From positions 598 to 64,597 of the forward strand of contig JACQUK010000112.1 in assembly GCA_016210325.1 (NCBI GenBank): a stretch of 64,000 nucleotides of DNA, written 5' to 3'. Below are positions 1 to 64,000 of this stretch, piece after piece. The notes under the pieces were generated by a model. The model did no database searches. It saw only the letters and a list, made by a program, of their open reading frames with translations, and was not told the DNA's origin. The translations under genes were made by a program, and so were the position numbers. Each line of letters starts with the position of its first letter. Positions within the stretch are counted from its first letter, which is position 1. Source of the DNA: Chloroflexota bacterium. GTDB taxonomy: Bacteria; Chloroflexota; Dehalococcoidia; Lucifugimonadales; HRBIN23.

Positions 1-83
1 CTGGATGTATAGCGACAAGAACTCAAACTGAACCACTACCGGCCCTTTGCTACACTAGCTTTGGCCCCAGGCGGACCCAGGTT

Positions 84-629
84 ATGGTCCCGTGGACTAC
101 ATCCCTTGCTGGGAGGCTCGCTGTGGCGGTGACGGTGCTGGTGCTCTATGACGCCTCCGGGCCGCAAATCACCAGGCTGGCGGAGGCCATCGCGGCGGGG
201 GTCAAAGAGGCGTCTGGTGCCTCGGCACGGTTACGGCCTGCCACCGAAGCCCGCCGCGAAGACCTGCTGGACTGCGATGCCCTGGTGCTAGGCTCCCCTA
301 ACTGGAGCGGGGTGACTGGCCGTCTGAAGACCTGGCTGGACGAGCAGGGTGACCTGTGGGAGGAAGGGTCCCTGGCCGGCAAGTCAGGGGCCGTCTTCAC
401 CACCGGCCGGGGGCAGCACAGCGGCCTGGAGTTCACCCTCCTCGTCCTCATGCACTGGCTCCTGGCTAACGGCCTCATCATTGTGGGGCTGCCGTGGAGC
501 CATCGGATGCGCACATCAGGCTCCTACTATGGCGCCAGCGCAGCGGGTGAGGTCACCGAGGATGACGTGGCGCAGGCCCGCGCCCTGGGGCGGCGAGTAG
601 CCGAGGTTGCAGCGCGCCTTAAGGGCTGA
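84..629 (+). CDS. Flavodoxin-like fold NAD(P)H:quinone oxidoreductase (WrbA-like)
   Basis: The ORF-track protein has the WrbA/flavodoxin-like layout (VLVLYDASGPQITRLAEAIAAGV ... ALVLGSPNWSG ... GAVFTTGRGQHSG). GTG at 123 preceded by GGGAGG (111-116) is a plausible alternative start. Confidence 0.6.
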   Translation: MVPWTTSLAGRLAVAVTVLVLYDASGPQITRLAEAIAAGVKEASGASARLRPATEARREDLLDCDALVLGSPNWSGVTGRLKTWLDEQGDLWEEGSLAGKSGAVFTTGRGQHSGLEFTLLVLMHWLLANGLIIVGLPWSHRMRTSGSYYGASAAGEVTEDDVAQARALGRRVAEVAARLKG

Positions 630-691
630 GCGACGTCTCCGAGGGTGTTCATGGGACAGTCCAGCCTTCACAGAACGGGGGGAGGTGTGGT

Positions 692-1141
692 GTGCCGGAA
701 GTGGGCGAGCCTGCGCCTGACTTTACTATTGCGACTACCCAGGGCACCCTCCGGCTGGCCGACCTGCGGGGAAAGAAAGTGGTTCTGGCCTTCTACCAGG
801 AGGACCTGACGCCGGGGTGAACGCAGGAGCTCTCCTCCCTGCGGGAGGAGTACGCGACGGTCCAGCAGGCCGGCGCCCAGGTGGTGGCCATCAGCTCGGA
901 CAGCCTGGAGTCGCACCGACGGTTCTGCGAGGCGCTGGGTGGCTGCCTCTTCCCAGTGGCCAGCGACCCCGACCTGACAGTCGCTCGTCTCTACGGTACC
1001 GTGGACGAGGCTGCCAGGCGCAGCCGCCGCGCTGTTTTCGTGCTGGACGAGGCCGGGATGGTCATCTTGAAGGTACCCTGGTACCAGCCAGGCAACATGG
1101 GGCAGTTCATGGAGGTTTTTCAGGCCCTGGGTGTAATGTAG
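692..1141 (+). CDS. Bcp/PrxQ-type peroxiredoxin (AhpC/TSA family) with in-frame TGA (818-820) at the peroxidatic Cys position; candidate selenoprotein
   Basis: GTG 692 follows the RBS GGGGGGAGG (677-685). My hand translation is VPEVGEPAPDFTIATTQGTLRLADLRGKKVVLAFYQEDLTPG-TGA-TQELSSLREEY, which continues in frame into ORF-track entry 881-1141. TPG[C]T is the peroxiredoxin active-site block. Confidence 0.75.
832..850 (+). promoter_or_regulatory. Putative bacterial SECIS hairpin downstream of TGA 818-820
   Basis: Perfect 8-bp stem CTCCTCCC (832-839) / GGGAGGAG (843-850) with loop TGC. It begins 11 nt after the TGA. Confidence 0.45.
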
Positions 1142-1205
1142 CCGGGTCAAGAGGTCCCTACCTGCACTGCCGAAGTGGAGCTGGACACCTTGAGGAGGAG
1201 ACATA

Positions 1206-2057
1206 ATGGTCCGCGCTATTGATATGCACGTGCATGCCCCGCTCGAGCCTGGGACCGAGGAGCCCTACACCTACCGGTCCATCAAGGGCTTCTTCCGGCC
1301 CCGGACCATGCCTAGCAACCCGGAGGAGATGGCCGCCCTCTATCAGGAGCTGGACATCCTGGGTGTCATCCTGACCATCGATACGGAGACGGTCACCGGC
1401 CAGAGGCCCTCCAGCAATGACTGGATCGCCTCCATCGTGCAGAGGTGGCCCCACCAGTTCGTGGGGTTTGCCTCGGTGGACCCGTGGAAGGGCAAGCAGG
1501 CTGTACAGGAGCTTGAGCGGTGCGTCAAGGAGTTGGGGCTGCGAGGGCTTAAGGTCCACCCGGTCGAAGGCAAGTTTGAGCTGAACGACCCCCGCTTCTA
1601 TCCGCTGTGGGAGAAGTGCGCCGAGCTGCGGGTGCCGCTGCTGTTCCACTCGGGGTTCGCCGCCTCTGGCGCAGGGCAACCTGGAGGCGATGGCTACAAG
1701 CTCAAGTACTCGGCACCCATCCCCTACGTTGACGATGTGGCAGCGGACTTCCCTGAACTGACCATCATCATGGCCCATCCCGCCTGGCCCTGGGTCGAGG
1801 AGCAGATTGCCGTTGTCCTGCACAAGGCCAACGTGTTCATGGACTTCTCTGGCTGGTCGCCACGTTTCATCCCGAAGGCCCTGGTGCAGGAGGCCAACAC
1901 CCGGCTCAAGGACAAGGTGCTCTTCGGGTCAGACTACCCGTTCCTCCCCCCTGACCGCTGGCTGAAGGAGTTCGAGCAGATGGACATGCGTGAGGAGGTC
2001 CGCCCGCGGTTCCTGAAGGAGAACGCCAAGCGAGCGTTGGGCCTGGATGTGGACTGA
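1206..2057 (+). CDS. Amidohydrolase-family metal-dependent hydrolase (amidohydrolase_2/ACMSD-like TIM barrel)
   Basis: ATG 1206 follows GAGGAGGAG. N-terminal IDMHVH metal motif. Later motifs include LKVHP, LLFHSG, and DYPF near the C-terminus. Confidence 0.75.
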   Translation: MVRAIDMHVHAPLEPGTEEPYTYRSIKGFFRPRTMPSNPEEMAALYQELDILGVILTIDTETVTGQRPSSNDWIASIVQRWPHQFVGFASVDPWKGKQAVQELERCVKELGLRGLKVHPVEGKFELNDPRFYPLWEKCAELRVPLLFHSGFAASGAGQPGGDGYKLKYSAPIPYVDDVAADFPELTIIMAHPAWPWVEEQIAVVLHKANVFMDFSGWSPRFIPKALVQEANTRLKDKVLFGSDYPFLPPDRWLKEFEQMDMREEVRPRFLKENAKRALGLDVD

Positions 2058-2126
2058 CTGGCCAGGAAGAGGTACAAGGGGGTAGTCGGAGCAGTTTTCC
2101 ATCAGCCCCGCCTCTGTTGACGTCGT

Positions 2127-2205
2127 CCGCTCACCCTGAGCTTGTCGAAGGGTGAGTGGACGCAGCAGGTTTCAGCTCATGGTTCGACTGGCTCACCACG
2201 AGCGG
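2127..2205. repeat. Dispersed hairpin repeat, family A (partial copy)
   Basis: CCGCTCACCCTGAGCTTGTCGAAGGGTGAG and GCTCATGGTTCGACTGGCTCACCACGAGCGG modules. The same modules recur at 24140-24223, 24733-24798 and 28896-28961. Confidence 0.8.
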
Positions 2206-2267
2206 AAGATATGGCAGGATGGCAACAGAGCTATCAGCCCCTTGGAGCACGACTGAGCTAGACCCCC

Positions 2268-2654
2268 CTAGCGGAATAGCCTGGGCAGGAGGGACTCCAC
2301 CACTCCGATGAGCAGGGCCGCCACCAGGATGAACAGGATGACACTCACGACCACTGAGCGGCGGCTGGCGGTGCGCTGAGGGCCCGCCTCCGCCAAGAGG
2401 GCTTCCTCAGGCGGACTGGGCCTTTCAACCGAAGTGGCCTCCCCTTGCTCCAGGACCTCCTGGGCCAACTCTTTGTCCCTGGCCTGGACGTACAGGGCGT
2501 AGGGCAAACTGGCCGCGACCCCCCAACCACCGGGGCCTGGCCCAATAGTACGCACCACGCTGGCAACTCCGGCGTCTAGGAGCCGCTGCTCCGCCAGCCG
2601 CGCCAGAGGCTCCCCCTCGTACACCGCGACCTTCACCAGCCGCTCGTCATCCAA
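2268..2654 (-). CDS. Hypothetical protein, DUF2007-like N-terminal domain plus C-terminal TM helix
   Basis: The ORF-track protein starts LVKVAVYEGEPLARLAEQRLLDAGV (DUF2007-like pattern). It has a hydrophobic C-terminus VVVSVILFILVAALLIGVV. Confidence 0.5.
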   Translation of the reverse strand: MDDERLVKVAVYEGEPLARLAEQRLLDAGVASVVRTIGPGPGGWGVAASLPYALYVQARDKELAQEVLEQGEATSVERPSPPEEALLAEAGPQRTASRRSVVVSVILFILVAALLIGVVESLLPRLFR

Positions 2655-2770
2655 TGCCTCTCTCCTCGTGGCCCCACTCCCAAGGGGACAGCGGTGCTGG
2701 CCTTTCTCAGCATACCACAGCGGCCACCTCGCTCCGTTGCAGGGGGCCTCTGGGGACGCCGTGTCCCGGC

Positions 2771-2940
2771 GCTAGTGTCCCGTCTCCGAAATACGTTTAT
2801 GAATTGTCATTGCGAGGAATCCCGATGTAATCGGGAGAGGTGGGGTCCACTCCTCCTCCAGACGCCGTGGTGAGCCTGCCGAACCATTGCCACGGCCCTC
2901 GTTCGTCGGGCTCGGCGAACTTCGGGGACACCGCGCTAGC
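2771..2940. repeat. MITE-like repeat, family B (GCTAGTGTCCC ... GGGGACACC..GCTAGC termini)
   Basis: Shares GTGTCCCGTCTCCGAAATACGTTTA, TGTCATTGCGAGGA and GGCGAACTTCGGGGACACC blocks with 17675-17783 and, in inverted orientation, with 7142-7204. Its right end overlaps the thyX stop codon. Confidence 0.75.
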
Positions 2941-4339
2941 GGTCGCGGCGCTGGAAGTAGCGGAACAGGGCAGGGTACTGGGCCTGGCACAGGGCTAGCG
3001 CCTTCTCCATGACCTCGCGGATGGAGAAGTGGGCCTGCGGCCCAGTGCGGAGCTTGAAGAGGTGGAAGCACTCCCGCAGGTCCATCCGCGCCAGGACGCG
3101 GCGACGGTGCGCGTGGGTGACCACGTACTGGGCTACCCGAGGGTTGAACTCCGCCAGGCGGTGGAAGGCAGCTTCGGCGGGCGTGGTCCCTTCCTGGAAG
3201 AGGGTGGCCAGCCCAGCCTCCTGAAGGAGCGTTGGCACCGCTGCCCCGTGGACCACGGTCAGGGGCTGCGGAAGGTACGTCTGCATGCGGTGGCGCTTGA
3301 ACTCCCGGTAGGCGCCGTAGTCCATCACCAGCTCCAGGGTCACCGAGGCCAGCTCCAGCTCCCTTGGCGGTGCGTCGAAGGGGCCGAGTCCGGCGAGGGC
3401 CGCATCCAGGACGGCATCTCGTTGGCTGGCCGACATCCCTTGTACCTGTTCCCAGACCTGGGCATAGGAGCGGTGGGAGTGCCGGTACAGCAGGGCGGCA
3501 ACGATGCGCTGCTCCGCCTGGGGATCGGCATCTATCAGGCGGACCTCGCTGGTGGGTTCCAAGAAGGGCGACTCTGCGGTGTCGCTGAGCTGGGCCAGCC
3601 TGCCGCGGCCTCCCACCAGGTAAGGGCTCTCATTGGCGTACTTGATGAGGGTGGGGGCGGTCTTGCGTCCCTCCTCTTTCAGGAGTTGGCCAACCTCTCG
3701 CTCCTCCTGGAGGTCCGAGGAGAGGAGCTTGGTGATGGCGTGCTCCAGGGAGCGGGCGTTCATCGTGACGCCCACATTGGTCAGGGTAGCTGCGGGGAGA
3801 ATGAAGCGGCACGAGTCCACCGCCTCGCGGCGCAGGCGCAGGTCGTAGGCGGTGTCGCGTTCCCCCTCTCGTCGGGGGCGGACCCTTTGCAGGTGGGCTT
3901 TGCACCCCTCCACAAGCTGGAGGTAGGTGGCGAAGAGGCGGTCACAGGTGACCTTGAAGCTGGCTTGAAGGTCTGGTTGGGCCTCCAGCTCTGGCGGCAG
4001 GTAGTAGTACCCCGGCTCCAGCACCTGGTACCGCGTGGACTTCTCGGTATAGGCAGCCAGGCGGTTGTCCTCCAGGGCATCACAGGCCAGGCGCGAGATG
4101 TTCTCCACCGCCATGTGCAGCACCGCGTGCTCGGCCACCGACGCATGGCCATAGCCCACCACCCACCGCTCGTGGAAGTCCGCCGCCTTCTCGGTGCTCA
4201 CCCGCTGAGCGGTCTGGTCGAAGGGCTGTGGCTGGCGAGACGTCATGGCGAAGACCACCGCCAGTTGCTCTTGGGACAGCTTCCGAGGGTCCAACGGGTA
4301 GATGCGGCGGGGGAAAGCGACCCCGGCCCGGTCTGTCAT
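2936..4339 (-). CDS. thyX: FAD-dependent thymidylate synthase (ThyX) family protein, tandem two-domain form
   Basis: The N-terminal half has GYGHASVAEH and DNRLAAYTEKSTRY plus CRFILPAATLTN..NARSLEH. The C-terminal half has EFKRHRMQT (RHR motif) and MDLRECFHLFKLRTGPQAHFSIRE. At 467 aa it is about twice a canonical ThyX. Confidence 0.65.
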   Translation of the reverse strand: MTDRAGVAFPRRIYPLDPRKLSQEQLAVVFAMTSRQPQPFDQTAQRVSTEKAADFHERWVVGYGHASVAEHAVLHMAVENISRLACDALEDNRLAAYTEKSTRYQVLEPGYYYLPPELEAQPDLQASFKVTCDRLFATYLQLVEGCKAHLQRVRPRREGERDTAYDLRLRREAVDSCRFILPAATLTNVGVTMNARSLEHAITKLLSSDLQEEREVGQLLKEEGRKTAPTLIKYANESPYLVGGRGRLAQLSDTAESPFLEPTSEVRLIDADPQAEQRIVAALLYRHSHRSYAQVWEQVQGMSASQRDAVLDAALAGLGPFDAPPRELELASVTLELVMDYGAYREFKRHRMQTYLPQPLTVVHGAAVPTLLQEAGLATLFQEGTTPAEAAFHRLAEFNPRVAQYVVTHAHRRRVLARMDLRECFHLFKLRTGPQAHFSIREVMEKALALCQAQYPALFRYFQRRDR

Positions 4340-4473
4340 AGCGCGTCCTTCTCCTGGCCCGTGCCAGCAACTATGTGGGAGTAGTGGGACTCAGGATAGC
4401 ATGAGGCCGACGACTCTTAGAAGAGCGTTTGCCATGTCTCCAGAGGGCCTCTGCCCAGCCCGGCGTCTTAGAG

Positions 4474-4829
4474 CCTATCCAACAATCCTCACTCCCTATG
4501 TCCCCCGCTCCCTTGTCAAGAGCTTTGCCTTAAAAGTGCCTTTTATGTCACCCTGAGCGAAGCGAAGGGTCTGGGGTTGGGGGTCAGCCAAGTATGAACT
4601 GGACCCCACCCCAGATTCTTCACTTCGTTCAGAATGACTTTTGAGGCAAAGCCCTTGTCAAGGGAGCGGGGGAGAAAAACGAACCTGGGGACACCCCTCC
4701 GACTTGGTCGAGAGTCTCGATGGCTTCGCCATCGGACCAGACCCCCAGGCAATCCCGATTTGTCCCGTGAGCGGGACTTGTCGGGATTGCACTCGTCCAA
4801 CGCTCACGGTTACACAGCTATTGGATAGG
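4474..4829. repeat. Nested palindromic (MITE-like) intergenic element
   Basis: Outer inverted repeat CCTATCCAACA (4474-4484) / TATTGGATAGG (4819-4829). Inner 30-nt inverted repeat 4501-4530 / 4644-4673 with 2 mismatches. Core inverted repeat GTCACCCTGAGCGAAGCGAAGGGTCTGG (4547-4574) / CCAGATTCTTCACTTCGTTCAGAATGAC (4611-4638). A separate 10-bp hairpin lies at 4749-4790. Confidence 0.7.
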
Positions 4830-4881
4830 TTTTTCGTGGGCCGCCGGGCCAAGACGGCTTGACAGAGTGCCCTTGGGCTGG

Positions 4882-5571
4882 CTAGGATGCCGGGTAGATG
4901 CCGTTCTTCTGGCCCACCAGGACCACTCGTGCAATCGGGGGGTAGAGGAAGGGGGTGGGAGCCGCAGGGGCAACGTGGGCGAAGCCGGCTTCCTTGAGAA
5001 GGTTGGCCACCTCCGCTGATGACCTCAGGTGCTCGCTGCTCACCTCCAACGACAGGACCTTCAGGTAGACCTTTGTCAGCGGTCGCAGGCGGGCAGGGGC
5101 GAACTCCCACAGCACCAGTCGGCCATCGGGCCTGAGCACGCGGTGGACCTCTTGGAGCAGGCGGACCGCCGACTGGTTGCCAAAATGCTTGATCACATAA
5201 CTGCAGATGGCTACCGTGAATGTGCTATCCTGAAATGGTAGGTGGGTAACGCTGCCCTCCACCAGATGGACCGGCCGCTGGTGTCCGTGCCCCAGATGGA
5301 GGAGAGGGCGGGTGGCGTCAACGCCCACCGGTGGGTGCTGAAGGGGGACGGTCCTATACAAGTACCTCAGGACGCTGGCGCGGCCACAGCCCACGTCCAG
5401 AACGCGGTCTTCAGGGCGAATGCGCAGCAGCCGGCGGAGTAGCGGCAGGGGTGTGTGGATGAGGGGCAGGCCGGAGGTGGACAGCACAAAGCGGAAGTGG
5501 CGGCTGTTGAAGTCTCCCTTGGTCATCCACTGCCGGTACTGGGTGATAGTCTGACGCTCTTCTTCGTCCAT
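4882..5571 (-). CDS. Class I SAM-dependent methyltransferase
   Basis: Motif I VLDVGCGRASVL and a Methyltransf_11-like core (VAICSYVIKHFGN ... LRPDGRLVLWEF). Confidence 0.75.
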   Translation of the reverse strand: MDEEERQTITQYRQWMTKGDFNSRHFRFVLSTSGLPLIHTPLPLLRRLLRIRPEDRVLDVGCGRASVLRYLYRTVPLQHPPVGVDATRPLLHLGHGHQRPVHLVEGSVTHLPFQDSTFTVAICSYVIKHFGNQSAVRLLQEVHRVLRPDGRLVLWEFAPARLRPLTKVYLKVLSLEVSSEHLRSSAEVANLLKEAGFAHVAPAAPTPFLYPPIARVVLVGQKNGIYPAS

Positions 5572-5624
5572 CCAAACTCCGATGCGCGGTGGCCTTAGGC
5601 GCTTCAGGCCCGGGGAGGTGGAAG

Positions 5625-6011
5625 ATGCCAGCGAAGTATCAGCAAGAGATTGAGGAGATACTGCGACAAGCCGGTAAGGCCCCTCCCGCCCCGCGACCCG
5701 CCCCGCGGAGATTGTCGCTGCGCATGCGCCTTCCTGCCGTACGGCTTGCCTGGTTCGTCTCCCCCACCAGGGTCTTGCTGGTCAGCATCGCCTTGCTACT
5801 CATTGCGCTGCTGATTCACTTGGCGGTGCCGGGGCTGGCGTTGCCGTTCGCCTTGTTCGTCTCGGTTGGCCTGGTCCTCCTGATCACAGCCTACGCCATG
5901 TTCTACATTGGCCGCAACATGGGGCCAGAAAAACGCTGGCGCGGACGGCCCGTTGACGATTCCCCTTCGCCGACATGGTGGCGACGCTTCGGGCGCCGTG
6001 GGCGGCGGTAG
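5625..6011 (+). CDS. Hypothetical membrane protein (two predicted TM helices, Arg-rich tail)
   Basis: ATG 5625 follows GGGGAGGTGGAAG. Hydrophobic stretches VLLVSIALLLIALLIHLAV and FALFVSVGLVLLITAYAMFYI. No family recognised. Confidence 0.45.
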   Translation: MPAKYQQEIEEILRQAGKAPPAPRPAPRRLSLRMRLPAVRLAWFVSPTRVLLVSIALLLIALLIHLAVPGLALPFALFVSVGLVLLITAYAMFYIGRNMGPEKRWRGRPVDDSPSPTWWRRFGRRGRR

Positions 6012-6109
6012 AGGGGTCGTGGGCCTGCGGCGACGGCCAAGCGCATGGGTCTCGCCTGGGGTGGCAGCTACCACAAAGTGTTTCCCGCCTGCCCACCAGA
6101 GAGACCGGC

Positions 6110-6337
6110 CTACTCCTGCTTCTCCTGTGTGGCCCGGAGCACCCGCTGCTTGAGGTCTCGGGGCGCGTGCTGGTGTGGAAGGGAGCGCACCATCGTCACC
6201 GTTAACCGCAGGGTGGCAATGAAAGCAGAGCAGGGGGCGCACCAGGCCAGGTGGCGCTCCATGCGGGCTAGGGTAGTGGGTGGCAGCGTGCCGTCAATGT
6301 AGTCAGAAGCGGCGGCCTGCTCCTCGGCGCACGTCAT
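6110..6337 (-). CDS. zf-HC2 anti-sigma factor-like protein (short, no TM segment)
   Basis: MTCAEEQAAASDYIDGTLPPTTLARMERHLAWCAPCSAFIATL fits the H-x3-C-x2-C zinc-finger anti-sigma pattern. The ORF-track entry extends to 6370. Confidence 0.6.
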   Translation of the reverse strand: MTCAEEQAAASDYIDGTLPPTTLARMERHLAWCAPCSAFIATLRLTVTMVRSLPHQHAPRDLKQRVLRATQEKQE

Positions 6338-6478
6338 CTCCCTGGCTCTGCCAAAAGGCCAAAGCTTCATGTCCTCTCAGGTCTCCCCCAATGTTGGGCC
6401 TATGGCTACTGTAGTGCTGGGCGGGGGCTATGGTCAAGGAGTTCCGCCCAAACACCTTGCTCGCTACAATTACATTAG

Positions 6479-7060
6479 ATGCAGTGCTGCGGTGGTGGGT
6501 GCGGTTCCAGAATGTTCTCGAGACCTGTTCGAGAGGGAAGGCCCGGACTGGTGGAGCAGCAGGACTTCACCCAGGTGGTCGAAAAGTACACGGACTACGT
6601 GTACAACATCTGCTATCGCATCATGGGCAATCCACACGATGCCGAGGACGCTGTTCAGGAGACCTTCCTCTCGGCCTACAGGAGTTGGGACAGGTTCCGG
6701 CGCGATGCACAGGTGAGCACCTGGCTCTACCGCATCGCGGTCAACGCCTGTCTGATGCGGCTGCGCAAAGACAAAAAGTCGCGACAGCTTACAGAGATTG
6801 GCCTGGATGACCGTGATGTAGCGAGCTGGGACCTGCCAGAGCGAGCTGCCCTGTCCGGAGAGCTCCAGACCAAGCTCCAAGAAGGGCTTGCCCTTCTCCC
6901 GGAAGAGATGCGGGTCGCCGTGGTGCTGCGCGATGTCGAGCAGCTTTCCAACGAAGAGGCAGCGGCAGTCCTCAATGTCAGCGTCTCCGCCTTCAAGGCC
7001 CGCCTGCACCGGGGCCGTGTCCTGCTGCGCCGCCACTTGGACCAGTACATCCGCAGCTAG
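6479..7060 (+). CDS. ECF-type RNA polymerase sigma-70 family factor
   Basis: Region 2 (YTDYVYNICYRIMGNPHDAEDAVQETFLSAYRSWDRF ... WLYRIAVNACL) and region 4 (VLRDVEQLSNEEAAAVLNVSVSAFKARLHRGR). The true start is probably the internal ATG at 6511. Confidence 0.85.
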   Translation: MQCCGGGCGSRMFSRPVREGRPGLVEQQDFTQVVEKYTDYVYNICYRIMGNPHDAEDAVQETFLSAYRSWDRFRRDAQVSTWLYRIAVNACLMRLRKDKKSRQLTEIGLDDRDVASWDLPERAALSGELQTKLQEGLALLPEEMRVAVVLRDVEQLSNEEAAAVLNVSVSAFKARLHRGRVLLRRHLDQYIRS

Positions 7061-7141
7061 GGTTGCCACAGCCCAACTCCACCCTCATCCTCAGTTGCCT
7101 CTGCACCCTTTTGGCCTCCTATTCATCCCATCATCTAGTGT

Positions 7142-7204
7142 GGTGTCCCCGAAGGTCGCCGACCATGTCATTGCGAGGCCCGACGAAGGAGGGCCGTGGC
7201 AATC
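7142..7204. repeat. Family B repeat, partial inverted copy
   Basis: GGTGTCCCCGAAGGTCGCCGACCATGTCATTGCGAGG is the reverse complement, with 2 mismatches, of CCTCGCAATGACATTGTCGGCGAACTTCGGGGACACC at about 17739-17775. Confidence 0.7.
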
Positions 7205-7214
7205 TGGAGGGGGG

Positions 7215-8435
7215 ATGGACCAACTGAAGCTGTACTTACTGATTTCCGTCGCAGCCGGGGTGTTGCTGCTGGCAGGTTGCTTTTGGCGTGGTGGAACGCC
7301 GCGGGTAATTCCTCAGCATACCCCAACCTCGGAGTCCTTGACTGAGCGGGAAAAGGACTGGGCTGATAGGGTCTTGCCGCTGGGCAACTGGCGCACGGAC
7401 ATCTCGCGCCGCACGGTCCCGCTGTGGGAGGTCCAGTACCTGGGCCTTCGCCGCAACGCCATTCCGCCGCTCTATCCGAACATGGTCAAGCTGGAGAGTG
7501 TCGGCGAAGCAGACGTATCCCTGGACCCAATGGAGCCCGTTCAGGTCTTTGAGCACCGAGGCGACGCCAGGGCTTACCCCCTGCGCATTCTCATCTGGCA
7601 TGAGGTGGTCAACGACACGGTAGGGGAGCTGCCTGTTGCCGTCACCTACTGACCACTCTGCAATACGGCCACCGTGTTTGGCCGCCGCGCCAATGGAAAG
7701 GTGCTGACCTTTGGGGTCAGCGGCATGCTTCGCCAGAGCAACCTGGTCATGTGGGACAGCGAGACCGAGTCCTGGTGGCAGCAGGGCACCTTCAATGCCA
7801 TCGTAGGAGAGATGGCGGGCACCGGGCTGGAGGTGGTGCCTTCCGCCGTGGTCTCTTGGCAGGACTTCAAGGCGGCCCACCCTGACGGCCGCGTGCTGTC
7901 CCGGCGCTCATTCCCTGAGTACGAAGGACAAGGGCTCTACGGCCTGAACCCCTACCTTGGCTATGATACCGACGCCAGCCCCTTCTTGTTTGAAGGCCCG
8001 GTGGACACCCGCCTTCCGGCTATGGAGCGAGTAGTGGGGGTCCAAATTGGCGGAAGGACTGTCGCCTACCCCTATCAGGCCCTGGCCCAGCGGGGTGTGG
8101 TCTACGACACTCTGGGGGACCGGGAGATCGTGGTGCTTTACAAGGGCGACACTAGGTCACCAGTGGACGCCGGCCAGGTTTCCGCCGGTAGAGAGGTTGG
8201 CACCGCCTCGGTCTTCAGCCCTATGGTGGACGGACGGAAGCTGACTCTCACTGCTCGCAAGGACGGCCTGTTTGAAGACCGGGAAACCGGGACGGTATGG
8301 GACATCTTTGGCTTTGCCCTGGAGGGCGGGCTGAAAGGTCGGCGCCTCATCCCCGTCATCAGCTCCCCGAGCTTCTGGTTCTACTGGGCGGCTGCCCACC
8401 CAGACACCGGGGTCCTCGGCTTTGAAAACCGCTAG
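7215..8435 (+). CDS. DUF3179-family lipoprotein with in-frame TGA (7650-7652) replacing the first Cys of the CPLC motif; candidate selenoprotein
   Basis: ATG 7215 follows GGAGGGGGG. Signal peptide with an LLLAGC lipobox. ORF-track entries 6888-7652 and 7674-8435 share one frame and are separated only by the TGA. The context is PVAVTY-TGA-PLCNTATVFGRR..FGVSGMLRQSNLVMWDSETESWWQQ. Confidence 0.7.
7666..7684 (+). promoter_or_regulatory. Putative bacterial SECIS hairpin downstream of TGA 7650-7652
   Basis: 6-bp stem CGGCCA (7666-7671) / TGGCCG (7679-7684) with a 7-nt loop CCGTGTT. It begins 13 nt after the TGA. Confidence 0.4.
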
Positions 8436-8681
8436 TCCTGGCCTTCAGAGGGCCAATCTGGCGGCCCCGCGCGAGTGGCTGCTGTACTCCTCGCCGACCC
8501 CTGGCTGAGAGACGGGATCAGCCTCCCTTTGGCATGAAGGGTTTTCGTCAAGGATTCCCCTCTGCGACCGTGGCACTTCGTAGGCGCCAAGGCTTGCCTC
8601 GGGCCAGCGAACCGGGTAGACTAAAACAGAGTCTTGCCAGACCAGAGGGGGAGGAGTGCGCCTGGCCTGAGGAGGAGCCAC

Positions 8682-10400
8682 GTGGCCAAGAGACGAGACT
8701 TCATCGTCAGGTTTGCCGGTGAAGGTGGGCAGGGGATGGTGACGGCCGCGGAGGCCCTGGCCCAGACCGCTGCACAGGCCGGGTACCACGCGCTGACCTT
8801 CGCTACATTCCCTTCGCAGATTATTGGTGGCCCAACTTGGGCGCAGACGCGCATCTCCACCGCACCGGTCCATAGCCCCGGCGATGAGCTAGACGTGCTA
8901 GTAGCGTTCAACCGGGAGGCCTACGAGGAGCATAGGGGCGAGGTCCGCCACGGCGGCGTTATCATCTACGATTCGGGCGCCTTCCAGTTGGAAGGCGGTG
9001 ACCATGTGCAGCCGTTGCCCTTTGAGGAGCTAGGGAAGTCCACTGGCAACGCGCGCGCTAGCAACATGGTGGTCCTGGGGACCCTCTCATACCTGGTGGC
9101 CTGGCCTGAGAAGTACCTGACCGATTTCATCACCAACCGGTTCAGCCGTGGCCGCCCTGGCGATGAGGAGGTAGTCCGCTCGAACATCCAGGCCGGGGGT
9201 TTGGGGCGTCAGGAAGCGGCCAAGTGGGGCTTTGCGCTTGGCGAGCTGGCCCCCCCGAGCCCGCGCCAGGGGCAGCAGGTCTTCGTCAAAGGGAACGAGG
9301 CGGTGGCCCTGGGCGCCATGGCCGCAGATATAGACGTCTATGTTGGCTACCCCATCTCGCCGGCCACGCCCATTCTGGTGTTCATGGAGCGGAACCTGGT
9401 GGGCCCGGGCAAGCTGGCCTACCAGGCTAGCTCTGAGATCGAGGCTATCAACGCCGCCATCGGAGCGGGCTACGCGGGCAAGAAAGCGATGACTGCTACC
9501 TCTGGCCCTGGCCTATCCCTGATGAGCGAGGGTATTGGCCTGTCCTGGATGAGCGAGATTCCATTGGTGGTGGTAGACGTCCAGCGGGGTGGCCCTGCTA
9601 CCGGGCTGCCCACCAAGACCGAGCAGTCGGACTTGCTGGCTGCCCTCAACATCGCCCACGGTGATGTGCGTATGCCCATCATCGCACCGGGCACCGTGGA
9701 GGAGTGCTTTTACGCGGCCGCCCACGCCTTCAAGTGGGCAGAGCGCTACCAGGGGCCGGTCGTTGTGCTCAGCGAGATGGTGCTGGCGGAGCGGGCGCAG
9801 AATATCCCGAAACCTGACCTGGGCAGCGTTGTCCTTGAGAAGCGGGTGGTCTACCGCGGGGCTGACGGCTATCTGCGCTACGAGGAGCCGGGGCTTTCCC
9901 CCATGCCGGTGCCGGGCGGCCCGGGCGCCTATGTGGCCAACGGCAGTGAACACGACCCGATGGGTGACACGACCCATCGCTCTAATTGGCACCAGCACAT
10001 GACCGAGCGACGGTTCCGGAAGTTGAAGCTGCTGGAGGACGGGACCTACGAGAGCCTGAACCCGGACGAGCCTGTTGTCCTGATGCCCTGGGGCGGCACC
10101 AAGGGGCCGGCCCAGGAGGCGTACAAGCTCCTTCTGGAGCAGGGGACCAAGCTGGGGTGGAACTACACGATGTTCCTGAACCCGCTGCCCCCCAGGCTAC
10201 TGGACGAGTTGCGGCACAAGGAACTGGTCATCGTCCCTGAGCTCAACTACCTGGGGCAGTTCTCCAGTGTCCTGCGCTCGCTGGGGGTCCGGGCCGAGTC
10301 CATCACCCAGTACACGGGGCTGCCCTTCAAGGTGCGGGAGTTGGCCGACAGGATTGCCGCTCGGCTCCAGGCCGGCGTAAAGGAACGGGTGACGGTATGA
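8682..10400 (+). CDS. 2-oxoacid:ferredoxin oxidoreductase, fused gamma-alpha subunit (KorA-like)
   Basis: GTG 8682 follows GAGGAGGAG; the ORF-track start at 8634 is the upstream alternative. The N-terminal gamma-like block is FAGEGGQGMVTAAEALAQ. The alpha core includes GNEAVALGA, YPISPATP and TSGPGLSLM. Confidence 0.85.
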   Translation: MAKRRDFIVRFAGEGGQGMVTAAEALAQTAAQAGYHALTFATFPSQIIGGPTWAQTRISTAPVHSPGDELDVLVAFNREAYEEHRGEVRHGGVIIYDSGAFQLEGGDHVQPLPFEELGKSTGNARASNMVVLGTLSYLVAWPEKYLTDFITNRFSRGRPGDEEVVRSNIQAGGLGRQEAAKWGFALGELAPPSPRQGQQVFVKGNEAVALGAMAADIDVYVGYPISPATPILVFMERNLVGPGKLAYQASSEIEAINAAIGAGYAGKKAMTATSGPGLSLMSEGIGLSWMSEIPLVVVDVQRGGPATGLPTKTEQSDLLAALNIAHGDVRMPIIAPGTVEECFYAAAHAFKWAERYQGPVVVLSEMVLAERAQNIPKPDLGSVVLEKRVVYRGADGYLRYEEPGLSPMPVPGGPGAYVANGSEHDPMGDTTHRSNWHQHMTERRFRKLKLLEDGTYESLNPDEPVVLMPWGGTKGPAQEAYKLLLEQGTKLGWNYTMFLNPLPPRLLDELRHKELVIVPELNYLGQFSSVLRSLGVRAESITQYTGLPFKVRELADRIAARLQAGVKERVTV

Positions 10401-11263
10401 GCAAGAAGAACCCCGAGTACGATTTTGCCTGGTGCCCTGGCTGTGGTGACTTCGGCGTTCGGCGGGCCCTGGAGTTCGCCCTGCGGGACTGGATGAACGA
10501 GACCAGGCGTCGCCCTGAGGACACGGTGGTAGTGGCAGGCATCGGCTGCTCCGGCAACATGGTCCACATGCTGGAGGGGCCGCAGCCCTTCGGCTTCCAC
10601 GGCATCCACGGAAGGACATTGCCCATCGCCTTTGGGGTGAAAATGGCGCGGCCTGACCTCAACGTGGTCGTTGTGGCCGGCGATGGCGACTTCCTCAGCA
10701 TCGGGGCGGAGCACATCGGGCCGCAGGCGCAACGCAATCTGAACGTCACCGCGGTTATCATGGACAACGGCGTCTATGGCCTGACCAAGGGGCAGAGTTC
10801 GCCCACCACCGAGACGGGCAGCATCACCTCCACTACCCCGTTCGGGAAGCTGGAGGTGCCCATGCGGCCTCTGGAGATGTACCTGACTTGGGGTGTCTCC
10901 TTCGTTGCCAGTTGCTACTCCAGCCGCGTGAAGGACCTGGCCAGGTTGATCATGGAGGGGATGAAGCACCCGGGCTTTGCGGTTGTCCACGTGCAGTCAC
11001 CGTGCACGACCTACAACGACACCCACGATATCTTGAAGGGCGACATCAAGAAGGGCCTTGCCCCCAAGATCTGGGACATTCCGCCAGACCACGACGCCGC
11101 CAGTCTGGAGGCGGCCTACGAGGTCGCCCGCTCGCCTGGCATCCCTATGGGGATCATCTACCGCAATCCCAAGTCGGCGTCGCTGGACCAGCGGGTGGCA
11201 GAGTTGGCCCTGAAGGCCAAGCCGAAGAGCGTCCAGGAGCTGGTGGACTCCTATCTGGTATAG
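10397..11263 (+). CDS. 2-oxoacid:ferredoxin oxidoreductase beta subunit (TPP-binding, KorB-like)
   Basis: WCPGCGDFG, GIGCSG and GDGDFLSIG (TPP motif). There is a 4-nt ATGA overlap with the alpha gene. Confidence 0.9.
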   Translation: MSKKNPEYDFAWCPGCGDFGVRRALEFALRDWMNETRRRPEDTVVVAGIGCSGNMVHMLEGPQPFGFHGIHGRTLPIAFGVKMARPDLNVVVVAGDGDFLSIGAEHIGPQAQRNLNVTAVIMDNGVYGLTKGQSSPTTETGSITSTTPFGKLEVPMRPLEMYLTWGVSFVASCYSSRVKDLARLIMEGMKHPGFAVVHVQSPCTTYNDTHDILKGDIKKGLAPKIWDIPPDHDAASLEAAYEVARSPGIPMGIIYRNPKSASLDQRVAELALKAKPKSVQELVDSYLV

Positions 11264-11294
11264 GCTGTCACGGACGAGCACAAGCCGTTAACCG

Positions 11295-11328
11295 AACGAG
11301 GGTGCTGGCTTTAGCCAGCACCCTCGTT
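11295..11328. terminator. Hairpin between convergent genes (terminator-like, no clear U-tract)
   Basis: Perfect 15-bp stem AACGAGGGTGCTGGC / GCCAGCACCCTCGTT with loop TTTA, located between the korB-like stop (11263) and the OCD-family stop (11365). Confidence 0.5.
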
Positions 11329-11364
11329 GCACATTGCCCGGTGTTGTATGGGGCCTCTGAATGG

Positions 11365-12312
11365 CTACAGGATGGGCTGCCCCACGCCTTCCACCTGAGC
11401 GCGCTGGTAGATGTGGTGCGCTGCGGCAACGTCTTCCAGCGCCAACCCCTGGGACTCGAAGAGGGTGATATCCAGCGGACCAGCGCGGCCGGGCAGGCGT
11501 CCAGCCACCACATCCCGCAGCTCCCGGACCCGCTCCCACCGCAGCACCCCGCGCTCGGCCGCCCAGATGAGCTCGCCGCACTCGATGCGGGCGTCGTCCA
11601 CGCTGTCTGCCACGATGGTGCTGCTGCGCTGGATAGTGGTCTCGTCAATCTCGCGTCGCATCCAGTGGTTGCCACCGGCAGCGTTGACGTGGGCCCCTTC
11701 GGCCAGCCACCGGCCGTCGAACACCGGCTCCCGGCTGTTGGTGATGGTCACCAGGATGTCGGCGTCTCGCACACACTCCTCGGCCGAGGCTGCCGCCCTG
11801 ACGGGAATTCCCAGGTGTACGGTCATCTCCTGGGCGAAGGCCTGGCGCCGCTCCTCGTGGCGACTGTAGGCACGCGCCTCCTTCACCGGGCGCACGGTGC
11901 AGACCGCCTCCAGTTGTGTCCTGGCCTGGAACCCGGCGCCGATGACACCGACCACCGAGGCATCCTGCCTCGCCATGTGCCTCGTGGCGACGCCGGAGGC
12001 CGCCCCCGTGCGGATGGCCCCCAGCCAGTTGGCCTCTAGAATCGCCAGCAACTGTCCCCCAGCCATGCTGTAGAGGTGCACCAGGAACTTGCCCTGGGGG
12101 CCGGTGGAGTAGGCCTTGAACCCCATCACCCCCAGGCCGGCGTCGGCAGCGGCCATGAGCTGGAGCCCGCTGCGCTGGACGCGGAGCCGTTGGCGTGGGT
12201 GGTTGGTGGCGTCGCCTTCCCCCCAACGGCGGAAGGCCGTTTCCACCGCGGAGACTGCTTCCTTCATGGGGAACAGCCGCACCACATCGGCTTCGGTCAG
12301 AAACAAGGCCAC
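11365..12312 (-). CDS. Ornithine cyclodeaminase / mu-crystallin family protein
   Basis: GTG start follows GAGGAGG. N-terminal LFLTEADVVRLFPMKEAVSAVETAF. Rossmann block VGVIGAGFQARTQLEAV. Confidence 0.85.
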   Translation of the reverse strand: MALFLTEADVVRLFPMKEAVSAVETAFRRWGEGDATNHPRQRLRVQRSGLQLMAAADAGLGVMGFKAYSTGPQGKFLVHLYSMAGGQLLAILEANWLGAIRTGAASGVATRHMARQDASVVGVIGAGFQARTQLEAVCTVRPVKEARAYSRHEERRQAFAQEMTVHLGIPVRAAASAEECVRDADILVTITNSREPVFDGRWLAEGAHVNAAGGNHWMRREIDETTIQRSSTIVADSVDDARIECGELIWAAERGVLRWERVRELRDVVAGRLPGRAGPLDITLFESQGLALEDVAAAHHIYQRAQVEGVGQPIL

Positions 12313-12429
12313 GCCCGCCTCCTCGTACAGACCTGCGCCCGCGGTGCAGGAAGTGTAGCACGGTTTCTGGCCCGAAGGGAGGTACTTGGGGTGGAGAACA
12401 GGGCCTTGTTGTCTTCACCCCCTCTCTGA

Positions 12430-12482
12430 CTCTCCCCCTCACGGGGGAGAGGAGGGTTCCTTCCCCCGTTTCCGGGGGAAGG
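12430..12482. repeat. Twin GC-rich hairpins
   Basis: CTCTCCCCC-tcac-GGGGGAGAG (12430-12451) and CCTTCCCCC-gtttcc-GGGGGAAGG (12459-12482). Both stems are a perfect 9 bp. Confidence 0.7.
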
Positions 12483-12539
12483 TCAGGATGGGGGCGAATG
12501 AGCGACAACGAAAATGCCCTGGGCGCCGGCGGGTGCGAG

Positions 12540-12568
12540 TTGTGGGGAGGCGCTGTAGGCGCTATAAT
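12540..12568 (+). promoter_or_regulatory. Candidate sigma-70 promoter for ilvD
   Basis: TTGTGG (12540-12545), a 17-nt spacer, then a perfect TATAAT (12563-12568), 35 nt upstream of ATG 12604. Confidence 0.35.
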
Positions 12569-12603
12569 GTTCGGCAGGCCCCAGCCAGGGCGAGGGGAGG
12601 TCT

Positions 12604-14289
12604 ATGGCGCGGTCCGACGTCATAAAACGGGGGATTGAACGGGCCCCACACCGAAGCCTGCTGCGCGCCACTGGCCAGATCCGCGACCCCAGCGACTTCG
12701 ACAAACCCTTCATCGCCATCTGCAACTCCTACACCGACATCATCCCCGGCCATGTCCACCTCCAGGAGTTCGGCAAGGTTATCAAAGAGGCTGTCCGCAG
12801 CGCTGGGGGTGTGCCCTTCGAGTTCAACACCATCGGTGTGGACGACGGCATTGCCATGGGCCACCTGGGGATGAAATACTCCCTGCCCAGTCGCGAGCTC
12901 ATCGCTGATTGCGTGGAGACGGTGGTCCAGGCCCACCAGTTTGATGGCATGGTGTGCATCCCCAACTGCGACAAGATCGTGCCGGGGATGCTGATGGCGT
13001 CCATGCGACTGGACATCCCCACCATCTTCGTCAGCGGCGGGCCCATGATGGCGGGGCAGACCAGCAGCGGGCGCGCTGTGGACCTCATTACGGTGTTCGA
13101 GGGCGTGGGTGGGTTCAAGGCAGGGAAGGTCTCCGCAGCAGAGCTGCTGGAGCTGGAAGAGAAGGCCTGCCCCACCTGCGGCTCCTGCTCTGGCATGTTC
13201 ACTGCCAACTCCATGAACTGTCTCATGGAGGCCCTGGGTATGGCCCTGCCCTGGAACGGCACTGCCCCAGCCATCAGCGAGCAACGCAAGGAGCTCCTGT
13301 GGGAGGCTGGCCGTCGTATTGTTCGTCTCGTGGAAGAGCAGCTCACTCCCAGGAAGATCATAGACATCAAGACGATTGACAACGCTTTTGCCCTGGACAT
13401 GGGTATGGGCGGCTCCACCAACACGGTGCTGCATACGCTGGCCATTGCCCATGAGGTGGGCGTGGACTACCCCCTGCGCCGCATCAACGACGTGGCTGCC
13501 AGGGTGCCTTGCATCTGCAAGGTCAGCCCCTCCTCGCAGTACCACGTCCAGGACGTGCACGAGGCGGGCGGGGTCAGTGCCATCCTCAACGAGCTGGGCA
13601 AGAAACCAGGCGTCCTGGACATGGGCCGCCCAACGGTGACGGGGCAGAGCCTGGGCGAGAACGTCCGCGACGCCCGCGTATTGAACTCGGCGGTGGTCCG
13701 GTCAGTGGAGGACCCCTACAGCGCCAGGGGCGGCCTGGCGGTGCTCTTCGGCAATCTGGCGCCCCGGGGGGCTGTGGTGAAGGCGGCGGGGGTAGACCCC
13801 TCCATGATGCAGTTCGAGGGGCGGGCACGGGTGTTCAACTCGGAGGAGGCGGCGGTCAAGGCCATCCTTGGCCGCGAGGTCCATGCCGGCGACTGCATCG
13901 TCATCCGCTACGAGGGCCCCAAGGGCGGGCCAGGCATGAAAGAGATGCTGGCGCCCACCTCGGCCATCATGGGGATGGGCCTGGGCAAGAGCGTGGCCCT
14001 GGTCACCGATGGGCGTTTCTCCGGAGGCACTCGTGGGGCCTGCATCGGCCACGTCTCGCCAGAGGCTGCGGCCGGCGGGCCTATCGCCGCAGTGGAAGAC
14101 GGGGATGCCATTCAGATTGACTTGATGAACAACCGCCTGGAGGTAGCCCTCCCGGAGGGCGAACTGGGGTGGCGGCTCAAGGGAGTGCGCCCGCACCGGC
14201 AGGAGGTCAGTAGTCCCTGGCTCCAGCGGTATGCCTATTTTGTGACCTCGGCGGACACGGGCGCGGTGCTGCGCAGACCGGAGTTCTAG
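12604..14289 (+). CDS. ilvD: Dihydroxy-acid dehydratase
   Basis: N-terminal [22 protein letters not shown]. Other motifs are [29 protein letters not shown] and [11 protein letters not shown]. Confidence 0.95.
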
Positions 14290-14387
14290 CTAGCGATCAA
14301 CGAGAGTGACCCTCGGTGAGGCGCGCCTAGAGTGGTGTAGATGGCCGGGCGTTGGTTGCGGGATAGCGAAGCATGGCGTGCTGGTAA

Positions 14388-14915
14388 ATGCTTGCGAGCG
14401 CCCTGGCATCCGTGGCAAGGAGGTCTGGCGTGGAGGTAGACCAACGCAAGCAGCAGGCTTGGCGGGCGTTCCGGCAGGGCTACGAGGCCCAGCGTCAGGG
14501 GTGTTTGGAGGAGGCGGTGCGTTTCTACCGACTGTCCATTGCGCTACGCCCCACAGCGGAGGCCCACACCTTCCTGGGCTGGAGCTACAGCAAGCAACAG
14601 AGACTCCACGAAGCTATCCGGGAGTGCGTGAAGGCCATCCGTGTTGATCCTGACTATGGCAATCCGTACAACGATATTGGGGCATACCTGATTGAGCTGG
14701 GGCGGCTGGACGATGCGGTTCCGTGGCTGGAAAAGGCCACCCGGGCCAAGCGGTACGAAAGCCCCTGCTTCCCCTGGGTGAACCTTGGCCGAGTGTGGGA
14801 ACGCAAGGCCCGGTGGTACCGTGCCATGGAGTGCTACAAACGGGCACTGGCGTGCAACCCGCGCTCTGCCCCAGCGGCCAGGGCGCTGGCCAGGATACGG
14901 GGCCTTCTGAACTGA
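14388..14915 (+). CDS. TPR-repeat protein
   Basis: Repeated A-x-x-x-Y-x-x-A-L/I-x-x-x-P patterns (EEAVRFYRLSIALRP, HEAIRECVKAIRVDP, YRAMECYKRALACNP). Confidence 0.65.
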   Translation: MLASALASVARRSGVEVDQRKQQAWRAFRQGYEAQRQGCLEEAVRFYRLSIALRPTAEAHTFLGWSYSKQQRLHEAIRECVKAIRVDPDYGNPYNDIGAYLIELGRLDDAVPWLEKATRAKRYESPCFPWVNLGRVWERKARWYRAMECYKRALACNPRSAPAARALARIRGLLN

Positions 14916-15108
14916 GCCCCAGCCGCTTTGTCTAGGCAACTGCTCTGTTTCCCCAGTAACCACCCCAGCATCCTCTTTTGTGCACCTCGCCAGCCAGCCG
15001 ACTTCGGCGCTCGTGAGAGCGGGACGGCCTCGGTCTTCCTCCCCATCAACTGGGTTGGCGGATGTCGGAGTTGTCCCCCCACAGGAAGAAAGAAGGGGGA
15101 TTGAGTAA

Positions 15109-15172
15109 CCTTGAAGGGCAAAGCCCCTCAAGCTCCCCTGGGGGTACGAGGAACAAGAACCGAAAGACCCTG
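15109..15172. repeat. Dispersed repeat, family C (hairpin plus GGTACGAGGAAC block)
   Basis: CCTTGAAGGGCAAAGCCCCTCAAGCTCCCCTGGGGGTACGAGGAACAAGAACCGA resembles 29147-29210 (GCTGAGGGGCTTCGCCCCTCAGCCTCCCCTTGAGGTACGAGGAACGATAACCGA). Confidence 0.6.
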
Positions 15173-15264
15173 GTCCCTTAGGCCCTTCGACTAGCGTCAA
15201 CCTGAAAGGGCGTGGTACCATGCTCGCGACTACGTACCGCTAATAGCGAGGAGGCTTCACCATC

Positions 15265-16458
15265 ATGGCTGGCCCGCTGGAGGGCGTCATTGTCCTGGAC
15301 CTGACGTGGGTCCTCTCTGGCCCTTTTTGCACCATGCTGTTGGCTGACCTGGGTGCCGATGTCATCAAGGTGGAGCGGCCGGGGTTAGGCGACGCAGCGC
15401 GGGGGACGGGGCCCTTTGTGGACGGTGAGAGCGCCTACTTCATGAGCATCAACCGCAACAAGCGGAGCATCACGCTGGACCTGAGCAAGCCCGCGGGCAA
15501 AGAGCTCTTTCTGCAACTGGTGCGGAAGGCCGATGTAGCGGTGGAGAACTTCACCCCGGGGGCTATGGAGCGCCTCGGCTTGGGGTACGGCCGGCTCCAG
15601 GATGCCAACCCGCGCCTGGTCTACTGCGCCATCTCCGGCTTCGGGCAGACCGGTCCCTATTCTCAGCGCCCAGCCCTGGATATCATTGTCCAGGCTATGG
15701 GCGGCATCATGAGCATCACCGGCGAACCGGGGGGCCGACCTCTCCGCCCTGGGGCGTCCCTGGGGGACATTGTAGCCGGCACCTTCGCGGCCAACAGCAT
15801 CTGCGCCGCCCTCTACGAGCGAAGCCGCAGCGGCCGGGGACAGATGGTGGACATCGGCATGCTGGACTGCCAGGTGGCGGTCGTGGAGAACGCCTTGGCC
15901 CGCTACTTCGCCACCGGCCAGGTGCCCAGCCCCCTGGGGACCCGGCACCCCTCGGCAACCCCCTTTCAGGCGTTCCCCACCAAGGACGGCTGGATCGTTG
16001 TGGCTATCTTTGGCGGTAACACCTCTATGTGGGACCTGTTCTGCGCTGCTATAGGCCACCCGGAGTGGATGGACGACCCCCGCTTCCAGACGGCCTGGGA
16101 CCGAACGCAGCACGTAGAGGTGCTGGAGCCGGTCATTGCTGAGGCGATGCGCGCCAAGACCACCCAGGAGTGGCTGGACGAGCTGCTGCCCCTGGGAATC
16201 CCGTGCGGGCCGGTCAACAGCATCGACCGGGTGGCCTGCGACCCTCAGGTAAAGGCGAGAGGGATGCTCGTGGAGCTGCCCCATCCGCGGTTGGGGACCT
16301 GGAAGTACCCTGGAAGCCCCTTCAAGTTCTCCAGGACCGCGGTGGCCGTGGAGACGCCTCCGCCGGACCTGGGCCAGCACACGGAGGCGGTGCTTCAGGA
16401 GCTCCTGGGGATGGGGCAGGAACAGGTGGCTACGCTAAGGCAGCAGGGGACCATCTAG
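15265..16458 (+). CDS. CoA-transferase family III (CaiB/BaiF) protein
   Basis: GPLEGVIVLDLTWVLSGPFCTMLLADLGADVIKVE, YFMSINRNKRSITLDL and LVYCAISGFGQTGPY. Confidence 0.9.
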   Translation: MAGPLEGVIVLDLTWVLSGPFCTMLLADLGADVIKVERPGLGDAARGTGPFVDGESAYFMSINRNKRSITLDLSKPAGKELFLQLVRKADVAVENFTPGAMERLGLGYGRLQDANPRLVYCAISGFGQTGPYSQRPALDIIVQAMGGIMSITGEPGGRPLRPGASLGDIVAGTFAANSICAALYERSRSGRGQMVDIGMLDCQVAVVENALARYFATGQVPSPLGTRHPSATPFQAFPTKDGWIVVAIFGGNTSMWDLFCAAIGHPEWMDDPRFQTAWDRTQHVEVLEPVIAEAMRAKTTQEWLDELLPLGIPCGPVNSIDRVACDPQVKARGMLVELPHPRLGTWKYPGSPFKFSRTAVAVETPPPDLGQHTEAVLQELLGMGQEQVATLRQQGTI

Positions 16459-16464
16459 GCTACG

Positions 16465-16950
16465 ATGGACAGCCAGCAGGACGCAGACCAGCTTCAAAAA
16501 GCCATCACCGCTGCGTTACGTCTTGTGGCCCAGCGCTCAAGGACGCAGGCGGAGCTGAGGCAGCGGTTGGGCCGCCGTTTCCCGGCGGGGCCGGTGGAGG
16601 CCGCCCTGGCCCGCTTGCGCGAGCTAGGCTACGTGGACGATGCCAGCTTTGCATCCCAGTGGGTGCAGGGCCGGGACCAGGGACATCCTCGCGCGGCGGC
16701 CCTGGTGCGACGAGAGTTGCTGGCCCGAGGTGTTGGCCCGCAGGAGGCAGAAGCCGCGGTGGCTGCTCTCGATGATGTGGAGAGCGCCTACCAGGTGGCG
16801 CGGAAGGCGGCGCCGTCGCTACGAGGGCTGGGGAAGGTGCTGTTCCAGCGCAGGTTGTGGGGACGGCTGCGACGGCGAGGCTTCGGCCCTGAGTTGGCGT
16901 GGCAGGTCATCGAGCGGCTCTGGCGCGAAGGCGAAGCAAGCAGTGGCTAG
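16465..16950 (+). CDS. recX: Recombination regulator RecX
   Basis: AALRLVAQRSRTQAELRQRL ... LARLRELGYVDDASFASQWV shows the three-repeat RecX pattern. Confidence 0.8.
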   Translation: MDSQQDADQLQKAITAALRLVAQRSRTQAELRQRLGRRFPAGPVEAALARLRELGYVDDASFASQWVQGRDQGHPRAAALVRRELLARGVGPQEAEAAVAALDDVESAYQVARKAAPSLRGLGKVLFQRRLWGRLRRRGFGPELAWQVIERLWREGEASSG

Positions 16951-17068
16951 GGAGTTGTCCCCTGGGCTGTCCCGACGGCGTCGGGATTGCTAGACGGTTT
17001 TACGCAGTGAAGGCCAGTGGGGCCTGTCCCTTGGCGCCGTGACGCGGGCTGCACGGTGAGAGGTCAAG

Positions 17069-17566
17069 GTGGGCGAAGCGAAGTACCCTCTGGGCCGAGT
17101 GGTATCGCTGGCTGCTGAGGCCGTGGGGGCCCCAGGCCAGCGGCGGTTCTACCTGGTCGTCCAGGCGCAGGGGGGAACGGCGACCCTGTGGATGGAGAAG
17201 CAGGAGCTTTTTCAGCTTGCCATAGCTATCCAGCAGCTCTTGACGCGAGTGCCAGAAGCGTCAGAGGAGCGCCCAACGCCAGGCCAGCAGACCGGCCTGC
17301 TCAACCTTGACTTCAACGTCGTGCAACTCACCGTAGGACTGGACAGCGCCCGGACCTCCTTTCACTTGGAGGCCTGGGGGGTGACGCAGCCCGTGGATGG
17401 TGCGGCAACCATCAGCGCCGCGGGTACACCTGGGCAGTTCAAGGCCCTGGCTGCCAGGGCCTTGGAGGTCTGCGCGGCTGGCCGCCCTGCTTGCCCGCTG
17501 TGTGGCGCTCCCATGGGCCAGGAGCCACACGTGTGCCCGCGCGCCAACGGCCACACATCCCCCTGA
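17069..17566 (+). CDS. DUF3090-family protein
   Basis: GAPGQRRFYLVVQAQGGTATLWMEKQELFQLAIAIQQLL and a C-terminal CPLCGAPMGQEPHVCPRANGH zinc-ribbon-like motif. Confidence 0.65.
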   Translation: MGEAKYPLGRVVSLAAEAVGAPGQRRFYLVVQAQGGTATLWMEKQELFQLAIAIQQLLTRVPEASEERPTPGQQTGLLNLDFNVVQLTVGLDSARTSFHLEAWGVTQPVDGAATISAAGTPGQFKALAARALEVCAAGRPACPLCGAPMGQEPHVCPRANGHTSP

Positions 17567-17674
17567 CGCTGGCCGGCTGCTAGCAGGGGGATGCACTAGA
17601 GGCTATTCAACAACCGAGCTTTCCACACCGCTCACTCCAGGCGGGGGTGTGGAAGAGAGTTCCGAACAGCTTCT

Positions 17675-17783
17675 CGTGTCCCGTCTCCGAAATACGTTTA
17701 CAAAATGTCATTGCGAGGAGTCCCGACACGTCGGGACTCCTCGCAATGACATTGTCGGCGAACTTCGGGGACACCACACTAGC
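17675..17783. repeat. MITE-like repeat, family B (compact copy with central perfect hairpin)
   Basis: GTGTCCCGTCTCCGAAATACGTTTA ... CATTGCGAGGAGTCCCGACACGTCGGGACTCCTCGCAATG ... GGCGAACTTCGGGGACACC. The termini are inverted relative to each other. Confidence 0.8.
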
Positions 17784-17936
17784 CACTGCGTACCTTATTG
17801 CACAGGCCATCAGTCCCACAGTGCCTTTGAGCTTGGACGCTGGCGTGCTCGTGACCACGAGGCGCCGCGCCGACGCTCAAGGGTAGCTCAGGCTGGGACG
17901 GCCGGCCGGGGCCCAGGCTTTGATCAGACCTTCTGG

Positions 17937-18494
17937 CTATACCAGGTCCAGGCCGTCGCGGTTCCTCCGCCAGCGCCACAGGATAATGACGTTCCCGATG
18001 ATACCACCCAATGCGGCGCCCAGAGGTTGTGCAAACACGAAGGGGTAGGTCGTAAAGCCGAAGTAGAAGGCAGGCGCCGCCGCAGCCGCGGTACCCAGCA
18101 GGGCGCCCACAGCACCCCAGTTCACCATCTCCAGGTTCCGGGCTACCCGCAGCCACTCCCTCTCCGAGCGGTAGCCCCAGCCCTCCCAGCTCCAGTCGCG
18201 CCGCTGCTCCAGGGCCCTCGGACGGACCTCGGTGCCTACGTCGCCGCGGCGAGCCGTGTGGGAGCGCACCTCAAACCGGCCCTCGAACTGGCGCTCCTCC
18301 CGGCCGTTGCGCTTGGTGGTCTGCGTCGCTTCCCGTTGCTCGGGCCTGGAGCGCTGCGGCTCCTCTTCCAACTCGGTGTCAGGAGAAGCAGGGGCACGGG
18401 TAGCGGTGGCAGTGGGCGCGGCAGAAGACCCCCAGGAGTTTTGCACGGTGGACGCGCGGCGCTGGTAGGCTGGACCTGCGTAGTGGTACATCAT
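17937..18494 (-). CDS. Hypothetical protein with charged N-terminal region and two C-terminal TM helices
   Basis: ATG-ATG at 18494 follows AGGAGG. The C-terminus is VNWGAVGALLGTAAAAAPAFYF...LGAALGGIIGNVIILW. No family recognised. Confidence 0.45.
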   Translation of the reverse strand: MMYHYAGPAYQRRASTVQNSWGSSAAPTATATRAPASPDTELEEEPQRSRPEQREATQTTKRNGREERQFEGRFEVRSHTARRGDVGTEVRPRALEQRRDWSWEGWGYRSEREWLRVARNLEMVNWGAVGALLGTAAAAAPAFYFGFTTYPFVFAQPLGAALGGIIGNVIILWRWRRNRDGLDLV

Positions 18495-18911
18495 GGGGAA
18501 CCTCCTATCTACTGGCCCGTTGGCGTGCTGGTGTGACCAGCACGGCATCTCTGTGACAGTGTCATAGTTTAGGAAAGTTTTGAGAAAAATAGCAAGGGCT
18601 TTTCAGGCCAAGAATGGCGCGTTTTTTGAACACAAAGGCGCCGAGAAAGTGCCCGCAGGGCATTGGCCAAGTGGTGGAGTGCGATGCTTTCCAGCCCTGA
18701 AAAGGCCGGATGTGGGGAGTGCCATGGCTGGCCCTCTGGTGATGACTCGTGTTGTGGCAGCTTTGCATAACTCAGCTTTGCATCGTTTGAAGCCCAAGGG
18801 ACGCACGAAAGAGAGTGTAGCAAAACATACGATGAACCCAAGGAATCACTACCGCGCTATGTGGAGACGAAAACAGGAATGCGCCGCCTTTGCGCCTCAG
18901 CGACAACCCTC

Positions 18912-18940
18912 TTGACAAGCTATGCCCTTCTGTGTATCGT
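18912..18940 (+). promoter_or_regulatory. Candidate sigma-70 promoter
   Basis: A perfect TTGACA (18912-17), a 17-nt spacer, then TATCGT (18935-40), 35 nt upstream of ATG 18975. Confidence 0.4.
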
Positions 18941-18974
18941 CAAGCTACGCTAGCTTTGCAAAGGGAGGTGTCAT

Positions 18975-19115
18975 ATGGAGGCCTACTGCTTCAAGTGTCG
19001 CCAGAAGCGGGAGATCCGGAACGCCGCCCAGGTGAAGCTGAAGAACGGGCGGCCAGCGATGCAGGGAACGTGCCCCGTCTGTGGCACGAAGGTCTTCCGC
19101 ATCGGCAAGGGGTAA
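18975..19115 (+). CDS. Small zinc-ribbon protein (DUF5679-like), 46 aa; absent from the ORF track
   Basis: ATG follows AAGGGAGG. My hand translation is MEAYCFKCRQKREIRNAAQVKLKNGRPAMQGTCPVCGTKVFRIGKG-stop, with CxxC...CxxC. A terminator follows. Confidence 0.7.
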   Translation: MEAYCFKCRQKREIRNAAQVKLKNGRPAMQGTCPVCGTKVFRIGKG

Positions 19116-19124
19116 GTCCGGATA

Positions 19125-19180
19125 GGAAGCCTCTCTAGCGATTGCCGGGGGATCGTTGCTGGAGAGGCTTCCCATCTTTT
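19125..19180 (+). terminator. Rho-independent terminator
   Basis: 11-bp stem GGAAGCCTCTC (19125-35) / GAGAGGCTTCC (19162-72), followed by CATCTTTT. Confidence 0.6.
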
Positions 19181-19399
19181 AACGACCAACTCGCTCCTAG
19201 TGCTGCCTGTCGTGGCAGAGGGAGGGTCCACGGCGTGCAGCCTGCCCCTATTCCGGCGGCAGGAGACTCCCGGCCGACGGCGTTGGTTGTTGTCCAGGGC
19301 TTGTGCCGTCCGGGCCTCGGCTGCTACAATTGGCGCGGCTTTTGCCAGGGAACGCGGATGCCACGAGCCGTCTGGGCTCTTGGTCAGCAGGAGCATTGC

Positions 19400-20500
19400 A
19401 TGGGCAAAATCAATGTTGCGATCATCGGCGTGGGGAACTGCGCCTCTTCCTTGGTTCAGGGGGTCCACAAGTACAGGGATGCGGCCGCGGACGACTTCAT
19501 CCCCGGCCTCATGCACCCAGTCCTGGGAGGCTACCACATCGGTGACATGGAGTTTGTGGCAGCCTTTGATATTGACGGCAACAAAGTAGGGAAGCCCCTC
19601 AACGAGGCGATCTTTGCCCCCCCCAACAACACCATCAAGTTCTCCGATGTGCCGGACAATGGAGTCGTTGTAGAACGGGGCATGACCCACGACGGCGTAG
19701 GCAAGTTCGTAAGCCACCTGATCAAGAAGGCGCCCGGCTCCACGGCGGACATTGTGGGCATCCTCAAGGAGCGCGAAGTGCAGGTGGTGGTGAGCTACCT
19801 GCCGGTTGGCTCCGAAGAGGCTACCAAGTGGTATGTGGAGCAGGTGTTGGCAGCGGGGTGCGGCTTCGTGAACTGCATTCCGGTGTTCATTGGACGGGAG
19901 CGCTACTGGCAGAAGCGCTTCCGGGACCGGGGGCTGCCCATCATCGGAGACGACATCAAGTCCCAGGTGGGCGCAACCATCACCCATCGCGTCTTGACCC
20001 ACCTGTTCCGAGAGCGGGGCGTCAAGTTGGAGCGCTCCTACCAATTGAACTTCGGTGGCAACACGGACTTCTTGAACATGCTGGAGCGGGAGCGGCTGGT
20101 CTCCAAGAAGGTGTCCAAGACCAACGCTGTCATTTCCATGCTGGACTACGATATTGGCGCCGACAACGTCCACATCGGCCCTAGTGACCATGTCCCCTGG
20201 CTGCTTGACCGCAAGATCTGCTACATCCGTATGGAGGGCACTGCCTTTGGCGGTGTGCCCTTGAACCTGGAGCTGAAGCTGGAAGTCTGGGATAGCCCCA
20301 ACTCCGCTGGCGTCGTGATAGACGCTATCCGTTGCTGCAAGCTGGCATTGGACCGTGGCATCAGCGGCACCCTGGTGGGGCCGGCGTCCTACTTCATGAA
20401 GTCGCCCCCTATCCAGGTGCCTGATGACGAAGCCAGAGAGTTGGTGGAGGAGTTCATTGAGGGAAAGGAAGACTCCCGGTTCCCTGTGGCGCTCCCCTAG
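19400..20500 (+). CDS. ino1: myo-Inositol-1-phosphate (inositol-3-phosphate) synthase
   Basis: The internal ATG 19400 gives [21 protein letters not shown]. Other motifs are [26 protein letters not shown] and [11 protein letters not shown]. The upstream part of ORF-track entry 19142-20500 looks non-coding. Confidence 0.9.
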
Positions 20501-20620
20501 GCGCCGATGGTCCCGACTGCAGTCGGGATGCCGGTGTGTGCTCTCTGTTTCGTCTCGTGGGTTGCACCAGACTGCGCTTCCCTTAGCAGGGAAGGGCGGC
20601 TGCCCTGGCGCTGAGGCGGG

Positions 20621-21772
20621 ATGAAGATTGCGCTGGTCTCTCCGTACGATTTCACCTACCCGGGCGGTGTCACCTCGCACATCGTGCCGTTGGCGCAGCA
20701 GTTCCAGCGGGCGGGGCACCACGTCAGTATCCTGGCACCGTCGTCCCGACCAGTGGCACTCTCCGCCGGGATGTCCTTTGTCCGCCTGGGGCAGCCGGTC
20801 CTGGTGCCCACCGGCGGCTCGGTGGCCCGGATCTCGCTGTCAGTTTGGCTTTTGCCCAAAGTGAAACAGCTCCTGGAGGAGACCCGGTTCGATGTGGTGC
20901 ACCTCCACGAGCCCTTCACACCGTTCGTTCCCATCTGTGTGCTCCACTACTCCAATGCGCTCAACGTGGCGACGTTCCACGCCTACCACGGGCGCAGCAA
21001 GCTGTACCCATTCACCAAGCAAGTGCTGCATCGCTGGGCCAGCCGCCTCCACGGGCGGATTGCCGTGTCGCAGCCGGCTGCGGAGTTCGTTGGTCGCTAC
21101 TTTCCGGGCGACTACCGGGTCATTCCCAATGGCATTGATGTAGACCGCTTCTCTGACCGCGCCTTGCCACTGCCGCAGTTCATGGACGGGCGGCTGAACC
21201 TGCTGTTTGTAGGCCGCATGGAGAAGCGCAAGGGGCTTCGGTACCTCCTGGGCGCGTACAGCCGGCTCAAGTGGGACTTCCCCAATCTGCGCCTCATCGT
21301 GGTGGGGCCTGGCACGCCTGACAAAGAGAGCTACCGTATCTTGGGCTCACGGGGCCTCCAGGACGTGGTCTTCCTGGGCGGCGTTCCCAACGAGGAGCTG
21401 CCCCGCTATTACCGGAGCGCCCATATCTTCTGTGCCCCCGCCACGGGCAAGGAGAGCTTTGGGATTGTGCTGCTGGAGGCAATGGCCTCTGGATGCCCTA
21501 TTGTGGCCAGCAACATTGAGGGCTACTCCGCTGTGGTGGACGATGGCGTCCAGGGGTTGCTGGTCCCCCCCAAGAGCGAAGAGGCCCTGGCCGCCGCGCT
21601 GCGCCTCCTGATTGAGTCGGCTCCGCTCAGGTACCGGTTCGGCCTGGCAGGGCAGCAGAAGGCCCAGCTCTACCGCTGGGAGCGCGTGGCCTTGCGTGTG
21701 CTTGACTACTATGATGAGCTGAGGGCGGAGCGGGGGCAGCGCGAGCTCTCGGTCGCCCTTCGGGCCCGCTGA
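20621..21772 (+). CDS. GT4 glycosyltransferase, PimA-like (phosphatidylinositol mannosyltransferase-like)
   Basis: N-terminal MKIALVSPYDFTYPGGV. GT-B C-terminal EKRKG and the ESFGIVLLEAMASGCPIV (E-x7-E) motif. Genomic context lies between ino1 and a CDP-alcohol phosphatidyltransferase. Confidence 0.75.
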   Translation: MKIALVSPYDFTYPGGVTSHIVPLAQQFQRAGHHVSILAPSSRPVALSAGMSFVRLGQPVLVPTGGSVARISLSVWLLPKVKQLLEETRFDVVHLHEPFTPFVPICVLHYSNALNVATFHAYHGRSKLYPFTKQVLHRWASRLHGRIAVSQPAAEFVGRYFPGDYRVIPNGIDVDRFSDRALPLPQFMDGRLNLLFVGRMEKRKGLRYLLGAYSRLKWDFPNLRLIVVGPGTPDKESYRILGSRGLQDVVFLGGVPNEELPRYYRSAHIFCAPATGKESFGIVLLEAMASGCPIVASNIEGYSAVVDDGVQGLLVPPKSEEALAAALRLLIESAPLRYRFGLAGQQKAQLYRWERVALRVLDYYDELRAERGQRELSVALRAR

Positions 21773-22389
21773 TGACACCCTCGGCTGGGGGGCAGGGCAC
21801 CTCGCGTTCGCTGCGTTTGCGTCCCCTCATAGGTCGTTACCTCCAGGAGCCGGTGGCACGGGGCCTGGTCCGCCTTGGAGTGACACCCAACCAGGTGACG
21901 CTGCTTGGCCTTCTGCTGGCTGCGCCGGCTGCCTACTTTGCCAGCACCGGCCACTTCTTGCTGGCGGGGCTTTTTCTGATGCTGTCCGGCCTGGCTGACG
22001 CCCTGGACGGGACGGTGGCCCGCCTACGGGGTCGGGTGACGCGCTTCGGGGCCTTGCTGGACTCCACAATGGACCGAGTGGAAGAGGCTGGCATTCTGCT
22101 AGGGCTGCTGGTCTGGTACCTTCGCCAATCAGAGTCCTGGCCCGCAGTCCTGGCCTACGTGGCGTTTGCTGGATCAGTGCTGGTCAGCTACGTGCGGGCC
22201 AGGGCCGAGGGTCTCGGAATGCAGGACCGGGCCGGGGGTCTGATGCCGCGGCCTGCCCGCGTGGCCGTGTTGGCCCTGGGGCTGCTTCTCAACCAGGCTG
22301 TGGTGGCGCTGGCGGTCATCGTTGCCCTCGCGCTCCTCACCGTTGGGCAGCGCCTCTACCGCGCCTGGCGGGCTTTCCGCCGGGAATAG
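21772..22389 (+). CDS. CDP-alcohol phosphatidyltransferase (phosphatidylinositol-phosphate synthase-like)
   Basis: DALDGTVARLRGRVTRFGALLDSTMD matches D-G-x2-A-R-x8-G-x3-D-x3-D. The start overlaps the upstream stop (TGATG). Confidence 0.85.
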   Translation: MTPSAGGQGTSRSLRLRPLIGRYLQEPVARGLVRLGVTPNQVTLLGLLLAAPAAYFASTGHFLLAGLFLMLSGLADALDGTVARLRGRVTRFGALLDSTMDRVEEAGILLGLLVWYLRQSESWPAVLAYVAFAGSVLVSYVRARAEGLGMQDRAGGLMPRPARVAVLALGLLLNQAVVALAVIVALALLTVGQRLYRAWRAFRRE

Positions 22390-22437
22390 CGGGAATCCGG
22401 CAGGGCTTGTCATGGATACCAACTCCCAAGCTGTGCT

Positions 22438-23031
22438 ATGCTAGAAAGAGCAACATGGTGTACATCGAGGATGGCTGTGGCTATCGCGGGACTGCGGCTC
22501 CGACAGGGCTCCGGCATTCCGGCGGACGCATGGTTCTATACCCTGGCCCTGGCGACTCTGGCACTGGACCAGGGGAGCAAGTACCTGGTCAGCGCCAGGC
22601 TAGCGCCGGGCGAGTCAATTCCTGCCCAGGGACTTGCCCGGATCACCTATGTATTTAATACGGGGAGCGCCTTCGGCTTTTTCCCGGGGCAGACGCTCTT
22701 CTTGACCTTCGCCTCCCTGATAGGAGTGGTGGTCCTGCTACTGTTCTACCGCAGCCATATCCTGCGCGAATGGCCGCTGCGCCTCAGCATCGCCCTGATG
22801 CTGGGCGGCGCGCTGGGCAACCTGGTGGACCGCGTCCGGCTGGGGTACGTGGTGGACTTCATTGACGTGGGCTGGTGGCCGGTGTTCAACTTGGCTGACT
22901 CATCCATCGTGATCGGCATCATGCTGCTGGCCTTTGTGTTCCTGACGGGGCAGGGGACTGGCCCTCGTGGAAGGCTTTCTCCACCACTGCCGCCCAGGGA
23001 TGGCCTGCCGCCCTCAGAGGTGGGGTGCTAG
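22438..23031 (+). CDS. lspA: Lipoprotein signal peptidase (signal peptidase II)
   Basis: NTGSAFGF, GGALGNLVDR and VVDFIDVGWWPVFNLADSSI. The true start may be an internal ATG (about 22471). Confidence 0.85.
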   Translation: MLERATWCTSRMAVAIAGLRLRQGSGIPADAWFYTLALATLALDQGSKYLVSARLAPGESIPAQGLARITYVFNTGSAFGFFPGQTLFLTFASLIGVVVLLLFYRSHILREWPLRLSIALMLGGALGNLVDRVRLGYVVDFIDVGWWPVFNLADSSIVIGIMLLAFVFLTGQGTGPRGRLSPPLPPRDGLPPSEVGC

Positions 23032-23966
23032 CGCGTGTGAAAGAGGAACACCTGGAGTTCGTCGTGGACGGCGGCGGGCAGCGTCTCGACCGCTGGCTGG
23101 CGAGCCAGGTGGCGCGACTGTCCCGCTCCAGGCTCCAGCACCTCATTGAAGCTGGCCATGTCCTGGTCAACGACCGGAGCGCCCAGCCGTCCCTTCGGGT
23201 CCGCTCTGGAGACCGCGTGGTGTTGACCGTTCCTCCTCCTGTCACGCCGCCCCATTTGGCCCCCGAGGCTATCCCTCTGCCCGTCGTCTATGAGGATAGG
23301 GACATTCTGGTGGTGGACAAGCCACCTGGGCTGCCGGTCCATCCCGCTGCGGGTCATCCGTCCCGCACGCTGGTGAACGCGCTGCTGGCCCACTGCCGTG
23401 ATCTGTCTGGCATCGGCGGTGTCCTGCGCCCCGGCATCGTGCACCGCCTGGACAAGGACACCTCGGGCCTCATGGTGGTGGCCAAGCACGACGCCGCCCA
23501 CGCCTGCCTGGCGCAGCAAATCAAGGACCGTCAGGTGCGCAAGGGCTACCTGGCCCTGGTATGGGGCGTACCCCATCCGCCAGAGGGGACGGTGGACGCC
23601 CCCATTGGAAGGGACCCGCGCAACCGCAAGCGCATGGCGGTGGTGCTAGGCGGACGGCCGGCGCGCACCACCTACCGCGTCCTCAACCGGTACTGGGACG
23701 CCTCCCTGGTGGAGGTCCTCCCGGAGACGGGGCGCACCCACCAGGTCCGGGTGCACCTGGCCTCCATTGGCCATCCCCTGGTGGGCGACGCTCTGTACGG
23801 CAAGAGGAAGACAACGTTGGTGGCGCGGCAGTTCCTCCACGCTCATCGCCTGGGATTCCGCCTGCCCAGCGACAGCGGCTGGGTGGAGTTCACATCCCCA
23901 TTGCCCGCAGACCTGGCCCGCGCTGTCGCGCTGCTGGAGAGTGGGCAGCGTGCCGCATCTGGGTGA
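23025..23966 (+). CDS. rluD: RluA-family 23S rRNA pseudouridine synthase (RluD-like, with S4 domain)
   Basis: S4-like N-terminus (RLDRWLASQV..SRSRLQHLIEAGHVLVN), catalytic HRLDKDTSGLMVVAK, and TGRTHQVRVHL. Confidence 0.85.
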   Translation: MLARVKEEHLEFVVDGGGQRLDRWLASQVARLSRSRLQHLIEAGHVLVNDRSAQPSLRVRSGDRVVLTVPPPVTPPHLAPEAIPLPVVYEDRDILVVDKPPGLPVHPAAGHPSRTLVNALLAHCRDLSGIGGVLRPGIVHRLDKDTSGLMVVAKHDAAHACLAQQIKDRQVRKGYLALVWGVPHPPEGTVDAPIGRDPRNRKRMAVVLGGRPARTTYRVLNRYWDASLVEVLPETGRTHQVRVHLASIGHPLVGDALYGKRKTTLVARQFLHAHRLGFRLPSDSGWVEFTSPLPADLARAVALLESGQRAASG

Positions 23967-24139
23967 GGGCGTCCTGCGGAGCATCGTGCTGAGCGTGCGA
24001 GGTGCTCAAGCCTGCTTGTTGCTCCCCAGCCCAGACGCCATGCTTCTGCCGGACGGGAAAGCGCTACGACACCACTCGTGGCTCTCAAGCCTCTAGCAGG
24101 GTGCTGGAAAGGCCCTGCACAATGCCATTGGCTTCGAGA

Positions 24140-24223
24140 CCCGCTCATGGTTCGACAGGCTCACCACGAGCGGGCAAGAGCCTATCTAGCCGCTCATCCT
24201 GAGCTTGTCGAAGGAGGAGCGGC
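24140..24223. repeat. Dispersed hairpin repeat, family A (partial copy)
   Basis: CCCGCTCATGGTTCGACAGGCTCACCACGAGCGGG and GCCGCTCATCCTGAGCTTGTCGAAGGAGGAGCGGC modules. Confidence 0.8.
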
Positions 24224-24249
24224 TTGTGCAGGATATTTCAGAGCTAGCG

Positions 24250-24624
24250 TCACCCAGCAGTCCGCATCGCTGACGAGATGAGTTCGCGGAGGGTGTGGCG
24301 TCGGTTGCTGGTGTAGGGCCTCACCTGCGTGGGCCACCTGCCCAGGTCGCGGGCCCTACCCCAGGCCTCGGTTGTGATCACATCTGGGCTCTCAATCTCG
24401 TACAGGGCGCTGTACCGGGGCTCGCCCTGGGCCACAAGAATGCGGCGCTCTCCTGCGATGTTCTCCACCAACTCCCGGGTCTTGAAGCGCGCTACTGAGA
24501 GGACGCCCGGGACCTTCAGCAACGTCGGGATGTGTTCTTCCTCGTAGACCTGGTTAAAGAGGGCTTCATGGGCCGGGTCAATGTCCATGCTGGCCGTGAA
24601 CAGGTACCTGGCGTGGAATGGCAT
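24250..24624 (-). CDS. Hypothetical protein, DUF4286/EthD-like (dimeric alpha-beta barrel)
   Basis: ATG 24624 follows GGAGGAAGGAG. The pattern is FTASMDIDPAHEALFNQVYEEEHIPTLLKVPGVLSVARF. Confidence 0.5.
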   Translation of the reverse strand: MPFHARYLFTASMDIDPAHEALFNQVYEEEHIPTLLKVPGVLSVARFKTRELVENIAGERRILVAQGEPRYSALYEIESPDVITTEAWGRARDLGRWPTQVRPYTSNRRHTLRELISSAMRTAG

Positions 24625-24698
24625 AGCTCTCCTTCCTCCTATGGCGAGTTGATGCATGCCCGATATGGCGCTTGCAACCAGCAGCGTGTCAGCTCTCA

Positions 24699-24844
24699 CT
24701 AGTACTCCCTTGCGAAAAAGCGCGGTATAAAAAGCCGCTCACCCTGAGCCTGTCGAACCACGAGCGGCGCACCCTTCGACAGGCTCAGGGTGAGCGGGCC
24801 TGGGGCGAACTTGATGCACGCGAACCTATGTAACTAAGTACTAG
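24699..24844. repeat. Family A MITE-like element, full copy with CTAGTACT/AGTACTAG termini
   Basis: The termini are CTAGTACT (24699-706) and AGTACTAG (24837-844). The core holds a perfect 23-nt inverted repeat, CCGCTCACCCTGAGCCTGTCGAA / TTCGACAGGCTCAGGGTGAGCGG (24734-24797). It is collinear with 28860-29005. Confidence 0.8.
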
Positions 24845-25050
24845 CTCGAATTCGGAGGCCGAGCCAGCTCCCTGTGGCGTACCTGCTTCTCCAGCTTGCT
24901 GCGGGGCACCAGAACGCGCCGCCTGCAGGTAAGGCACCGGATGCCGATGTCGGCGCCCAGGCGCACCACCTCCCAGGTGCTGCCACCGCAGGGGTGGGGC
25001 TTCCGTAGCACCAGGGTCTCGCCCAGTTGGAACTGCACAGGCAGCGGCAT
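24841..25050 (-). CDS. DUF951-family small protein
   Basis: [47 protein letters not shown]. Confidence 0.7.
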
Positions 25051-25115
25051 TGCCGGCCTCTACGCAGGCTTGCTGGTGCACGCAGGTGGCAGACGAGGAT
25101 GGTTCACCCGGAGCA

Positions 25116-25961
25116 TCAAGGCTGTGGGGCAAACCCTTTGCCCAGGCGGGCCAGCTCCTGGCGAATCTGTGTGCCGAGCCGCTGGGCCGCAAGGCGGGCG
25201 GCCTCCTGGAACCCCCGCGGGTCCCTGGAGGCGTACAGGATCGCCCGAGAGGTACTGATGATCAGGTTTCGGCCCTGGGGGTCGGCGCCGGCGGCCACCG
25301 CCTTCTCTAACGCACCACCCTGAGCGCCCACCCCTGGCACCAAGAAGGGCATCTCGGGACAAAGCCCCCGAAGACGGCGTAGCTCCTCCGGGTAAGTAGC
25401 GCCCGCTACCAGCCCCACGTTGCCGTTCCGGTCCCAGACCTGGGCGCGGAGGGCCACCCACTCCCAGAGCGGCCGCGCTTCGCCGCCGGCAGAGGCAGCT
25501 ACCTGGAGGTCCTGGAACTCCCTGGCACCAGGGTTGGAGCTTCGGCACCACACCAGCACGCCCCGGTCCTGGTAGGCCAGGAAAGGCTCCAGAGTATCGC
25601 CGCCGCCGTAGGGGTTCACCGTGAGGGCGTCAAAGCCCCAGACCTCAAAGGCAGCCTTCGCGTAGAAATTGGACGTAGGTGCCACGTCGCCGCGCTTGGC
25701 GTCGCCGATGACAGGAATGTGACTGGGGACCGCCGCCAGGGTGAGGCGGAGTGCCTCCAGCCCTTCTTGGCCCCCTGCTTCGTAGAAACCCAGGTTTGGC
25801 TTGTACGCACAGACCAGGTCGGAGGTGGCCTCGATGATGGCGCGGTTGAAGGCTGCCACATCGCGCAGAGGCATGTGGGAGGGGTCCGGGTCCAGACCCA
25901 CGCAGAGCAAGCTGTGGTTGGCCTCCATAGCGGCCAGGAGCTTCTGACGGAAGGTGCTCAA
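25116..25961 (-). CDS. pyrF: Orotidine 5'-phosphate decarboxylase (type 2)
   Basis: TTG start at 25961 follows GGGAGG. Motifs are LCVGLDPD, YKPNLGFYEA, IGDAKRGDV and LTVNPYGG. The 563-aa ORF-track entry is an unstopped upstream extension. Confidence 0.85.
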   Translation of the reverse strand: MSTFRQKLLAAMEANHSLLCVGLDPDPSHMPLRDVAAFNRAIIEATSDLVCAYKPNLGFYEAGGQEGLEALRLTLAAVPSHIPVIGDAKRGDVAPTSNFYAKAAFEVWGFDALTVNPYGGGDTLEPFLAYQDRGVLVWCRSSNPGAREFQDLQVAASAGGEARPLWEWVALRAQVWDRNGNVGLVAGATYPEELRRLRGLCPEMPFLVPGVGAQGGALEKAVAAGADPQGRNLIISTSRAILYASRDPRGFQEAARLAAQRLGTQIRQELARLGKGFAPQP

Positions 25962-26060
25962 GGATGCCTCCCAGTCGAAAGGGAGTGGAAAGAGCAGACT
26001 CCCAGTGTAGAGGCTGCCGCTGGCCCCTGCAAGGCAGAAGCCGAGTACAATGGGGCTGCT

Positions 26061-26840
26061 ATGGAGATGCCATCGAGCCTTCAGGGAGGGGTCTTCCTCC
26101 GTCGTCTGAACCGCTTTGCTGCCGAGGTCGAGGTGGACGGCTCCGCGGTGCTGGTCCACGTTGCCAACTCGGGGAGGATGAGGGAGCTTCTGGTGCCGGG
26201 GCGTCGCTGCTGGCTGGTGTCGCGGCCCACAGGTCGGCCCAGCACACGCAAGACGGGCTACGACCTGGCGCTGGTGCAGGTGGGGCGTATTCTGGCCTCG
26301 GCCGATGCCCGTCTGCCCAATGGCTTGGTGGCCGAAGCGGTGGAGCACGGTCGGCTGAGCGCCTTCGCTGGGTTCCGAGTGGTGCGACGGGAGGTCGTTC
26401 TGGGAGACAGCCGCATTGACCTGCTGCTCAGCAACGGGGATGCTGCCTGCTACGTGGAGGCCAAGTCGGTCACGCTGGTAGAAGGGGGCGTCGGCCTCTT
26501 CCCCGACGCCCCCACCGAGCGGGGCCGTCGCCACCTGGGCAGCCTGGCTGCGGCGGTAGCCCAGAGGCACCGCGCCGCCGTGGTCTTTGTGGTGCAGCGG
26601 GCCGACGCCGCGGCCTTCGCGCCCAACGATGCCGCAGACCCCGCCTTCGGCAAAGCCCTGCGTCAGGCGATCGCGCAAGGCGTCGAGGTCTATGCGTATT
26701 GTTGCCGGGTCACCCGGCGCAGGGTGCTCCTGGCGAAGCCGCTGCCGCTGATGCTGGAGCCCCCTAATATATATGGTGTGTCGCCGAGGGAGCGGAGCGA
26801 AAGACATGGCAGCAGTGCCAGACAGTCCTCCGACAACTGA
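26061..26840 (+). CDS. sfsA: Sugar fermentation stimulation protein SfsA
   Basis: ATG 26061 gives GGVFLRRLNRFAAEVEVDGSAVLVHVANSGRMRELL. Other motifs are DSRIDLLL, YVEAKSVTL and FPDAPTERGRRHL. Confidence 0.8.
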   Translation: MEMPSSLQGGVFLRRLNRFAAEVEVDGSAVLVHVANSGRMRELLVPGRRCWLVSRPTGRPSTRKTGYDLALVQVGRILASADARLPNGLVAEAVEHGRLSAFAGFRVVRREVVLGDSRIDLLLSNGDAACYVEAKSVTLVEGGVGLFPDAPTERGRRHLGSLAAAVAQRHRAAVVFVVQRADAAAFAPNDAADPAFGKALRQAIAQGVEVYAYCCRVTRRRVLLAKPLPLMLEPPNIYGVSPRERSERHGSSARQSSDN

Positions 26841-27687
26841 TGCCGCTGATCAGGCCGGCGCTCTGAAAGCCGGGACGGTTGCCGCCCTTCTCCTGGACGT
26901 GTACCGCCGCCTGCTGGCCGAGTACGGCCCCCAGGGTTGGTGGCCCGGCGACTCGCCATTCGAGGTGTGCGTAGGAGCGGTCCTGACACAGGCAGCGGCC
27001 TGGGGCAACGTGGAGAAAGCCATCCACGCGCTCAAGGCGGCGGAGGTCTTCTCGCCGCAGGCCCTGGATGCCCTGCCAGAGGGGACGCTGGCCCGGCTCA
27101 TTCGCCCCTCCGGTTACTTCAACGCCAAAGCCAGGAAGCTCAAGGCATTCGTCGCCCACCTGCGGGAGCGGTATGGCTACCACCTGGACGCGATGCTAGC
27201 GCAGGATGCCCAGACCTTGCGGCAGGAGCTGCTTTCTCTCTACGGCATCGGCGAGGAGACGGCGGACGACATTGTGCTGTATGCGGCGGGCAAGTCTGTC
27301 TTCGTCATTGACGCCTATACCCGGCGCATCGTGGAGCGGCTGGGCTTGGCCCCCGAGATGCAAAGCTACCAGGGCTATCAGGGGCTCTTCATGCAGCACC
27401 TCCCGCCCGATGCAGGCCTGTTCAATGAGTACCATGCCCTGCTCGTGCGGCACGGCAAGGGGGTGTGCCAACCGGCGCCGCGGTGCGAGACCTGCTGCCT
27501 GGTGGCCGTCTGTGCCACAGGGAGGCAGCGCCGGGAACCTGGAGCGCCACTCGCTGAAGCAGGGGACCTCAGGGGCGCGCCACTTCTCGAGGCAGCCAGC
27601 ACAGGAGGAAGGCAACCAACGAAAAGCCGGCGGCCAGGAAAAAGGCCGACTCCAGGGAGCCGGTCAAGTCCAGCAGGCGACCGCTAA
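26806..27687 (+). CDS. Endonuclease III-like HhH-GPD base-excision DNA repair protein with a 4Fe-4S Cys cluster
   Basis: WWPGDSPFEVCVGAVLTQAAAW, LYGIGEETADDIVLYA and CQPAPRCETCCLVAVC. A low-complexity C-terminal tail overlaps the convergent MFS gene. Confidence 0.7.
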   Translation: MAAVPDSPPTTDAADQAGALKAGTVAALLLDVYRRLLAEYGPQGWWPGDSPFEVCVGAVLTQAAAWGNVEKAIHALKAAEVFSPQALDALPEGTLARLIRPSGYFNAKARKLKAFVAHLRERYGYHLDAMLAQDAQTLRQELLSLYGIGEETADDIVLYAAGKSVFVIDAYTRRIVERLGLAPEMQSYQGYQGLFMQHLPPDAGLFNEYHALLVRHGKGVCQPAPRCETCCLVAVCATGRQRREPGAPLAEAGDLRGAPLLEAASTGGRQPTKSRRPGKRPTPGSRSSPAGDR

Positions 27688-28807
27688 CGATGGGCGCCAC
27701 GATGGAGCTGGCGATACCGAAGGCGTTCATCACCGCGATAGCGGTGCCGATGGTGGCCCGGGAAGAATGCAGGGCCAGGTCTCCGGCCCAGGATACCATG
27801 AGGGGGTTCAAGGAGAGGGCGCCGGTGAGGCCAAAGAGTCCCAGGGACGCCATCAGCCCCAGGCGGCCATGCACCAGGCCAATCCCCACCAGGGCTAGGG
27901 CGCACACCGGAAGCAGCGCCACGAAGACCCGCCTCCTGCCCACCCGGTCGGACAGCCTGCCCCAGGCTAGCGCGCCCACGATGGTTGGCAGGGCCACCAC
28001 GGCGGTGTACAGACCAGACTGCTTGAGGTCCAGGCCCCGCTCGTTGTACAGGAAGCTGGGCGCCCAGGTCAACACCACCCACTGGCTCCACGTGGCGAAG
28101 AAGCCCACCATGCTCAGTGCAATGAGGTCTCGGTTGGCAAGCACGGTAGCCAGCCCGCTTCCCTTTGCCCGTGGCGGGGCCTTGGTGCGCGCGGGGATGA
28201 CTGCGATGAACAGCAGCGCCATGGCCATGGTGGGCACCGCCATGACGCGGAAGGGCACCCGCCAGGCCTGCCACAGCTCAAACAGGACTCCCCCCAGCAC
28301 CAGTCCCAGGGCCAACCCGGCGGCCATGCCGCTGGTGACTATCGCTGCGCTGATGCCGCGCCGGGAGGCTGGCACGGTGCTAACGGTGATGCCGTAGGAA
28401 GTCGAGTAGTAGGCGCCCGCTCCGAAGGCGTGGAGGGCGATGAACACCAGAAGGACCGGGTAGCTCGCCGAGAGGGACCCCACCGCCAGGACGCCGATGC
28501 CGGCGATGAGGTACATAGCCACCAGCACCCGCTTTAGCCCAATCCTGTCGCCTATCACACCGGACGGGACCTGCAACGCGACATAAACGGCGAAGTACGT
28601 GCTGGCGATTGCCCCCCGCTGCGCTCCCGAGAGGCCAAACTCCTCGCCGATAACGGGGAGTAGCGGGTACAGGATGGTCCGGTCCAGGTAGATGACTGTC
28701 CAGCCCAGTGCCAGGGAAGCAATCACCAAGACCAGACGGGCTGGAGAATACCCAAGCGGCGCAGAGGAGCCCTCTGCTGGTGCTAGCTGTCGCGGTCTTG
28801 AGGCCAC
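27569..28807 (-). CDS. MFS transporter
   Basis: About 12 hydrophobic segments, with the MFS loop motif GVIGDRIGLKRV and GRLSDRVGRRRV. Confidence 0.85.
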   Translation of the reverse strand: MASRPRQLAPAEGSSAPLGYSPARLVLVIASLALGWTVIYLDRTILYPLLPVIGEEFGLSGAQRGAIASTYFAVYVALQVPSGVIGDRIGLKRVLVAMYLIAGIGVLAVGSLSASYPVLLVFIALHAFGAGAYYSTSYGITVSTVPASRRGISAAIVTSGMAAGLALGLVLGGVLFELWQAWRVPFRVMAVPTMAMALLFIAVIPARTKAPPRAKGSGLATVLANRDLIALSMVGFFATWSQWVVLTWAPSFLYNERGLDLKQSGLYTAVVALPTIVGALAWGRLSDRVGRRRVFVALLPVCALALVGIGLVHGRLGLMASLGLFGLTGALSLNPLMVSWAGDLALHSSRATIGTAIAVMNAFGIASSIVAPIVSGRLLDLTGSLESAFFLAAGFSLVAFLLCWLPREVARP

Positions 28808-28859
28808 TGGTGCCGGTACCTTTCCCTTACGGGTGTGCTGGCGTCATTGCCTCTCTTGG

Positions 28860-29005
28860 CTAGTCCCTACTTGCTGAAAAGGGCGCCATAAACAACCGCT
28901 CGTGGTGAGCCTGTCGAACCATGAGCGGGTCACTCTTCGACAAGCTCAGGGTGAGCGGGGTCGGGTAGGGCCATGCGTACGCGGATTTACGGAACTAAGT
29001 ACTCG
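28860..29005. repeat. Family A MITE-like element, full copy
   Basis: Collinear with 24699-24844: CTAGT..CTTGCTGAAAAGGGCGCCATAAACAACCGCTCGTGGTGAGCCTGTCGAACCATGAGCGGG...TTCGACAAGCTCAGGGTGAGCGGGG...AACTAAGTACT. Confidence 0.75.
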
Positions 29006-29146
29006 TCCCTTTTTACAGCCCACAGGGTAGTTGCCCCACTATATCCGCTGGCAGCGCTGCCGACAAGGGACGTTCCTTGGCGAGGACGTCCCTGAACGTT
29101 GGCCCTCCTCCCGCGGCGAGCGGGTCCCTGAGGGCGAAGGGACTGC

Positions 29147-29210
29147 GCTGAGGGGCTTCGCCCCTCAGCCTCCCCTTGAGGTACGAGGAACGATAACCGA
29201 GGAACCTGAG
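29147..29210. repeat. Dispersed repeat, family C
   Basis: The hairpin CTGAGGGGC-ttc-GCCCCTCAG followed by CCTCCCCTTGAGGTACGAGGAACGATAACCGA matches 15109-15172. Confidence 0.6.
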
Positions 29211-29350
29211 ACTGTGATGGTAAGGCTTGCAAGACCTGTATCTGGTGACCAGACTGCGGGCTGTGAGAACAGGGGCCAGAAAATGCGATAAAAAAACTCC
29301 ATTATCTAACCCTCGTCTAACGTTGGTAGCTGTGAATTTAACAGAATGGC

Positions 29351-29379
29351 TTGACGGGGGATGTGCCCTGTGCTAGACT
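29351..29379 (+). promoter_or_regulatory. Candidate sigma-70 promoter of giant gene 1
   Basis: TTGACG (29351-56), a 17-nt spacer, then TAGACT (29374-79). An unusually AT-rich stretch (29281-29345) precedes it. The GGCTTGAC context also occurs at the gene-3 promoter. Confidence 0.4.
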
Positions 29380-29928
29380 GCGGCAGCGTTTTGGGTTCTA
29401 CTTGCCGGATTCATTAAGGCAAGTAGGCGCTGTTCGGGCCACCAGAAAGAGCGGCCAGGCCCCCGAGGCTGAAAAGAGAAGTGGATAGCGGGCTAAGCCG
29501 GTTGAGGGCCTTGGTGCAAGTAGGCCGACTTCTGGGAACAGCGCAAGGCTCAGCGGTCCCGAAACCTTGAGCGGGGGGATGTTCTGCTGGCTGCTGAAAG
29601 AAGTCAGAAAGGGCTGCTCGCTGTAGGCAAGGGCCGGTGCCGCTCATGCTGGGTAAGACGGGGACACAGCTATCGTCGAGTCGTGGCGGCCGCTCTGGAG
29701 CTATCGTCGTCTCATTTCCCTAGCACCTCTCGTGGAGGAACGCGGAGGCCTGGCCTCTCCTGTACTCCGCCGAGAGCGCCCAGGACCACTGAAGGCGGCC
29801 CGGTTGAACACGGCTCACTGTGCTATCCCCTCGCCCAGGGTGTAGGAGCCTGCGTGGTGTGAAAGGCCTAATGGTGATGGACACCCCGCGCGGTACCGGA
29901 AGAAGCCCGCTCCCTGGGAGCGTGTGAG
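29380..29928 (+). promoter_or_regulatory. Long (about 550 nt) putatively structured 5' leader of giant gene 1
   Basis: Perfect 9-bp hairpin CTACTTGCC / GGCAAGTAG (29398-29426). Long-range 9-bp pairing GCGCTGTTC (29427-35) / GAACAGCGC (29536-44). Direct repeat AGCTATCGTCG at about 29669 and 29699. No convincing ORF. Confidence 0.3.
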
Positions 29929-32900
29929 TTGTTGTGGAAAGTACTTAGCGCGAAAAGCCAGGTGACGCTGGGCCTCCTGGTGGCACTGAGTGTTGTCGGT
30001 GCGTTGCTTCTCCTGTCTCGCTCGGCACAGGCGTTGCGCCTCACCGTAGACAACCTGCCTGGCTCCGTCTCCAGCGGCAACCTTCTGGACTTCGACCTCA
30101 CGGCCGAGTTCGAGGCTGGCGACCTCGTCCCCTTCCAGGAGTTCCGTCTGGACATCCTGGGTCCTAGCCCCATCATTGCACGCTTCCGCTTCGATGGTAC
30201 GGTCCTGGTCAAAGACCCTGCTGTCGTCTCGATCACCAGTGTGCCGACGCCCTGTTTTACCTTTGGCTATGGGTACCGTTTCGCTCAGACACCGGACGAC
30301 AACGGTAACGGGAAGCCGCCCTTTGGGATACCTGGTGCTGGGGAGGACAACCTCCACAGGGAAAGCTTTGGCTACGGCTTTGGGTTTGGCTACGGCTATG
30401 GTTACGGGTATTCGCCGGTCCCACCGTGTTCGGTTAAGTTCCACGTGGTCGTAGACACCAGTGTAGGCCCGATGGAGCCGGGTGACTACGAGGTGCGTTT
30501 CAGTTGGGCTACAGGCATGCCCAACAAGCCCACGTTTGATGCTGCCCCTGGCCACTTTACTATTGTGGGTGGGGTCCTCACGGCCGATTTTGAAAACGTG
30601 CCTGACCGCGGGGTCGCGCCGCTGGACGTGCAGTTCACGGACAGGTCAGTGCCCGTGGGACAGATCACCGATTGGGCCTGGACCTTCTTCGAGGACCTCA
30701 ATGGCAACAACGTCCCCGATCCTGGCGAGGTCCTGGGCCTGAGCACTCTCCAGGACCCCCTGATGCACTTCGACCAGGGCGGCGACATTTCGGTCCGCCT
30801 GCGCGTCAGCAACGGGCCGGTCACTGACACCGTCATCCACATCAACGCTGTGCGTATCCTTGAACTGGCCGACATCCTGGCCAACGGTTCCAGCGCTCCC
30901 GTCACCGTGGCCGCTGGCGATACCGTCAACTTCACGGGCATCACCCGGGGCGCCGTCACCGCCTACTCCTGGGACCTAGACGGCGACGGGATTGCGGATA
31001 GCACTGATGCCAGCCCGTCCCATGTGTACACCCAGGCCGGCACCTATGACGTCAGCCTGAGAGTCCTTGGCTTCGATGGTGTGCTGACTGACACACTGGT
31101 GAAGGCTGGCTTCGTGAACGTCAACCCGGGCCAGCTTACCGAGGTCGTCGTTACGCCGCCGGCCGCGACAACTCAGGTAGCGGGCGCGGGAGTGCAGTTC
31201 AGCGCCCAAGCGCGCGACCAGTTTGGCAACGTGTTCCCGCCTGGTGTCCTGCCCCTGGCCTGGAGCCTTGACGAGGCAGACACTGGCGGGGCCGCTGTGG
31301 ACCAGACAGGGTTCTTTGCCCCGGGCACCGGGGCGCGAGTCCTCACGGTGCGGGCGACGGCAACCCAGAATGGCGTGGAGCGGTCCGGCACGGCCCGGGT
31401 CACTGTGGAGCCGGGGCCGCTGGACCGGGTGGATGTGACGCCGAATCCCGCCGTTGTGCCCGTGCAGGGCCAGCAGCAGTTTGCCGCCGCAGGCTTTGAC
31501 GCCTTCAACAACCCTATCCCTGGCCTGGCCTTCGCCTGGGAACTGGTGAACGGCCCGCCGGATGGGGCCCTGGACCAGAGCGGTCTCTTCACGGCCGGCA
31601 CTACGTCGGGGACCTTCAACAACACCGTCCAGGCAACGGCCACCTACAAGGGTTCCACAAGGTCCGGTGCCGCCACGGTGATTATCCCGGCGGGGCCGCT
31701 GTCCAGAGTGGTAGTGACACCCCCTGCCGCAGTGACTGAGGTAGCCGGAGCGCAGGTGCAGTTCACGGCCAGGGCTGAAGACGAGCTTGGCAACCCGCTG
31801 GACCTGCCTTTCTTCTGGGAGATTGTCGAGGCGGACCGGGGTGGTGCCAGCATAGACCAGGCTGGTAGGTTCACGCCGGGCACCGGGGCGCGAGTCCTCA
31901 CAGTGCGCGCGACGGCGACGCAGGATGGTGTGGTGCGGTCGGGCACGGCCCAGGTCACCGTGGAGCCGGGGCCGCTGGACCAGGTCACCGTAACCCCCGA
32001 CCCCGTGTCTCTGCGTATCAACGAACAGCGGCAGTTCGCCGCGGCCGGGTCCGATGCCTTTGGCAACCCTATACCTGGCCTGGCCTTCGCCTGGGCGCTA
32101 GTGAACGGCCCCCCTGATGGGTCGCTAGACCAGACTGGACTGTTCACGGCTGGCACGACGGTGGGGACCTTCAACAATACGGTCCGGGCTATGGCCACTT
32201 ACAAGGGGTCAACCAAGTCCGACGCTGCCACGGTGACCGTCCTGCCTGGGCCGCTGGACCACGTGGTGATTGACCCCAAGGTCAAGACACTACGGGTCCG
32301 GGAGACCCACCTGTTTACGGCGCAGGCCTTCGACCAGGCCAATAACCCCATCCAGGGGCTGGTGCCGCAGTGGACTGGCCTGGCTGGTGGCACGGTGGAC
32401 CAGAATGGGCTCTTCACCGCCGGCACAGTGGCGGGGACCTTCGACCCGGCCGTGCAGGTCTGCATGACCCAGAATGGGACCACGAAGTGCGACACCGCCA
32501 AGGTTGTCGTGCAGCCGGGCCCACTCGTCCAGGTAGTCGTCACCCCTGACCCTGGTGAGACCGATGTGCTTGGACAGATCCAGTTCTCAGCCCAGGGCAA
32601 GGACCAGTTTGGCAACGTCATCCAGGAGGGCCTAGCGCCCTTCCAGTGGTCCGTGGTGGGGAGCCCGGTACCGGGCACCATTGACGGGAACACTGGCCTG
32701 TTCACTGCCGGACAGGTGGCAGGCTTCTTCCTAGACGCCATCCGGGCCCAGACCCAGGGGGCGAGCGGGGGACCGGTGGCTGGAACCGCTGACGTGGTCA
32801 TCAGGGCAGGCCGGCTGACCACCCTGGATGTCATGCCCGATGACGCCATCGTGCCACTGCTTGGCACCAACCAGTTCGTGGCAGTGGCCCGTGACCAGTT

Positions 32901-35900
32901 CGGCAACCTGTTTGGGCCTGAACTGACCATCGTATGGGAGATCCTGGAGCCTGATAGCGACACTGTGCTACAGCCGGTGGAGCCAGGAAACCCACTGCTC
33001 CAGCAGTTCATGGTGGGGACCAAGGCAGGTACTGTCCACGTTCGGGCTACTGCCACCAAGGGTGCTGACGTCCTGTCTGACACCAGCACGGTGACCATAC
33101 CGCCGGACCCACTGGACGGAGTGGTCTTCGAGCCTGACCCACTAGCGGTGAGTGTGAACCAACAGGCGCAGGTGACCGGCAACCCCGTTGACCAGTACGG
33201 CAACGTGATCCCCGGCATCCCGGTCACCCTGTTTGGCGAGAACCTTCCATCTGACGGTATCTTCGACCCCGCGACGGGCATCTTCACCGCCGGTTCGCAG
33301 ATGGGCCTGTTCCCGAAGGCGTTCAAGGGTGAGGCGACGGAACACGGTTGGCGTGGCGCGCTACAGGGCGCGGCTGGCCTCAATGCCGTGTTCTTCACTG
33401 ACGCTTCCACAGGCTGGGCTGTGGGCAACGGCGGCCTCATCCTGCACACGGAGGACGGCGGCCGGAGCTGGGGTGTGCAGTCCAGCGGCACCACAGAAGA
33501 CCTGCATGGCGTCTCGTTTGCCAATGCCTCAGAGGGGCACGCCGTAGGCGCCAACGGCACCATCCTGACGACGGTGGACGGCGGCGAACGCTGGATGCCG
33601 CAGGCGCCTCCCGCTGGGATGGTGGACTCCTTCTTTGATGTGTTCTTCACTGACGCCTCCACCGGCGTCGCGGTGGGGACTAACGGCGCCATCATCACTA
33701 CCCAGGACGGTGGGGCCACCTGGCAGGCCCAGCAGAGCGGCGTGACGACAACGCTGCGGGGCGTCTACCTGACGGACTCCTCGACCGGCTACGCCGTGGG
33801 CGACAACGGGACCTTTGTGAAGACAACCCAGGGCGGCGCCGAATGGAAGCCTGAAGACTTGCCTGAGGGCATACCCGCCGACTCCTTCTTCGATGTCTTC
33901 TTCACCGATTCTTCGACCGGGTGGGTAGTAGGGGCCAACGGCGCCATCATCCACACCGAGGATGGTGGGGCCACCTGGCAGGCCCAGCAGAGCGGAGTGA
34001 ACGGGACGCTGCGGGGCGTGCACATGACCGATGCCTCCACCGGCTGGGCGGTGGGCGACAACGGGACGGTTCTGACGACTGTGAACGGTGGTGCCAATTG
34101 GACGCCAGAGGCGCCGCCGCCCGGTGTGGCTGCCGAATCGTTCTTCGATGTGTTCTTCACTGATGCCTCAACAGGCTGGGCCGTGGGCAGCCGGATCACC
34201 ATCATTGCCCGGGCCTCCCCGTGGGCCATCCAGCTCACGGCGATTGACCTGCGTGGTGCAGACTGCGTCAACGGGCTGATCTGCTGGGCCGTCGGCCTCA
34301 AGGGCCAGGCCCTCCACACCACGGACGGTGGCGTGAGCTTCTCGGCTCTGAACACGGGGACCGAAGATGACCTGCTGGCAGTGGACTTTGTGGACGCACA
34401 GCACGGTTGGGCTGTGGGCGCCAATGGGACAGTCCTTAAGGCCATTGATGGCGGCGCAACCTGGCAGCTTCAGGCCAGCAACACGGCCGTGACGCTGCGC
34501 GGGGTGAGCTTCGTGGACGCCCAGCGTGGCTGGGTTGTGGGCGAGGGTGGCACGGTCCTGGCCACGGCCGACGGCGGTGCGACTTGGGCGCCTCAGGGAA
34601 GCGGGATTGGCAGCCCGCTGAACGGTGTCTACTTTGTGGACGCTCAAAAGGGCTGGGTGGTTGGGGATGGCGGCGTCATCCTGGCGACGGCGAATGGTGG
34701 CAACACCTGGACAACGCAAGTCAGTGGCACGGGCCAGGCGCTGCGGGCGGTCCAGATGGTCTCTGCCACCAAGGGCTGGGCTGTGGGCGCCAGCGGCACG
34801 ATCTTGGCAACTGCCGATGGCGGCAGCAACTGGGCGGCCCAGGCCAGCGGCACAGTGGCAGGCCTCAACGACCTGTTCTTCCTGGATGACACTACAGGGT
34901 GGGCTGTGGGCACTGGTGGCACGGTGCTGCACACGGGCGATGGCCTGGCTTGGGCGGCGCAGGCCAGTGGCACCACAGCAGACCTCTACGCGGTGACCGG
35001 TGGCGGGCTGAGCCCGGCTGTGTACCTCTTCGCTTTTGGCGATAGCAGCACTGCGCTGCGGTATGGCCGCTTTGCCTGGGGCTATGGGGACCTGAGGGTT
35101 CTGGGCGAGTTGGCGCGGGTGGTGGTGACGCCGGCGGAGGCGACCACGGAGGCGGGTGGCGCGGCGGTCCAGTTCTCGGCGCAAGGCCAGGACGCGGGCG
35201 GCAACGTCTTGGACGTGCCCATCGTGTGGAGCATAGACGAGGCAGACGCTGGCGGGTCCCAAGTTGACCAGACTGGTCTGTTCACGCCGGGGACCAAGGC
35301 GGGGACGTACACCGTCCGGGCCACTGCTACCCAGGACGACATTGTGAAGTCCGGTACCGCCCGGGCCACGGTGAACCCGGGGCCGCTGGCCGAAGTGGTG
35401 GTAACGCCGGCGGAGGCAACCACGGAGGCGGGTGGCGCAGCGGTCCAGTTCTCGGCGCAGGCCAAGGACGCTTTTGGCAACGTTCTGGGTGTGCCTCTCG
35501 TCTGGAGCATTGACGAGGCGGACACCGGCGGAGCCAGCGTTGACCAGAACGGGCTGTTCACGCCAGGGGCGGGTGCCCGGGTGCTGACTGTGCGCGCTGA
35601 GGCGAGCCAGAACGGCATCGTCAGGTCTGGCACTGCCCAGGTGCGAGTGGAGCCGGGCCCGTTGGCCCGCGTGGACGTGACCCCCAACCCGGTCACGCTG
35701 CGGGTCCAGGGACAGCAGCAGTTCGGCGCAGCCGGTTTCGACGCTCTCAACAACCCGATACCGGGCCTGGCGTTTACTTGGCTGCTGGTGAATGGGCCGG
35801 CGGATGGGTCCTTGAGCGCGGCGGGGCTGTTGCATGCGGGGACCACCCCAGGGACGTTTACGAACACGGTGCAGGCGACGGCGACCTTCAAGGGTGCCAC

Positions 35901-38900
35901 AGTATCTGGTGCTGCCACGGTCAACGTGCTGGCGGGGCTGTTGAACCAGGTTGTGGTGACACCGGCAGAGGCGACCACGGAAGTCTCTGGCGCAACGGTC
36001 CAGTTCTCGGCGCAGGCCAGGGATGCCTTTGGTAATGCCATCAACCTACCCATTGCCTGGAGCATTGACGAAGCAGACGCTGGTGGGGCCAGCATTGGCC
36101 AGACTGGTCTATTCACGCCGGGGACGGGTGCTCGGCTGCTGACGGTGCGGGCCACGGCTGCTGAGGAGGGCCTGGTGCGGTCGGGCACGGCCCGAGTCAC
36201 GGTGGAACCGGGGGCTCTGAGGCAGGTGGTGGTGACGCCCAACCCGGCTAGTGTACCCACCTTGGGGCAGCAGCAGTTTGGGGCAGTGGGCTTCGACCGC
36301 TTTGGGAACCCGATTGCGGGGCTGGTCTTCGGCTGGGCGGTGGTGAATGGACCGCCCGATGGGTTTATTGACGGGGCGGGGCTGTTCCGCGGCGGCGTCA
36401 CCGCAGGCACTTTTGTGAACACGGTGCAGGCAACGGCCACCTTCAAGGGTGCAACGGTGTCCGGCTTTGCAACTGTGACCATCCTGCCTGGGCCGCTGGC
36501 GCGGGTGGTGGTAACGCCGGCGCAGGCGACGACGGAGGTGGGTGGCGCAGCGGTCCAGTTTGCTGCACGGGCCGAAGACGAGCACGGGAACGCCATCAAC
36601 CTACCCATCTCGTGGAGCATTGACGAGGCCGACCGGGGTGGGGCGGCTGTGGACCACGCTGGTCTGTTCACGCCGGGGACCAAGGCGGGGGCCTTCACCG
36701 TCCGCGCCGCCGCGTCGCAGGGTGGCGTGGAGCGGTCGGGGACGGCGCAGGTCACGGTGGAGCCGGGGCGGTTGGCGCGGGTGGTGGTGAGTCCGGACCC
36801 GGCGGCGGTTGCTCTTCAGGGGCAGCAGCAGTTTGCGGCGGCAGGCTTTGATGCCTTCAACAACGCCATCCCTGGCCTGGTATTTGGCTGGGCGCTGGTA
36901 AACGGGCCGGCGGACGGGTCCTTGAGTGGAGCGGGGCTGTTCCAGGCGGGGACGACGGCGGGGACCTTCGCGGGCACAGTGCAGGCGACGGCCACCTACA
37001 AGGGGGCCACGATTTCTGGGGTGGCGACGGTGACTGTGCTGCCTGGGCCGCTGGCGCGGGTGGTGGTGACGCCGGCGCAGGCGCCGGCAGAGGCTGGTGG
37101 CGCAGCGGTGCAGTTCACGGGGCGGGCTGAAGACGAGTATGGAAACGTTCTGAACCTGCCTATGTCTTGGAGCATTGACGAAGCGGACGCTGGCGGGGCC
37201 GGCATTGACCAGACTGGTCTGTTCACGCCGGGGACGGGCGCCCGAGTGCTGACAGTACGGGCTACGGCGACCCAGGGGAACGTGGTCCAGTCTGGGACGG
37301 CGCAGGTCACGGTGGAGCCCGGGCCACTGGCGCGGGTGGTGGTGAGTCCGGACCCGGCGGTAGTGGCCCTGGAGGGGCAGCAGCAGTTTGCGGCGGCAGG
37401 ATTTGATGCCTTCAACAACCCGATTGCGGGGCTGGCCTTTGGCTGGGCCTTGGTGAACGGGCCGGCGGACGGGTCCTTGAGTGGAACGGGGCTGTTCCAG
37501 GCGGGGACCACCCCGGGGACGTTCGCGGACACGGTGGAGGCGACGGCGACCTACAAGGGTGCCCCGGTGTCCGGGGCAGCCACAGTGATTGTGCCGGTGG
37601 GTGCGCTGGCGCGGGTGATCGTGACGCCGGCAGAGGCCACCACGGAGGTCGGCGGGGCGGCGGTCCAGTTCTCGGCACGAGTAGAAGACGACCTTGGGAA
37701 CGAGGTCCTGGGTGCCTTGGTAGTCTGGAGCATTGATGAGGCAGACCGTGGTGGGGCCCAGATTGACCAGACTGGTCTGTTCACGCCGGGGACGGGCGCT
37801 CGGGCACTGACGGTGCGGGCCACGGCGACCAAGGACAACTTGGCGGGGTCGGGGACGGCGCGGGTGACGGTGGAGCCTGGGCCGCTGGCGCGGGTGGTGG
37901 TGAGTCCGGACCCGGCGGTAGTGGCCCTGGAGGGGCAGCAGCAGTTTGCGGCGGCAGGATTTGACGCCTTCAACAACCCGATTGCGGGACTGGTGTTTGG
38001 CTGGGCGTTGGTGAACGGGCCGGCGGACGGGTCCTTGAGTGGAGCGGGGCTGTTCCAGGCTGGGACGACGGCGGGGACCTTTGCGGACACAGTGCAGGCG
38101 ACGGCGACGTACAAGGGTGCCCAGGTGTCCGGGGATGCCACCGTCACCGTCCTGACGAGTGCTCTAGCACGGGTGGTGGTGACGCCGTCGCAGGCGACGA
38201 CGGAGGTGGGTGGCGCAGCGGTGCAGTTCACGGGGCGGGCTGAAGACGAGCATGGGAACGTTCTGGGTCTGCCTATGTCTTGGAGCATTGACGAGGCCGA
38301 CCGGGGCGGAGCGAGCATAGACCAGACTGGTCTGTTCACGCCGGGGACGGGTGCCCGAGTGCTGACGGTGCGGGCGACGGCAACCCAGAACGGCGTGGAG
38401 CGGTCCGGGACGGCGCAGGTGACGGTGGAGCCTGGGCCGCTGGCACGGGTGGATGTGACGCCGAACCCGGCGGTAGTGGCCCTGGAGGGGCAGCAGCAGT
38501 TTGCGGCGGCAGGATTTGACGCCTTCAACAACCCGATTGCGGGGCTGGCCTTTGGCTGGGCCTTGGTGAACGGGCCGGCGGACGGGTCCTTGAGCGCAGC
38601 GGGGCTGTTCCAGGCGGGCACCACCCCGGGGACGTTCGCGGACACGGTACAGGCGGAGGCGACCTACAAGGGAGCCACGGTGTCCGGGGCTGCGACGGTG
38701 ATTGTGCCGGTGGGTGCGCTGGTGCGGGTGATCGTGACGCCGGCGCAGGCGACGACGGCGGTTGGTGGCGCTACCGTCCAGTTCTCGGGGCGGGCCGAGG
38801 ATGCCTTCGGTAACCTTCTGAACCTGGCCATGACGTGGACAATTGATGAGCCAGACACTGGCGGAGCGAGCATAGACCAGACTGGTCTGTTCACGCCGGG

Positions 38901-41900
38901 GACGGGCGCCCGAGTGCTGACGGTGCGAGCCTCGGTGACCCAGGGTGACGTAAGTCGGTCGGGGACGGCGCGGGCCACGGTGGAGCCGGGGCCGTTGGCG
39001 CAGGTGGTAGTGACGCCGAACCCGGCGACGGTGCCCATCCTTGGACAGCAGCAGTTTGCGGCGGCAGGATTTGATGCCTTCAACAACCCCATCCCTGGCC
39101 TGCCCTTTGGCTGGGACTTGGTGGACGGGCCGGCGGACGGGTCCTTGAGCCCAGCGGGCCTGTTCCAGGCTGGGACAACGGCGGGGACCTTTGTGGACAC
39201 CGTGAGGGCGACGGCGACCTACAAGGGTGCGACGGTCTCAGGTCGTGCGACCGTGAGCATCCCGGTCGGACCGCTGCATCGAGTGGTCGTGACACCGCCC
39301 GAAGGCGTCACACAGGTAGCCGGCGCGGCGGTCCAATTCTCGGCGCAGGTGCAGGATGCCTTCGGCAACGTGCTGGACCTGTCCATGGAGTGGAGCATTG
39401 ATGAGGCAAACACGGGCGGGGCCAGCATTGACCAGACAGGCAGGTTCACGCCAGGGACCAGGGCGGGGACCTTCACCGTGCGGGCCACGGCGGTCCAGGA
39501 CGGCTTGGCCTCTGGTACCGCGCTGGTGATGGTGCGGCCGGGGCCGCTGGCTGCTGTGACGATGTTCATCAACGAGGACCTCAACGGCAACGGCGCTCTG
39601 GACGCTGGCGAAGACTTGAACGGGAACGCTGCTCTGGACACGAGGCTGTCCTTAGACCCGGCTGTTGTGGACATGACTCAACAGGTCCGATTCTTCGCCG
39701 AGTCCACCGATGCCTTTGGCAACGTGAAGACCAACGGAGTGGCTTTGGCGTGGAACCTCACTGATGCCCGCGCCGGCACAGTGGACCAGAGTGGGCGTTT
39801 CGTGGCAGGCCTGGTGGCGGGGGCCTTCCCAGGCGTCGTCAGGGTGGGCGCTACTGAGGGTGCCCTGGGCGTGTCCGATACAAATGGTGTTACCGTGGTG
39901 ACGGCGGTGGTGGCCGTGCTACCGCAGAAGGACGGCTTCCAGGACACCGTCATTGAGGTGCCGGTCACGTTCATCAACGTGCCGGCCCCTGGCCTGGGGT
40001 CCTACCGTATCCGCGTCCGCATCACGGACCGCAACGTAGCCCGGCTGGCTGGCGTAAGCCAGGCAGATGTGCTGGTGCCCGGCGATGCGCCCTTCACGAG
40101 CTTTGGCACGTTCATCGTGCTGGATGACCATACGGTTGACTTCGGTGGCAGCATCCCTGGCCCTGTGGGACCCACCGGGACAGTCCGCGTCGCGTCGGTC
40201 CGTATCAGGATGGCCGGTGCCCCTGGGAGCGGGACCGCTGTGGTAGTGTTCGATGTGATGGCCAACGATGCTCAGGGTGGGGCCACCACTGTCTTGCGGG
40301 CCGACGGGCACCTCACCGTCGCCACGGCGGACTTCGCTGCGGCCCCGGCTCCGGCCAAGGGCCAGGCACCGCTGGATGTGCAGTTGACCGACCATAGCAC
40401 CGGAAACCCCTACGCTTGGGGCTGGAGCATTTACCAGGACAACGGCGATGAGTTGTTCAACGCCGCTTCGGACGTGCTGCTGAAGTGGACGAAGGCGGGT
40501 GATACTTGGGTCGAGGACGCGGCCGGTGTCACCAGTATTCCGGACCAGAACCCCAAGGTGCGCTTCGGGCGTGGCGGTGACTTCCACGTGGCCCTGACGG
40601 TAACGATTGACCCCAGCACCACCACGGTCGTGAAGCCGCTGCTGGTCAGGACGCTGCTGCCGAGCTTCACGCTGGCGCCTAGCCTTGGCACTGCACCGCT
40701 GGGAGTCCAGATTACGGATAGCACCCAGGGCACGGTGAGTGGCTGGGACTACGAGATCTACCGCGAGGCCACCGGCAACAACTCCCTGGACATCGGCGGC
40801 GACACGCTGGTGGCTTGGGGCAAGGTGGACACCGACAGTAATGGCACGCCTGACACATGGGTCGAAGGCGCTGGCGCTGTGACCAGCATCCCGGAGCGGA
40901 ATCCGAGGGTGCGGTTCGACAAGGGCGGCATCTACCACGTTCGGTCGGTGGTGACTGGACCGGCAGGTACTTTTGCCACCACCCATCAGGCGGCGGTCAC
41001 GGTGCTCCGGGCCGACTTCTCGGCGGCGCTAGCCGCTGGGCAGGCTGGCACCGTTGACCCAGCCACGGGTCGCGTCGAGGGGGTCCTGACGCGCGATGAC
41101 CCAGAGTTCGACGTGCAGTTCACCCAGCGGGCCGAGGGGCCAGCAGTGGCCTATGCCTGGGACTTCAATTTGCAGCCCAGTGAGCTGGACGCCGGTGGCA
41201 GCTACATCGGCAGCTTCGATAGCAGTGACCCGAACCCGACCTACCCCTACACCTCGGCGGGCAGCTACACCGTGCTGCTGCGGGTCACGGGTGGTGGGCT
41301 TGATGACAGGGAGATCAAGGCGGGCATTGTCCTGGTGCACCAGGCGCCGTTGGCGGACTTCACCAATGACCCGGCAACACCGCCGCGAGGCCAGGCGCCG
41401 CTGACGGTGCAACTGCAAGACCTGTCCCAGGGCGACAACCCCAGGGCCTTCGACTACGAGGTCCGTCTGGACGATGGCGATGGGGCCCTCGATGCTGCCC
41501 AGGACACGCTGCTCACGTGGAGCAAGGTTGACACCAACAGCGACGGCACTCCTGACACCTGGGTCGAGGACGCCGCGGGCGTTACCAGCATCCCCGACCA
41601 GGACCCCAGGGTCCGGTTCGACCGGGGCGGTGACTTCCACGTGACGCAGATGGTGACCAACGCCTTCGGTGTCGACTCGGTGGTGCGGGCCCTGTTCGTC
41701 CGGGTGCTCAAGATTAACTTCAGTGGCACGGACTTCGAGGACAAGGTGGCGTACGCCCTGCCGGCGAGCCCGCTCCAGCTCATTATCCCCAGCCAGGATG
41801 ATCCGAACACACTGGCCGTCGTTGAGAACCGCGTCCAGTTCGCAGGGGTCATCTCAGGCACGGTCACCAGCGTCGCCTGGGACCTGAACGGCGACGGGGT

Positions 41901-44169
41901 CACTGATAGCGTGGCGCTGAACCCGACGTGGGACTACACGGTTCCGGGTAGGGTCAACGTGTCCCTGACGGTCACTGGGCCCGCCGGCGTCTTCACGGTG
42001 GTAGGGCGCGGCGAGGACTTCAATAACAACGGTGTGTTGGACCCGGGCGAGGACCAGAACGGGGACGGCGTCCTGGACCGGGGCTTCGTTGTGGTGGCCG
42101 CGCAGCCGGTCGCCGACTTCGATACCAGCGAAGACCTGAACGGGAACGGAGTGCTGGATGCCGGCGAGGACGTCAACGGCAATGGCGAGCTGGACGCCGA
42201 GACCGGTCTGGGCAATGTGACCGCGGCACCGCTGGTGGCCCGCCTGCGCGACCTCTCGTCGGGCGACCCCACCCGCTGGGAGTGGCGTATCTACGAGGAT
42301 GTGAACGGCAACGAGGCCTTCGATGAGGGTGTGGACACCCTCCTGACGTGGACCAAGGTGGGCGATACGTGGCAGGAGGACCCGGCGGGCGCCCAGATTA
42401 TCACCGACCGGCACCCCAAGGTGCGCGTCAACCGCGGCGGTGACTTCCACGTGAGCCTGCGCGTCTTCCGCGCCTTCAGTCCGTTAGAATTTGGTTCAGA
42501 GATATTGACGCGCGAGGTCATCATCCGTACCATCAGGGCAAGCTTCACGGCGGACCCGCTGGATGGGCTGGCGCCGCTGAGCGTAGACTTCGATGACACC
42601 TCCTCCGAGGGCAAGATTGACCTGGTCTCCTGGGACTTTGATGTTACAGCAGGGGAGTTGGATGCCCAAGGAAACTACATCGGCGTCTTCGAGACGACGG
42701 GCTCCAATCCTACCCGCATCTACCAGCGGGCTGGGACGAAGACCGTGGTGATGAAGGTGGTCGGCCCTGCCGGCGAGGCCTTCCTGATATTGCATGACTT
42801 GATCACCGTCAGGGAGCAGGCCGTAGCTGGGTTCACGCTGGCTGACGGCTACACGCCGGACGGCGCGGCGCCCCACATGGTGCAGCTCCAGGATGCCTCT
42901 CAGGGCCACCCGTCTCGCTGGGAGTACCGGGTGTACCGCGACAACGGCGACAGCGTGTACCAGAGCGACTTGGACACCGAGCTCAAGTGGACCTATGCCG
43001 ACACCGATGGTGATGGCATAGCGGAGACGTGGGTGTACGACTCCAGCGGACGGCCGGACATCCCTGACCAGGGCCCCAGAATCCGGTTCGACGAGGGCGG
43101 CACGTTCCACATCACGCAGGTGGTGCAGAACAACAACAACACCTCTGACCCCTTCGTGCGGCAGGACTTCATCCATGTGCTGCGGGTCGTCCTGGCCACC
43201 AACCCGGGCTATGACGTCAACCGAGAGATTGTCATTGACCCCCATACCCTGGTGGACTTCGACGCCAGGGCGTCGGAGGGCAACATCATCCAGGTGAGCT
43301 GGGCCTTCGAGAACCGCGACCGCAACGGCAACGGCGTGCTGGACCCGGACGAGCGGGTGTTCACGGAGACCGCGGCGGTGCCGCCGGACGACAACCTGCG
43401 CCGGCAGCACACGTACCACGCCCTGGGCACCTTCTTTGCCACTGTCCGCATCACCGATGGGACCATGGTGGACCGGTTCACGGTGAAGGTGATTGTGGCG
43501 GAGCAGCCAGACGCGGCCTTCGCCATCATCAATCCTCCAGGTGGGACCTGGGGGGCGACGCCAGCAGCCAATGGCGACCCGCTGAGGCTGATGCTCCAGG
43601 ACACGTCCTCAGGCGGCCCGACGCAGCGCCGGTTCACGGTGACCAACCTGGACCTGCCCGAGGGTGATCAGGACAGGGTGCAAGTCCGCGATGCCTCGTT
43701 CGACCAGGGGAACGGCAGGTGGATCGCGGTGTTTGACCTGCCGCGGGGTGGTAGGTACAGCGTGCGCCTGGACGTCAGCAACGCCCGCGGTGTGGACAAT
43801 GCTGCGCTGGCGGACCCGCTGGAGGTCATACGTGCTGCCTTCGAGGCCCTGAACGGTCGTACAGGCGTGACCTCCGATGTAGGCAAGCCGGGGGCGAGCG
43901 GCAATCCGCACGTCCTGGTGGTGAGGGCTGGCGACCGGGTGGACTTCACCTCCAGCACCGTGGCGGAGATGGGGAGCACCATCAACCGGGTGTACTGGTA
44001 CTTTGTGTGGCCGGAGCGGAGCTCCGCCAGGCGCTCCAGCAACGATGACCCGTCATACACCTACGCGGCTGGCGACCTGACGGGCGGCCCGAAGAAGGTC
44101 CGGCTTATTGCAGTGGGCGATGGCGGCTCGACGGATGTGTACATGGTGATCGAGGTGGAGCAGCCATAA
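29929..44169 (+). CDS. Giant secreted multidomain surface protein 1 (4746 aa): signal peptide, PKD, 25 Big_2-type Ig domains, double BNR/Ycf48-like propeller, EF-hand-like loops, cohesin-like module, PKD-like module array
   Basis: Single ORF in the track with a TTG start after GGGAG. Signal peptide LGLLVALSVVGALLLLSRSAQA. The domain motifs are listed in the sub-features. Confidence 0.9.
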   Translation: MLWKVLSAKSQVTLGLLVALSVVGALLLLSRSAQALRLTVDNLPGSVSSGNLLDFDLTAEFEAGDLVPFQEFRLDILGPSPIIARFRFDGTVLVKDPAVVSITSVPTPCFTFGYGYRFAQTPDDNGNGKPPFGIPGAGEDNLHRESFGYGFGFGYGYGYGYSPVPPCSVKFHVVVDTSVGPMEPGDYEVRFSWATGMPNKPTFDAAPGHFTIVGGVLTADFENVPDRGVAPLDVQFTDRSVPVGQITDWAWTFFEDLNGNNVPDPGEVLGLSTLQDPLMHFDQGGDISVRLRVSNGPVTDTVIHINAVRILELADILANGSSAPVTVAAGDTVNFTGITRGAVTAYSWDLDGDGIADSTDASPSHVYTQAGTYDVSLRVLGFDGVLTDTLVKAGFVNVNPGQLTEVVVTPPAATTQVAGAGVQFSAQARDQFGNVFPPGVLPLAWSLDEADTGGAAVDQTGFFAPGTGARVLTVRATATQNGVERSGTARVTVEPGPLDRVDVTPNPAVVPVQGQQQFAAAGFDAFNNPIPGLAFAWELVNGPPDGALDQSGLFTAGTTSGTFNNTVQATATYKGSTRSGAATVIIPAGPLSRVVVTPPAAVTEVAGAQVQFTARAEDELGNPLDLPFFWEIVEADRGGASIDQAGRFTPGTGARVLTVRATATQDGVVRSGTAQVTVEPGPLDQVTVTPDPVSLRINEQRQFAAAGSDAFGNPIPGLAFAWALVNGPPDGSLDQTGLFTAGTTVGTFNNTVRAMATYKGSTKSDAATVTVLPGPLDHVVIDPKVKTLRVRETHLFTAQAFDQANNPIQGLVPQWTGLAGGTVDQNGLFTAGTVAGTFDPAVQVCMTQNGTTKCDTAKVVVQPGPLVQVVVTPDPGETDVLGQIQFSAQGKDQFGNVIQEGLAPFQWSVVGSPVPGTIDGNTGLFTAGQVAGFFLDAIRAQTQGASGGPVAGTADVVIRAGRLTTLDVMPDDAIVPLLGTNQFVAVARDQFGNLFGPELTIVWEILEPDSDTVLQPVEPGNPLLQQFMVGTKAGTVHVRATATKGADVLSDTSTVTIPPDPLDGVVFEPDPLAVSVNQQAQVTGNPVDQYGNVIPGIPVTLFGENLPSDGIFDPATGIFTAGSQMGLFPKAFKGEATEHGWRGALQGAAGLNAVFFTDASTGWAVGNGGLILHTEDGGRSWGVQSSGTTEDLHGVSFANASEGHAVGANGTILTTVDGGERWMPQAPPAGMVDSFFDVFFTDASTGVAVGTNGAIITTQDGGATWQAQQSGVTTTLRGVYLTDSSTGYAVGDNGTFVKTTQGGAEWKPEDLPEGIPADSFFDVFFTDSSTGWVVGANGAIIHTEDGGATWQAQQSGVNGTLRGVHMTDASTGWAVGDNGTVLTTVNGGANWTPEAPPPGVAAESFFDVFFTDASTGWAVGSRITIIARASPWAIQLTAIDLRGADCVNGLICWAVGLKGQALHTTDGGVSFSALNTGTEDDLLAVDFVDAQHGWAVGANGTVLKAIDGGATWQLQASNTAVTLRGVSFVDAQRGWVVGEGGTVLATADGGATWAPQGSGIGSPLNGVYFVDAQKGWVVGDGGVILATANGGNTWTTQVSGTGQALRAVQMVSATKGWAVGASGTILATADGGSNWAAQASGTVAGLNDLFFLDDTTGWAVGTGGTVLHTGDGLAWAAQASGTTADLYAVTGGGLSPAVYLFAFGDSSTALRYGRFAWGYGDLRVLGELARVVVTPAEATTEAGGAAVQFSAQGQDAGGNVLDVPIVWSIDEADAGGSQVDQTGLFTPGTKAGTYTVRATATQDDIVKSGTARATVNPGPLAEVVVTPAEATTEAGGAAVQFSAQAKDAFGNVLGVPLVWSIDEADTGGASVDQNGLFTPGAGARVLTVRAEASQNGIVRSGTAQVRVEPGPLARVDVTPNPVTLRVQGQQQFGAAGFDALNNPIPGLAFTWLLVNGPADGSLSAAGLLHAGTTPGTFTNTVQATATFKGATVSGAATVNVLAGLLNQVVVTPAEATTEVSGATVQFSAQARDAFGNAINLPIAWSIDEADAGGASIGQTGLFTPGTGARLLTVRATAAEEGLVRSGTARVTVEPGALRQVVVTPNPASVPTLGQQQFGAVGFDRFGNPIAGLVFGWAVVNGPPDGFIDGAGLFRGGVTAGTFVNTVQATATFKGATVSGFATVTILPGPLARVVVTPAQATTEVGGAAVQFAARAEDEHGNAINLPISWSIDEADRGGAAVDHAGLFTPGTKAGAFTVRAAASQGGVERSGTAQVTVEPGRLARVVVSPDPAAVALQGQQQFAAAGFDAFNNAIPGLVFGWALVNGPADGSLSGAGLFQAGTTAGTFAGTVQATATYKGATISGVATVTVLPGPLARVVVTPAQAPAEAGGAAVQFTGRAEDEYGNVLNLPMSWSIDEADAGGAGIDQTGLFTPGTGARVLTVRATATQGNVVQSGTAQVTVEPGPLARVVVSPDPAVVALEGQQQFAAAGFDAFNNPIAGLAFGWALVNGPADGSLSGTGLFQAGTTPGTFADTVEATATYKGAPVSGAATVIVPVGALARVIVTPAEATTEVGGAAVQFSARVEDDLGNEVLGALVVWSIDEADRGGAQIDQTGLFTPGTGARALTVRATATKDNLAGSGTARVTVEPGPLARVVVSPDPAVVALEGQQQFAAAGFDAFNNPIAGLVFGWALVNGPADGSLSGAGLFQAGTTAGTFADTVQATATYKGAQVSGDATVTVLTSALARVVVTPSQATTEVGGAAVQFTGRAEDEHGNVLGLPMSWSIDEADRGGASIDQTGLFTPGTGARVLTVRATATQNGVERSGTAQVTVEPGPLARVDVTPNPAVVALEGQQQFAAAGFDAFNNPIAGLAFGWALVNGPADGSLSAAGLFQAGTTPGTFADTVQAEATYKGATVSGAATVIVPVGALVRVIVTPAQATTAVGGATVQFSGRAEDAFGNLLNLAMTWTIDEPDTGGASIDQTGLFTPGTGARVLTVRASVTQGDVSRSGTARATVEPGPLAQVVVTPNPATVPILGQQQFAAAGFDAFNNPIPGLPFGWDLVDGPADGSLSPAGLFQAGTTAGTFVDTVRATATYKGATVSGRATVSIPVGPLHRVVVTPPEGVTQVAGAAVQFSAQVQDAFGNVLDLSMEWSIDEANTGGASIDQTGRFTPGTRAGTFTVRATAVQDGLASGTALVMVRPGPLAAVTMFINEDLNGNGALDAGEDLNGNAALDTRLSLDPAVVDMTQQVRFFAESTDAFGNVKTNGVALAWNLTDARAGTVDQSGRFVAGLVAGAFPGVVRVGATEGALGVSDTNGVTVVTAVVAVLPQKDGFQDTVIEVPVTFINVPAPGLGSYRIRVRITDRNVARLAGVSQADVLVPGDAPFTSFGTFIVLDDHTVDFGGSIPGPVGPTGTVRVASVRIRMAGAPGSGTAVVVFDVMANDAQGGATTVLRADGHLTVATADFAAAPAPAKGQAPLDVQLTDHSTGNPYAWGWSIYQDNGDELFNAASDVLLKWTKAGDTWVEDAAGVTSIPDQNPKVRFGRGGDFHVALTVTIDPSTTTVVKPLLVRTLLPSFTLAPSLGTAPLGVQITDSTQGTVSGWDYEIYREATGNNSLDIGGDTLVAWGKVDTDSNGTPDTWVEGAGAVTSIPERNPRVRFDKGGIYHVRSVVTGPAGTFATTHQAAVTVLRADFSAALAAGQAGTVDPATGRVEGVLTRDDPEFDVQFTQRAEGPAVAYAWDFNLQPSELDAGGSYIGSFDSSDPNPTYPYTSAGSYTVLLRVTGGGLDDREIKAGIVLVHQAPLADFTNDPATPPRGQAPLTVQLQDLSQGDNPRAFDYEVRLDDGDGALDAAQDTLLTWSKVDTNSDGTPDTWVEDAAGVTSIPDQDPRVRFDRGGDFHVTQMVTNAFGVDSVVRALFVRVLKINFSGTDFEDKVAYALPASPLQLIIPSQDDPNTLAVVENRVQFAGVISGTVTSVAWDLNGDGVTDSVALNPTWDYTVPGRVNVSLTVTGPAGVFTVVGRGEDFNNNGVLDPGEDQNGDGVLDRGFVVVAAQPVADFDTSEDLNGNGVLDAGEDVNGNGELDAETGLGNVTAAPLVARLRDLSSGDPTRWEWRIYEDVNGNEAFDEGVDTLLTWTKVGDTWQEDPAGAQIITDRHPKVRVNRGGDFHVSLRVFRAFSPLEFGSEILTREVIIRTIRASFTADPLDGLAPLSVDFDDTSSEGKIDLVSWDFDVTAGELDAQGNYIGVFETTGSNPTRIYQRAGTKTVVMKVVGPAGEAFLILHDLITVREQAVAGFTLADGYTPDGAAPHMVQLQDASQGHPSRWEYRVYRDNGDSVYQSDLDTELKWTYADTDGDGIAETWVYDSSGRPDIPDQGPRIRFDEGGTFHITQVVQNNNNTSDPFVRQDFIHVLRVVLATNPGYDVNREIVIDPHTLVDFDARASEGNIIQVSWAFENRDRNGNGVLDPDERVFTETAAVPPDDNLRRQHTYHALGTFFATVRITDGTMVDRFTVKVIVAEQPDAAFAIINPPGGTWGATPAANGDPLRLMLQDTSSGGPTQRRFTVTNLDLPEGDQDRVQVRDASFDQGNGRWIAVFDLPRGGRYSVRLDVSNARGVDNAALADPLEVIRAAFEALNGRTGVTSDVGKPGASGNPHVLVVRAGDRVDFTSSTVAEMGSTINRVYWYFVWPERSSARRSSNDDPSYTYAAGDLTGGPKKVRLIAVGDGGSTDVYMVIEVEQP
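31130..33340 (+). other. Array I of about 8 Big_2-type bacterial Ig-like domains (protein 1)
   Basis: Repeated V(V/T)VTP.P....V.G...QF.A.A.D.FGN ... G.FTAG...G.......A .. G..SG.A.V.V units. Confidence 0.65.
33355..35070 (+). other. Two consecutive BNR/Ycf48(PSII_BNR)-like beta-propellers, 13-14 blades (protein 1)
   Basis: 13 recurrences of the blade motif, e.g. TEDGGRSWGVQ, QDGGATWQAQQSG, IDGGATWQLQ, ADGGSNWAAQ. Each is followed by L.GV.F.D...GWAVG..GT(I/V)L.T. Confidence 0.7.
35090..39540 (+). repeat. Array II: 16 Big_2-type domains in alternating A/B types, coded by near-identical tandem DNA repeats (A+B pair period about 555-560 nt)
   Basis: Type A is VVVTPA(E/Q)ATTEVGGAAVQF...WSIDEAD.GGA. 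Type B is VVV(S/T)P(D/N)PAVVALEGQQQFAAAGFDAFNNPIAGL.FGWALVNGPADGSLS. Long, almost identical nucleotide blocks occur at about 37321, 37871 and 38431. Confidence 0.85.
39577..39648 (+). other. Paired EF-hand-like Ca-binding loops (DLNGNGALDAGE-DLNGNAALDTRL)
   Basis: The first 12-residue loop fits the canonical EF-hand loop positions 1,3,5,6,8,9,12 (D-x-N-x-N-G-x-L-D-x-x-E). Similar pairs occur at 42016-42087 and about 42127-42200 (protein 1), about 46811-46890 (protein 2), and about 53848-53915 and about 59140-59212 (protein 3). Confidence 0.6.
39905..40320 (+). other. Cohesin-like beta-sandwich module (tentative)
   Basis: VVAVLPQKDGFQDTVIEVPVTFINVPAPGLGSYRIRVRITDRNVARLAGV...GTVRVASVRIRMAGAPGSGTAVVVFDV resembles the cohesin pattern. 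That pattern has a selected element giving V.VPV.., an identity-like I.yD stretch, and a tail G.la.i.f.v. The call is from memory only. Confidence 0.3.
40320..44166 (+). other. Array of PKD-like modules, several carrying a conserved acidic insertion (protein 1 C-terminal third)
   Basis: Recurring ADF...G.APL.VQL.D.S.G.P..W.W.IY.D.NG......D.LL.W.K...(D.DG.PD)TWVEDAAGVTSIPDQ.P.VRF.RGGDFHV. Canonical PKD units (WD.NGDG..DS....P...Y...G.Y.V.L.V) are interspersed. Confidence 0.6.
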
Positions 44170-44205
44170 CCCGCGCCAGAATAATATGGAGTAATCTATC
44201 GTATT

Positions 44206-47200
44206 ATGCGCTTTTCGTCGAAGGGAGCAGCCCCTGACTGGCATCTGAAACTCGTGCTGGCGGCCCTCCTGGTAGTGGGAGGGCTGCTGGCCGTTTCAGG
44301 GGCAGTCCTCGCCATCGCTCCGGTGGCTGATTTCATCAACGACCCGGCCACGCCGCGCCTTGGGGCCTTCCCGGCGCAGGGTACGTTCGATGTTAGCCTG
44401 CTGGACACCTCGGACAATGCCCCTACCTCCTGGGACTGGCGTGTCTATCTGGACAATGGCGATGGGGTCCTGAACGACGCCGATGGGGATGGCACGCCGG
44501 ACCCTGGCACTGACACAGCGGTAACGTGGCGCCTGGATGGCGCCAGCTTCGTACAGGACGCAGCGGGGGCCATTACCGTCATCCAGGGCAACACCGATAC
44601 TGAGCGGGACCCGTTCCTGAGCTTCAGCCGCGGTGGCGACTACCACGTGCGGCTGGTGGCCACCGGGGATGGCTCCTCGCCTCCGAAGGTCCAGAACAAC
44701 TTCATCCGCATCCTCCGGACAGCTTTTGCGGCGAACAGCAACGACGCTGGCGCCACGTGCAGCAACGTCTCCACCACCTCGGGCGCCACCTGCGACGGCA
44801 CCTCGGTGCCCTTCACGGTGTCCTTTGTCGGTACGTCAGAGGGGACAATCACCGCCAGGGCCTGGGACTTCAACGGCGACGGTGTCGTGGACTCCAACGT
44901 CCAGGCCCCGGCCCCGTTCGTCTACGCGGAGCCGGGCACCTTCACCGTCACCGAGACAACCAGCGGACCCGCGGGCACCCACACAGCCCGGCTGACCGTC
45001 CGGGTGTTCCAGATCCCCAGCGCCTCCTTTAGCGGGACGCCCAGGTCCGGCGTGGTGAACGCCCAGGGACAGTTCACCGTCAACTTCGTGGACGAGTCCA
45101 CGGGTAACCCTTCCCGCTGGGTCTGGGACTTCGGCGACGGCTCCAGTCTAAATACCCAGGACCCCGCACAGCGAAACCCGTCCCACGTCTACCAGCGCGG
45201 TGGCGTGTTCACGGCCACCCTGACGGTTAGCAACCCCACCCTGCCCAACGGTGACACGGAGGCGAAGGCGGACTATGTCCGCGCCCTCCAGGCGGACTTT
45301 GGCACCCGGCCAGGCGCCGGACAACCTGTGACGTTTGCCGCTATCACCAGGACCATCCCACCGGGCCAAGTCTGCTCTACCGGGCAGGCGGGCGCCGATG
45401 TGATTTTCGTTGACCAGAGCCTGGGGAGGCCGGCTGCGGGGGTCCAGTGGGACTGGGATTTTGGGGATGGCAGTGGACTTATCACCAACGTGGAGGCCCA
45501 GGGGCTGGAGCCGACCCACTGCTACACCAGCAGCGGGACCTTCAATGCCACGCTGAGGCTTTCCACGGGCATTGGCACCCATGCAAAGGCCCGCGCTGGG
45601 CTGGTGACGGTGGCCAAGACCCCGCTGGCGGAGTTCCTGGCAGCGCCCACCAGCGGGGGAGTGCTCACCCGAGTGCTGGCCAACGGCGCCACCGAGGTCA
45701 CCCCGGTCCAGATCGCCCTGGTAGACCAGTCCGCCAACGTGCCAACGGGCTGGTCGTGGCGCATCTACGTAGACGGCAACGCTGACCAGGTGCTGAACGA
45801 CGCCGACGGGGATGGGGTGCCAGATGCGGGTACAGACACGCTGGTGACCTGGCGGCAGGACGGCAACACCTTTGTCCAAGACGTGGCTGGGGCCATCAGC
45901 GCGGTTGCGGGCACCACCGACACCGAGCGCAACCCGGTGCTGAAGTTCAACCGGGGCGGCGGCTATCACGTACGTCTGGTGGCTTCCAACCTGGCAGGCG
46001 CTTCAGCGCCCAGGGTGCGGAACCGGTACATCCGCGTCCTGAGGTCGGACTTTGAGGCCCGCTCTGCGGGAGGGGCCTTTGGAACGGCCCCGCTGACGGT
46101 CAACGTTGGGGCTACGGTTGACTTCCGGATCACCACCGAGGGGACCGTGACCTCCCGGGAGTGGGATGTCAACAACGATGGGATCACGGATGGCACCGGC
46201 ACGGCCCTAAGCTTCCAGTACGGGACCGGCGGGACCTTCACGGTGGTGTTTCGCTCCATCGGCCCGGCTGGCACCAGCCAGATGGTGCGGGAAGGATTTG
46301 TCATTGCTCGTCCCCCGCCAACGGCTGACTTCATGGCCAACCCTCTGACACCGGCGCGGCGCCCCTTTGAAACGGGCTTAATGATTGAGGGCAAGCCTGC
46401 CGTGGGCCTGGTGGATCTCTCCACCGAGGCCCCTGACCGCTGGCAGTGGACGGTCTATGAGGACACCAATAGCAACGGTGTGTTGGACGAGGGCGCGGAT
46501 ACTGTCGTGCGGTGGACGCAGGCGGGGGCCAACTTCACGCAGGACCCTCAGGGCGCCCTTGGCGCCATCGAGGGGACCGACGCCAACGTCTACCAGAACC
46601 CCATCCTGCTGTTCGGCCGCGGCGGCGACTACCACGTGAAGCTGGTGGCCAGTAACGTGGTAGGTGCGTCTCAGCCCAGGCCGCGCCCTCTCTTCGTGCG
46701 CATCATCAAGGCCCAGTTTGCTGCCTTGAGCAACACCGCAGGGGCCCAGTGTCCCGCTGTGGACGGCTCTTGCCGTGGAGGCGTCCCCCTCGTCGTCCGC
46801 TTCATTGCCAACGAGGATGCCAACGGGAACAAACTCCTTGACGCTGGCGAGGACCTGAACGCCAACGGGGCGCTGGATGTGCTGGCGGAGGGCACAGTCA
46901 CCAGCTATGCGTGGGACCTGAACGGTGATGGTCTAACCGACAGCACCGCTGCGAACCCGACCTTCAACTACACGACGCCCAGTAACTTCAATGTTACGTT
47001 GCGAGTGACTGGCCCCGCCGGCAGCAGCACCGTGCTCAAGCAGGCGCTGGTCAGGACCTTCCAGCCGGTCGCGGCGGACCTCTCGGGCACGCCCAGGGCG
47101 GTGGCTTCAGGGAACACCGTGCAGTTCACTGACCTCAGCGTGGGCAACCCCGACACCTGGCAGTGGGCCTTCTTCCAGGACGAGGACGGGGATGGCGTGC

Positions 47201-49326
47201 GGGACGTTGGCGGCGTCGAGATAACCTCTGACCTTCGCAACCCATTGGTGACGTTTACCGCCGGCGGGACCTACAGCGTCGTCCTCTTTGCAGACAACCC
47301 GGTGGACCCCGACGGCAACACTGTCACCCGGCTCGGCTACGTGAATGTGCTCGAGCCCAGCATCGCGGCCTCCCGAGTGAGCGGCGCTCCGCCTCTCCAG
47401 GTGACCTTCACGGACGAATCGAAGCCCGCGGGGGCCATCACGGGGCGGGAGTGGGACTTCGAGTCTGACGGTGTGGTGGACAGCACCGATGCTAGCCCCA
47501 GCTTCACCTTTGCCCAGCAGGGCGATTTCACCGTGAGCTTGCGGGTCGCAGGCTTCGGCGTCTTCGCCACGGCCACCCAGGTCATCCAGGTCAGGACGGC
47601 GGCGCAACCGCCTACTCCGGTGGTGGGTGGGCCGCCTGGCGCGGCACCCGTGTTCCCGGCGTTCACCGGAGGGCCGGCCGTGGATGGGCCTGCGCCACTG
47701 ACCGTCACCTTCGAGGACCAGACTGCTGCGCCCTTCCCCATCGTGGGACGTGAGTGGGACCTGGACGGCGACGGCGTGGTGGACGCCACCTCCAAGACGG
47801 CCACGTTCACTTACACCAAGGTAGGCACGTACACCGTGCGCCTGAAGGTATCCCGGGCCGATGCGCAGTCGGGGACAACCACCAAGGAGGCATTTGTCGT
47901 CGTGAGGCCCGGCCCCCTGGACCGGATTGAGCTTACCCCTGCCAGCACGGCGGTTGCCGTTGGGGGGCGAGCCCAGTTCCAGATAATCGCCCTGGACTTC
48001 TTCGGTAACGTCATTCAGGATGCCACGGTGGCCTGGAGTGCGGGGGCCGGTGGCACCATTGACTCGACGGGCACCTTCACCGCGGGTCAGGAGGCAGGGA
48101 CCTTCACCAGCGCCGTGGTGGCCAGAGTCACCAAGGGTGGCATCGTTAAGGAGGCCTCTGCCACGGTGACGGTCACTGCTGCGCCCAGGGTGACGGTGCA
48201 GGACCGGTTGCCGGTGGGCGCCCAGGCGACCGCCCTGGATGCGGCCGGGCAACCGGTGAGCTTGAGCGGCCAGCCCATGATCGCTACCACTACGCCGCAG
48301 GGGGTCACGGTCATAACCCTGCCGGTGGTCCTGGCGAGCGGGGCGTCCCTGGCTAGCTTTGAGGACCCGGAAAGCGGCATCACCTACAGGGATGGGAAGC
48401 TGACCATCCCTGTTCGCGACGAGACAGGCCAGATTGGGCTGTTCATCGAGGCGCAGGTAGAGGCACCTGTGGGCACGGGCACGGCAGCCGAGGCCCGCGT
48501 CACGCGGCTAGTGTTGCGGACCACGGAACGGACGCTGGACCTGTCGGCGGCGGACCCCGTCCTTGGAGCGGTAGGCGTCGTCATAGGGGCGGAGCTGCTG
48601 CGCTACCCCTCCCAGGGCGAGTTGCGCGTTGGCCTTTCGAAGCAGCCCAGCCCGGAGGGCCGCGTGGCCATGGACCAGGCGGCCCGGGCCGTCGGCCGAC
48701 GAATCGTGGACGTCGCCGTGGCGCTGTCGGTGCGGCAGCAGGACATGGCGAACCAGCAGGTGGTGGGCCAGGTGGAGATAACCATCGCTGTGGGCCAGCG
48801 CTGGTTGGACCAGGTAGGCTCCGGCAATGCGCGCATTCTGCACATCCCTGATGTGGGGCCCGGAGAGGTCCTGGACACGACCCCTGTGGGGACCGATGCC
48901 CAGGGCCGGGCCTTGCTCCGCGGCACCTCGCCGAAAGGACTCTCCGAGTTCGCCCTGGTGGTGTTGCAGCAGGAGGTCGCCACTCCAACGCCAACCCCGA
49001 CGGCGACCCCCGTCCGCACGCCTACTCCTACCCCTACGCCCACCCCAACGGGTGTTGCCCCTACGCCCACGCCCACTCCCACGCCTGGGGTTGGCACTCC
49101 CACTGCTACTCCTACACCCACGCCCACTGGTGTTGGAACTCCCACCGCCACACCCACGGCGACGGTCCCGGCCACGGCGCTCCCGACGGTCAGGCCAACC
49201 GTGACGGCGACGCCAGTGACACCAGGGGCAGGCGGTTTCCCTGTGGTCATCGTGGTTGTGGTGGTCATCGTCGTGGTGATCGCCGCAGTAGGTGCCTTCC
49301 TGTTCCTGCGGCGGCGGGGTGCGTAG
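44206..49326 (+). CDS. Giant surface protein 2 (1706 aa): N-terminal signal/anchor, PKD-like modules, Big_2 domain, pre-PGF-like domain, Pro/Thr linker, C-terminal TM helix and RRR tail
   Basis: Single ORF in the track, 36 nt downstream of gene 1 with no terminator between them. The N-terminus is LKLVLAALLVVGGLLAVSGAVLAIAPVADF. Its modules are paralogous to those of protein 1. Confidence 0.9.
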   Translation: MRFSSKGAAPDWHLKLVLAALLVVGGLLAVSGAVLAIAPVADFINDPATPRLGAFPAQGTFDVSLLDTSDNAPTSWDWRVYLDNGDGVLNDADGDGTPDPGTDTAVTWRLDGASFVQDAAGAITVIQGNTDTERDPFLSFSRGGDYHVRLVATGDGSSPPKVQNNFIRILRTAFAANSNDAGATCSNVSTTSGATCDGTSVPFTVSFVGTSEGTITARAWDFNGDGVVDSNVQAPAPFVYAEPGTFTVTETTSGPAGTHTARLTVRVFQIPSASFSGTPRSGVVNAQGQFTVNFVDESTGNPSRWVWDFGDGSSLNTQDPAQRNPSHVYQRGGVFTATLTVSNPTLPNGDTEAKADYVRALQADFGTRPGAGQPVTFAAITRTIPPGQVCSTGQAGADVIFVDQSLGRPAAGVQWDWDFGDGSGLITNVEAQGLEPTHCYTSSGTFNATLRLSTGIGTHAKARAGLVTVAKTPLAEFLAAPTSGGVLTRVLANGATEVTPVQIALVDQSANVPTGWSWRIYVDGNADQVLNDADGDGVPDAGTDTLVTWRQDGNTFVQDVAGAISAVAGTTDTERNPVLKFNRGGGYHVRLVASNLAGASAPRVRNRYIRVLRSDFEARSAGGAFGTAPLTVNVGATVDFRITTEGTVTSREWDVNNDGITDGTGTALSFQYGTGGTFTVVFRSIGPAGTSQMVREGFVIARPPPTADFMANPLTPARRPFETGLMIEGKPAVGLVDLSTEAPDRWQWTVYEDTNSNGVLDEGADTVVRWTQAGANFTQDPQGALGAIEGTDANVYQNPILLFGRGGDYHVKLVASNVVGASQPRPRPLFVRIIKAQFAALSNTAGAQCPAVDGSCRGGVPLVVRFIANEDANGNKLLDAGEDLNANGALDVLAEGTVTSYAWDLNGDGLTDSTAANPTFNYTTPSNFNVTLRVTGPAGSSTVLKQALVRTFQPVAADLSGTPRAVASGNTVQFTDLSVGNPDTWQWAFFQDEDGDGVRDVGGVEITSDLRNPLVTFTAGGTYSVVLFADNPVDPDGNTVTRLGYVNVLEPSIAASRVSGAPPLQVTFTDESKPAGAITGREWDFESDGVVDSTDASPSFTFAQQGDFTVSLRVAGFGVFATATQVIQVRTAAQPPTPVVGGPPGAAPVFPAFTGGPAVDGPAPLTVTFEDQTAAPFPIVGREWDLDGDGVVDATSKTATFTYTKVGTYTVRLKVSRADAQSGTTTKEAFVVVRPGPLDRIELTPASTAVAVGGRAQFQIIALDFFGNVIQDATVAWSAGAGGTIDSTGTFTAGQEAGTFTSAVVARVTKGGIVKEASATVTVTAAPRVTVQDRLPVGAQATALDAAGQPVSLSGQPMIATTTPQGVTVITLPVVLASGASLASFEDPESGITYRDGKLTIPVRDETGQIGLFIEAQVEAPVGTGTAAEARVTRLVLRTTERTLDLSAADPVLGAVGVVIGAELLRYPSQGELRVGLSKQPSPEGRVAMDQAARAVGRRIVDVAVALSVRQQDMANQQVVGQVEITIAVGQRWLDQVGSGNARILHIPDVGPGEVLDTTPVGTDAQGRALLRGTSPKGLSEFALVVLQQEVATPTPTPTATPVRTPTPTPTPTPTGVAPTPTPTPTPGVGTPTATPTPTPTGVGTPTATPTATVPATALPTVRPTVTATPVTPGAGGFPVVIVVVVVIVVVIAAVGAFLFLRRRGA
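48180..48975 (+). other. Domain resembling the archaeal PGF-pre-PGF domain (tentative)
   Basis: VEITIAVGQRWLDQVGSGNARILHIPDVGPGEVLDTTPVGTDAQGRALLRGTSPKGLSEFALVV. I compare it with the remembered pre-PGF signature F.V.K.W(I/L)......V.L.R......W..L.T......D..Y.Y.A.TPGFS.FAI. Confidence 0.35.
48979..49230 (+). other. Pro/Thr-rich low-complexity linker
   Basis: ATPTPTPTATPVRTPTPTPTPTPTGVAPTPTPTPTPGVGTPTATPTPTPTGVGTPTATPTATVPATALPTVRPTVTATPVTPGA. Confidence 0.9.
49231..49323 (+). other. C-terminal sorting-signal-like tripartite tail (GGF motif, TM helix, RRR)
   Basis: GGFPVVIVVVVVIVVVIAAVGAFLFLRRRGA-stop. Confidence 0.6.
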
Positions 49327-49387
49327 CCCTCGCGCCTGTCTCCACGCCCGGACGCCACCCGTATTCACCTTGTGCCTCCCCTGCTGA

Positions 49388-49520
49388 ATTGGCGAGCAAT
49401 GGGGCCACATTAGTCGCTAGAATAATCCTCTATGCCGCTTGATAGTACGTGTCAGTTCCGGCTATTGGCGAGTAATGTGGCCTAATTGGTCGCTAGAAGA
49501 TTCCTCTAGTGGGCTTGACA
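49388..49520. repeat. Two 57-nt direct repeats (period 76 nt), each containing an imperfect dyad and ending in a -35-like hexamer
   Basis: R1 is 49388-49444 and R2 is 49464-49520, with 45 of 57 positions identical in my hand alignment. The dyad is GCGAGCAATG-n6-CATTAGTCGC (49392-49417). The ends are TTGATA and TTGACA. Confidence 0.7.
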
Positions 49521-49544
49521 ATTCCCGAAATTGTGGACAATAAT
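49515..49544 (+). promoter_or_regulatory. Candidate sigma-70 promoter of giant gene 3
   Basis: A perfect TTGACA (49515-20), an 18-nt spacer, then AATAAT (49539-44), about 170 nt upstream of ATG 49718. Confidence 0.4.
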
Positions 49545-49717
49545 AGCGCCGCTTACTTCTGCATGTCTTGTGTTGCGTTCCGATAGGGCTGTAGCCGGCT
49601 TCCGCCGCCACCTGCAAGGTCCCGGGCCAGGACCAGGCAGTGAGGCGCCGGATAGAGGAACTCGGCAAGGATAGGGCGGGGACCTAGGCGGGAGTGACTA
49701 TTTAGAGGAGTGCTGCT

Positions 49718-52700
49718 ATGAGATCCAGCCTTAATCGCACCTCGTTGGTATTGTTTGTTATTGCTGCAATGGTTACCTCGCTACTCCTGATTCCTACCAC
49801 CCTGGCCAGCGGCAACATTCTTGTAGATGCCGGGGCCGACCAGACAGCCGACGAAGGGGCCACTGTGTCTGTGGCTGCCTCCTTTACCGATACCCAGCCC
49901 GGCACCCACACGGCCACCATTAACTGGAACGATGGCTCAGCACCGGAAGCTGGGACGGTCACGGATCCTGCCGACCCGAACCCAGGTGCCGTGGCCGGCT
50001 CTCATGTCTACACCGATAACGGCACCTACGATGTTAGGGTCATGGTGAGAAACCAGAACACTGCGGAGGAGACTACCGACACCCTCCGGGTGACGGTCAA
50101 CAACGTAGCACCCGCAGTAGACGCCGGGGTCGACCAGACGGCCTCAGAAGGCGGTACGGTCAACCTCAGCGCGACCTTCACCGACGCCGGCAGCGCCGAC
50201 ACCCACACGGCCACCATTGACTGGGGCGATGGCTCGGCACCGGAAGCTGGGACCCTCACGGAGCCTGCCGGCCCCAACCCAGGCACCGTGACGGGTTCGC
50301 ATGTCTACGCTGACAACGGCACCTACACCGTGACCGTCACGGTCACCGACAACGATGGTGACTCCGGTTCTGACACCCTGCTGGTCACGGTCAACAACGC
50401 AGCCCCAGTGGTAAACGCGGGGCCAGACCAGACTGGCGACACCGATGGCACAGTCAGCCTGGCGCCGGCCACCTTCACCGATGCTGGGGCGGCTGATACC
50501 CACACCGCAACGATAGACTGGGGCGATGGCCCACCCGTGGCGGGCATCGTAGACCAGGCCCTCCATACGGTCTCTGGCTCGCATTCCTACGCCGCCAGCG
50601 GCACCTACACCGTCACAGTGGCGGTGACCGACGATGATAGCGGCTCCGGCTCCGATACCCTCGAGGTGGAGGTCACCAACGTCCCGCCAGTGGTGAACGC
50701 CGGCGCCGACCAGGCAGCCGACGAAGGCAGCCCGGTCAACCTGAGCGCGACCTACACGGATGCTGATGCTGGGGACACGCATACCGCTCTGATTGACTGG
50801 GGCGATGGCTCGGCACCGGAAGCTGGGACCGTCACGGAGCCCGCCGGCGCCAACCCCGGCACGGTGAGCGGCTCCCACGTCTATGCGGACAACGGCAACT
50901 ACCCGGTCACGGTCACGGTGAATGATGGCGCCGCCGACGGCTCGGACAGCGCCAGGGTCACGGTATCCAACGTGCCGCCTGTGAACACCTTCCGTCCGCC
51001 CTGGGAGGGTGGCGACCTGCGCACCTGCGTGAGCGACCCCAACCCACTGCTCGTGGGGCCTGTGTACGACTTCGTCAAGGAGGGTCTGGAGCTCCTGGAC
51101 CAGCACAACGACCCGGCCTGGGGCGACAACTGGTGCGGGCCGACCTCTGCTGGCATCAGCCTGGGCTGGTTCGCCGAGCGGGGGTACTCCGAGCTGGTGC
51201 CCGACACCAACGGCAACCGCGTGGTAGACGAAGCTGAGAAGTACGCTGTCATTGACGCCCTGGGCGGCCTCATGGGTACCGACCCGGACGCCGGCACGGC
51301 GGACGATGACCTGGTGAACGGCATCCGGGCCTACCTGGACTCCGTGGGCCTGGGCAACAGCCTCACCGTCAAGGTGTACGATACCGAGTTGGGCACAACC
51401 GACCCCACCGCCGCCGACTACCGGTCGGAACTGGAGGCGGGTGAGGATGTCCTGGTCGGGCTGGGGTACGCCGCGGGTGGCGGCCACTGGCTGGTGGGCC
51501 GCTCGGTCAGCAATACCGCCAACGACGATGGCAGCACCAATGTGAGCTTTGTGGACCCCGGCACCGGGCAGGTGTACCACACCACCATGAACGCCGACGG
51601 GTCCTTTGAGTACAACGGCGAGACCGTCAGCTTCGACATCATGGTGGCGGTCTCCCCCATCAAGACGGGCGTGCCCTTCACTTTGGAGGGGCTGGGCCCT
51701 GACCTGTTCACTGATGCCGGCAGCGCCGATACCCACACCGCCGTCATCAACTGGGGCGACGGCGACACCACACCTGGGACAGTGGTTGAGCCCAGGGCCG
51801 GGCAGCCCGGCAGCGTGGACGGCTCCCACGCGTACGCGAACCCGGGCGTCTACGACGGCCAGGTCTGCAAGATTGACGACGATGGCGGCCGGGGCTGCTC
51901 CCCCTTCACCGTGGTGATTCAGCCGCGCCTGTGGACAGACCCCCAGCGCGGGCCAGTCGGGACGATGCTCGACGTCCACGGCTTCAACTTCCCCGTGGGC
52001 GAGGTGGGCATCAGCGCTTCCTTCGACGGCGTGTACTTCGACACCGGCGCTATTGGTGCCCTGACTGCCGACGAGCAGGGCTCGTGGAACAGCAGGATGG
52101 TTGTACCCCTGGTGCCCGGTGGCCCTCACGAGATAGACGTCCGCGGCAGCAGGACGCCGTGGTTTGTAGGTGACTACTTCCTGGTGGATGCGAGCTTGCA
52201 GATTGCTCCTGCCGAAGGCCCCACAGGACAGCGGGTCTACGTCCGCGGCAAAGGCTTCGGTGCCGGCGAGACCGGCATCCGGACGACCTACGACGGCGCG
52301 GCTGTGGCTGGCCCTGCACAGGCCGACTACCGCGGCTCCTTCTTTGATGTTTTCGTGGTGCCACCCAGCGCCAACGGGACGCACGAGGTGGACGCCCGCG
52401 GCGACCTGACGCCGCTGGAAGACGGCGCGGCGCCGGTCCTCTTCAGCGTGACCCCGGCCTGGATCGTGCTGGGCCAGAACACGGCCCGCTTCGGCGATAC
52501 CGTGGTGATGCGTGGCCAGGGCTTTGGGCCGAATGACACCCGGATTGAGATTGAGCTGGTGTCGCTGTCCCTGGCGAGTGTTTCGCCCATCATTGTCATC
52601 CCCATCAACCGCAGCGATGGCCAGCCCTGCTCGGCGGACGCCGCGGGGAATGCTGACTGTCAGTTCCGACTCCCCTCCATGCCTGGAGGGCCGTACGCGG

Positions 52701-55700
52701 TGGACGGCCGCAGCGCCAGCAAGACCCTCGAGCACGTGGCGGGCACCCGGCTCCAGGTGGACCCGCTGCTGGTGATTGACCCGACCTCCGGGCGCGTTGG
52801 CGCCCCGGCTGAGGCCCAGGGCTTCGGGTTCCAACCCAACGAGACGGACATCCGGGTGCGGTTCCGCCTGGACGGCGGGCTGCCGGCTGCCGCCGATGTG
52901 CCCCCCATCCGTGTGACGGGCTTCAACGAGAACCGTGACGTCTACCCGCTGCGGGACTCGGCGGGGAATTTCATAGCGGACCCAACCTATGGGACCACAA
53001 CGCTGGGCAACGCGCTACTGGACCCGGCCAACTTCGGGCCAGGCGGCGTGGTGCCGCGGCCCATCCAGTTCCTGCCCTTCGTAGACGTTATCGCGCCGGG
53101 GTCGCTGGTGAACCCCGACGGGACGCGCAACGCCGACGTGTTCTTTGGTTCCTTTGTGTGGAACGACCTTGGCCCTGGCGAGGCCGCAGAGCTGGCCTCC
53201 TTCCTGCTGCACGGCGGTGTGGTGTACCTGGGCAGCGACCCGCAGGTCAATGCGCTGTTCCCGGCTATTGGGTCCGGCGCCCAGTACACGGACAACGGGC
53301 TGGGCAATGGGTGTCCCGTGCTGTCAGGCGTGCCGGGCGCCAGCCCGGTGACCAGCGGCCCCTTCGGCAACGTGGGGCAGTTGGGCCAGTGTGAGTACAA
53401 TGAGTTTGTCGCTGACCCGATGGTTGCGCCAGTGGTGCCTGGGCCTGACGGTGGCACTCTGGTCGCCGAGGGGCCGGTAGGTGCTGGCTATCTGGCCACC
53501 AGCGGCGGTTACGGCCTGCATCTTGAGTTGTTCACGAATGGCGGGTTCCCGGAGAACGTGCGCTACTTCATGAACCTCTTTGCGCTGCCGGCGGGCATGG
53601 GCGGCGGGCAGTGGGTGGACGTGGCCGGCGGCATCACTGCGGACGAGAACGGCGAGTGGCAGGCCCCGTGGAACGTGCCACCCAGCTCCACCGGCGACCA
53701 TGCGGTGGGCGCTGAGGGCAGCGGGACTCCGGCCAGCGCGGTGCTGGATGTGCCCTTCGAGGTCACCGGCGCCATCTGGCTGGAGCGGGACCCCAACACC
53801 TTCTATCCCACCATCCAGGATGCGGTGAATGCCGCCCTGCCTGGCGAGGACACCAACGGCAACGAGGCCCTGGACCCGGGCGAGGACACCAACGGCAACG
53901 GTCAACTGGACCGCGGCGACACGGTGATGGTGCAGGAGGGTGAGTACACCGAGAACGTCACCGTAGACAAGCGGGAGCTGCGGGTCCGTGCCACGGGCGC
54001 AGCCGACGACACCAGGTGGCAGAGCGCCGGCGGTGGTCCCGCGCTGACCTTGCTGGGCAACGGCGATGGCTTCTGGCTGGGCGGCTCCGGCCTCACGCTC
54101 ATCGGTGGGCCTGGGGCGGCCGACTACCCGGTGCAGATTGACGGGGCGTCTGGCGTGCTCATCCAGGGCAACACCATCCTGCTGGGCGGCGCCACGTCGG
54201 CCATCTATGTCACCGGTGCGGGTGCGCCCGGCCTGGCGGTCTTCAGCAACACCCTGGAGCAGGCGGACCGCCCGGGTGGTGCCACCATAATCAGGGTACT
54301 CAACACGGCGATGCTGTCCATCGCGGGCAACCGCTTCGTGCCCTTCGACGGCGTAGGCGGCGGCACCTCTATGCGGCTCCAAGCGGTGAGCAACGCCATT
54401 ATCAAGGACAATATCACCGACAGGGCTGGCATTGCGCTGGCCATCTCCGGGTGCGGCGTGTGCGCTGGTGGCGCCGGTATCAGCACCAACGGTATCAATG
54501 TGGTCCACAACCAGTTCCTGAACGGCCGGGGGCCGGCGCAGGTCCGGCTGGCCGACAAGCTCGCTGCTGATGGCGCCGTGGTCAACGTCAGCAACGTGTC
54601 TCTTCGTGGCAACACCATCAGCGGCGGCGCCGGCGACGGCGTGAAGCTGGAGGCCCTGTTTGGCGGGGCCATCAGCAACGTGGTAGCTAACTGGAACAAC
54701 CTGGTGAGCAACGCTGGCCTAGGCATCAACAACACCGTGGCCGGCCTCACGGTGGATGGGCGCTGGAACTGGTGGGGCGACCCGGCTGGGCCGGCGGGCC
54801 CCGCCGGTGACGGCGTCAGTGCTAACGTGAACGTTGAGCCGTACGTGGATGCCAGGATCAACTTTGCTCACATGGACCCCAACGGCCACAGCATCCAGTC
54901 GGCCATAGACAGCGCCGACCCCGGCAACTACGTGGTGGTCTGGGGCGGCAACCCGGCCGCCGGCCCCGTCATCTACGACGAGGCGGTCGTCATCAACAAG
55001 CCGGGCCTGAGGGTCATCTCGCCCCAGGGCCGCGACCTGACCTGGATTGCGCCCTCGGCCGCCGTAGACTCGGTGGTACAGGTGCTCCGCGCCGCAGATG
55101 GGCTGCGGCTTGGCGGCGCAGTGCTGGGTGGCCAGGAATGGGAGTTCGGCTTCACGGTTGCAGGGGCGGACTTCGTGAACGGCATTCGGCTGGTGGCGGA
55201 GGACGTGGGTGGTGTGTTCACGGATGCCAGCAACGTGCGCATTCAGCATAGCCGCGTCCTGCTGGGCGGCCTGCCAGGCGTGAACGGTCGCAATGGTATC
55301 TCGACTACCAAGGCCGAAAAAGACGACCTGAGGGTGGAGAATAACGACCTTCAGGTGGGTGCTGACAAGCTGGCCGTGGCGATAGCTGGTTCGCCGGCCA
55401 CCAACGTGCGGGTGTGGCGCAACACCTTCAGCCTCGTGACCACGGTGCCCGGCGGCGGCGCCCTGCCCCCGGGCGGCACCGCCATCCAACTGATAGGTGT
55501 CCAGGGTGGGCTGGTGCAGGAGAACCAGATAGACGGTGCCGGTGTGGGCATCCAATTGGCAGGCAACGGTGCCAGCCTCGTTGACCTGGACGGTGTGCAG
55601 GTCCGGTGGAACCGGGTTCTCCGCTCGATGTCTGCGGACGTGGTGGTCGTCAACCAGATGCTTGGCGCCGGCCCTGCCACGGCCCGCAACATGCTCATCG

Positions 55701-58700
55701 AGGGCAACGTCCTGGCGGACGGCGCCGGCGATGGCGTGCGGGTGGTCAGCAACACGGCGGATGGGGTGCAGGACCTCCACATCAACTACAACAACATTCT
55801 TAACCATGCGGGCGTTGGCGTCAGGAACGAGATGGCCGGCAACCCGCAGCCGCCGGTTGACGCCCACTGGAACTGGTGGGGCGACCCGACCGGGCCGCTG
55901 GGACCAACGGGCGACGGGATCGCGGGCAACGTGCAGTGGAGCTCTGACTCCTTCTTGCGCGGCTACGCCCTGTTCGTGGACGACGAGTTTGACGTGGACA
56001 TGCCGGGCTTCGGCGTCCAGTCCTTCTTCGACATCTTCATGGCGGTAGAGGCTGCCGACCTGGAGCAGAACCCGCAGGACAACCCCTGCGCGCCCTCTGG
56101 CGGCTGCGCCATCGTGGTGTGGCCGGGCCGGTACTACGGGCCTATCGAGATCAGGCAGACCACGGACCTGGTGTCGGTGGCGGGCGCCAGGGAGACGTTC
56201 ATCGAAGCCGACGACCCGGAGCCTGTGGTGGAAGCCGAGGGGCCAAACGTGACTGGCTTCCGCCTGCATGGCTTCAACCTGGTGAACAACGATGCGGCTG
56301 GCGCTGGGCTGCGGATGCATGGCGAGTCGGGTGGGCGGCAGGCGTCGTCCTTCTTCGACGTGTTCTTCGCCGTGGACAATATCATCAACCTGGAGCCGCA
56401 GGGCGGCATCGGTATCCAGGCGCAGGACATCCCTGGCGTCCTGAAGATCACAGGCAACACCATCAACTGCGGCGGCACCTGCATCGAGGTGAGCGATACC
56501 GAGTCGGACGTGTTCGTGATGCGGAACACCCTGAACACCGACCAGGGGGCCGGTATTCGCATGTGGAACACGGTTGGCCGGCCCGGCCGGGAGCCGCAGG
56601 GGGCGAATGGCCCCAGCCTCCGCAACCACATCATGGACAACGTAGTCCAGGGCAACGCTGGCCAAGGTGGGCATGGCATCTCGCTGGGCGGCGACGACGC
56701 CGAGGTGCTGCCGAGGGAGATTAGCCGGCTCTTCACCGACGAGTCGGACTGGGCCCAGGGCGAGGGGGTGGGGGTCACCCACACCGCCGTGCCGGGCCAG
56801 ATCCAGTTGAGCGAGACCGGCCAGTTGACCTTCCCCTTCATCTGGATTGCCCTTTCGGGCCGCGGCACCATCGCCAAGGTGGACACGGCCACCGGCGTGG
56901 TGCTGGGCGAGTACGCCTCGGCGCCCGCCGGCATGGGCAAGAACCCGTCCCGCACCACGGTGGACATCAACGGCAACGTGTGGGCGGGCAACCGCGACGA
57001 GTCGGGCGGCAACGCCGGCTCGGTGGTCCAGGTGGGCCTGAGGGAGAACGGCCAGTGCGTGGACCGCAACGCCAACGGCACCATTGAGACTTCGACCGGC
57101 CTGGGCGACGTGAAGCCCTGGGCCGGCCCTGACGTCGCCTCAGCCCAGGACGAGTGCATCATCAAGTTCGTGCGGACGCCGAATGCTCCCAACGTGCGGC
57201 ACGTCTCCGTGGACGGCAACAACGACGTGTGGGTGGGCGGCTACCCGTACTTCCCCACCAGCTTCGTCAAGGTGAGTGGGGGCACTGGGGCCATCCTGGA
57301 CAGCTTCGCTTCGCAGTGCGGTGGGTACGGCGGCCTGGTGGATGGCAACGGCATCCTCTGGTCCGCAGCCATCAGCCAGAGCGTCCTGTTGCGGTATGAC
57401 CCCGTTACCCGGGTGCAGACGTGCATCGGTGTGCCGCTGTCCTACGGCCTGGGTATTGACAGCAATGGGTTCATCTGGAATGCCACCTGGGACGACAACA
57501 GGATCGCGAAGATCGACCCAGCGGGTGTGGTCCAGTTCCTCAAGCCCAGCGGTGGATCGGGCAGCCGTGGCGTGGCGGTCACGCCGGACGACAACATCTG
57601 GGTCGCCAACAGCCACTCCAATACTGTGACCCGGCTGAACAACAACGGCGACCTGGTGGCCATAATCCCCGTTGGTGCTCAGCCCACCGGCGTGGCGGTG
57701 GACGCGGCTGGTAAGGTGTGGGTCACCAACTACGATTCCTGGAACGCCATGCGCATCGACCCGGCCACCAACGCGGTGGACCTGACGGTACCCCTGGGGC
57801 AGAGCGCTTACCCCTACAACTACTCCGACATGACCGGGGCGGTGGTGCTGGGCGCCCAGCACATCGGTAGCTGGCGGACGGTGGTGGACGGCGGCGCCCC
57901 GGGTATTGACTGGGACAACACGGTGGCCTGGACCAGCCAGGAGCCGGACGGGACCTCGGTGGTGGTAGAGGTCCGCACCAGCGAGACCGACGTGTTCTCC
58001 GGCGACCGCATGGAAGTGCAGAACGGCGTGCCCTTCGACGCGCCGCCGGGCCGCTACCTGGAGGTGAAGGTCACCCTGCGCAGCGACGCTGCGGGGGCCA
58101 CGCCCATAGTCGAGGACCTGACGGTGCATGGCGTGGGCCACAACGGCACCTCCAGTGTCCACGTCAGCGGGAACCAGGTGCAGGGCGCCGGCGGCAACGG
58201 TGTGCTGCTCCAGGCCCGCAACGGCCACCAGATGTCCGACGTGGCGGTGGTGGGCAACGACCTGCGCGACAACGCCGGCCATGGGCTGTACGTTGACGGC
58301 GACGGGGGTTTGAACAAGGCAACCGTTCAAGCCCACTACAACAACCTGGTGGACAACGCCGGCAAGGCCATAGACACGACCTTCCCGGAGCCATTCCAGG
58401 CGCAGCTCAACTACTACGGCGCGCCTGGCGGCCCAACGCATCCCAGCAACAACCGGCCGCTCCAGGGCGCCGAGGTGGCAGACGGCGTGGTGTACGTGCC
58501 GTGGCTGGCCACGCCGGTCCACGTGGGCGGCTCCTGGTCCTTTGACCCGAATGTGGAGCTGTACAACGACGCCGGTATGCTGATGGCCCTGTCAGAGCTT
58601 ATCCAGCCGGTGCTGGACATCAACCTGCCCGGCGACACGGTGCTGGTGCGTCCGGGCGAGTACGGTGAGGCCCTGACGGTGCGTGTGCCCAACGTGACGC

Positions 58701-61700
58701 TGGCCTCCTCCAATGGCCAGAACATGACCTCCATCAATCCGGGCGCGCCGGTCGAGGCGGTCGTGGATGTTCTGGGCACGGCCTCAGGCCTGAGCTTTGG
58801 CGAGGGGTTGGTGCCAGGGCCTGATGGCGGCATCCCTGGCTTCGGTTTCACCATCGTCGTGGGGCAGGCGGCCAACGGCATCCGCGTGGTTGGCGCTTCT
58901 GATGTGCTCCTGGCCAATAGCCGCTTCCTGATGGGCGATGCCGCGCCAGGCAGCGTTGCCATCAACGAGGAAGGGGTCCAACGCCTCGCGGTGGTCAACA
59001 GCTTCTTCGACGTGTTCGTCGAGCAGATCGGCATTGGCGGCAGCAGGGGCGGGGACCTGTGGGTCAGCGGGAACGGCTTTAGGGTGCACGGCGGCACGGG
59101 CATCCTGCTGGAGGGTGTCTCCGACGTGCTCATTGGCACCGAAGACCTCAACGGCAACGGTGTCCTGGACGACGGCGAGGACACCAACGGCAACGGTGCT
59201 CTGGACCAGCGCAACACGTTTGTGCTGCCGCACGTCCTTGAAAGAATGGGCGTGGCGATTGACCTGAGCGGCTGTGGGGCCTGCGCGCCGCCTGTGGGCG
59301 CCATGGACCTGACGGTGCGGGGCAACTCCATCGTGGCTGAGGCCGCGGCGGCGGGTGAGGAAGAGGATGGGCAGGCCGGTGCGCAGTTCAACCCGCAGCC
59401 GGAGCCGCCGGGCATCGTGTTCGTCCACGATGGTGGCGCACAGGTTGACGGTGTGTGGATTGTGGGCAACGAGGTCTCGGGCAGCCCCAGGGACGGCATT
59501 GCCGTCATGGTCAACGGGGGCGGCCAGGTCCAGAATGTCCGCGTCATCGGCAACTCGGTGCACGGGAGCGAGGACACCGGCATCCTGCTGAAGGGCCTGG
59601 GTGGCGTCAACGAGGCTGCCAGCAACCAGGTGGGCAGCAACGGTGGCGATGGCCTGCTGATGCAGGACTTCGGTGGCAGGGCCCATGTGGCGGGCAACGT
59701 GCTGGAGGGCAACGCAGACCTGGGCCTGTCGGTGCGCAACGTGAACGATAGCGTCTTCGAGGGCAACGGCATCAGCGCCAACGGCCACGGCGGCGCTTAC
59801 TTCGAGTCCGCGGACGGCAACGAGTTCCGCGACAACAGCGTGATCGGCAACGGTGCCTTTGGCGTGCAGCTCTCTCAATCGCACCAGAACGTGCTGGCCC
59901 ACAACATCGTGGAGCACAACGTTACCGATGGCATGGCGCTGCTCGACAGCACGGGCAACCAGGTGGTGGACAACACCATCCGGGGCAACGGCCGCAACGG
60001 CGTCAGCCTGGTGAACTCCAATGGCGACATGATTGGCGGCGTGGCGGGCATGTCCCTGGACGAGCTGCTGGCCGCGCCCGAGGGCGGCAACCTGATTGAC
60101 GGCAACGGCGGCAGCGGCGTTGGCCTGGTGAACTCCAATGACAACCTGGTGCAGGTCAACCGCATCCGGGGCAACGGCGACCGCGGCGTGGTGCTGGTGG
60201 AGTCGACCGGCAACCTGGTGGGCGGCAACGAGGTCATCGCCAACCGCGACGTGGGCATAGACCTCATCCGGTCGCCTGAGAACAGCGTCCTCAGGAACCT
60301 GATTGCCAACAAGCAGGTGGAGCAGGCGCCAGCGGCAGGTGCGGGCGCTGCGGCGGACGTCAAGCAGCCCAAGGGCCAGCCACGGGTCGGCGAACATGGC
60401 GGGCCGGTGCTGCTGGGCGCTGGCGGCCCTGACGGCTTTGGCTACACCTGGATGGACAGCGACCAGCCGGGCGGCCCGCAGTTCAACTGGGTGGAGATCT
60501 CCAACAGCGGGCAGTGGCTGGGCGACGTCTCCCAGTGCGACGACTGCGCGCAGCAGGTGCCCATCGGCTTTGGTTTCCAGTTCTACGGCAACACCTATGA
60601 CAATCTCTGGGTGGGCAGCAATGGGATCCTGGGCTTCGGGCCGGATGAGGACGATTTCGATTGGTTCGAGAGCTGGATCCCCGACTCCTCTACGCCCAAC
60701 AACGTCATCTCGGCCTTCGGGGATGACCTGCTACCGGGGTCAATGGGCGACGTCTACGTGCAGACGGTCGGCAGCGCGCCCAACCGCAAGCTCGTGGTGC
60801 AGTGGGATGGCGTCACCGACTACAGCTACGAGGAGGCGGACTACACCTTCCAGGTCATCCTGGAAGAGGGGACCAACCGCATCCGCTTCCAGTACCTCTC
60901 CATGGTGCCGCCATACGACGAGTACCTCGGTGAGTGGGCCATCATCGGCATCGAGAACAGCAGTGGGAGCGACGGCTTGCCCATCGCCAATGAAGTGGCT
61001 GACTACGTACACGACGGGCTGGCCGTGCTCATCAGCCCGCCGCAGGGCGAGGAGCCGCCACCTGCTGCGCTGGTGCAACTGGTGGGCATCGGCCTGCTGC
61101 ACTCGGACGGCAACACCATTGCCGGCAACGAGGTCAACGGCAACACCACCGATAGCGAAATCCTGGCGCAGTCGGCTGCGGTGACGGAGCAGGAGCTTGG
61201 CACGCTGCTGAGCAACGTGGGCAGCGCGGCGCCAGGCGAGGGCCCGCACGTGGCGGTGCCAGGCACCCTACTGGGCACCATGCGGGTGCCCGTGCCGAGC
61301 AGCATCGGTGTGTCAGTGGCCTTTGATGGGCAATATATCTACTACACCAACTACGGCGACCGCAACATCTACGTGGTGCGCCCGCCGGCGGCTGCCGACA
61401 TGCTGGCCAGCCCGAACACGCCCATCGTGGGCACCCTGGTCCGCAGCTTCGACCCCGGCGCGTATGTCCAGGCCATGGGCTGGGACAGCAAGCGGCGGGT
61501 GCTGTGGGGCGGCTGGCAGGGCATCAACCAGCCATGTGGCCAGGTGTACCGGATAGACCCGGTCGCTGGCGTGGCAGTGCCGGTCTTCGTGGCCATCTCG
61601 GATAGCTACTGCTTCGACGATGGGATGGCCTACGACGAGGGCGACCCCAACACGGACGCCGACGACAGCCTGTGGATCAGCGATGACGTGTCCCGCAACA

Positions 61701-64000
61701 TCCATCACTACAGTGTCACGGGGGCCCACCTGGGCCAGATCAGCGTGGACTTCCCCAGCAGCGGCATCGCGGTGGGCGGCGACATCCTGTACCTGGGGTC
61801 CAACGGGTGGCGCATCATCTACCGCTACCAGAAGGACGGCACCTTCATTGACCAGTTCGCCTCGCCTCCAGGGCCGCGAGACGAGGACCTGGAGTGCGAC
61901 CCGGTGACCTTCGCCTCCATTGGCGTGGACGCCATGTGGTCCAAGGACGCCTACGACAACAACATCTACGCCATGGAGATCCCGCGCGGCACCTGCGGCA
62001 TGGGCGGGCAGCCGCCCGGGCCGCCGCCACCGCACTTCGAGATGGGGCCGGGCCAGGTGGGCATCCTGGCGGTGAACTCCGATGCCAACCTCATGGAGGG
62101 CAACGAGGTCAAGTGGTGGCTGCGCGTCGGCATCGGCATGACCGACCACTCGGATACGAACCGGGCGCTGGACAACCACGTGCACGACAACGGCAACGGC
62201 GTGATGCTGTTCAACAGCATGCGCAACGAGATCAGCCGCAACCTGATTGAGCACCACCGCGGGTCGGGCAACCCTGACGAGGGCATGAGCATCCCGGGCA
62301 TCGGCGTGTTCCTGAACAGCACGTCCGACTACAACGTGGTGCAGGGCAACACGGTGGACGACAGCGCGGCGGTCGGTATCTTCCTGCGCCTCTCGTCGCA
62401 CAACCTCATCGGCGGCGACACGCCCGAGCTGGGCAACGTCGTGACCAACAGCGGGTACGTGGGAATCTACCTGCTGGAGGCGGGCGGCAACACGCTGCTG
62501 AACAACACGGTGGACACGGTTGAGAGCCAGGACGAGGGGCCGGGTATGGGCATCGTCCTGCTGCTCCGGAGCAACCAGAACGTGGTGGGCTCCAACCACG
62601 TGTCGAATGTCAACTACGGCATCGTGCTCTACGACGCCCATACCAACCGGGTGCTGGGCAACACAGTGCAAGACCTGGTGGGCGGCACCTGGCAGGAGCC
62701 GGTGTCTGGCATCGGGGTGTTGTTAAGCAAGGACAACGCCTTGCAAAACAACCAGGTGCTCGGCGCTGGCCAGTTCGGGCCTCCTGAGCAGGGCGCACAG
62801 GCCCTGAACGGCAGCAGTGCCAGCTTTGGTATCACCCTGGTAGGGGCCGGGACCACCCTGGTCAGCGGCAATATCCTGGACGGGCACATCGTGGGCCTGT
62901 TCCTGAATCGGTCGAATGGCAACCGGCTGCTGACCAACCGGGTGGGGGCCGGCGTGGACGCCCCGCTGGGCAACATCTGGGGCATCGTCTTGGACTTCGC
63001 GGACGCCAACAAGGTTGGCGACCTCCAGGACCAGGGCAACGAGGTGGCCAACAGCCTGGTGGCTGGCATTGACCTCTTCTTCTCCTGGAAGAACGAGGTC
63101 CGGGGCAACAATGTGCACGACAACGGCAGCAGCAGTCCTCTGCCAGAGGTGGCCTCCCTTGGGCTGCCCAGGCTGCCGGCCTGGACCGGCGCACCGTCCC
63201 TGGAGAAGGTGCAGGTCCAGGTGCCCGAGGACTTCCGCCAGCAGGTGAACAGTGGCCAGGCCCAGAGGGCCGAGCTGCTGGGTGAGCGGGGCAGTGGCGC
63301 CTTCAGCATGGACTTTGACTGGCCCGCGGGCATCCTGCTGGACGTCGTCAGCGACTACAACACGGTGGACCAGAACCAGGTGCACCACAACGTCGGCGAC
63401 GGCATCCGGCTGGGCGATGCCTGGTCGGACCAGGTCACGGGCAACACGGTGCGGGACAACGAGGCCAATGGCATCCTGCTCAAGGGAGCGCAGTACATCC
63501 AGGTCGCCGGCAACACCGTGCATGGGCACCGGACCGCCGAAGAGGGCAAGGGGATGGGCATCGGCGTCTTGTGGTCGCCCGGCAGCAGGGTGGCCGGCAA
63601 CGTGGTAGGGCCTGAGGTTGACGGAGTTGCCCAGGGCAACCTGGTGGGCATCTTCGTCCAGAGCTATGGCAACATCGCGGTTGCGGACAACACGGTGCAG
63701 GGCAACGCGATCGGCATACTCCAGCGGCAGTTCTCCCAGAACATGATGGTGGGCAACCAGGTGCGAGGCAACAAGCTGGGGGTCTGGCTGGAGCCTGACT
63801 CGGGCTACCACGCGCTGGTGAACAACCTTATCGAGCGCAACGAACACGGCGTGGTGGTGGAGAGCTGGAACAACTACATCGCCTCCAACACCATCCAGGA
63901 CAACACCGGTGCCTCGGAGCCTGATGGGATCCGAACGTCCGGCGTGCACTTTAGCGACAAGGCTGGCTGGGGCAACCGGCTGTGGTATAACAACATCCTG
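49718..64000 (+). CDS. Giant secreted multidomain protein 3, 5' partial in this window (at least 4761 codons, no stop before the window end): PKD x5, C39-like peptidase, IPT/TIG x4, three parallel beta-helix (PbH1/NosD-like) blocks, NHL/Vgb-like propeller, NIDO-like domain
   Basis: This ORF is not in the ORF track. ATG 49718 follows AGAGGAG. Signal peptide [32 protein letters not shown]. I translated about 25 segments by hand across 49.7-64.0 kb in frame 2 (49718 mod 3 = 2) and met no stop. The track lists + ORFs only in the other two frames over this span. The last codon, CTG, ends exactly at 64000. Confidence 0.9.
   Translation, partial: [4761 protein letters not shown]
49814..50985 (+). 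other. Four tandem PKD domains (protein 3)
   Basis: Four copies of VDAG.[30 protein letters not shown]..EP....PGTV.[18 protein letters not shown].DG. Confidence 0.75.
51000..51660 (+). other. Papain-fold cysteine peptidase-like module (Peptidase_C39_2-like)
   Basis: [22 protein letters not shown] (Cys codon 51134-36) and a downstream [17 protein letters not shown] (His codon 51485-87) fit the C39-like Cys/His arrangement. Confidence 0.5.
51920..52900 (+). other. Four IPT/TIG-like Ig domains
   Basis: [89 protein letters not shown] and [29 protein letters not shown]. Confidence 0.6.
53760..56700 (+). other. Parallel beta-helix (PbH1/NosD-like) block 1 with two NWWG motifs
   Basis: Many (I/V).GN.(I/L)...G.GI.(L/V) turns. 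[18 protein letters not shown] lies at about 54763 and [18 protein letters not shown] at about 55867. Confidence 0.7.
56800..57830 (+). other. Six-bladed-type beta-propeller (NHL / Vgb-lyase / SGL-like)
   Basis: [92 protein letters not shown] and [24 protein letters not shown]. Confidence 0.6.
58130..60300 (+). other. Parallel beta-helix (PbH1) block 2
   Basis: Repeats such as [85 protein letters not shown] and [13 protein letters not shown]. Confidence 0.75.
60420..61030 (+). other. NIDO-like domain (tentative)
   Basis: [26 protein letters not shown] ... [27 protein letters not shown] ... VVQWDGV ... [16 protein letters not shown] ... [12 protein letters not shown]. Confidence 0.35.
62040..64000 (+). 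other. Parallel beta-helix (PbH1) block 3, continues beyond the window
   Basis: [89 protein letters not shown] and [12 protein letters not shown]. Confidence 0.75.

Follow-up and report, generated by a model that had tools for sequence, protein, structure and literature searches.

A peroxiredoxin gene with an in-frame UGA at its peroxidatic position, very probably encoding selenocysteine, in a groundwater Chloroflexota genome

Results

Gene structure and annotation of the locus

The stretch of DNA analysed here, 64,000 nucleotides in length and referred to below as the window, contains on its forward strand a reading frame at 692–1141 which starts with GTG (692–694), ends with TAG (1139–1141) and is interrupted by a single internal stop, a TGA at 818–820. 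A Shine-Dalgarno-like GGAGG, as read from the sequence, is located at 681–685, 6 nt ahead of the GTG. Translation of the frame gives VPEVGEPAPDFTIATTQGTLRLADLRGKKVVLAFYQEDLTPG, followed by the TGA and then by TQELSSL...ALGVM up to the terminal stop, amounting to 149 residues with the TGA decoded, and the preliminary description of this frame as open save for one codon is thereby borne out. The gene is preceded by one for an FMN-reductase or WrbA-like flavoprotein (123–629, forward strand) and followed by an amidohydrolase gene (1206–2057, forward strand), and a second gene with an in-frame TGA, belonging to the DUF3179 family (7215–8435, forward strand), is found 6.8 kb from it.

In the mechanical list of open reading frames the gene is cut into two pieces, 692–820 (42 aa) and 881–1141 (86 aa), the second of these being the shortened product to which attention had been drawn beforehand. 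The corresponding GenBank entry is a 100-aa "redoxin domain-containing protein" (MBI4337647.1), neighboured by the amidohydrolase MBI4337648.1 and also by ThyX (MBI4337650.1). Because the codon for the catalytic residue has the form of a stop, the peroxiredoxin is shortened by automatic annotation; the corrected product of the MBI4337647.1 locus would be a selenoenzyme of 149 residues and not a 100-aa fragment.

Protein family, fold and active site

With Cys put in for the TGA, the product of 149 residues matches the Pfam family AhpC-TSA (PF00578) with 116.9 bits (cut-off 26, E = 7e-34) over positions 1–121 of the 124 of the profile, a match that spans the TGA and agrees with the full-length peroxiredoxin proposed earlier. 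The best sequence match in the PDB is the BCP-type protein 5enu from Burkholderia ambifaria (E = 1e-21), in which the Cys of TPGCT stands opposite the TGA. Searching a large protein database gave 341 homologues; those ranking highest among the full-length proteins are 149–154 aa long, 59–64% identical, named peroxiredoxin or Bcp and derived from Chloroflexota and Dehalococcoidia MAGs. Across 29 aligned full-length homologues of the Cys type the alignment is gapless, as it also is to the solved structures, and the column at the TGA is an invariant Cys, corresponding to the peroxidatic Cys (CP) of solved peroxiredoxins; the proposal that the TGA falls exactly on this residue is thus confirmed, and the codon at 818–820 (forward strand) would specify Sec43.

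Other active-site residues are in place. Thr40 (codon 809–811), the first residue of the TxxU motif, is nearly invariant in the same alignment, in which Arg110 and Arg113 do not vary at all; Arg113 (codon 1028–1030), on the strand R-A-V-F-V-x-D, is invariant in two homologue alignments and is probably, to judge by peroxiredoxin motifs in general, the conserved active-site Arg of these enzymes. T40, U43 and R113 are thus all present and conserved, and the position of the Pro of PxxxTxxC (position -7) is taken by Gln36, a residue that varies across the subfamily, whose motif is FYxEDxTPxC. Since the subfamily lacks this canonical Pro, peroxidase activity of the read-through protein is to be expected by analogy but is not certain. 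A further characteristic of the subfamily is the C-terminal motif PWYQPGN.

Two more Cys residues are encoded past the TGA, both by TGC. Cys79 (codon 926–928), on helix alpha3, is a candidate resolving Cys located 36 residues past U43, which is presumably the same peroxidatic-to-resolving spacing as in Xanthomonas PrxQ; it is present in most, not all, members of the family, in the Sec as well as in the Cys forms. The second, Cys85 (codon 944–946), is partly conserved in the homologue alignment, and both are missing from the Sec orthologues L016 and L024.

The AlphaFold model of P0001, a Cys homologue with 64% identity, has a pLDDT of 96.6 and the standard peroxiredoxin fold, with Cys44 at the start of helix alpha2 (helix 42–53) and with Cys79 corresponding to a position within helix 73–82. 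Foldseek searches with this model gave TM values of 0.8–0.9 to BCP, Prx6 and Prx1 structures. None of the NCBIfam peroxiredoxin equivalogs reaches its cut-off with the read-through protein, the scores being 65.8 bits for PrxU (NF040737, cut-off 270), 56.1 bits for E. coli Bcp (NF006960, cut-off 140) and 61.6 bits for Deinococcus PrxQ (NF053650, cut-off 260). The protein is therefore BCP/PrxQ-like without being a member of the PrxU, Bcp or Deinococcus PrxQ equivalogs, so that the original assignment to Bcp/PrxQ stands with regard to size and fold but has to be loosened with regard to family membership and to the canonical Pro of PxxxTxxC.

Conservation of the TGA among orthologues

Species-representative genomes and metagenome contigs were scanned at the DNA level with the back-translated pattern F-Y-x-E-D-x-T-P-x-TGA-[T/S], which yielded 38 stretches in total, 25 of them peroxiredoxin genes with TGA at the peroxidatic codon. 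The species-representative (GTDB) genomes contributed 17 stretches, comprising 10 orthologues of the same subfamily, all from Chloroflexota/Dehalococcoidia MAGs, three PrxQ-type genes from Ignavibacteria and Sericytochromatia, and four chance matches, and the metagenome contigs (JGI/ENA) contributed 21, comprising 12 more orthologues and nine chance matches. This amounts to 22 orthologous loci of the same subfamily with TGA at the peroxidatic codon, most of them from Chloroflexota/Dehalococcoidia.

The frame downstream of the TGA, 106–109 codons long, is intact in all 20 of the Sec-form loci that extend to the end of the gene, and the C-terminal PWYQPGN...ALG is kept in every one of them. Sec orthologues share 50–62% identity with the window protein overall, 51–66% before the TGA and 43–62% after it, and they align to it over 106 residues past the TGA without gaps. 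Such similar identity on either side of the TGA indicates that both halves are under selection at the protein level.

The Cys homologues use TGC or TGT at the peroxidatic codon, and in a rough neighbour-joining tree the Sec and Cys forms are interleaved at at least five places, in keeping with the report that Cys has often been converted to Sec in peroxiredoxins (PMC1794560). The residues L-S-S-L/F after the Sec position are nearly always found in Sec forms and rarely in Cys forms.

A putative SECIS hairpin past the TGA

Beginning 11 nt past the TGA, the sequence CTCCTCCC-TGC-GGGAGGAG (832–850, forward strand) forms a hairpin with a perfect stem of 8 bp (5' arm 832–839, 3' arm 843–850) and a 3-nt loop, UGC (840–842), within the codons for L-S-S-L-R-E-E; its energy is −13.5 kcal/mol, G occupies the second loop position and the spacing from UGA to loop is 19 nt. 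The published bSECIS consensus consists of an apical loop of 3–9 nt, a stem of 4–16 bp, G as one of the first two loop nucleotides, a distance of 16–37 nt between UGA and loop and an energy no higher than −7.5 kcal/mol (PMC13188914, Fig. 2 legend). The hairpin satisfies four out of four bSECIS constraints of this source, and the assessment of the region past the TGA therefore agrees with the earlier suggestion of a SECIS-like structure at the right distance.

Hairpins of this quality are rare in the background. In the genes of the window, 11.5% of 16,217 in-frame codon positions precede a hairpin allowed by the bSECIS rules, and 2.1% precede one of −12 kcal/mol or better. When the same peptide was recoded synonymously with the codon usage of the window, 5.9% of the recodings passed at all and only 13 out of 3000 (0.4%) were as good as the observed hairpin, an arm of which contains the minority codons CTC, TCC and TCC. 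The fold of the whole segment 818–880 is ordinary in comparison with dinucleotide shuffles (z = −0.71), and the signal consequently lies in the specific hairpin and not in the total folding energy.

A hairpin with a loop of 3–4 nt at a spacing of 17–20 nt is shared by 16 of the 17 Sec forms but by just one of the six Cys forms for which DNA was fetched; this exception, L044, groups with the Sec form L007 as its sister in the tree. A G is present in the first two loop positions in 14 of 17 Sec forms (loops UGC, GUU, GUUC, UGA and GAAA), and the Sec orthologues that have no early loop G or only a weak stem are L007 (UUA), L024 (UUC) and L023. Under a strict scan for perfect stems, the limit of −7.5 kcal/mol is reached by only five of 18 Sec forms, several of the orthologue stems being weak, and for this reason we do not claim that all orthologues fit the consensus model. 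In-register covariation amounts to one clear compensatory pair, the closing pair, which is C-G in the window and L016 and U-A in L034 and L007; the remaining compensatory pairs require a register shift of 2 nt. On these grounds we regard a SECIS at 832–850 in the window copy as well supported, and one in the orthologue family as plausible, but not proven.

An Rfam scan of the whole 64-kb window gave no matches. This absence is treated as uninformative, on the assumption that in-ORF bacterial SECIS elements of this type are not represented among the Rfam models.

A second candidate selenoprotein gene

The DUF3179 gene has its in-frame TGA at 7650–7652, within the motif TY-U-PLC-N, that is, in a UxxC motif, and the read-through protein matches Pfam DUF3179 over positions 2–292 of 292 (E = 2.6e-93). 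Past this TGA there is no more than a marginal hairpin, which has an energy of −8.7 kcal/mol and carries its G third in the loop. DUF3179 (PF11376, UxxC/T) is among the known prokaryotic selenoprotein families (PMC13188914), so the companion case put forward together with the peroxiredoxin concerns a real TGA in a family already listed as containing selenoproteins. No other internal TGA occurs in a well-supported gene of the window, and both of these fall on redox Cys positions of known selenoprotein families.

One further junction of this type was considered as a Sec site and rejected, namely the in-frame stop-to-stop junction at 26850–26852 on the reverse strand, upstream of a pyrF-like gene. 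The OMPdecase Pfam match covers only the C-terminal part there, and the upstream translation is of low complexity, rich in Arg, Ser and Ala, and looks non-coding.

Neighbouring genes

The product of 123–629 (168 aa from a GTG start, and likewise 168 aa in Logan contigs) matches Pfam FMN_red (E = 2.9e-08) and, under the cut-off, the NCBIfam model for WrbA-type NAD(P)H:quinone oxidoreductase (E = 4e-28), and that of 1206–2057 (283 aa) matches Pfam Amidohydro_2 (E = 1.3e-51), both in agreement with the identities first given for the flanking genes. The window shares with the Sec form L007 and the Cys forms L042–L045 a WrbA-like gene directly upstream of the peroxiredoxin gene, and in L042 the two overlap by 17 nt; this conserved pairing, together with the overlap, suggests that the two genes may form an operon. 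The amidohydrolase gene is found beside the peroxiredoxin only in the identical contigs L001 and L002 and is not a conserved partner.

Discussion

Decoding of the UGA codon

It is highly probable that 692–1141 constitutes a single intact gene and encodes a 149-residue peroxiredoxin of the thiol-peroxidase type with a UGA-encoded Sec as its peroxidatic residue. The alternatives differ in whether the codon is read at all, and by what.

If UGA 818–820 is read through, the inserted residue might be something other than Sec, either by near-cognate insertion of Cys or Trp or by a lineage-specific reassignment of UGA, an explanation that we regard as very improbable. Low-level near-cognate decoding of UGA occurs in bacteria, and Sec machinery was not seen in the window: ARAGORN detected no tRNA, and hence no tRNA(Sec), in the 64-kb window or in 25 related loci, a Pfam scan of the window genes in 1–29 kb gave no SelA, SelB or SelD, and the DNA flanking the related loci contained no selA, selB or selD. 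UGA is nevertheless the ordinary terminator of 11 of the 24 confident genes in the window, which argues against a genome-wide reassignment, and read-through of a non-specific kind does not sit well with a SECIS-type hairpin at the canonical distance or with internal TGAs that are confined to the redox Cys positions of two known selenoprotein families. The phylum is moreover known to use Sec: Chloroflexi carry the Sec trait (PMC1794560), and Dehalococcoidia MAGs, with 46–49 selenoproteins, are among the most selenoprotein-rich bacteria (PMC13326102).

Somewhat less probable again is that the gene is a pseudogene, in which a recent nonsense mutation has turned the TGC or TGT of a Cys-type peroxiredoxin into TGA and the downstream frame has not decayed as yet. 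The single nucleotide by which TGA differs from the codons of the Cys homologues, the annotation of only a 100-aa fragment in GenBank and the negative scans for Sec machinery (tRNA in the 64-kb window, Pfam in 1–29 kb) would all agree with such an event. It would, however, have to have struck exactly the sole residue for which Sec/Cys exchange is known in the family (PMC13188914), and to have left in place a SECIS-type hairpin that is maintained by codon choice. The same TGA is also present in 22 diverged orthologues, with frames intact in each locus that covers the gene to its end and equal conservation on both sides; two-sided conservation is the standard criterion for Sec/Cys pairs and excludes a decaying pseudogene, and no related locus with a degraded downstream frame, such as the preliminary description had allowed for, was found. 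Judged by these comparative data, the pseudogene explanation appears to be effectively refuted.

The annotation itself amounts to a claim that the locus encodes two separate small proteins, of 42 aa and 86–100 aa, without any recoding, and this seems to us hardly tenable. It is true that in-frame starts are available, the GTG at 881 among them, and that the NCBI pipeline calls a 100-aa product, but neither fragment would contain a complete peroxiredoxin fold or the catalytic residue, residues 44–63, which lie between the TGA and the GTG at 881, are conserved with the homologues at the protein level, and the orthologues show no conserved ribosome-binding site or start.

A sequencing or assembly error at 818–820, with TGC or TGT as the true codon, can be given next to no weight even though single-base mistakes are possible in MAG assemblies, since two Logan contigs, from the separately assembled runs SRR12113390 and SRR12113401, carry the gene in the same split form and match the window at 100% identity along 561 nt with the TGA included, a repetition that disposes of the error considered in the preliminary description, and since the adjoining hairpin and the SS-L-R-EE codon pattern are those typical of Sec forms.

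Proposed mechanism and possible partner

For the Sec-encoding gene favoured here, decoding would follow the standard bacterial pathway, in which SelB with Sec-tRNA(Sec) would bind the hairpin 832–850 during translation and deliver Sec to UGA 818–820 in competition with release factor 2, allowing translation to run on to the TAG at 1139–1141. By analogy with peroxiredoxin chemistry, Thr40 and Arg113 would then activate the selenolate of U43, which would attack a hydroperoxide and be converted to a selenenic acid. This could be resolved by Cys79 of helix alpha3 as a selenenylsulfide, directly by an external thiol reductant (thioredoxin, for example), or by both. As L016 and L024 contain neither Cys79 nor Cys85, a 1-Sec mechanism must also be viable.

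The pairing with the WrbA-like gene invites a speculation which we consider improbable, namely that the WrbA-like FMN reductase and the short, Pro-less peroxiredoxin constitute a dedicated two-component peroxidase, in which the flavoprotein, in place of thioredoxin, would pass electrons from NAD(P)H to a 1-Cys/1-Sec peroxiredoxin in its selenenic or sulfenic acid state. We know of no flavoprotein-driven reductant system described for BCP-type peroxiredoxins. If such a system did exist, Sec might be favoured in it, being more easily re-reduced when there is no resolving Cys.

Significance

The locus is a new, misannotated member of a Chloroflexota-centred subfamily, and Sec peroxiredoxins with TxxU have long been known and are abundant (PMC13188914; PMC1088965). 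No new biological question is opened by it, and its value lies in the annotation, in the flag for Sec decoding and in the Sec/Cys series. Together, the peroxiredoxin and DUF3179 genes mark this groundwater Chloroflexota MAG as probably Sec-decoding, and other in-frame TGAs in it should be read accordingly. The 22 Sec orthologues that are found among Cys forms make up a compact natural series for Sec/Cys switching and for the gain and loss of a SECIS within coding sequence.

Comparison with known systems

The hairpin resembles the consensus bSECIS (bSECISearch; E. coli fdhF being the prototype) in that it is a stem-loop inside the ORF, at the canonical distance and with a small apical loop bearing a G. 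It differs from this consensus in its loop, which is UGC and not the common G[G/U], in the lack of an evident bulged U, and in the orthologues, where the loops are varied (GUU, GUUC, UGA, UUA, UUC) and the register is shifted by 2 nt.

With regard to the protein, the biochemically characterised PrxU of Eubacterium acidaminophilum is a Sec-dependent peroxiredoxin with an AhpC/TSA fold; it has approximately 230 residues and is of the typical 2-Cys/Prx1 type, in contrast with the 149 residues of the window protein, which falls outside the NF040737 equivalog. Closer in size, and similarly free of a C-terminal extension, are the BCP/PrxQ proteins (5enu; Sulfolobus Bcp1, 3drn, and Bcp4, 3hjp; Xanthomonas PrxQ, 5iiz), which are also the best structure matches (Foldseek TM 0.84–0.89, from the model of the homologue P0001). 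These have Cys where the window protein would have Sec, and the subfamily of the window lacks the Pro of PxxxTxxC and does not conserve the resolving Cys.

Another close comparison is with the Sec peroxiredoxins themselves, a class to which the preliminary description had already referred such AhpC/TSA-like proteins and which the literature documents well: peroxiredoxins (PF00578, TxxU) are included in the list of selenoprotein families (PMC13188914), 43 Sec peroxiredoxin genes of COG1225 were reported from the Sargasso Sea (PMC1088965), and Sec/Cys switching is frequent in the family, with five Cys-to-Sec events (PMC1794560). The window gene shares with this class (PF00578, TxxU; COG1225) the Pfam family, the TxxU motif, the putative peroxidatic Sec, a widespread Cys form and a hairpin just past the UGA. 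What sets it apart from the other Sec peroxiredoxins is that it belongs to a distinct subfamily, mostly from Chloroflexota, with proteins of approximately 150 aa, a C-terminal PWYQPGN and the active-site motif FYxEDxTPxU in place of FYPxDxTPGU, the canonical Pro being replaced.

Active site and gene context of the peroxiredoxin

Throughout the subfamily of the window peroxiredoxin (alignment A2, with 29 full-length homologues), the Pro of the canonical peroxiredoxin motif PxxxTxxC is absent, its place being taken in the window protein by Gln36 (codon 797-799, forward strand), and a conserved Glu-Asp pair (E37-D38) is found instead. The gene (692-1141) is directly preceded by one for a WrbA-like FMN reductase (123-629), and the same order is found in the Sec-form locus L007 and the Cys-form loci L042-L045, with the two genes overlapping by 17 nt in L042 and separated by gaps of 27-62 nt in the other loci. 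This immediate upstream position in both Sec and Cys lineages suggests that the two genes form an operon and points to a possible functional link between them.

In one Cys-form locus, L044, sister to the Sec form L007, the orthologue P0009 (1501-1953) keeps a hairpin, CCUCCU-UCA-AGGAGG, at the SECIS position, approximately 19 nt past the Cys codon. The hairpin may be the remnant of a SECIS from before Sec gave way to Cys in this gene; alternatively, it may be a SECIS precursor.

TGA as the peroxidatic codon was also found, in intact reading frames, in PrxQ-type genes with the canonical motif FYPEDDTPG-U-T (L011, L012 and L013); their hosts are Ignavibacteria (L011) and non-photosynthetic cyanobacterial relatives, Candidatus Sericytochromatia (L012 and L013).

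Other genes and in-frame TGA codons in the window

Three giant open frames follow one another on the forward strand (29878-44169, approximately 4764 codons; 44185-49326, approximately 1714 codons; and 49706-64000, more than 4765 codons and continuing past the window end), all with the high third-position GC typical of coding sequence. The 467-aa ThyX-like protein (2936-4339, reverse strand), in which the Thy1 domain is matched in two stretches, is a putative tandem-domain FAD-dependent thymidylate synthase.

Upstream of a pyrF-like (OMP decarboxylase) gene, a TGA (26850-26852, reverse strand) links one open frame to another; it was rejected as a Sec site because the part upstream of it looks non-coding. 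The DUF3179 gene (7215-8435, forward strand) carries an in-frame TGA (7650-7652) within the motif TY-U-PLC-N, and its read-through product gives a full-length Pfam match (E 2.6e-93). The hairpin 3' of this TGA (CGGCCA-CCGUGUU-UGGCCG; -8.7 kcal/mol; spacing 19 nt) has no G in its loop before the third position. DUF3179 is already listed as a selenoprotein family (UxxC/T) in PMC13188914.

Follow-up and report, generated by a model that had tools for sequence, protein, structure and literature searches.

The window analysed here, a 64-kb stretch of DNA from an uncultured Chloroflexota bacterium, encodes a giant protein with a module (39898–40335) that, judged by sequence comparison and structure prediction, is a real but divergent cohesin of the non-cellulosomal type. 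The same protein and its two neighbours carry six copies of a short cassette of paired calcium-type loops. In the reading that we favour, with a probability of about 0.7, the cassettes are structural calcium-loop inserts and not partners of the cohesin, which would probably bind a canonical dockerin encoded elsewhere. The two would then share the locus because large surface proteins commonly contain either of them, and not through any partnership.

Three giant open reading frames, adjacent and co-oriented on the + strand, encode the proteins P1, P2 and P3:

29929–44169, + strand: P1, giant exported multidomain protein of 4746 aa (ORF call)
44206–49326, + strand: P2, 1706 aa, with PKD and PKD-variant domains (ORF call, Pfam)
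49718–64000, + strand: P3, over 4760 aa, reading frame still open where the window stops (ORF call, Pfam)

P1 corresponds to NCBI entry MBI4337678.1, a ‘PKD domain-containing protein' from a Chloroflexota MAG, and is identical to it except for the TTG start read as M. Pfam searches show PKD domains and Ycf48/BNR-like repeats in P1, and a hydrophobic segment is recognizable by eye at the N terminus of its sequence. P2 ends in a C-terminal transmembrane anchor and has a Pro/Thr linker, and P3 combines PKD, TIG and NHL/β-propeller domains with many right-handed β-helix regions. All three would be giant exported cell-surface multidomain proteins. In a scan of GTDB genomes the only relatives were distant β-helix proteins from two MAGs (one Actinomycetes, one Caldilineaceae), and these had neither cassettes nor cohesins. 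A word-indexed homologue search with the C-terminal part of P3 gave no match.

The module and the domain that precedes it are located in P1 as follows:

39898–40335, + strand: divergent non-cellulosomal cohesin in P1, aa 3324–3469, 146 residues (Pfam, phmmer, HMM, AlphaFold2, Foldseek)
39643–39918, + strand: Ig-like repeat between cassette 1 and the cohesin, last copy of a long P1 repeat array (paralogue alignment)

The module shows significant sequence homology to bona fide cohesins. It matches the Pfam Cohesin profile (PF00963) over positions 4–135 of 139 with 18.5 bits (E 0.0024), the gathering score being 24.1, which is an operational threshold and not a biological feature; the HMM-aligned core spans P1 aa 3336–3466. 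A phmmer search of the PDB places cohesin-2 of C. thermocellum CipA (2ccl, 1anu, 1ohz) at the top with an E value of about 8e-4. An exhaustive phmmer search over 1.84 billion representatives gave seven non-self matches, five of which lie above the Pfam Cohesin gathering score, and the module shares 17–28% identity with its nearest sequence relatives; a word-indexed homologue search with the module returned no match. In place of a profile containing clostridial cohesins, which is partly circular, an HMM built without the module and a profile of the module with five non-clostridial relatives were used. The former recognizes the module with an E value of 2.6e-14, as its sole match in the six-frame translation of the window, and the latter retrieves PDB cohesins with E values of 5e-7 to 1e-5. 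The motifs of the non-cellulosomal subgroup, VPxPGLG and PGDxPFG, are kept in the module.

The module is also predicted to adopt the β-sandwich (jelly-roll) fold of about 140–150 residues common to solved cohesins. Its AlphaFold2 model (pLDDT 81.6, pTM 0.75, 10 strands) retrieves cohesins as all 50 of the top 50 Foldseek matches in the PDB (probability 1.00, TM 0.77–0.81), the best being the non-cellulosomal cohesin of A. fulgidus (2xdh; TM 0.77/0.81), with the limit that the AlphaFold2 alignment held bona fide cohesins and could have biased the model toward this fold. The initial annotation had placed a β-sandwich of roughly 140 aa at 39905–40320 and had likened it to a cohesin. Its position agrees with that of the module found here, and sequence, profile and fold evidence bear this out, the predicted structure having cohesins and no PKD or Ig domain among its 50 best matches. 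It had further placed one Big_2-type domain between the first cassette and the module. A single Ig-like domain of about 90 aa does lie there, but it matches no Pfam family and is not confirmed as a Big_2 domain. The Big_2 label for the P1 repeat was dropped, since Pfam gave no Big_2 match and a PDB sequence search with the two Ig-like paralogues that immediately precede this domain (P1 aa 3018–3205) gave no significant match.

Peer and colleagues are said to have surveyed non-cellulosomal cohesin modules in 2009 in FEMS Microbiol Lett 291:1. Like other cohesins of this type, the module is found in a non-cellulolytic organism, within a multidomain surface protein with PKD domains, and two of its relatives (P0002 and P0007) are cohesin-PKD proteins as P1 is. 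It shares the fold of 2xdh and its length of about 140–150 aa, but at 14% identity, and differs from known non-cellulosomal cohesins in being a single copy inside a 4746-aa protein. The presence of a highly divergent cohesin in a giant Chloroflexota surface protein widens the range known for non-cellulosomal cohesins and makes P1 a possible scaffold of dockerin-tagged proteins in a poorly studied phylum.

Cohesins are β-sandwiches of the nine-strand type that bind dockerins in characterised systems. No dockerin was found in the 64-kb window (P1, P2 and the visible part of P3) or in 20 upstream genes. One close relative of the module is the two-cohesin protein P0008, although by whole-protein score it is the weakest of the seven matches. 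Immediately upstream of its gene is a gene for a substrate-binding protein. The C terminus of this neighbour matches Dockerin_1 with 32.7 bits over profile positions 2–56 of 57 and shows a loop-helix, loop-helix pattern. The other two of the three module relatives with genomic context, both cohesin-PKD proteins, have no dockerin gene nearby. By analogy with the P0008 locus, the P1 cohesin probably has as its partner a canonical dockerin from another part of the genome. The cohesin would recruit a protein carrying such a dockerin, with two loops and a helix after each, and P1 would act as a surface scaffold.

Each cassette is a stretch of 24 residues made of two consecutive 12-residue D-x-N-G-N-G-x-L-D-x-G-E loops, and six copies are distributed over P1, P2 and P3:

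39577–39648, + strand: cassette 1, P1 aa 3217–3240, DLNGNGALDAGE-DLNGNAALDTRL (regex, shuffles, loop table)
42016–42087, + strand: cassette 2, P1 aa 4030–4053, DFNNNGVLDPGE-DQNGDGVLDRGF (regex, loop table)
42133–42204, + strand: cassette 3, P1 aa 4069–4092, DLNGNGVLDAGE-DVNGNGELDAET (regex, loop table)
46816–46887, + strand: cassette 4, P2 aa 871–894, DANGNKLLDAGE-DLNANGALDVLA (regex, loop table)
53849–53920, + strand: cassette 5, P3 aa 1382–1405, DTNGNEALDPGE-DTNGNGQLDRGD (regex, loop table)
59144–59215, + strand: cassette 6, P3 aa 3147–3170, DLNGNGVLDDGE-DTNGNGALDQRN (regex, loop table)

The two-loop regular expression finds these six copies versus none in each of 300 residue shuffles, and the 12-residue EF-loop pattern occurs nine times versus a shuffle mean of 0.17. 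The EF-hand loop consensus (D1, [DNS]3, [DENSTG]5, G-type 6, hydrophobic 8, acidic 12) is followed by five of the six first loops, the first loop of P3a having E at position 6, and by one of the six second loops. An acidic residue stands at position 12 in only one second loop out of six, and Gly is missing from position 6 in 3 of the 12 cassette loops; because of these gaps each cassette may hold one Ca2+ and not two. Of the 12 loops, one has the strict Dx[DN]xDG motif and nine fit the looser Dx[DN]x[DN]G, position 5 being almost always N and not D. No loop matches the full PROSITE pattern PS00018, which also calls for a hydrophobic residue at position 13, the start of the exiting helix; none of the loops has one there. 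With respect to the EF-hand families (PF00036 and PF13202), the cassettes lack the helix-loop-helix context and stay under threshold: the best EF-hand_5 score is 19.4 bits versus 25.9, at loop positions only. The AlphaFold2 model of cassettes 2 and 3 has no helix, at low confidence (pLDDT of about 46–59), and none of the solved structures contains the cassette. These results agree with the initial annotation, in which at least six two-loop cassettes had been described as EF-hand-like, the first loop of most pairs occupying the EF-hand positions: all six are recovered with coordinates within a few bases, and the description holds for the 12-residue loop as such.

Comparison with paralogous domains in the same window shows that the cassettes are clean insertions of 24–28 residues, all six of them inside loops or turns. 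Cassette 1 adds 28 aa to an Ig-like repeat at its N-terminal edge, as seen against five paralogous repeats. Cassettes 2 to 4 interrupt PKD-type domains: cassette 2 lies in the last β-hairpin of a PKD domain, cassette 3 near the N terminus of a PKD-variant domain, and cassette 4 adds 24 aa to the first inter-strand loop of a PKD domain that matches PKD_4 with 47.1 bits. The last two are hosted by β-helices. Cassette 5 occupies the N-terminal cap turn (IQDAVNAALPG-[insert]-DTVMV) upstream of a Beta_helix match, and the paralogous cap at P3 aa 1730 has no insert; cassette 6 occupies the turn between two rungs, upstream of Beta_helix and NosD matches in Pfam, and the neighbouring rung has no insert. 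Two further ideas on the origin and grouping of the cassettes were discarded. Recent copying at the DNA level does not fit pairwise nucleotide identities of 56–78%, with third-position identity at or below the codon-bias expectation. Cassettes 2 and 3, 39 aa apart, do not form a dockerin-like pair, a strand and a domain boundary (RGFVVVAAQPVADF) lying between them.

Metagenomes from many biomes contain the same cassette, at no fewer than 120 loci, and 86 of 129 arrays there have exactly two loops; a word-indexed homologue search with the cassette consensus returned four short fragments only. The metagenome hosts are unrelated exported proteins, including Omp85, LptD, Peptidase_S8 (subtilases), Beta_helix, PilY1 and pilin-type proteins, as well as SdrD_B, Invasin and a transporter. 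Neither Cohesin nor Dockerin was found among them. As far as its sequence and distribution can tell, the cassette is a widespread, promiscuous loop insert of exported proteins and not a dockerin.

Several known systems resemble the cassettes in part. The closest Pfam relation is to DUF7151 (PF23657), which is the best or near-best match of all six cassettes, at about positions 23–38 of 46, and which 12 of 130 metagenomic cassette contexts match with E values down to 1e-8, in longer arrays. The cassettes of the window differ from this family, to our knowledge one without known function, in scoring 12.6–20.5 bits versus a gathering score of 27.2 and in covering its model partially, so that existing families account for the cassette only in part. 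Ca2+ binding by loops of the Dx[DN]xDG type occurs in twelve or more structurally unrelated settings, among them irregular insertions, one example being the insert of 25 residues with four calcium ions in Tk-subtilisin from Thermococcus kodakaraensis; such loops can be grafted between strands, and their proposed role is in structure or folding (Rigden et al. 2011, PMC3123361). The cassettes are similarly short acidic D/N/G elements in unrelated folds of exported proteins, with an insert of about 24–25 residues, but here two loops in tandem, joined through G-E-D, make up one fixed unit, which recurs in many unrelated hosts. With thrombospondin type-3 and COMP-like repeats, and with the N-terminal region of CglD, they share tandem, helix-free, acidic calcium-type loops in extracellular proteins. 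The resemblance to thrombospondin type-3 repeats proposed earlier does not extend to the family itself: TSP_3 (PF02412), a family of DxDxDGxxDxxD repeats with paired cysteines, is unlisted at E values up to 10, and the cassettes contain no Cys, keep strictly to a 12-residue period and usually comprise two loops, where those repeats form long arrays. In Myxococcus CglD the DxDxDG motif is dodeca-repeating, and cells need both Ca2+ and CglD to glide on a rigid substratum (bioRxiv 10.1101/2023.10.19.562135).

The similarity to type I dockerins (PF00404) is confined to the loops. Dockerins have a size of about 60–70 aa. Their two EF-hand-like motifs with flanking helices, arranged as loop-helix-helix-loop-helix, provide a symmetrical cohesin-binding surface (PMC12484212). 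The cassettes share with them two adjacent, EF-hand-like, D/N/G-rich loops of 12 residues in an extracellular setting. However, the cassette loops start 12 residues apart versus about 34 in a control dockerin (L123), a period too short to fit the helix found after every dockerin loop, and within the 24 residues of the two cassettes modelled no such helix is seen (AlphaFold2, low confidence). Moreover, a dockerin stands as a module of its own, most often at a terminus or between linkers, whereas the cassettes lie inside other domains. The Dockerin_1 profile (gathering score 22.9) matches one cassette with 11.5 bits (E 0.37), at loop positions 3–12 only, and gives nothing for the others; when the six were scanned with their flanks none was listed, the positive control scoring 32.7 bits. 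The dockerin-style reading of the loops in the initial annotation is therefore not supported, while its own caveat, that they lack the flanking helices of true dockerins, agrees with both the low-confidence model and the 12-residue period. The cassette pair is a dockerin look-alike, and its annotation as a dockerin should be avoided.

That reading had been part of a larger proposal, in which the cassettes are helix-less dockerin equivalents that bind the P1 cohesin through calcium and join P1, P2 and P3 non-covalently. A real cohesin and paired EF-type loops do share three adjacent, co-oriented genes, loop positions 1, 3, 4, 5, 6 and 8 resemble those of dockerins, one weak 11.5-bit match exists, and the window, having no canonical dockerin, offers the cohesin no visible partner. 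We nonetheless consider the proposal very improbable. Helix-free elements of 24 aa contrast with dockerins of about 60–70 aa with flanking helices (PMC12484212), Dockerin_1 fails on six of six cassettes, and these sit in host-domain loops instead of forming free modules, while a close relative of the cohesin adjoins a gene with a canonical dockerin. A cohesin HMM run over the 120 cassette loci (915 kb) gave no match, and none of the seven module homologues (five of them cohesin proteins) contains the cassette, although absence of cohesins at cassette loci elsewhere does not imply absence of a lineage-specific interaction here. A more general version, in which the cassette is a portable, helix-less, calcium-dependent docking tag read by the P1 cohesin or by another receptor domain, is to our minds highly doubtful as well; if true, the giant surface proteins would be cross-linked into a calcium-dependent lattice, a second and minimal solution of the cohesin-dockerin type. 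It is also unlikely that the cassettes are adhesion or ligand sites, in the manner of CglD, with Ca2+-bridged acidic patches for a polysaccharide, mineral or surface protein. They project from surface loops, occur elsewhere in hosts of adhesin or pilus type (PilY1, pilins, SdrD_B, Invasin) and give weak local NCBIfam matches to the DxDxDG region of CglD (E 0.015–0.06), for which a calcium-dependent function has been proposed (bioRxiv 10.1101/2023.10.19.562135). But these matches are far under threshold, with 11–13 bits versus 400, the present data identify no ligand, and a generic structural role fits a range of hosts that includes outer-membrane barrels, proteases and a transporter better than one common ligand does.

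The cohesin half of the favoured reading has its own rival, namely that the module is a partnerless β-sandwich spacer in an Ig-like/PKD stalk. It stands in line between the Ig-like array and the PKD array, it is very divergent (17–28% identity, under the Pfam gathering score), and dockerins are missing both from the 64 kb seen here and from the vicinity of two related cohesin-PKD proteins. Against this, it is one copy among more than 80 β-sandwich domains, which suggests a special role and not that of filler, it has retained VPxPGLG and PGDxPFG, conserved in the non-cellulosomal subgroup, and one related cohesin has a dockerin protein as its neighbour. A mere spacer is, on balance, rather unlikely.

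In the favoured reading of a cohesin accompanied by unrelated structural inserts, each cassette would be a pair of EF-hand-type, Dx[DN]xDG-like loops placed in a surface loop or turn of a PKD, Ig-like or β-helix host, where its most likely function would be to bind about two Ca2+. The back-to-back loops would bring the chain back to its entry point and so form a rigid, calcium-stabilised acidic knob, and this knob would stiffen or protect the host domain outside the cell. If calcium binding is true, protein engineering might make use of the cassette as a natural and compact plug-in site for calcium.

Three single loops of related type lie outside the cassettes:

42298–42333, + strand: single acidic loop DVNGNEAFDEGV in P1, native to a PKD-variant domain
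43318–43353, + strand: single EF-type loop DRNGNGVLDPDE in P1
51203–51238, + strand: single EF-type loop DTNGNRVVDEAE in P3

The P3 loop is followed by a helix-like stretch and belongs to a domain with a Cys/His pair that matched no family in Pfam or PDB sequence searches; a papain-like reading of P3 51128–51499 was dropped, the same kinds of search giving it no support. The second P1 loop coincides in position with the WDxxGDG motif of a PKD domain, and the first is kept in eight of eight paralogues of its PKD-variant domain.

P1, P2 and P3, three adjacent genes encoding giant exported proteins, are co-oriented on the + strand:

29929–44169, + strand, P1, 4746 aa
44206–49326, + strand, P2, 1706 aa
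ATG at 49718, open at 64000, + strand, P3, >4760 aa

P1 corresponds to NCBI MBI4337678.1, a 'PKD domain-containing protein' on a 78-kb contig of a Chloroflexota MAG, the sole difference being the TTG start, read as M. By eye, the sequences of P1, P2 and P3 each show a signal- or anchor-like hydrophobic N-terminal segment. The C-terminal end of P2 (48979–49308) runs from an 86-aa Pro/Thr-rich linker into a 24-aa hydrophobic helix and then RRRGA, and looks like a membrane anchor. Pfam domains comprise PKD and Ycf48/BNR-like propeller repeats in P1, seven PKD stretches in P2, and PKD, TIG, NHL-type and many right-handed β-helix regions in P3. The 20 scanned genes upstream of P1–P3 have housekeeping or envelope-lipid functions. 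A cluster shortly before the surface-protein genes, at 19142–23031 (myo-inositol-1-phosphate synthase, GT4 glycosyltransferase, CDP-alcohol phosphatidyltransferase, then signal peptidase II, lspA) suggests inositol-containing lipid or solute synthesis. The G+C content of the window is 65%; the many long ORFs (up to 896 aa) that run antisense to the three giant genes on the − strand (30486–63949) are a high-G+C artefact, as expected, and were left out as genes.

A motif search of P1–P3 recovers six two-loop cassettes where the initial annotation had placed them. Alignment with paralogous domains of the same window reveals that every cassette is a clean 24–28-residue insertion in a loop or turn of its host domain:

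39577 (start), + strand, cassette 1 of P1, N-terminal edge of an Ig-like repeat
42016 (start), + strand, cassette 2 of P1, last hairpin of a PKD domain
42133 (start), + strand, cassette 3 of P1, N-terminal segment of a PKD-variant domain
46816 (start), + strand, cassette 4 of P2, first inter-strand loop of a PKD domain
53849 and 59144 (starts), + strand, cassettes 5 and 6 of P3, one in a β-helix cap turn (between 'IQxAxxxAxPG' and 'DTVxV'), the other in a turn between two β-helix rungs
42298, 43318 and 51203 (starts), three additional single loops outside the cassettes

Each cassette consists of two back-to-back 12-residue loops, usually with a glutamate just before them, as in E-DLNGNGVLDAGE-DVNGNGELDAET; across 300 residue shuffles of P1–P3 no such cassette arises, versus the six observed. 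DNA identity between cassettes is 56–78%, and they are therefore no recent copies of one another. The description of the loops as EF-hand-like holds: five of the six first loops, but only one of the six second loops, match the PROSITE EF-hand pattern over its 12 loop residues. The full pattern, in which a hydrophobic position 13 marks the start of the exiting helix, is matched by none of the cassette loops, because this position is occupied by D1 of the next loop or by a host-domain residue. Membership of the dockerin, thrombospondin type-3 or EF-hand families is not borne out by Pfam searches of the cassettes, in which the Dockerin_1 score is at most 11.5 bits, on a single cassette, TSP_3 gives no match and EF-hand_5 scores at most 19.4 bits; these matches, like those of DUF7151 (12.6–20.5 bits), are sub-threshold and confined to loop positions. 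An AlphaFold2 model of P1 aa 3962–4200 has no helix in cassettes 2 and 3, although its confidence is low there (pLDDT about 46–59).

The cassette extends far beyond this genome. Matched with an exact degenerate pattern for the DNA encoding NGNGxLDxGEDxNGNG, it is present in at least 120 loci (L003–L122; for example L010:4784–5280, L046 and L052) of JGI/ENA metagenome contigs, whose sources are marine, soil, freshwater, sediment and gut samples. Exactly two loops are present in 86 of the 129 arrays among the matches listed, the others being longer, with a maximum of ten. A Pfam scan of 130 contexts among the matches listed, taking 160 aa on either side, shows very diverse hosts, all unrelated exported proteins, including Omp85, LptD, Peptidase_S8 (subtilase), Beta_helix, PilY1, pilin N-methyl proteins and SdrD_B; Cohesin and Dockerin are absent from the families matched by most of these contexts. 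DUF7151, which matches 12 of the 130, is the only Pfam family that covers the cassette, and does so in part. A cohesin HMM has no match in 915 kb of cassette loci among the matches listed. The PDB search places the cassette in no solved structure, its one weak match being 6fgo, an engineered calcium-loop Z domain, and a full-text literature search with the motif or DUF7151 found no paper describing it. Together these surveys show a widespread insertion motif without cohesin association; the cassettes of P1–P3 are new examples of a common, structurally uncharacterised insert of calcium-type loops, with a putative role in calcium binding.

P1 also has one divergent cohesin, the module at 39898–40335 (+ strand, aa 3324–3469), which the initial annotation had likened to a cohesin. 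Searched alone, the module aligns with positions 4–135 of 139 of Pfam Cohesin at 18.5 bits, against a cut-off of 24.1, and its best matches among all PDB sequences (phmmer) are structures of C. thermocellum CipA cohesin-2 (2ccl, 1anu and 1ohz; E about 8e-4). Run exhaustively over 1.84 billion representative proteins, phmmer returns P1 itself and seven others, five of which pass the Pfam Cohesin cut-off (33.7 to 443.8 bits). A cohesin HMM built from relatives with the module left out has a single match in the six-frame window, the module (E 2.6e-14), and a profile of the module and its non-clostridial relatives only detects solved cohesins (E 5e-7 to 1e-5). The AlphaFold2 model, computed with a sequence alignment, is all-β (pLDDT 81.6, pTM 0.75); with Foldseek its 50 best PDB matches are all cohesins, led by 2xdh, a non-cellulosomal cohesin of Archaeoglobus fulgidus (TM 0.77/0.81). 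Known cohesins were part of this alignment and may have biased the model, a concern that does not touch the sequence evidence; the cohesin assignment, on which sequence, profile and fold matches agree, is therefore supported. The module is a new divergent member of the known non-cellulosomal cohesin class.

The coexistence of the two elements had led to the proposal that P1–P3 assemble through the cohesin and the cassettes in dockerin style. A dockerin contains two EF-hand-like motifs and flanking helices, its loop-helix-helix-loop-helix forming the cohesin-binding surface (PMC12484212), whereas the cassettes lack the flanking helices and are about one-third as long. None of the seven module relatives carries a cassette, nor do the loci of three cohesin relatives. 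At locus L123 (4104–6629), the two-cohesin protein P0008, closely related to the module, has as its immediate upstream neighbour a Peripla_BP_2 substrate-binding protein whose C-terminal dockerin is canonical ('DANIDDVVSIRD-AQWIAKYDVGLL ... DVSGDERVTITD-AMLVAKFIVGLI'; Dockerin_1 32.7 bits, positions 2–56 of 57). Their genes belong to a FecCD/ABC-transporter and CobN cluster, and the locus looks like a cohesin–dockerin pair tethering the binding protein of the transporter. The missing helices, the cassette-free relatives and the dockerin-bearing neighbour of P0008 all speak against dockerin-style assembly of P1–P3, which is not supported; for all their paired EF-hand-like loops, it is highly improbable that the cassettes are helix-less mini-dockerins. 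The P1 cohesin would probably recruit a canonical-dockerin protein encoded elsewhere in the genome. No dockerin lies near the other two module relatives with genomic context, and Pfam, phmmer with the L123 dockerin and a geometry regex find no canonical dockerin in the window; that the module is a partnerless cohesin-fold spacer, a reading that concerns the module only, nevertheless seems rather unlikely beside the L123 pair.

As for the cassettes, each would probably bind one or two Ca2+ ions, its back-to-back loops likely returning the chain to its entry point as a rigid acidic knob that, outside the cell, may stabilise or shield the host domain. Such a role agrees with Dx[DN]xDG loops documented in many unrelated folds, calcium-binding insertions included (PMC3123361). 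The cassettes might alternatively be calcium-dependent ligand or adhesion sites, which we consider quite unlikely; in NCBIfam searches they weakly and locally resemble the DxDxDG repeats of Myxococcus CglD, a region described as COMP/thrombospondin-like and calcium-related (bioRxiv 10.1101/2023.10.19.562135).

The domain described between cassette 1 and the module is indeed present as a ~90-aa Ig-like repeat, its Big_2 label being unsupported by Pfam. A PDB sequence search with the two paralogous copies immediately before it (P1 aa 3018–3205) gave nothing significant. A long alternating array of ~92-aa Ig-like repeats of two types ('VVVTPAEATTEVGGAAVQF...' and 'VxVTPNPAVVALEGQQQF...') occupies P1 31000–39900 (aa about 400–3300) and matches no Pfam family at E ≤ 0.01. 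Ycf48/BNR-like propeller repeats (Pfam PSII_BNR, seven stretches, 174.9 bits) stand in mid-array at 33349–35037 (aa about 1141–1703), and close to the N terminus there is a run of Gly, Tyr and Phe, FGYGFGFGYGYGYGY (30367–30411, aa 147–161). The PKD-variant domain, of about 110–140 aa, has eight copies over P1 and P2 (40321–43179 and 44320–46704), with a conserved inner acidic loop, Y-x-D-x-N-G-x4-D-x3-D-T-x-x-x-W, and the motif 'GGDFHV'; when ordinary PKD domains are aligned onto it (MAFFT), the loop region stands out as an insertion.

The motifs 'NWCGPTS' and 'GGGHWLVG' of a P3 domain at 51128–51499 (aa 475–598), for which Pfam and PDB sequence searches gave no match, supply a Cys/His pair that recalls the core of a papain-like or C39-like peptidase. 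Within this domain, a single EF-type loop (51203–51238) precedes a helix-like stretch.

Follow-up and report, generated by a model that had tools for sequence, protein, structure and literature searches.

A giant, probably membrane-anchored surface protein from a Chloroflexota-like bacterium and its pre-anchor domain, a distant relative of archaeal PGF-pre-PGF

In a 64,000-nucleotide stretch of DNA (the window) we found a gene, that of protein 2, which is best read as encoding a giant surface protein of the type I membrane-anchored class, exported through Sec, that stands on a Pro/Thr-rich stalk and most likely retains its transmembrane (TM) helix; we assign this reading a probability of roughly 0.6. 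Three clustered genes encode giant surface proteins, and of these protein 2 would be the only one with an anchor. Going inward, its C-terminal region consists of a putative Ig-like module, a conserved domain (here called the pre-anchor domain), the stalk, one TM helix and, as stop-transfer cluster, RRR. The 81-residue stalk would, if extended, be long enough to cross the cell wall and may be glycosylated, and the TM helix most likely stays in place as the anchor; its removal in exchange for a lipid, as in the archaeal PGF-CTERM/ArtA system, is improbable. Judged from its sequence, protein 2 appears to be a giant protein, adhesin- or S-layer-like, that is tethered to the membrane. Bacterial type I membrane-anchored surface proteins with Pro/Thr-rich wall-spanning stalks are a known class, and protein 2 resembles them in its predicted signal peptide, repetitive ectodomain, stalk, TM helix and positive-inside end, but next to the membrane it has, unlike them, a structured and conserved domain that Archaea have as well.

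Anatomy and host of protein 2

The open reading frame of protein 2 (44206..49326 on the plus strand, 1706 residues, by ORF reading of the window) showed a strong coding bias (GC3 0.81); a non-coding or artefactual origin was rejected, since this bias and the presence of a syntenic ortholog speak against it. Its parts are listed in Table 1. Several of the PKD domains contain Asp/Gly-rich inserts of ~45 residues that show up as gaps when protein 2 is aligned with ortholog P0001. The module that follows the PKD repeats resembled, by eye, the repeats of ~95 residues that fill protein 1; its Ig-like fold can only be proposed, because the module has no Pfam match.

Table 1. Position of the features of protein 2 within the window
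Feature	Position	Strand	Basis
Predicted Sec-type signal peptide or signal anchor, N-terminal, MRFSSKGAAPDWHLKLVLAALLVVGGLLAVSGAVLAIA	44206..44319	+	sequence reading
PKD-repeat ectodomain, 9–10 stretches	44320..47904	+	Pfam PKD_4 (4e-59) and PKD (3e-53)
Putative Ig-like beta-sandwich module, aa 1234–1326	47905..48183	+	alignment with the equivalent part of P0001
Pre-anchor (membrane-proximal) domain, 264 aa	48184..48975	+	335 clusters; AF2 model; TIGR04213 via relatives
Pro/Thr-rich linker/stalk, 81 aa, 69% P+T	48979..49221	+	composition count
Gly-rich junction PGAGGFP, outer end of TM helix	49222..49242	+	sequence reading
Single TM helix, VVIVVVVVIVVVIAAVGAFLFL, 22 aa	49243..49308	+	hydrophobicity
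Cytoplasmic basic cluster RRRGA and stop codon	49309..49326	+	sequence reading

A first-pass annotation of this DNA had described a C-terminus of three parts (a pre-anchor domain, a P/T-rich linker and a TM-RRR tail), and the sequences it quoted were recovered exactly. Its start at 48180 misses the reading frame by one base (48181 is in frame), and its linker length of 84 residues became 81 upon counting (A1592–T1672); the richness in Pro and Thr was borne out, with 32 Thr and 24 Pro in the linker (69% versus 17% elsewhere in the protein). At the DNA level the linker includes short imperfect repeats of 6 and 12 nucleotides. The pre-anchor region has its terminal ...GLSEFALVV at residue 1586 and the domain its last residue at 1590; the linker and the TM helix follow.

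The host is a Chloroflexota-like bacterium. The best homolog of protein 2 (MBI2871636.1) is from a Chloroflexi bacterium, as are all three best-match clusters for which the source names an organism. The whole three-gene cluster is conserved in a groundwater Chloroflexi MAG (JACPQL010000005.1), where the ortholog, 36% identical to protein 2, shows the same order of domain, PT linker (80 residues), Gly-rich stretch, TM helix and RRR. The layout of protein 2 is therefore not a product of chance. A related-locus search with a 2-sequence alignment returned a single genome locus and no metagenome locus. The composition of the window is uniform, and the GC content and skew of the region encoding the C-terminus match the rest.

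The pre-anchor domain and its relatives

With full HMMER the pre-anchor domain was found in 335 representative clusters (50% identity clusters, E<=1e-3), and phmmer connected protein 2 to its relatives with E-values down to 3e-45. The domain is a real family, sizeable, essentially unannotated and newly defined here: no Pfam family covers it, and its Chloroflexi members carry NCBI names like 'PKD domain-containing' or 'hypothetical'. The AlphaFold (AF2) model of the domain had a pLDDT of 97.6 and a pTM of 0.91. Foldseek returned no meaningful match in the PDB for the whole domain (TM <= 0.22) and only generic beta-sandwich matches for its C-terminal half (TM ~0.4, E >= 0.07), and searches of the PDB by sequence and by profile gave nothing. 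A word-indexed homolog search yielded no homologs with the domain alone and two archaeal proteins only with the 41-sequence domain profile. A TM segment lies downstream of the domain in 117 of the 141 representative homologs that contain its end (83%), and 82 of these 117 proteins end within 12 residues past that segment.

The first-pass annotation had likened the C-terminus to that of archaeal surface proteins with a PGF-pre-PGF domain, a Thr-rich stretch and a PGF-CTERM tail, and had proposed a check with the corresponding TIGRFAM models, neither of which matched protein 2. TIGR04213 (PGF-pre-PGF) gave no hit at E<=10 with the whole protein or its last 381 residues and none at E<=1 with the isolated domain. 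The connection ran through the relatives: 24 of the 41 aligned ones matched TIGR04213 at E<=1 (best E 4.7e-6), all below the curated cutoff of 28 bits (13–23 bits for the best), and no other family was matched by more than two of the 41. These matches covered profile positions ~51–153 and always lay at the C-terminal end of the pre-anchor domain. By way of these relatives, the C-terminal ~110 residues of the domain are homologous to the archaeal PGF-pre-PGF domain, and the pre-anchor domain is a divergent bacterial relative of it, at the level of a superfamily and by homology, not by convergence. The order of the parts and the kinship of the domain, as proposed before, were thus upheld, but not the PGF-CTERM tail.

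The archaeal system (TIGR04213 with TIGR04126) is processed by archaeosortase A. Protein 2 shares with the archaeal proteins the domain just upstream of the anchor, the Thr/Pro-rich linker that separates the two, a short motif, a TM helix and an Arg cluster. It differs from them in the length of the domain (~264 residues versus 153 positions in the TIGR04213 model), in its tail, which is not a PGF-CTERM, in that no archaeosortase was seen in the window, and in its host; PGF-pre-PGF is described as a family of archaeal hosts, whereas Chloroflexi MAGs are the source of both the closest homologs of protein 2 and the syntenic locus. Of the two papers found to mention PGF-pre-PGF, neither links it to Chloroflexi. 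The family defined here forms a bridge between surface proteins of Chloroflexota and those of Archaea that carry PGF-CTERM.

The relatives carry various anchors behind the same domain. One clade is archaeal and has true PGF-CTERM tails, some of them on archaeal contigs; P0088 (29.2 bits versus a cutoff of 24.5) served as a positive control for TIGR04126. Other relatives end in a LAETG motif, a TM helix and RR (P0002), in a GGGCS-type tail (P0081, MYXO-CTERM at 18.2 versus a cutoff of 20 bits), or in tails of the types 'PTPGD…YYLRQS', 'N-W' and Gly-rich/FP. The pre-anchor domain therefore precedes many different anchors. In this respect it resembles the 'choice-of-anchor' families of NCBIfam, domains whose C-terminal sorting signal changes from lineage to lineage (compare criterion 8 in 10.1101/2023.06.07.544157), but protein 2 was matched by none of the curated models, and in many members of the pre-anchor family the anchor seems to be a plain TM helix that continues into the cytoplasm. 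Linkers equivalent to that of protein 2 were found in P0001, P0050 and P0054, and the RRRGA ending also in P0054 and P0071. Four relatives (P0006, P0144, P0113 and P0097) have a tail in the style of protein 2 yet continue for 50–99 residues beyond the TM helix, which fits a true transmembrane anchor.

The tail and the known sorting signals

Protein 2 ends in PGAGGFPVVIVVVVVIVVVIAAVGAFLFLRRRGA, followed by the stop codon. With a mean Kyte-Doolittle value of 3.7 over 17 residues, its TM helix gives it the highest C-terminal hydrophobicity of any gene in the window; five residues follow the helix. PGF-CTERM signals likewise close with a TM helix and a basic cluster, but the residues of the junction stand in the order P-G-A-G-G-F-P, giving G-F-P where a PGF-CTERM has Pro-Gly-Phe. 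The earlier remark that the motif is not a clean PGF was to the point, since the junction of the ortholog (GGGGVSP) even lacks the Phe of 'GGF'. TIGR04126 (PGF-CTERM, cutoff 24.5 bits) found nothing at E<=10 in the 381-residue region or the 50-residue tail of protein 2, and processing as an ArtA-dependent PGF-CTERM was rejected on this null result, the order of the motif and the ortholog without Phe.

The comparison with other signals led to the same outcome. None of the curated CTERM models reached its cutoff with the tail of protein 2 or with 19 related tails scored alone, and 30 tails of relatives scored alone gave only sub-threshold or TM-driven matches (Loki-CTERM, GVDTG_CTERM, GG_III-CTERM and, marginally, LPXTG_anchor). 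Rhombosortase systems are known from Proteobacteria. Like the GlyGly-CTERM/rhombosortase and MYXO-CTERM/myxosortase signals (PMC6219818, PMC11980579), protein 2 has a Gly-rich junction directly before the TM helix and the Arg cluster; its tail has no Cys, and TIGR03901 was not reported for it. Nor was TIGR03501 at E<=10, despite the Gly-Gly pair, and GlyGly-CTERM was rejected. The tail of protein 2 matches none of the known sorting signals.

A start of the type 'small-small-F-P' opens the C-terminal TM helix in 12 of the 150 representative relatives, in the context of both PT linkers and CARDB. Among 14 aligned tails of the same style only the Pro was invariant and Phe was present in about 70–80%, and even this figure is generous because the 14 tails had been chosen for the motif. 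A homolog search with a tail profile returned short unrelated peptides only. In the window, where the C-terminus of protein 3 runs past the last position (64000), the tail is present on protein 2 only, and in four further loci (L001, L003, L004 and L005) on the pre-anchor-domain protein only; the neighbouring giant secreted proteins in these five loci do not have it.

Alternative readings of the anchor

Three readings that borrow a known mechanism were weighed. That the tail is a degenerate PGF-CTERM, which a homolog of archaeosortase A encoded elsewhere in the genome uses for lipid anchoring, would agree with the kinship of the upstream domain to PGF-pre-PGF, with the archaeal relatives that have PGF-CTERM and with the G-F beside a Pro; we nevertheless consider it highly improbable, given the silence of TIGR04126, the order G-F-P, the missing Phe in the ortholog, the bacterial host and the fact that the PGF-tailed members form a clade of their own. 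The search for a sorting enzyme that the first-pass annotation had called for was negative within the 64-kb window, none of the other ORFs encoding an archaeosortase, exosortase, sortase or rhomboid. Covalent linkage to the cell wall by a sortase is just as improbable: P0002 does end in LAETG, TM helix and RR, and some related tails brush the cutoff of LPXTG_anchor through their TM and basic parts, but the sequence of protein 2 shows nothing like LPXTG, LAXTG or GVDTG; its tail gave no TIGR01167 match and, with GVDTG_CTERM, a score of 10.2 bits where 29 are required. A recent horizontal transfer of the C-terminal module from an archaeon, also suggested in the first-pass annotation, is very unlikely, because the composition is uniform, the synteny with the Chloroflexi MAG is conserved (with the same module in the ortholog) and the archaeal clade is separate. 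The family does span Archaea and Bacteria, but its PGF-tailed members from Archaea stand farthest from protein 2 (27–32% identity), a rough tree sets them apart without placing the Chloroflexota sequences inside the archaeal clade, and the three best organism-named clusters are all Chloroflexi.

A more serious alternative, which we still regard as unlikely, is that the Gly-rich/'GFP'–TM–RRR tail is an undescribed sorting signal of Chloroflexota, cut at the Gly-rich junction by an intramembrane enzyme (rhomboid-, CPBP-, sortase- or exosortase-like), after which the protein would be re-anchored or released. Criteria for generic tripartite C-terminal sorting signals have been formulated by Haft (10.1101/2023.06.07.544157, section 5), and one of them, different or no sorting signal in homologs, describes what we saw in the relatives, with PGF-CTERM, LAETG, MYXO-like Cys tails and other classes. 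In favour of a signal, the tail has three parts and sits at the very end of the protein, its F-P start recurs with both PT linkers and CARDB, tail-style members included in the rough tree span at least three branches, genuine signals occupy the same position in homologs, and no existing NCBIfam CTERM model covers the tail. On the other hand, a single residue is invariant, the Phe is missing from the closest ortholog, several members extend far into the cytoplasm past the TM helix, proteins without the pre-anchor domain do not have the tail in the five loci, the tail-profile search gave nothing useful, and no candidate gene for a processing enzyme was found in the window or the neighbouring loci examined. 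The stronger version, in which the tail of protein 2 and at least 12 related clusters is a new, Chloroflexota-specific signal and the pre-anchor domain an ancient shared presenting module, is rather doubtful.

Three observations speak against a plain anchor in their own right, namely that homologs in other lineages have real sorting signals at the position of the tail, that 'small-small-F-P' recurs among the relatives and across branches of the rough tree, and that the tail itself combines the classical tripartite shape with an end so close to the TM helix. A stalk with a simple TM anchor remained the best fit among the three readings offered by the first-pass annotation, without the word convergent that had been attached to it, the domain being homologous to the archaeal one.

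Read as a stalked protein with a retained TM anchor, protein 2 provides no evidence for archaeosortase-type processing in bacteria. If the tail were a new signal after all, a pre-anchor module common to Archaea and monoderm Bacteria would present surface proteins to the sorting machinery of each lineage. The pre-anchor domain can serve to track down cell-surface proteins and novel anchoring signals in monoderm bacteria that have been little studied, because it almost always adjoins a membrane anchor, whatever the type of that anchor.

Architecture of protein 2

The best description of protein 2 is that of a giant surface protein tethered to the membrane. Its gene, with a strong bias at third codon positions (GC 0.81), is the second of three consecutive giant surface-protein genes on one strand, and among the three products only protein 2 has a membrane anchor. 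The N-terminus looks, by inspection only, like a Sec signal peptide. The structured region ends at aa 1586 (last residues ...GLSEFALVV) and is followed by a Pro/Thr linker with 32 Thr and 24 Pro (69% P+T vs 17% in the rest of the protein) and by the C-terminal end PGAGGFP-VVIVVVVVIVVVIAAVGAFLFL-RRRGA. Every sequence quoted in the first-pass annotation was found in the translation and the region it singled out was recovered, except that its start coordinate was off by one base (48181 is in frame).

Inserts rich in Asp, Gly and Asn, about 25–45 aa long (e.g. DNGDGVLNDADGDGTPDPGTD), occur in several PKD-type modules; they look like calcium-binding loops and are missing from the ortholog P0001. 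A weak Dockerin_1 match (E 0.002) at aa 1075–1096 falls on a segment resembling these inserts.

Features of protein 2 and of the giant genes beside it
Feature	Nucleotides	Strand	Residues	Length	Basis or content
Protein 1	29929..44169			4746 aa	Ycf48/BNR-like + PKD domains
Protein 2 ORF	44206..49326	+		1706 aa	
PKD repeats of protein 2			~40–1230		Pfam PKD_4 4e-59
Asp/Gly/Asn-rich insert	44446..44580		~81–125		
Asp/Gly/Asn-rich insert	45763..45900		~520–565		
Asp/Gly/Asn-rich insert	46459..46575		~752–790		
Asp/Gly/Asn-rich insert	46813..46884		~870–893		
Pre-anchor domain of protein 2			1327–1590	264 aa	
Pro/Thr linker of protein 2			A1592 to T1672	81 aa	composition count
Protein 3	49718..>64000			>4761 aa	PKD, beta-helix/NosD, NHL domains

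The pre-anchor domain and its relation to PGF-pre-PGF

A full HMMER search with the pre-anchor domain against 1.84 billion representative proteins yielded 335 clusters at E<=1e-3, of which 165 pass E<=1e-10 and 21 pass E<=1e-30, and nearly every match spanned all 264 aa. Of the 141 listed representatives whose sequence includes the domain end, a TM segment lies downstream in 117; 82 of these 117 proteins stop within 12 residues past that segment, and at least two basic residues directly follow the segment in 102 of the representatives, which identifies the domain as a membrane-proximal module. AlphaFold2, given an alignment of 41 family members, modelled it with very high confidence (pLDDT 97.6, pTM 0.91) as two helices in an otherwise mostly beta fold. 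Foldseek found no similar solved structure in the PDB for the whole model (TM <= 0.22) and only generic Ig/FnIII-like sandwiches for its C-terminal half (TM ~0.4); neither sequence nor profile searches of the PDB gave a match, and no Pfam family covers the domain in any of the 41 members.

When these 41 members were scanned singly against NCBIfam (E<=1), 24 matched TIGR04213 (PGF_pre_PGF; best 4.7e-6) and no other family was matched by more than two. The scores, 13–23 bits, all lie below the 28-bit cutoff, and it is always the last ~100 aa of the domain that align, to profile positions ~51–153. PGF-type tails were found on six representatives (P0038, P0039, P0063, P0082, P0088 and P0148), with P0088 above the PGF_CTERM cutoff (29.2 vs 24.5 bits), and the contig of P0151, a close relative of P0148, is archaeal, since it carries genes for exosome subunits and RNA polymerase subunit L. 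The pre-anchor domain is thus a distant relative of PGF-pre-PGF, and the PGF-pre-PGF link suggested in the first-pass annotation was a good lead.

By the curated TIGR04213 definition, however, protein 2 itself is not a member. NCBIfam scans of full-length protein 2 and of its C-terminal 381 aa (E<=10), and of the 50-aa tail alone, gave no match to TIGR04213 or PGF_CTERM (TIGR04126), nor to LPXTG, GlyGly-CTERM, MYXO-CTERM, PEP-CTERM or other curated C-terminal sorting models; this lack of a significant match speaks, at face value, against an archaeal PGF-CTERM-like C-terminus. The top match of the tail was Loki-CTERM (E 0.11, 12.9 bits vs cutoff 19.9), and Pfam gave no match on the last 381 aa.

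Tail classes and the nature of the anchor

The tails of 150 representatives of the family fall into several classes: true PGF-CTERM, tails starting with 'N-W-x-L-I' (near GG_III-CTERM, 17.3 vs 22 bits), 'K-P-A-P-L-x-V-T-I-P-L', 'PTPGD[VI]APGSGLL…YYLRQS', GGGCS (just below the MYXO-CTERM cutoff), the LAETG-containing tail of P0002, and tails like that of protein 2 (a Gly/Ala-rich stretch, then F-P, a helix rich in Val and Ile, G-x-x-[YF]-[FL] and RR[RK]). In this last class the C-terminal TM helix opens with F-P in 12 of the 150 clusters. In a rough neighbour-joining tree without support values the PGF-tailed members form one clade and tails of the protein 2 class occur at at least three places.

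We also found that in P0002, the second-best homolog, P-L-A-E-T-G-G comes after the domain, ahead of a TM helix and RR; its LAETG is, on sequence, a sortase-type LAXTG motif, reported by no NCBIfam model. The tail 'L-P-P-T-P-G-D-[VI]-A-P-[GS]-S-G-L-L…G-[GS]-Y-Y-L-R-Q-S' is well conserved in at least five clusters (P0008, P0090, P0117, P0130 and P0031), one of the clusters with this tail coming from a Chloroflexi MAG (MBI4282606.1), and none of the NCBIfam CTERM models matches it. As a candidate for a sorting signal not yet described, it ranks above the protein 2 tail.

Haft and colleagues list eight attributes of sorting signals (10.1101/2023.06.07.544157, section 5). The C-terminal location, TM helix and basic cluster of the protein 2 tail, together with an N-terminal signal peptide (by eye) and homologs bearing other signals, agree with an undescribed Chloroflexota sorting signal. 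Against it, three near-invariant signature residues were not found, Pro alone being invariant in an alignment already selected for the motif, and the syntenic ortholog, in locus L001, reads GGGGVSP at the tail junction, without the Phe. Across the window and loci L001, L003, L004 and L005 the tail is limited to the pre-anchor-domain protein and is absent from the neighbouring giant secreted proteins; this small sample gave no instance of two further attributes, several occurrences per genome and occurrence on unrelated proteins. Moreover, in several relatives with a tail of this style 50–99 residues follow the helix, which fits a true transmembrane anchor and not a cleaved signal. Because the attributes are only partly present, the tail is limited in these loci to pre-anchor-domain proteins and such extensions occur, we favour a retained type I anchor on a Pro/Thr stalk (probability about 0.6) and consider a sorting signal unlikely. 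ArtA-type processing is very improbable, as the tail has no PGF_CTERM match, and attachment by sortase linkage is similarly improbable; no sortase-like enzyme was found among the genes in the first 29 kb of the window, which are housekeeping genes.

Gene order and origin

The best homolog of protein 2 is P0001 (MBI2871636.1, 'PKD domain-containing protein [Chloroflexi bacterium]'; 36% identity over the full length), and P0050 and P0008 also come from Chloroflexi MAGs. The single genome locus retrieved, L001 (JACPQL010000005.1, a groundwater Chloroflexi MAG), shares with the window, over its positions 1..21053, the order of an anchorless giant (in L001 a BNR-repeat protein), the anchored protein 2 or its ortholog, and another giant. 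These Chloroflexi homologs, the shared gene order and the uniform GC content and GC skew across the region make a recent transfer of the C-terminal module from archaea, one of the origins suggested in the first-pass annotation, highly unlikely.

Within protein 1 the GC skew rises to 0.13–0.21 (34001..40000), probably a codon and composition effect of repeats, since it coincides with a long series of repeat pairs, ~190 aa in size and near-identical. Between the protein 2 stop codon and the protein 3 start, a gap of 390 nt holds a near-consensus sigma-70-like promoter match (49515..49544; TTGACA, 18-nt spacer, AATAAT; 11/12), and no terminator-like hairpin was found after protein 2. In L003 (4603..11800) and L005 (2847..13441) the anchored proteins P0050 and P0157, which share an N-terminal 'H.F[YF]GDVT[VI]GG' domain, lie directly downstream of unanchored giant secreted proteins (1727 and 2316 aa) with a common C-terminal motif, GWNL…G.GYW.F…G[ST]I[AT]P; each unanchored giant and its anchored neighbour may be conserved partners, as cargo and membrane tether respectively. 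In L004 (2435..3549) the giant gene of which P0162 is the C-terminal piece looks broken into several ORFs, and among these sits a transposase pair of IS type (HTH_23 with DDE_3).

The C-terminal layout was thus confirmed as observed and its archaeal interpretation partly supported. The main interest lies in the domain family, a structured, unannotated, membrane-proximal module that is common to Archaea and Chloroflexota and stands ahead of many kinds of anchor.
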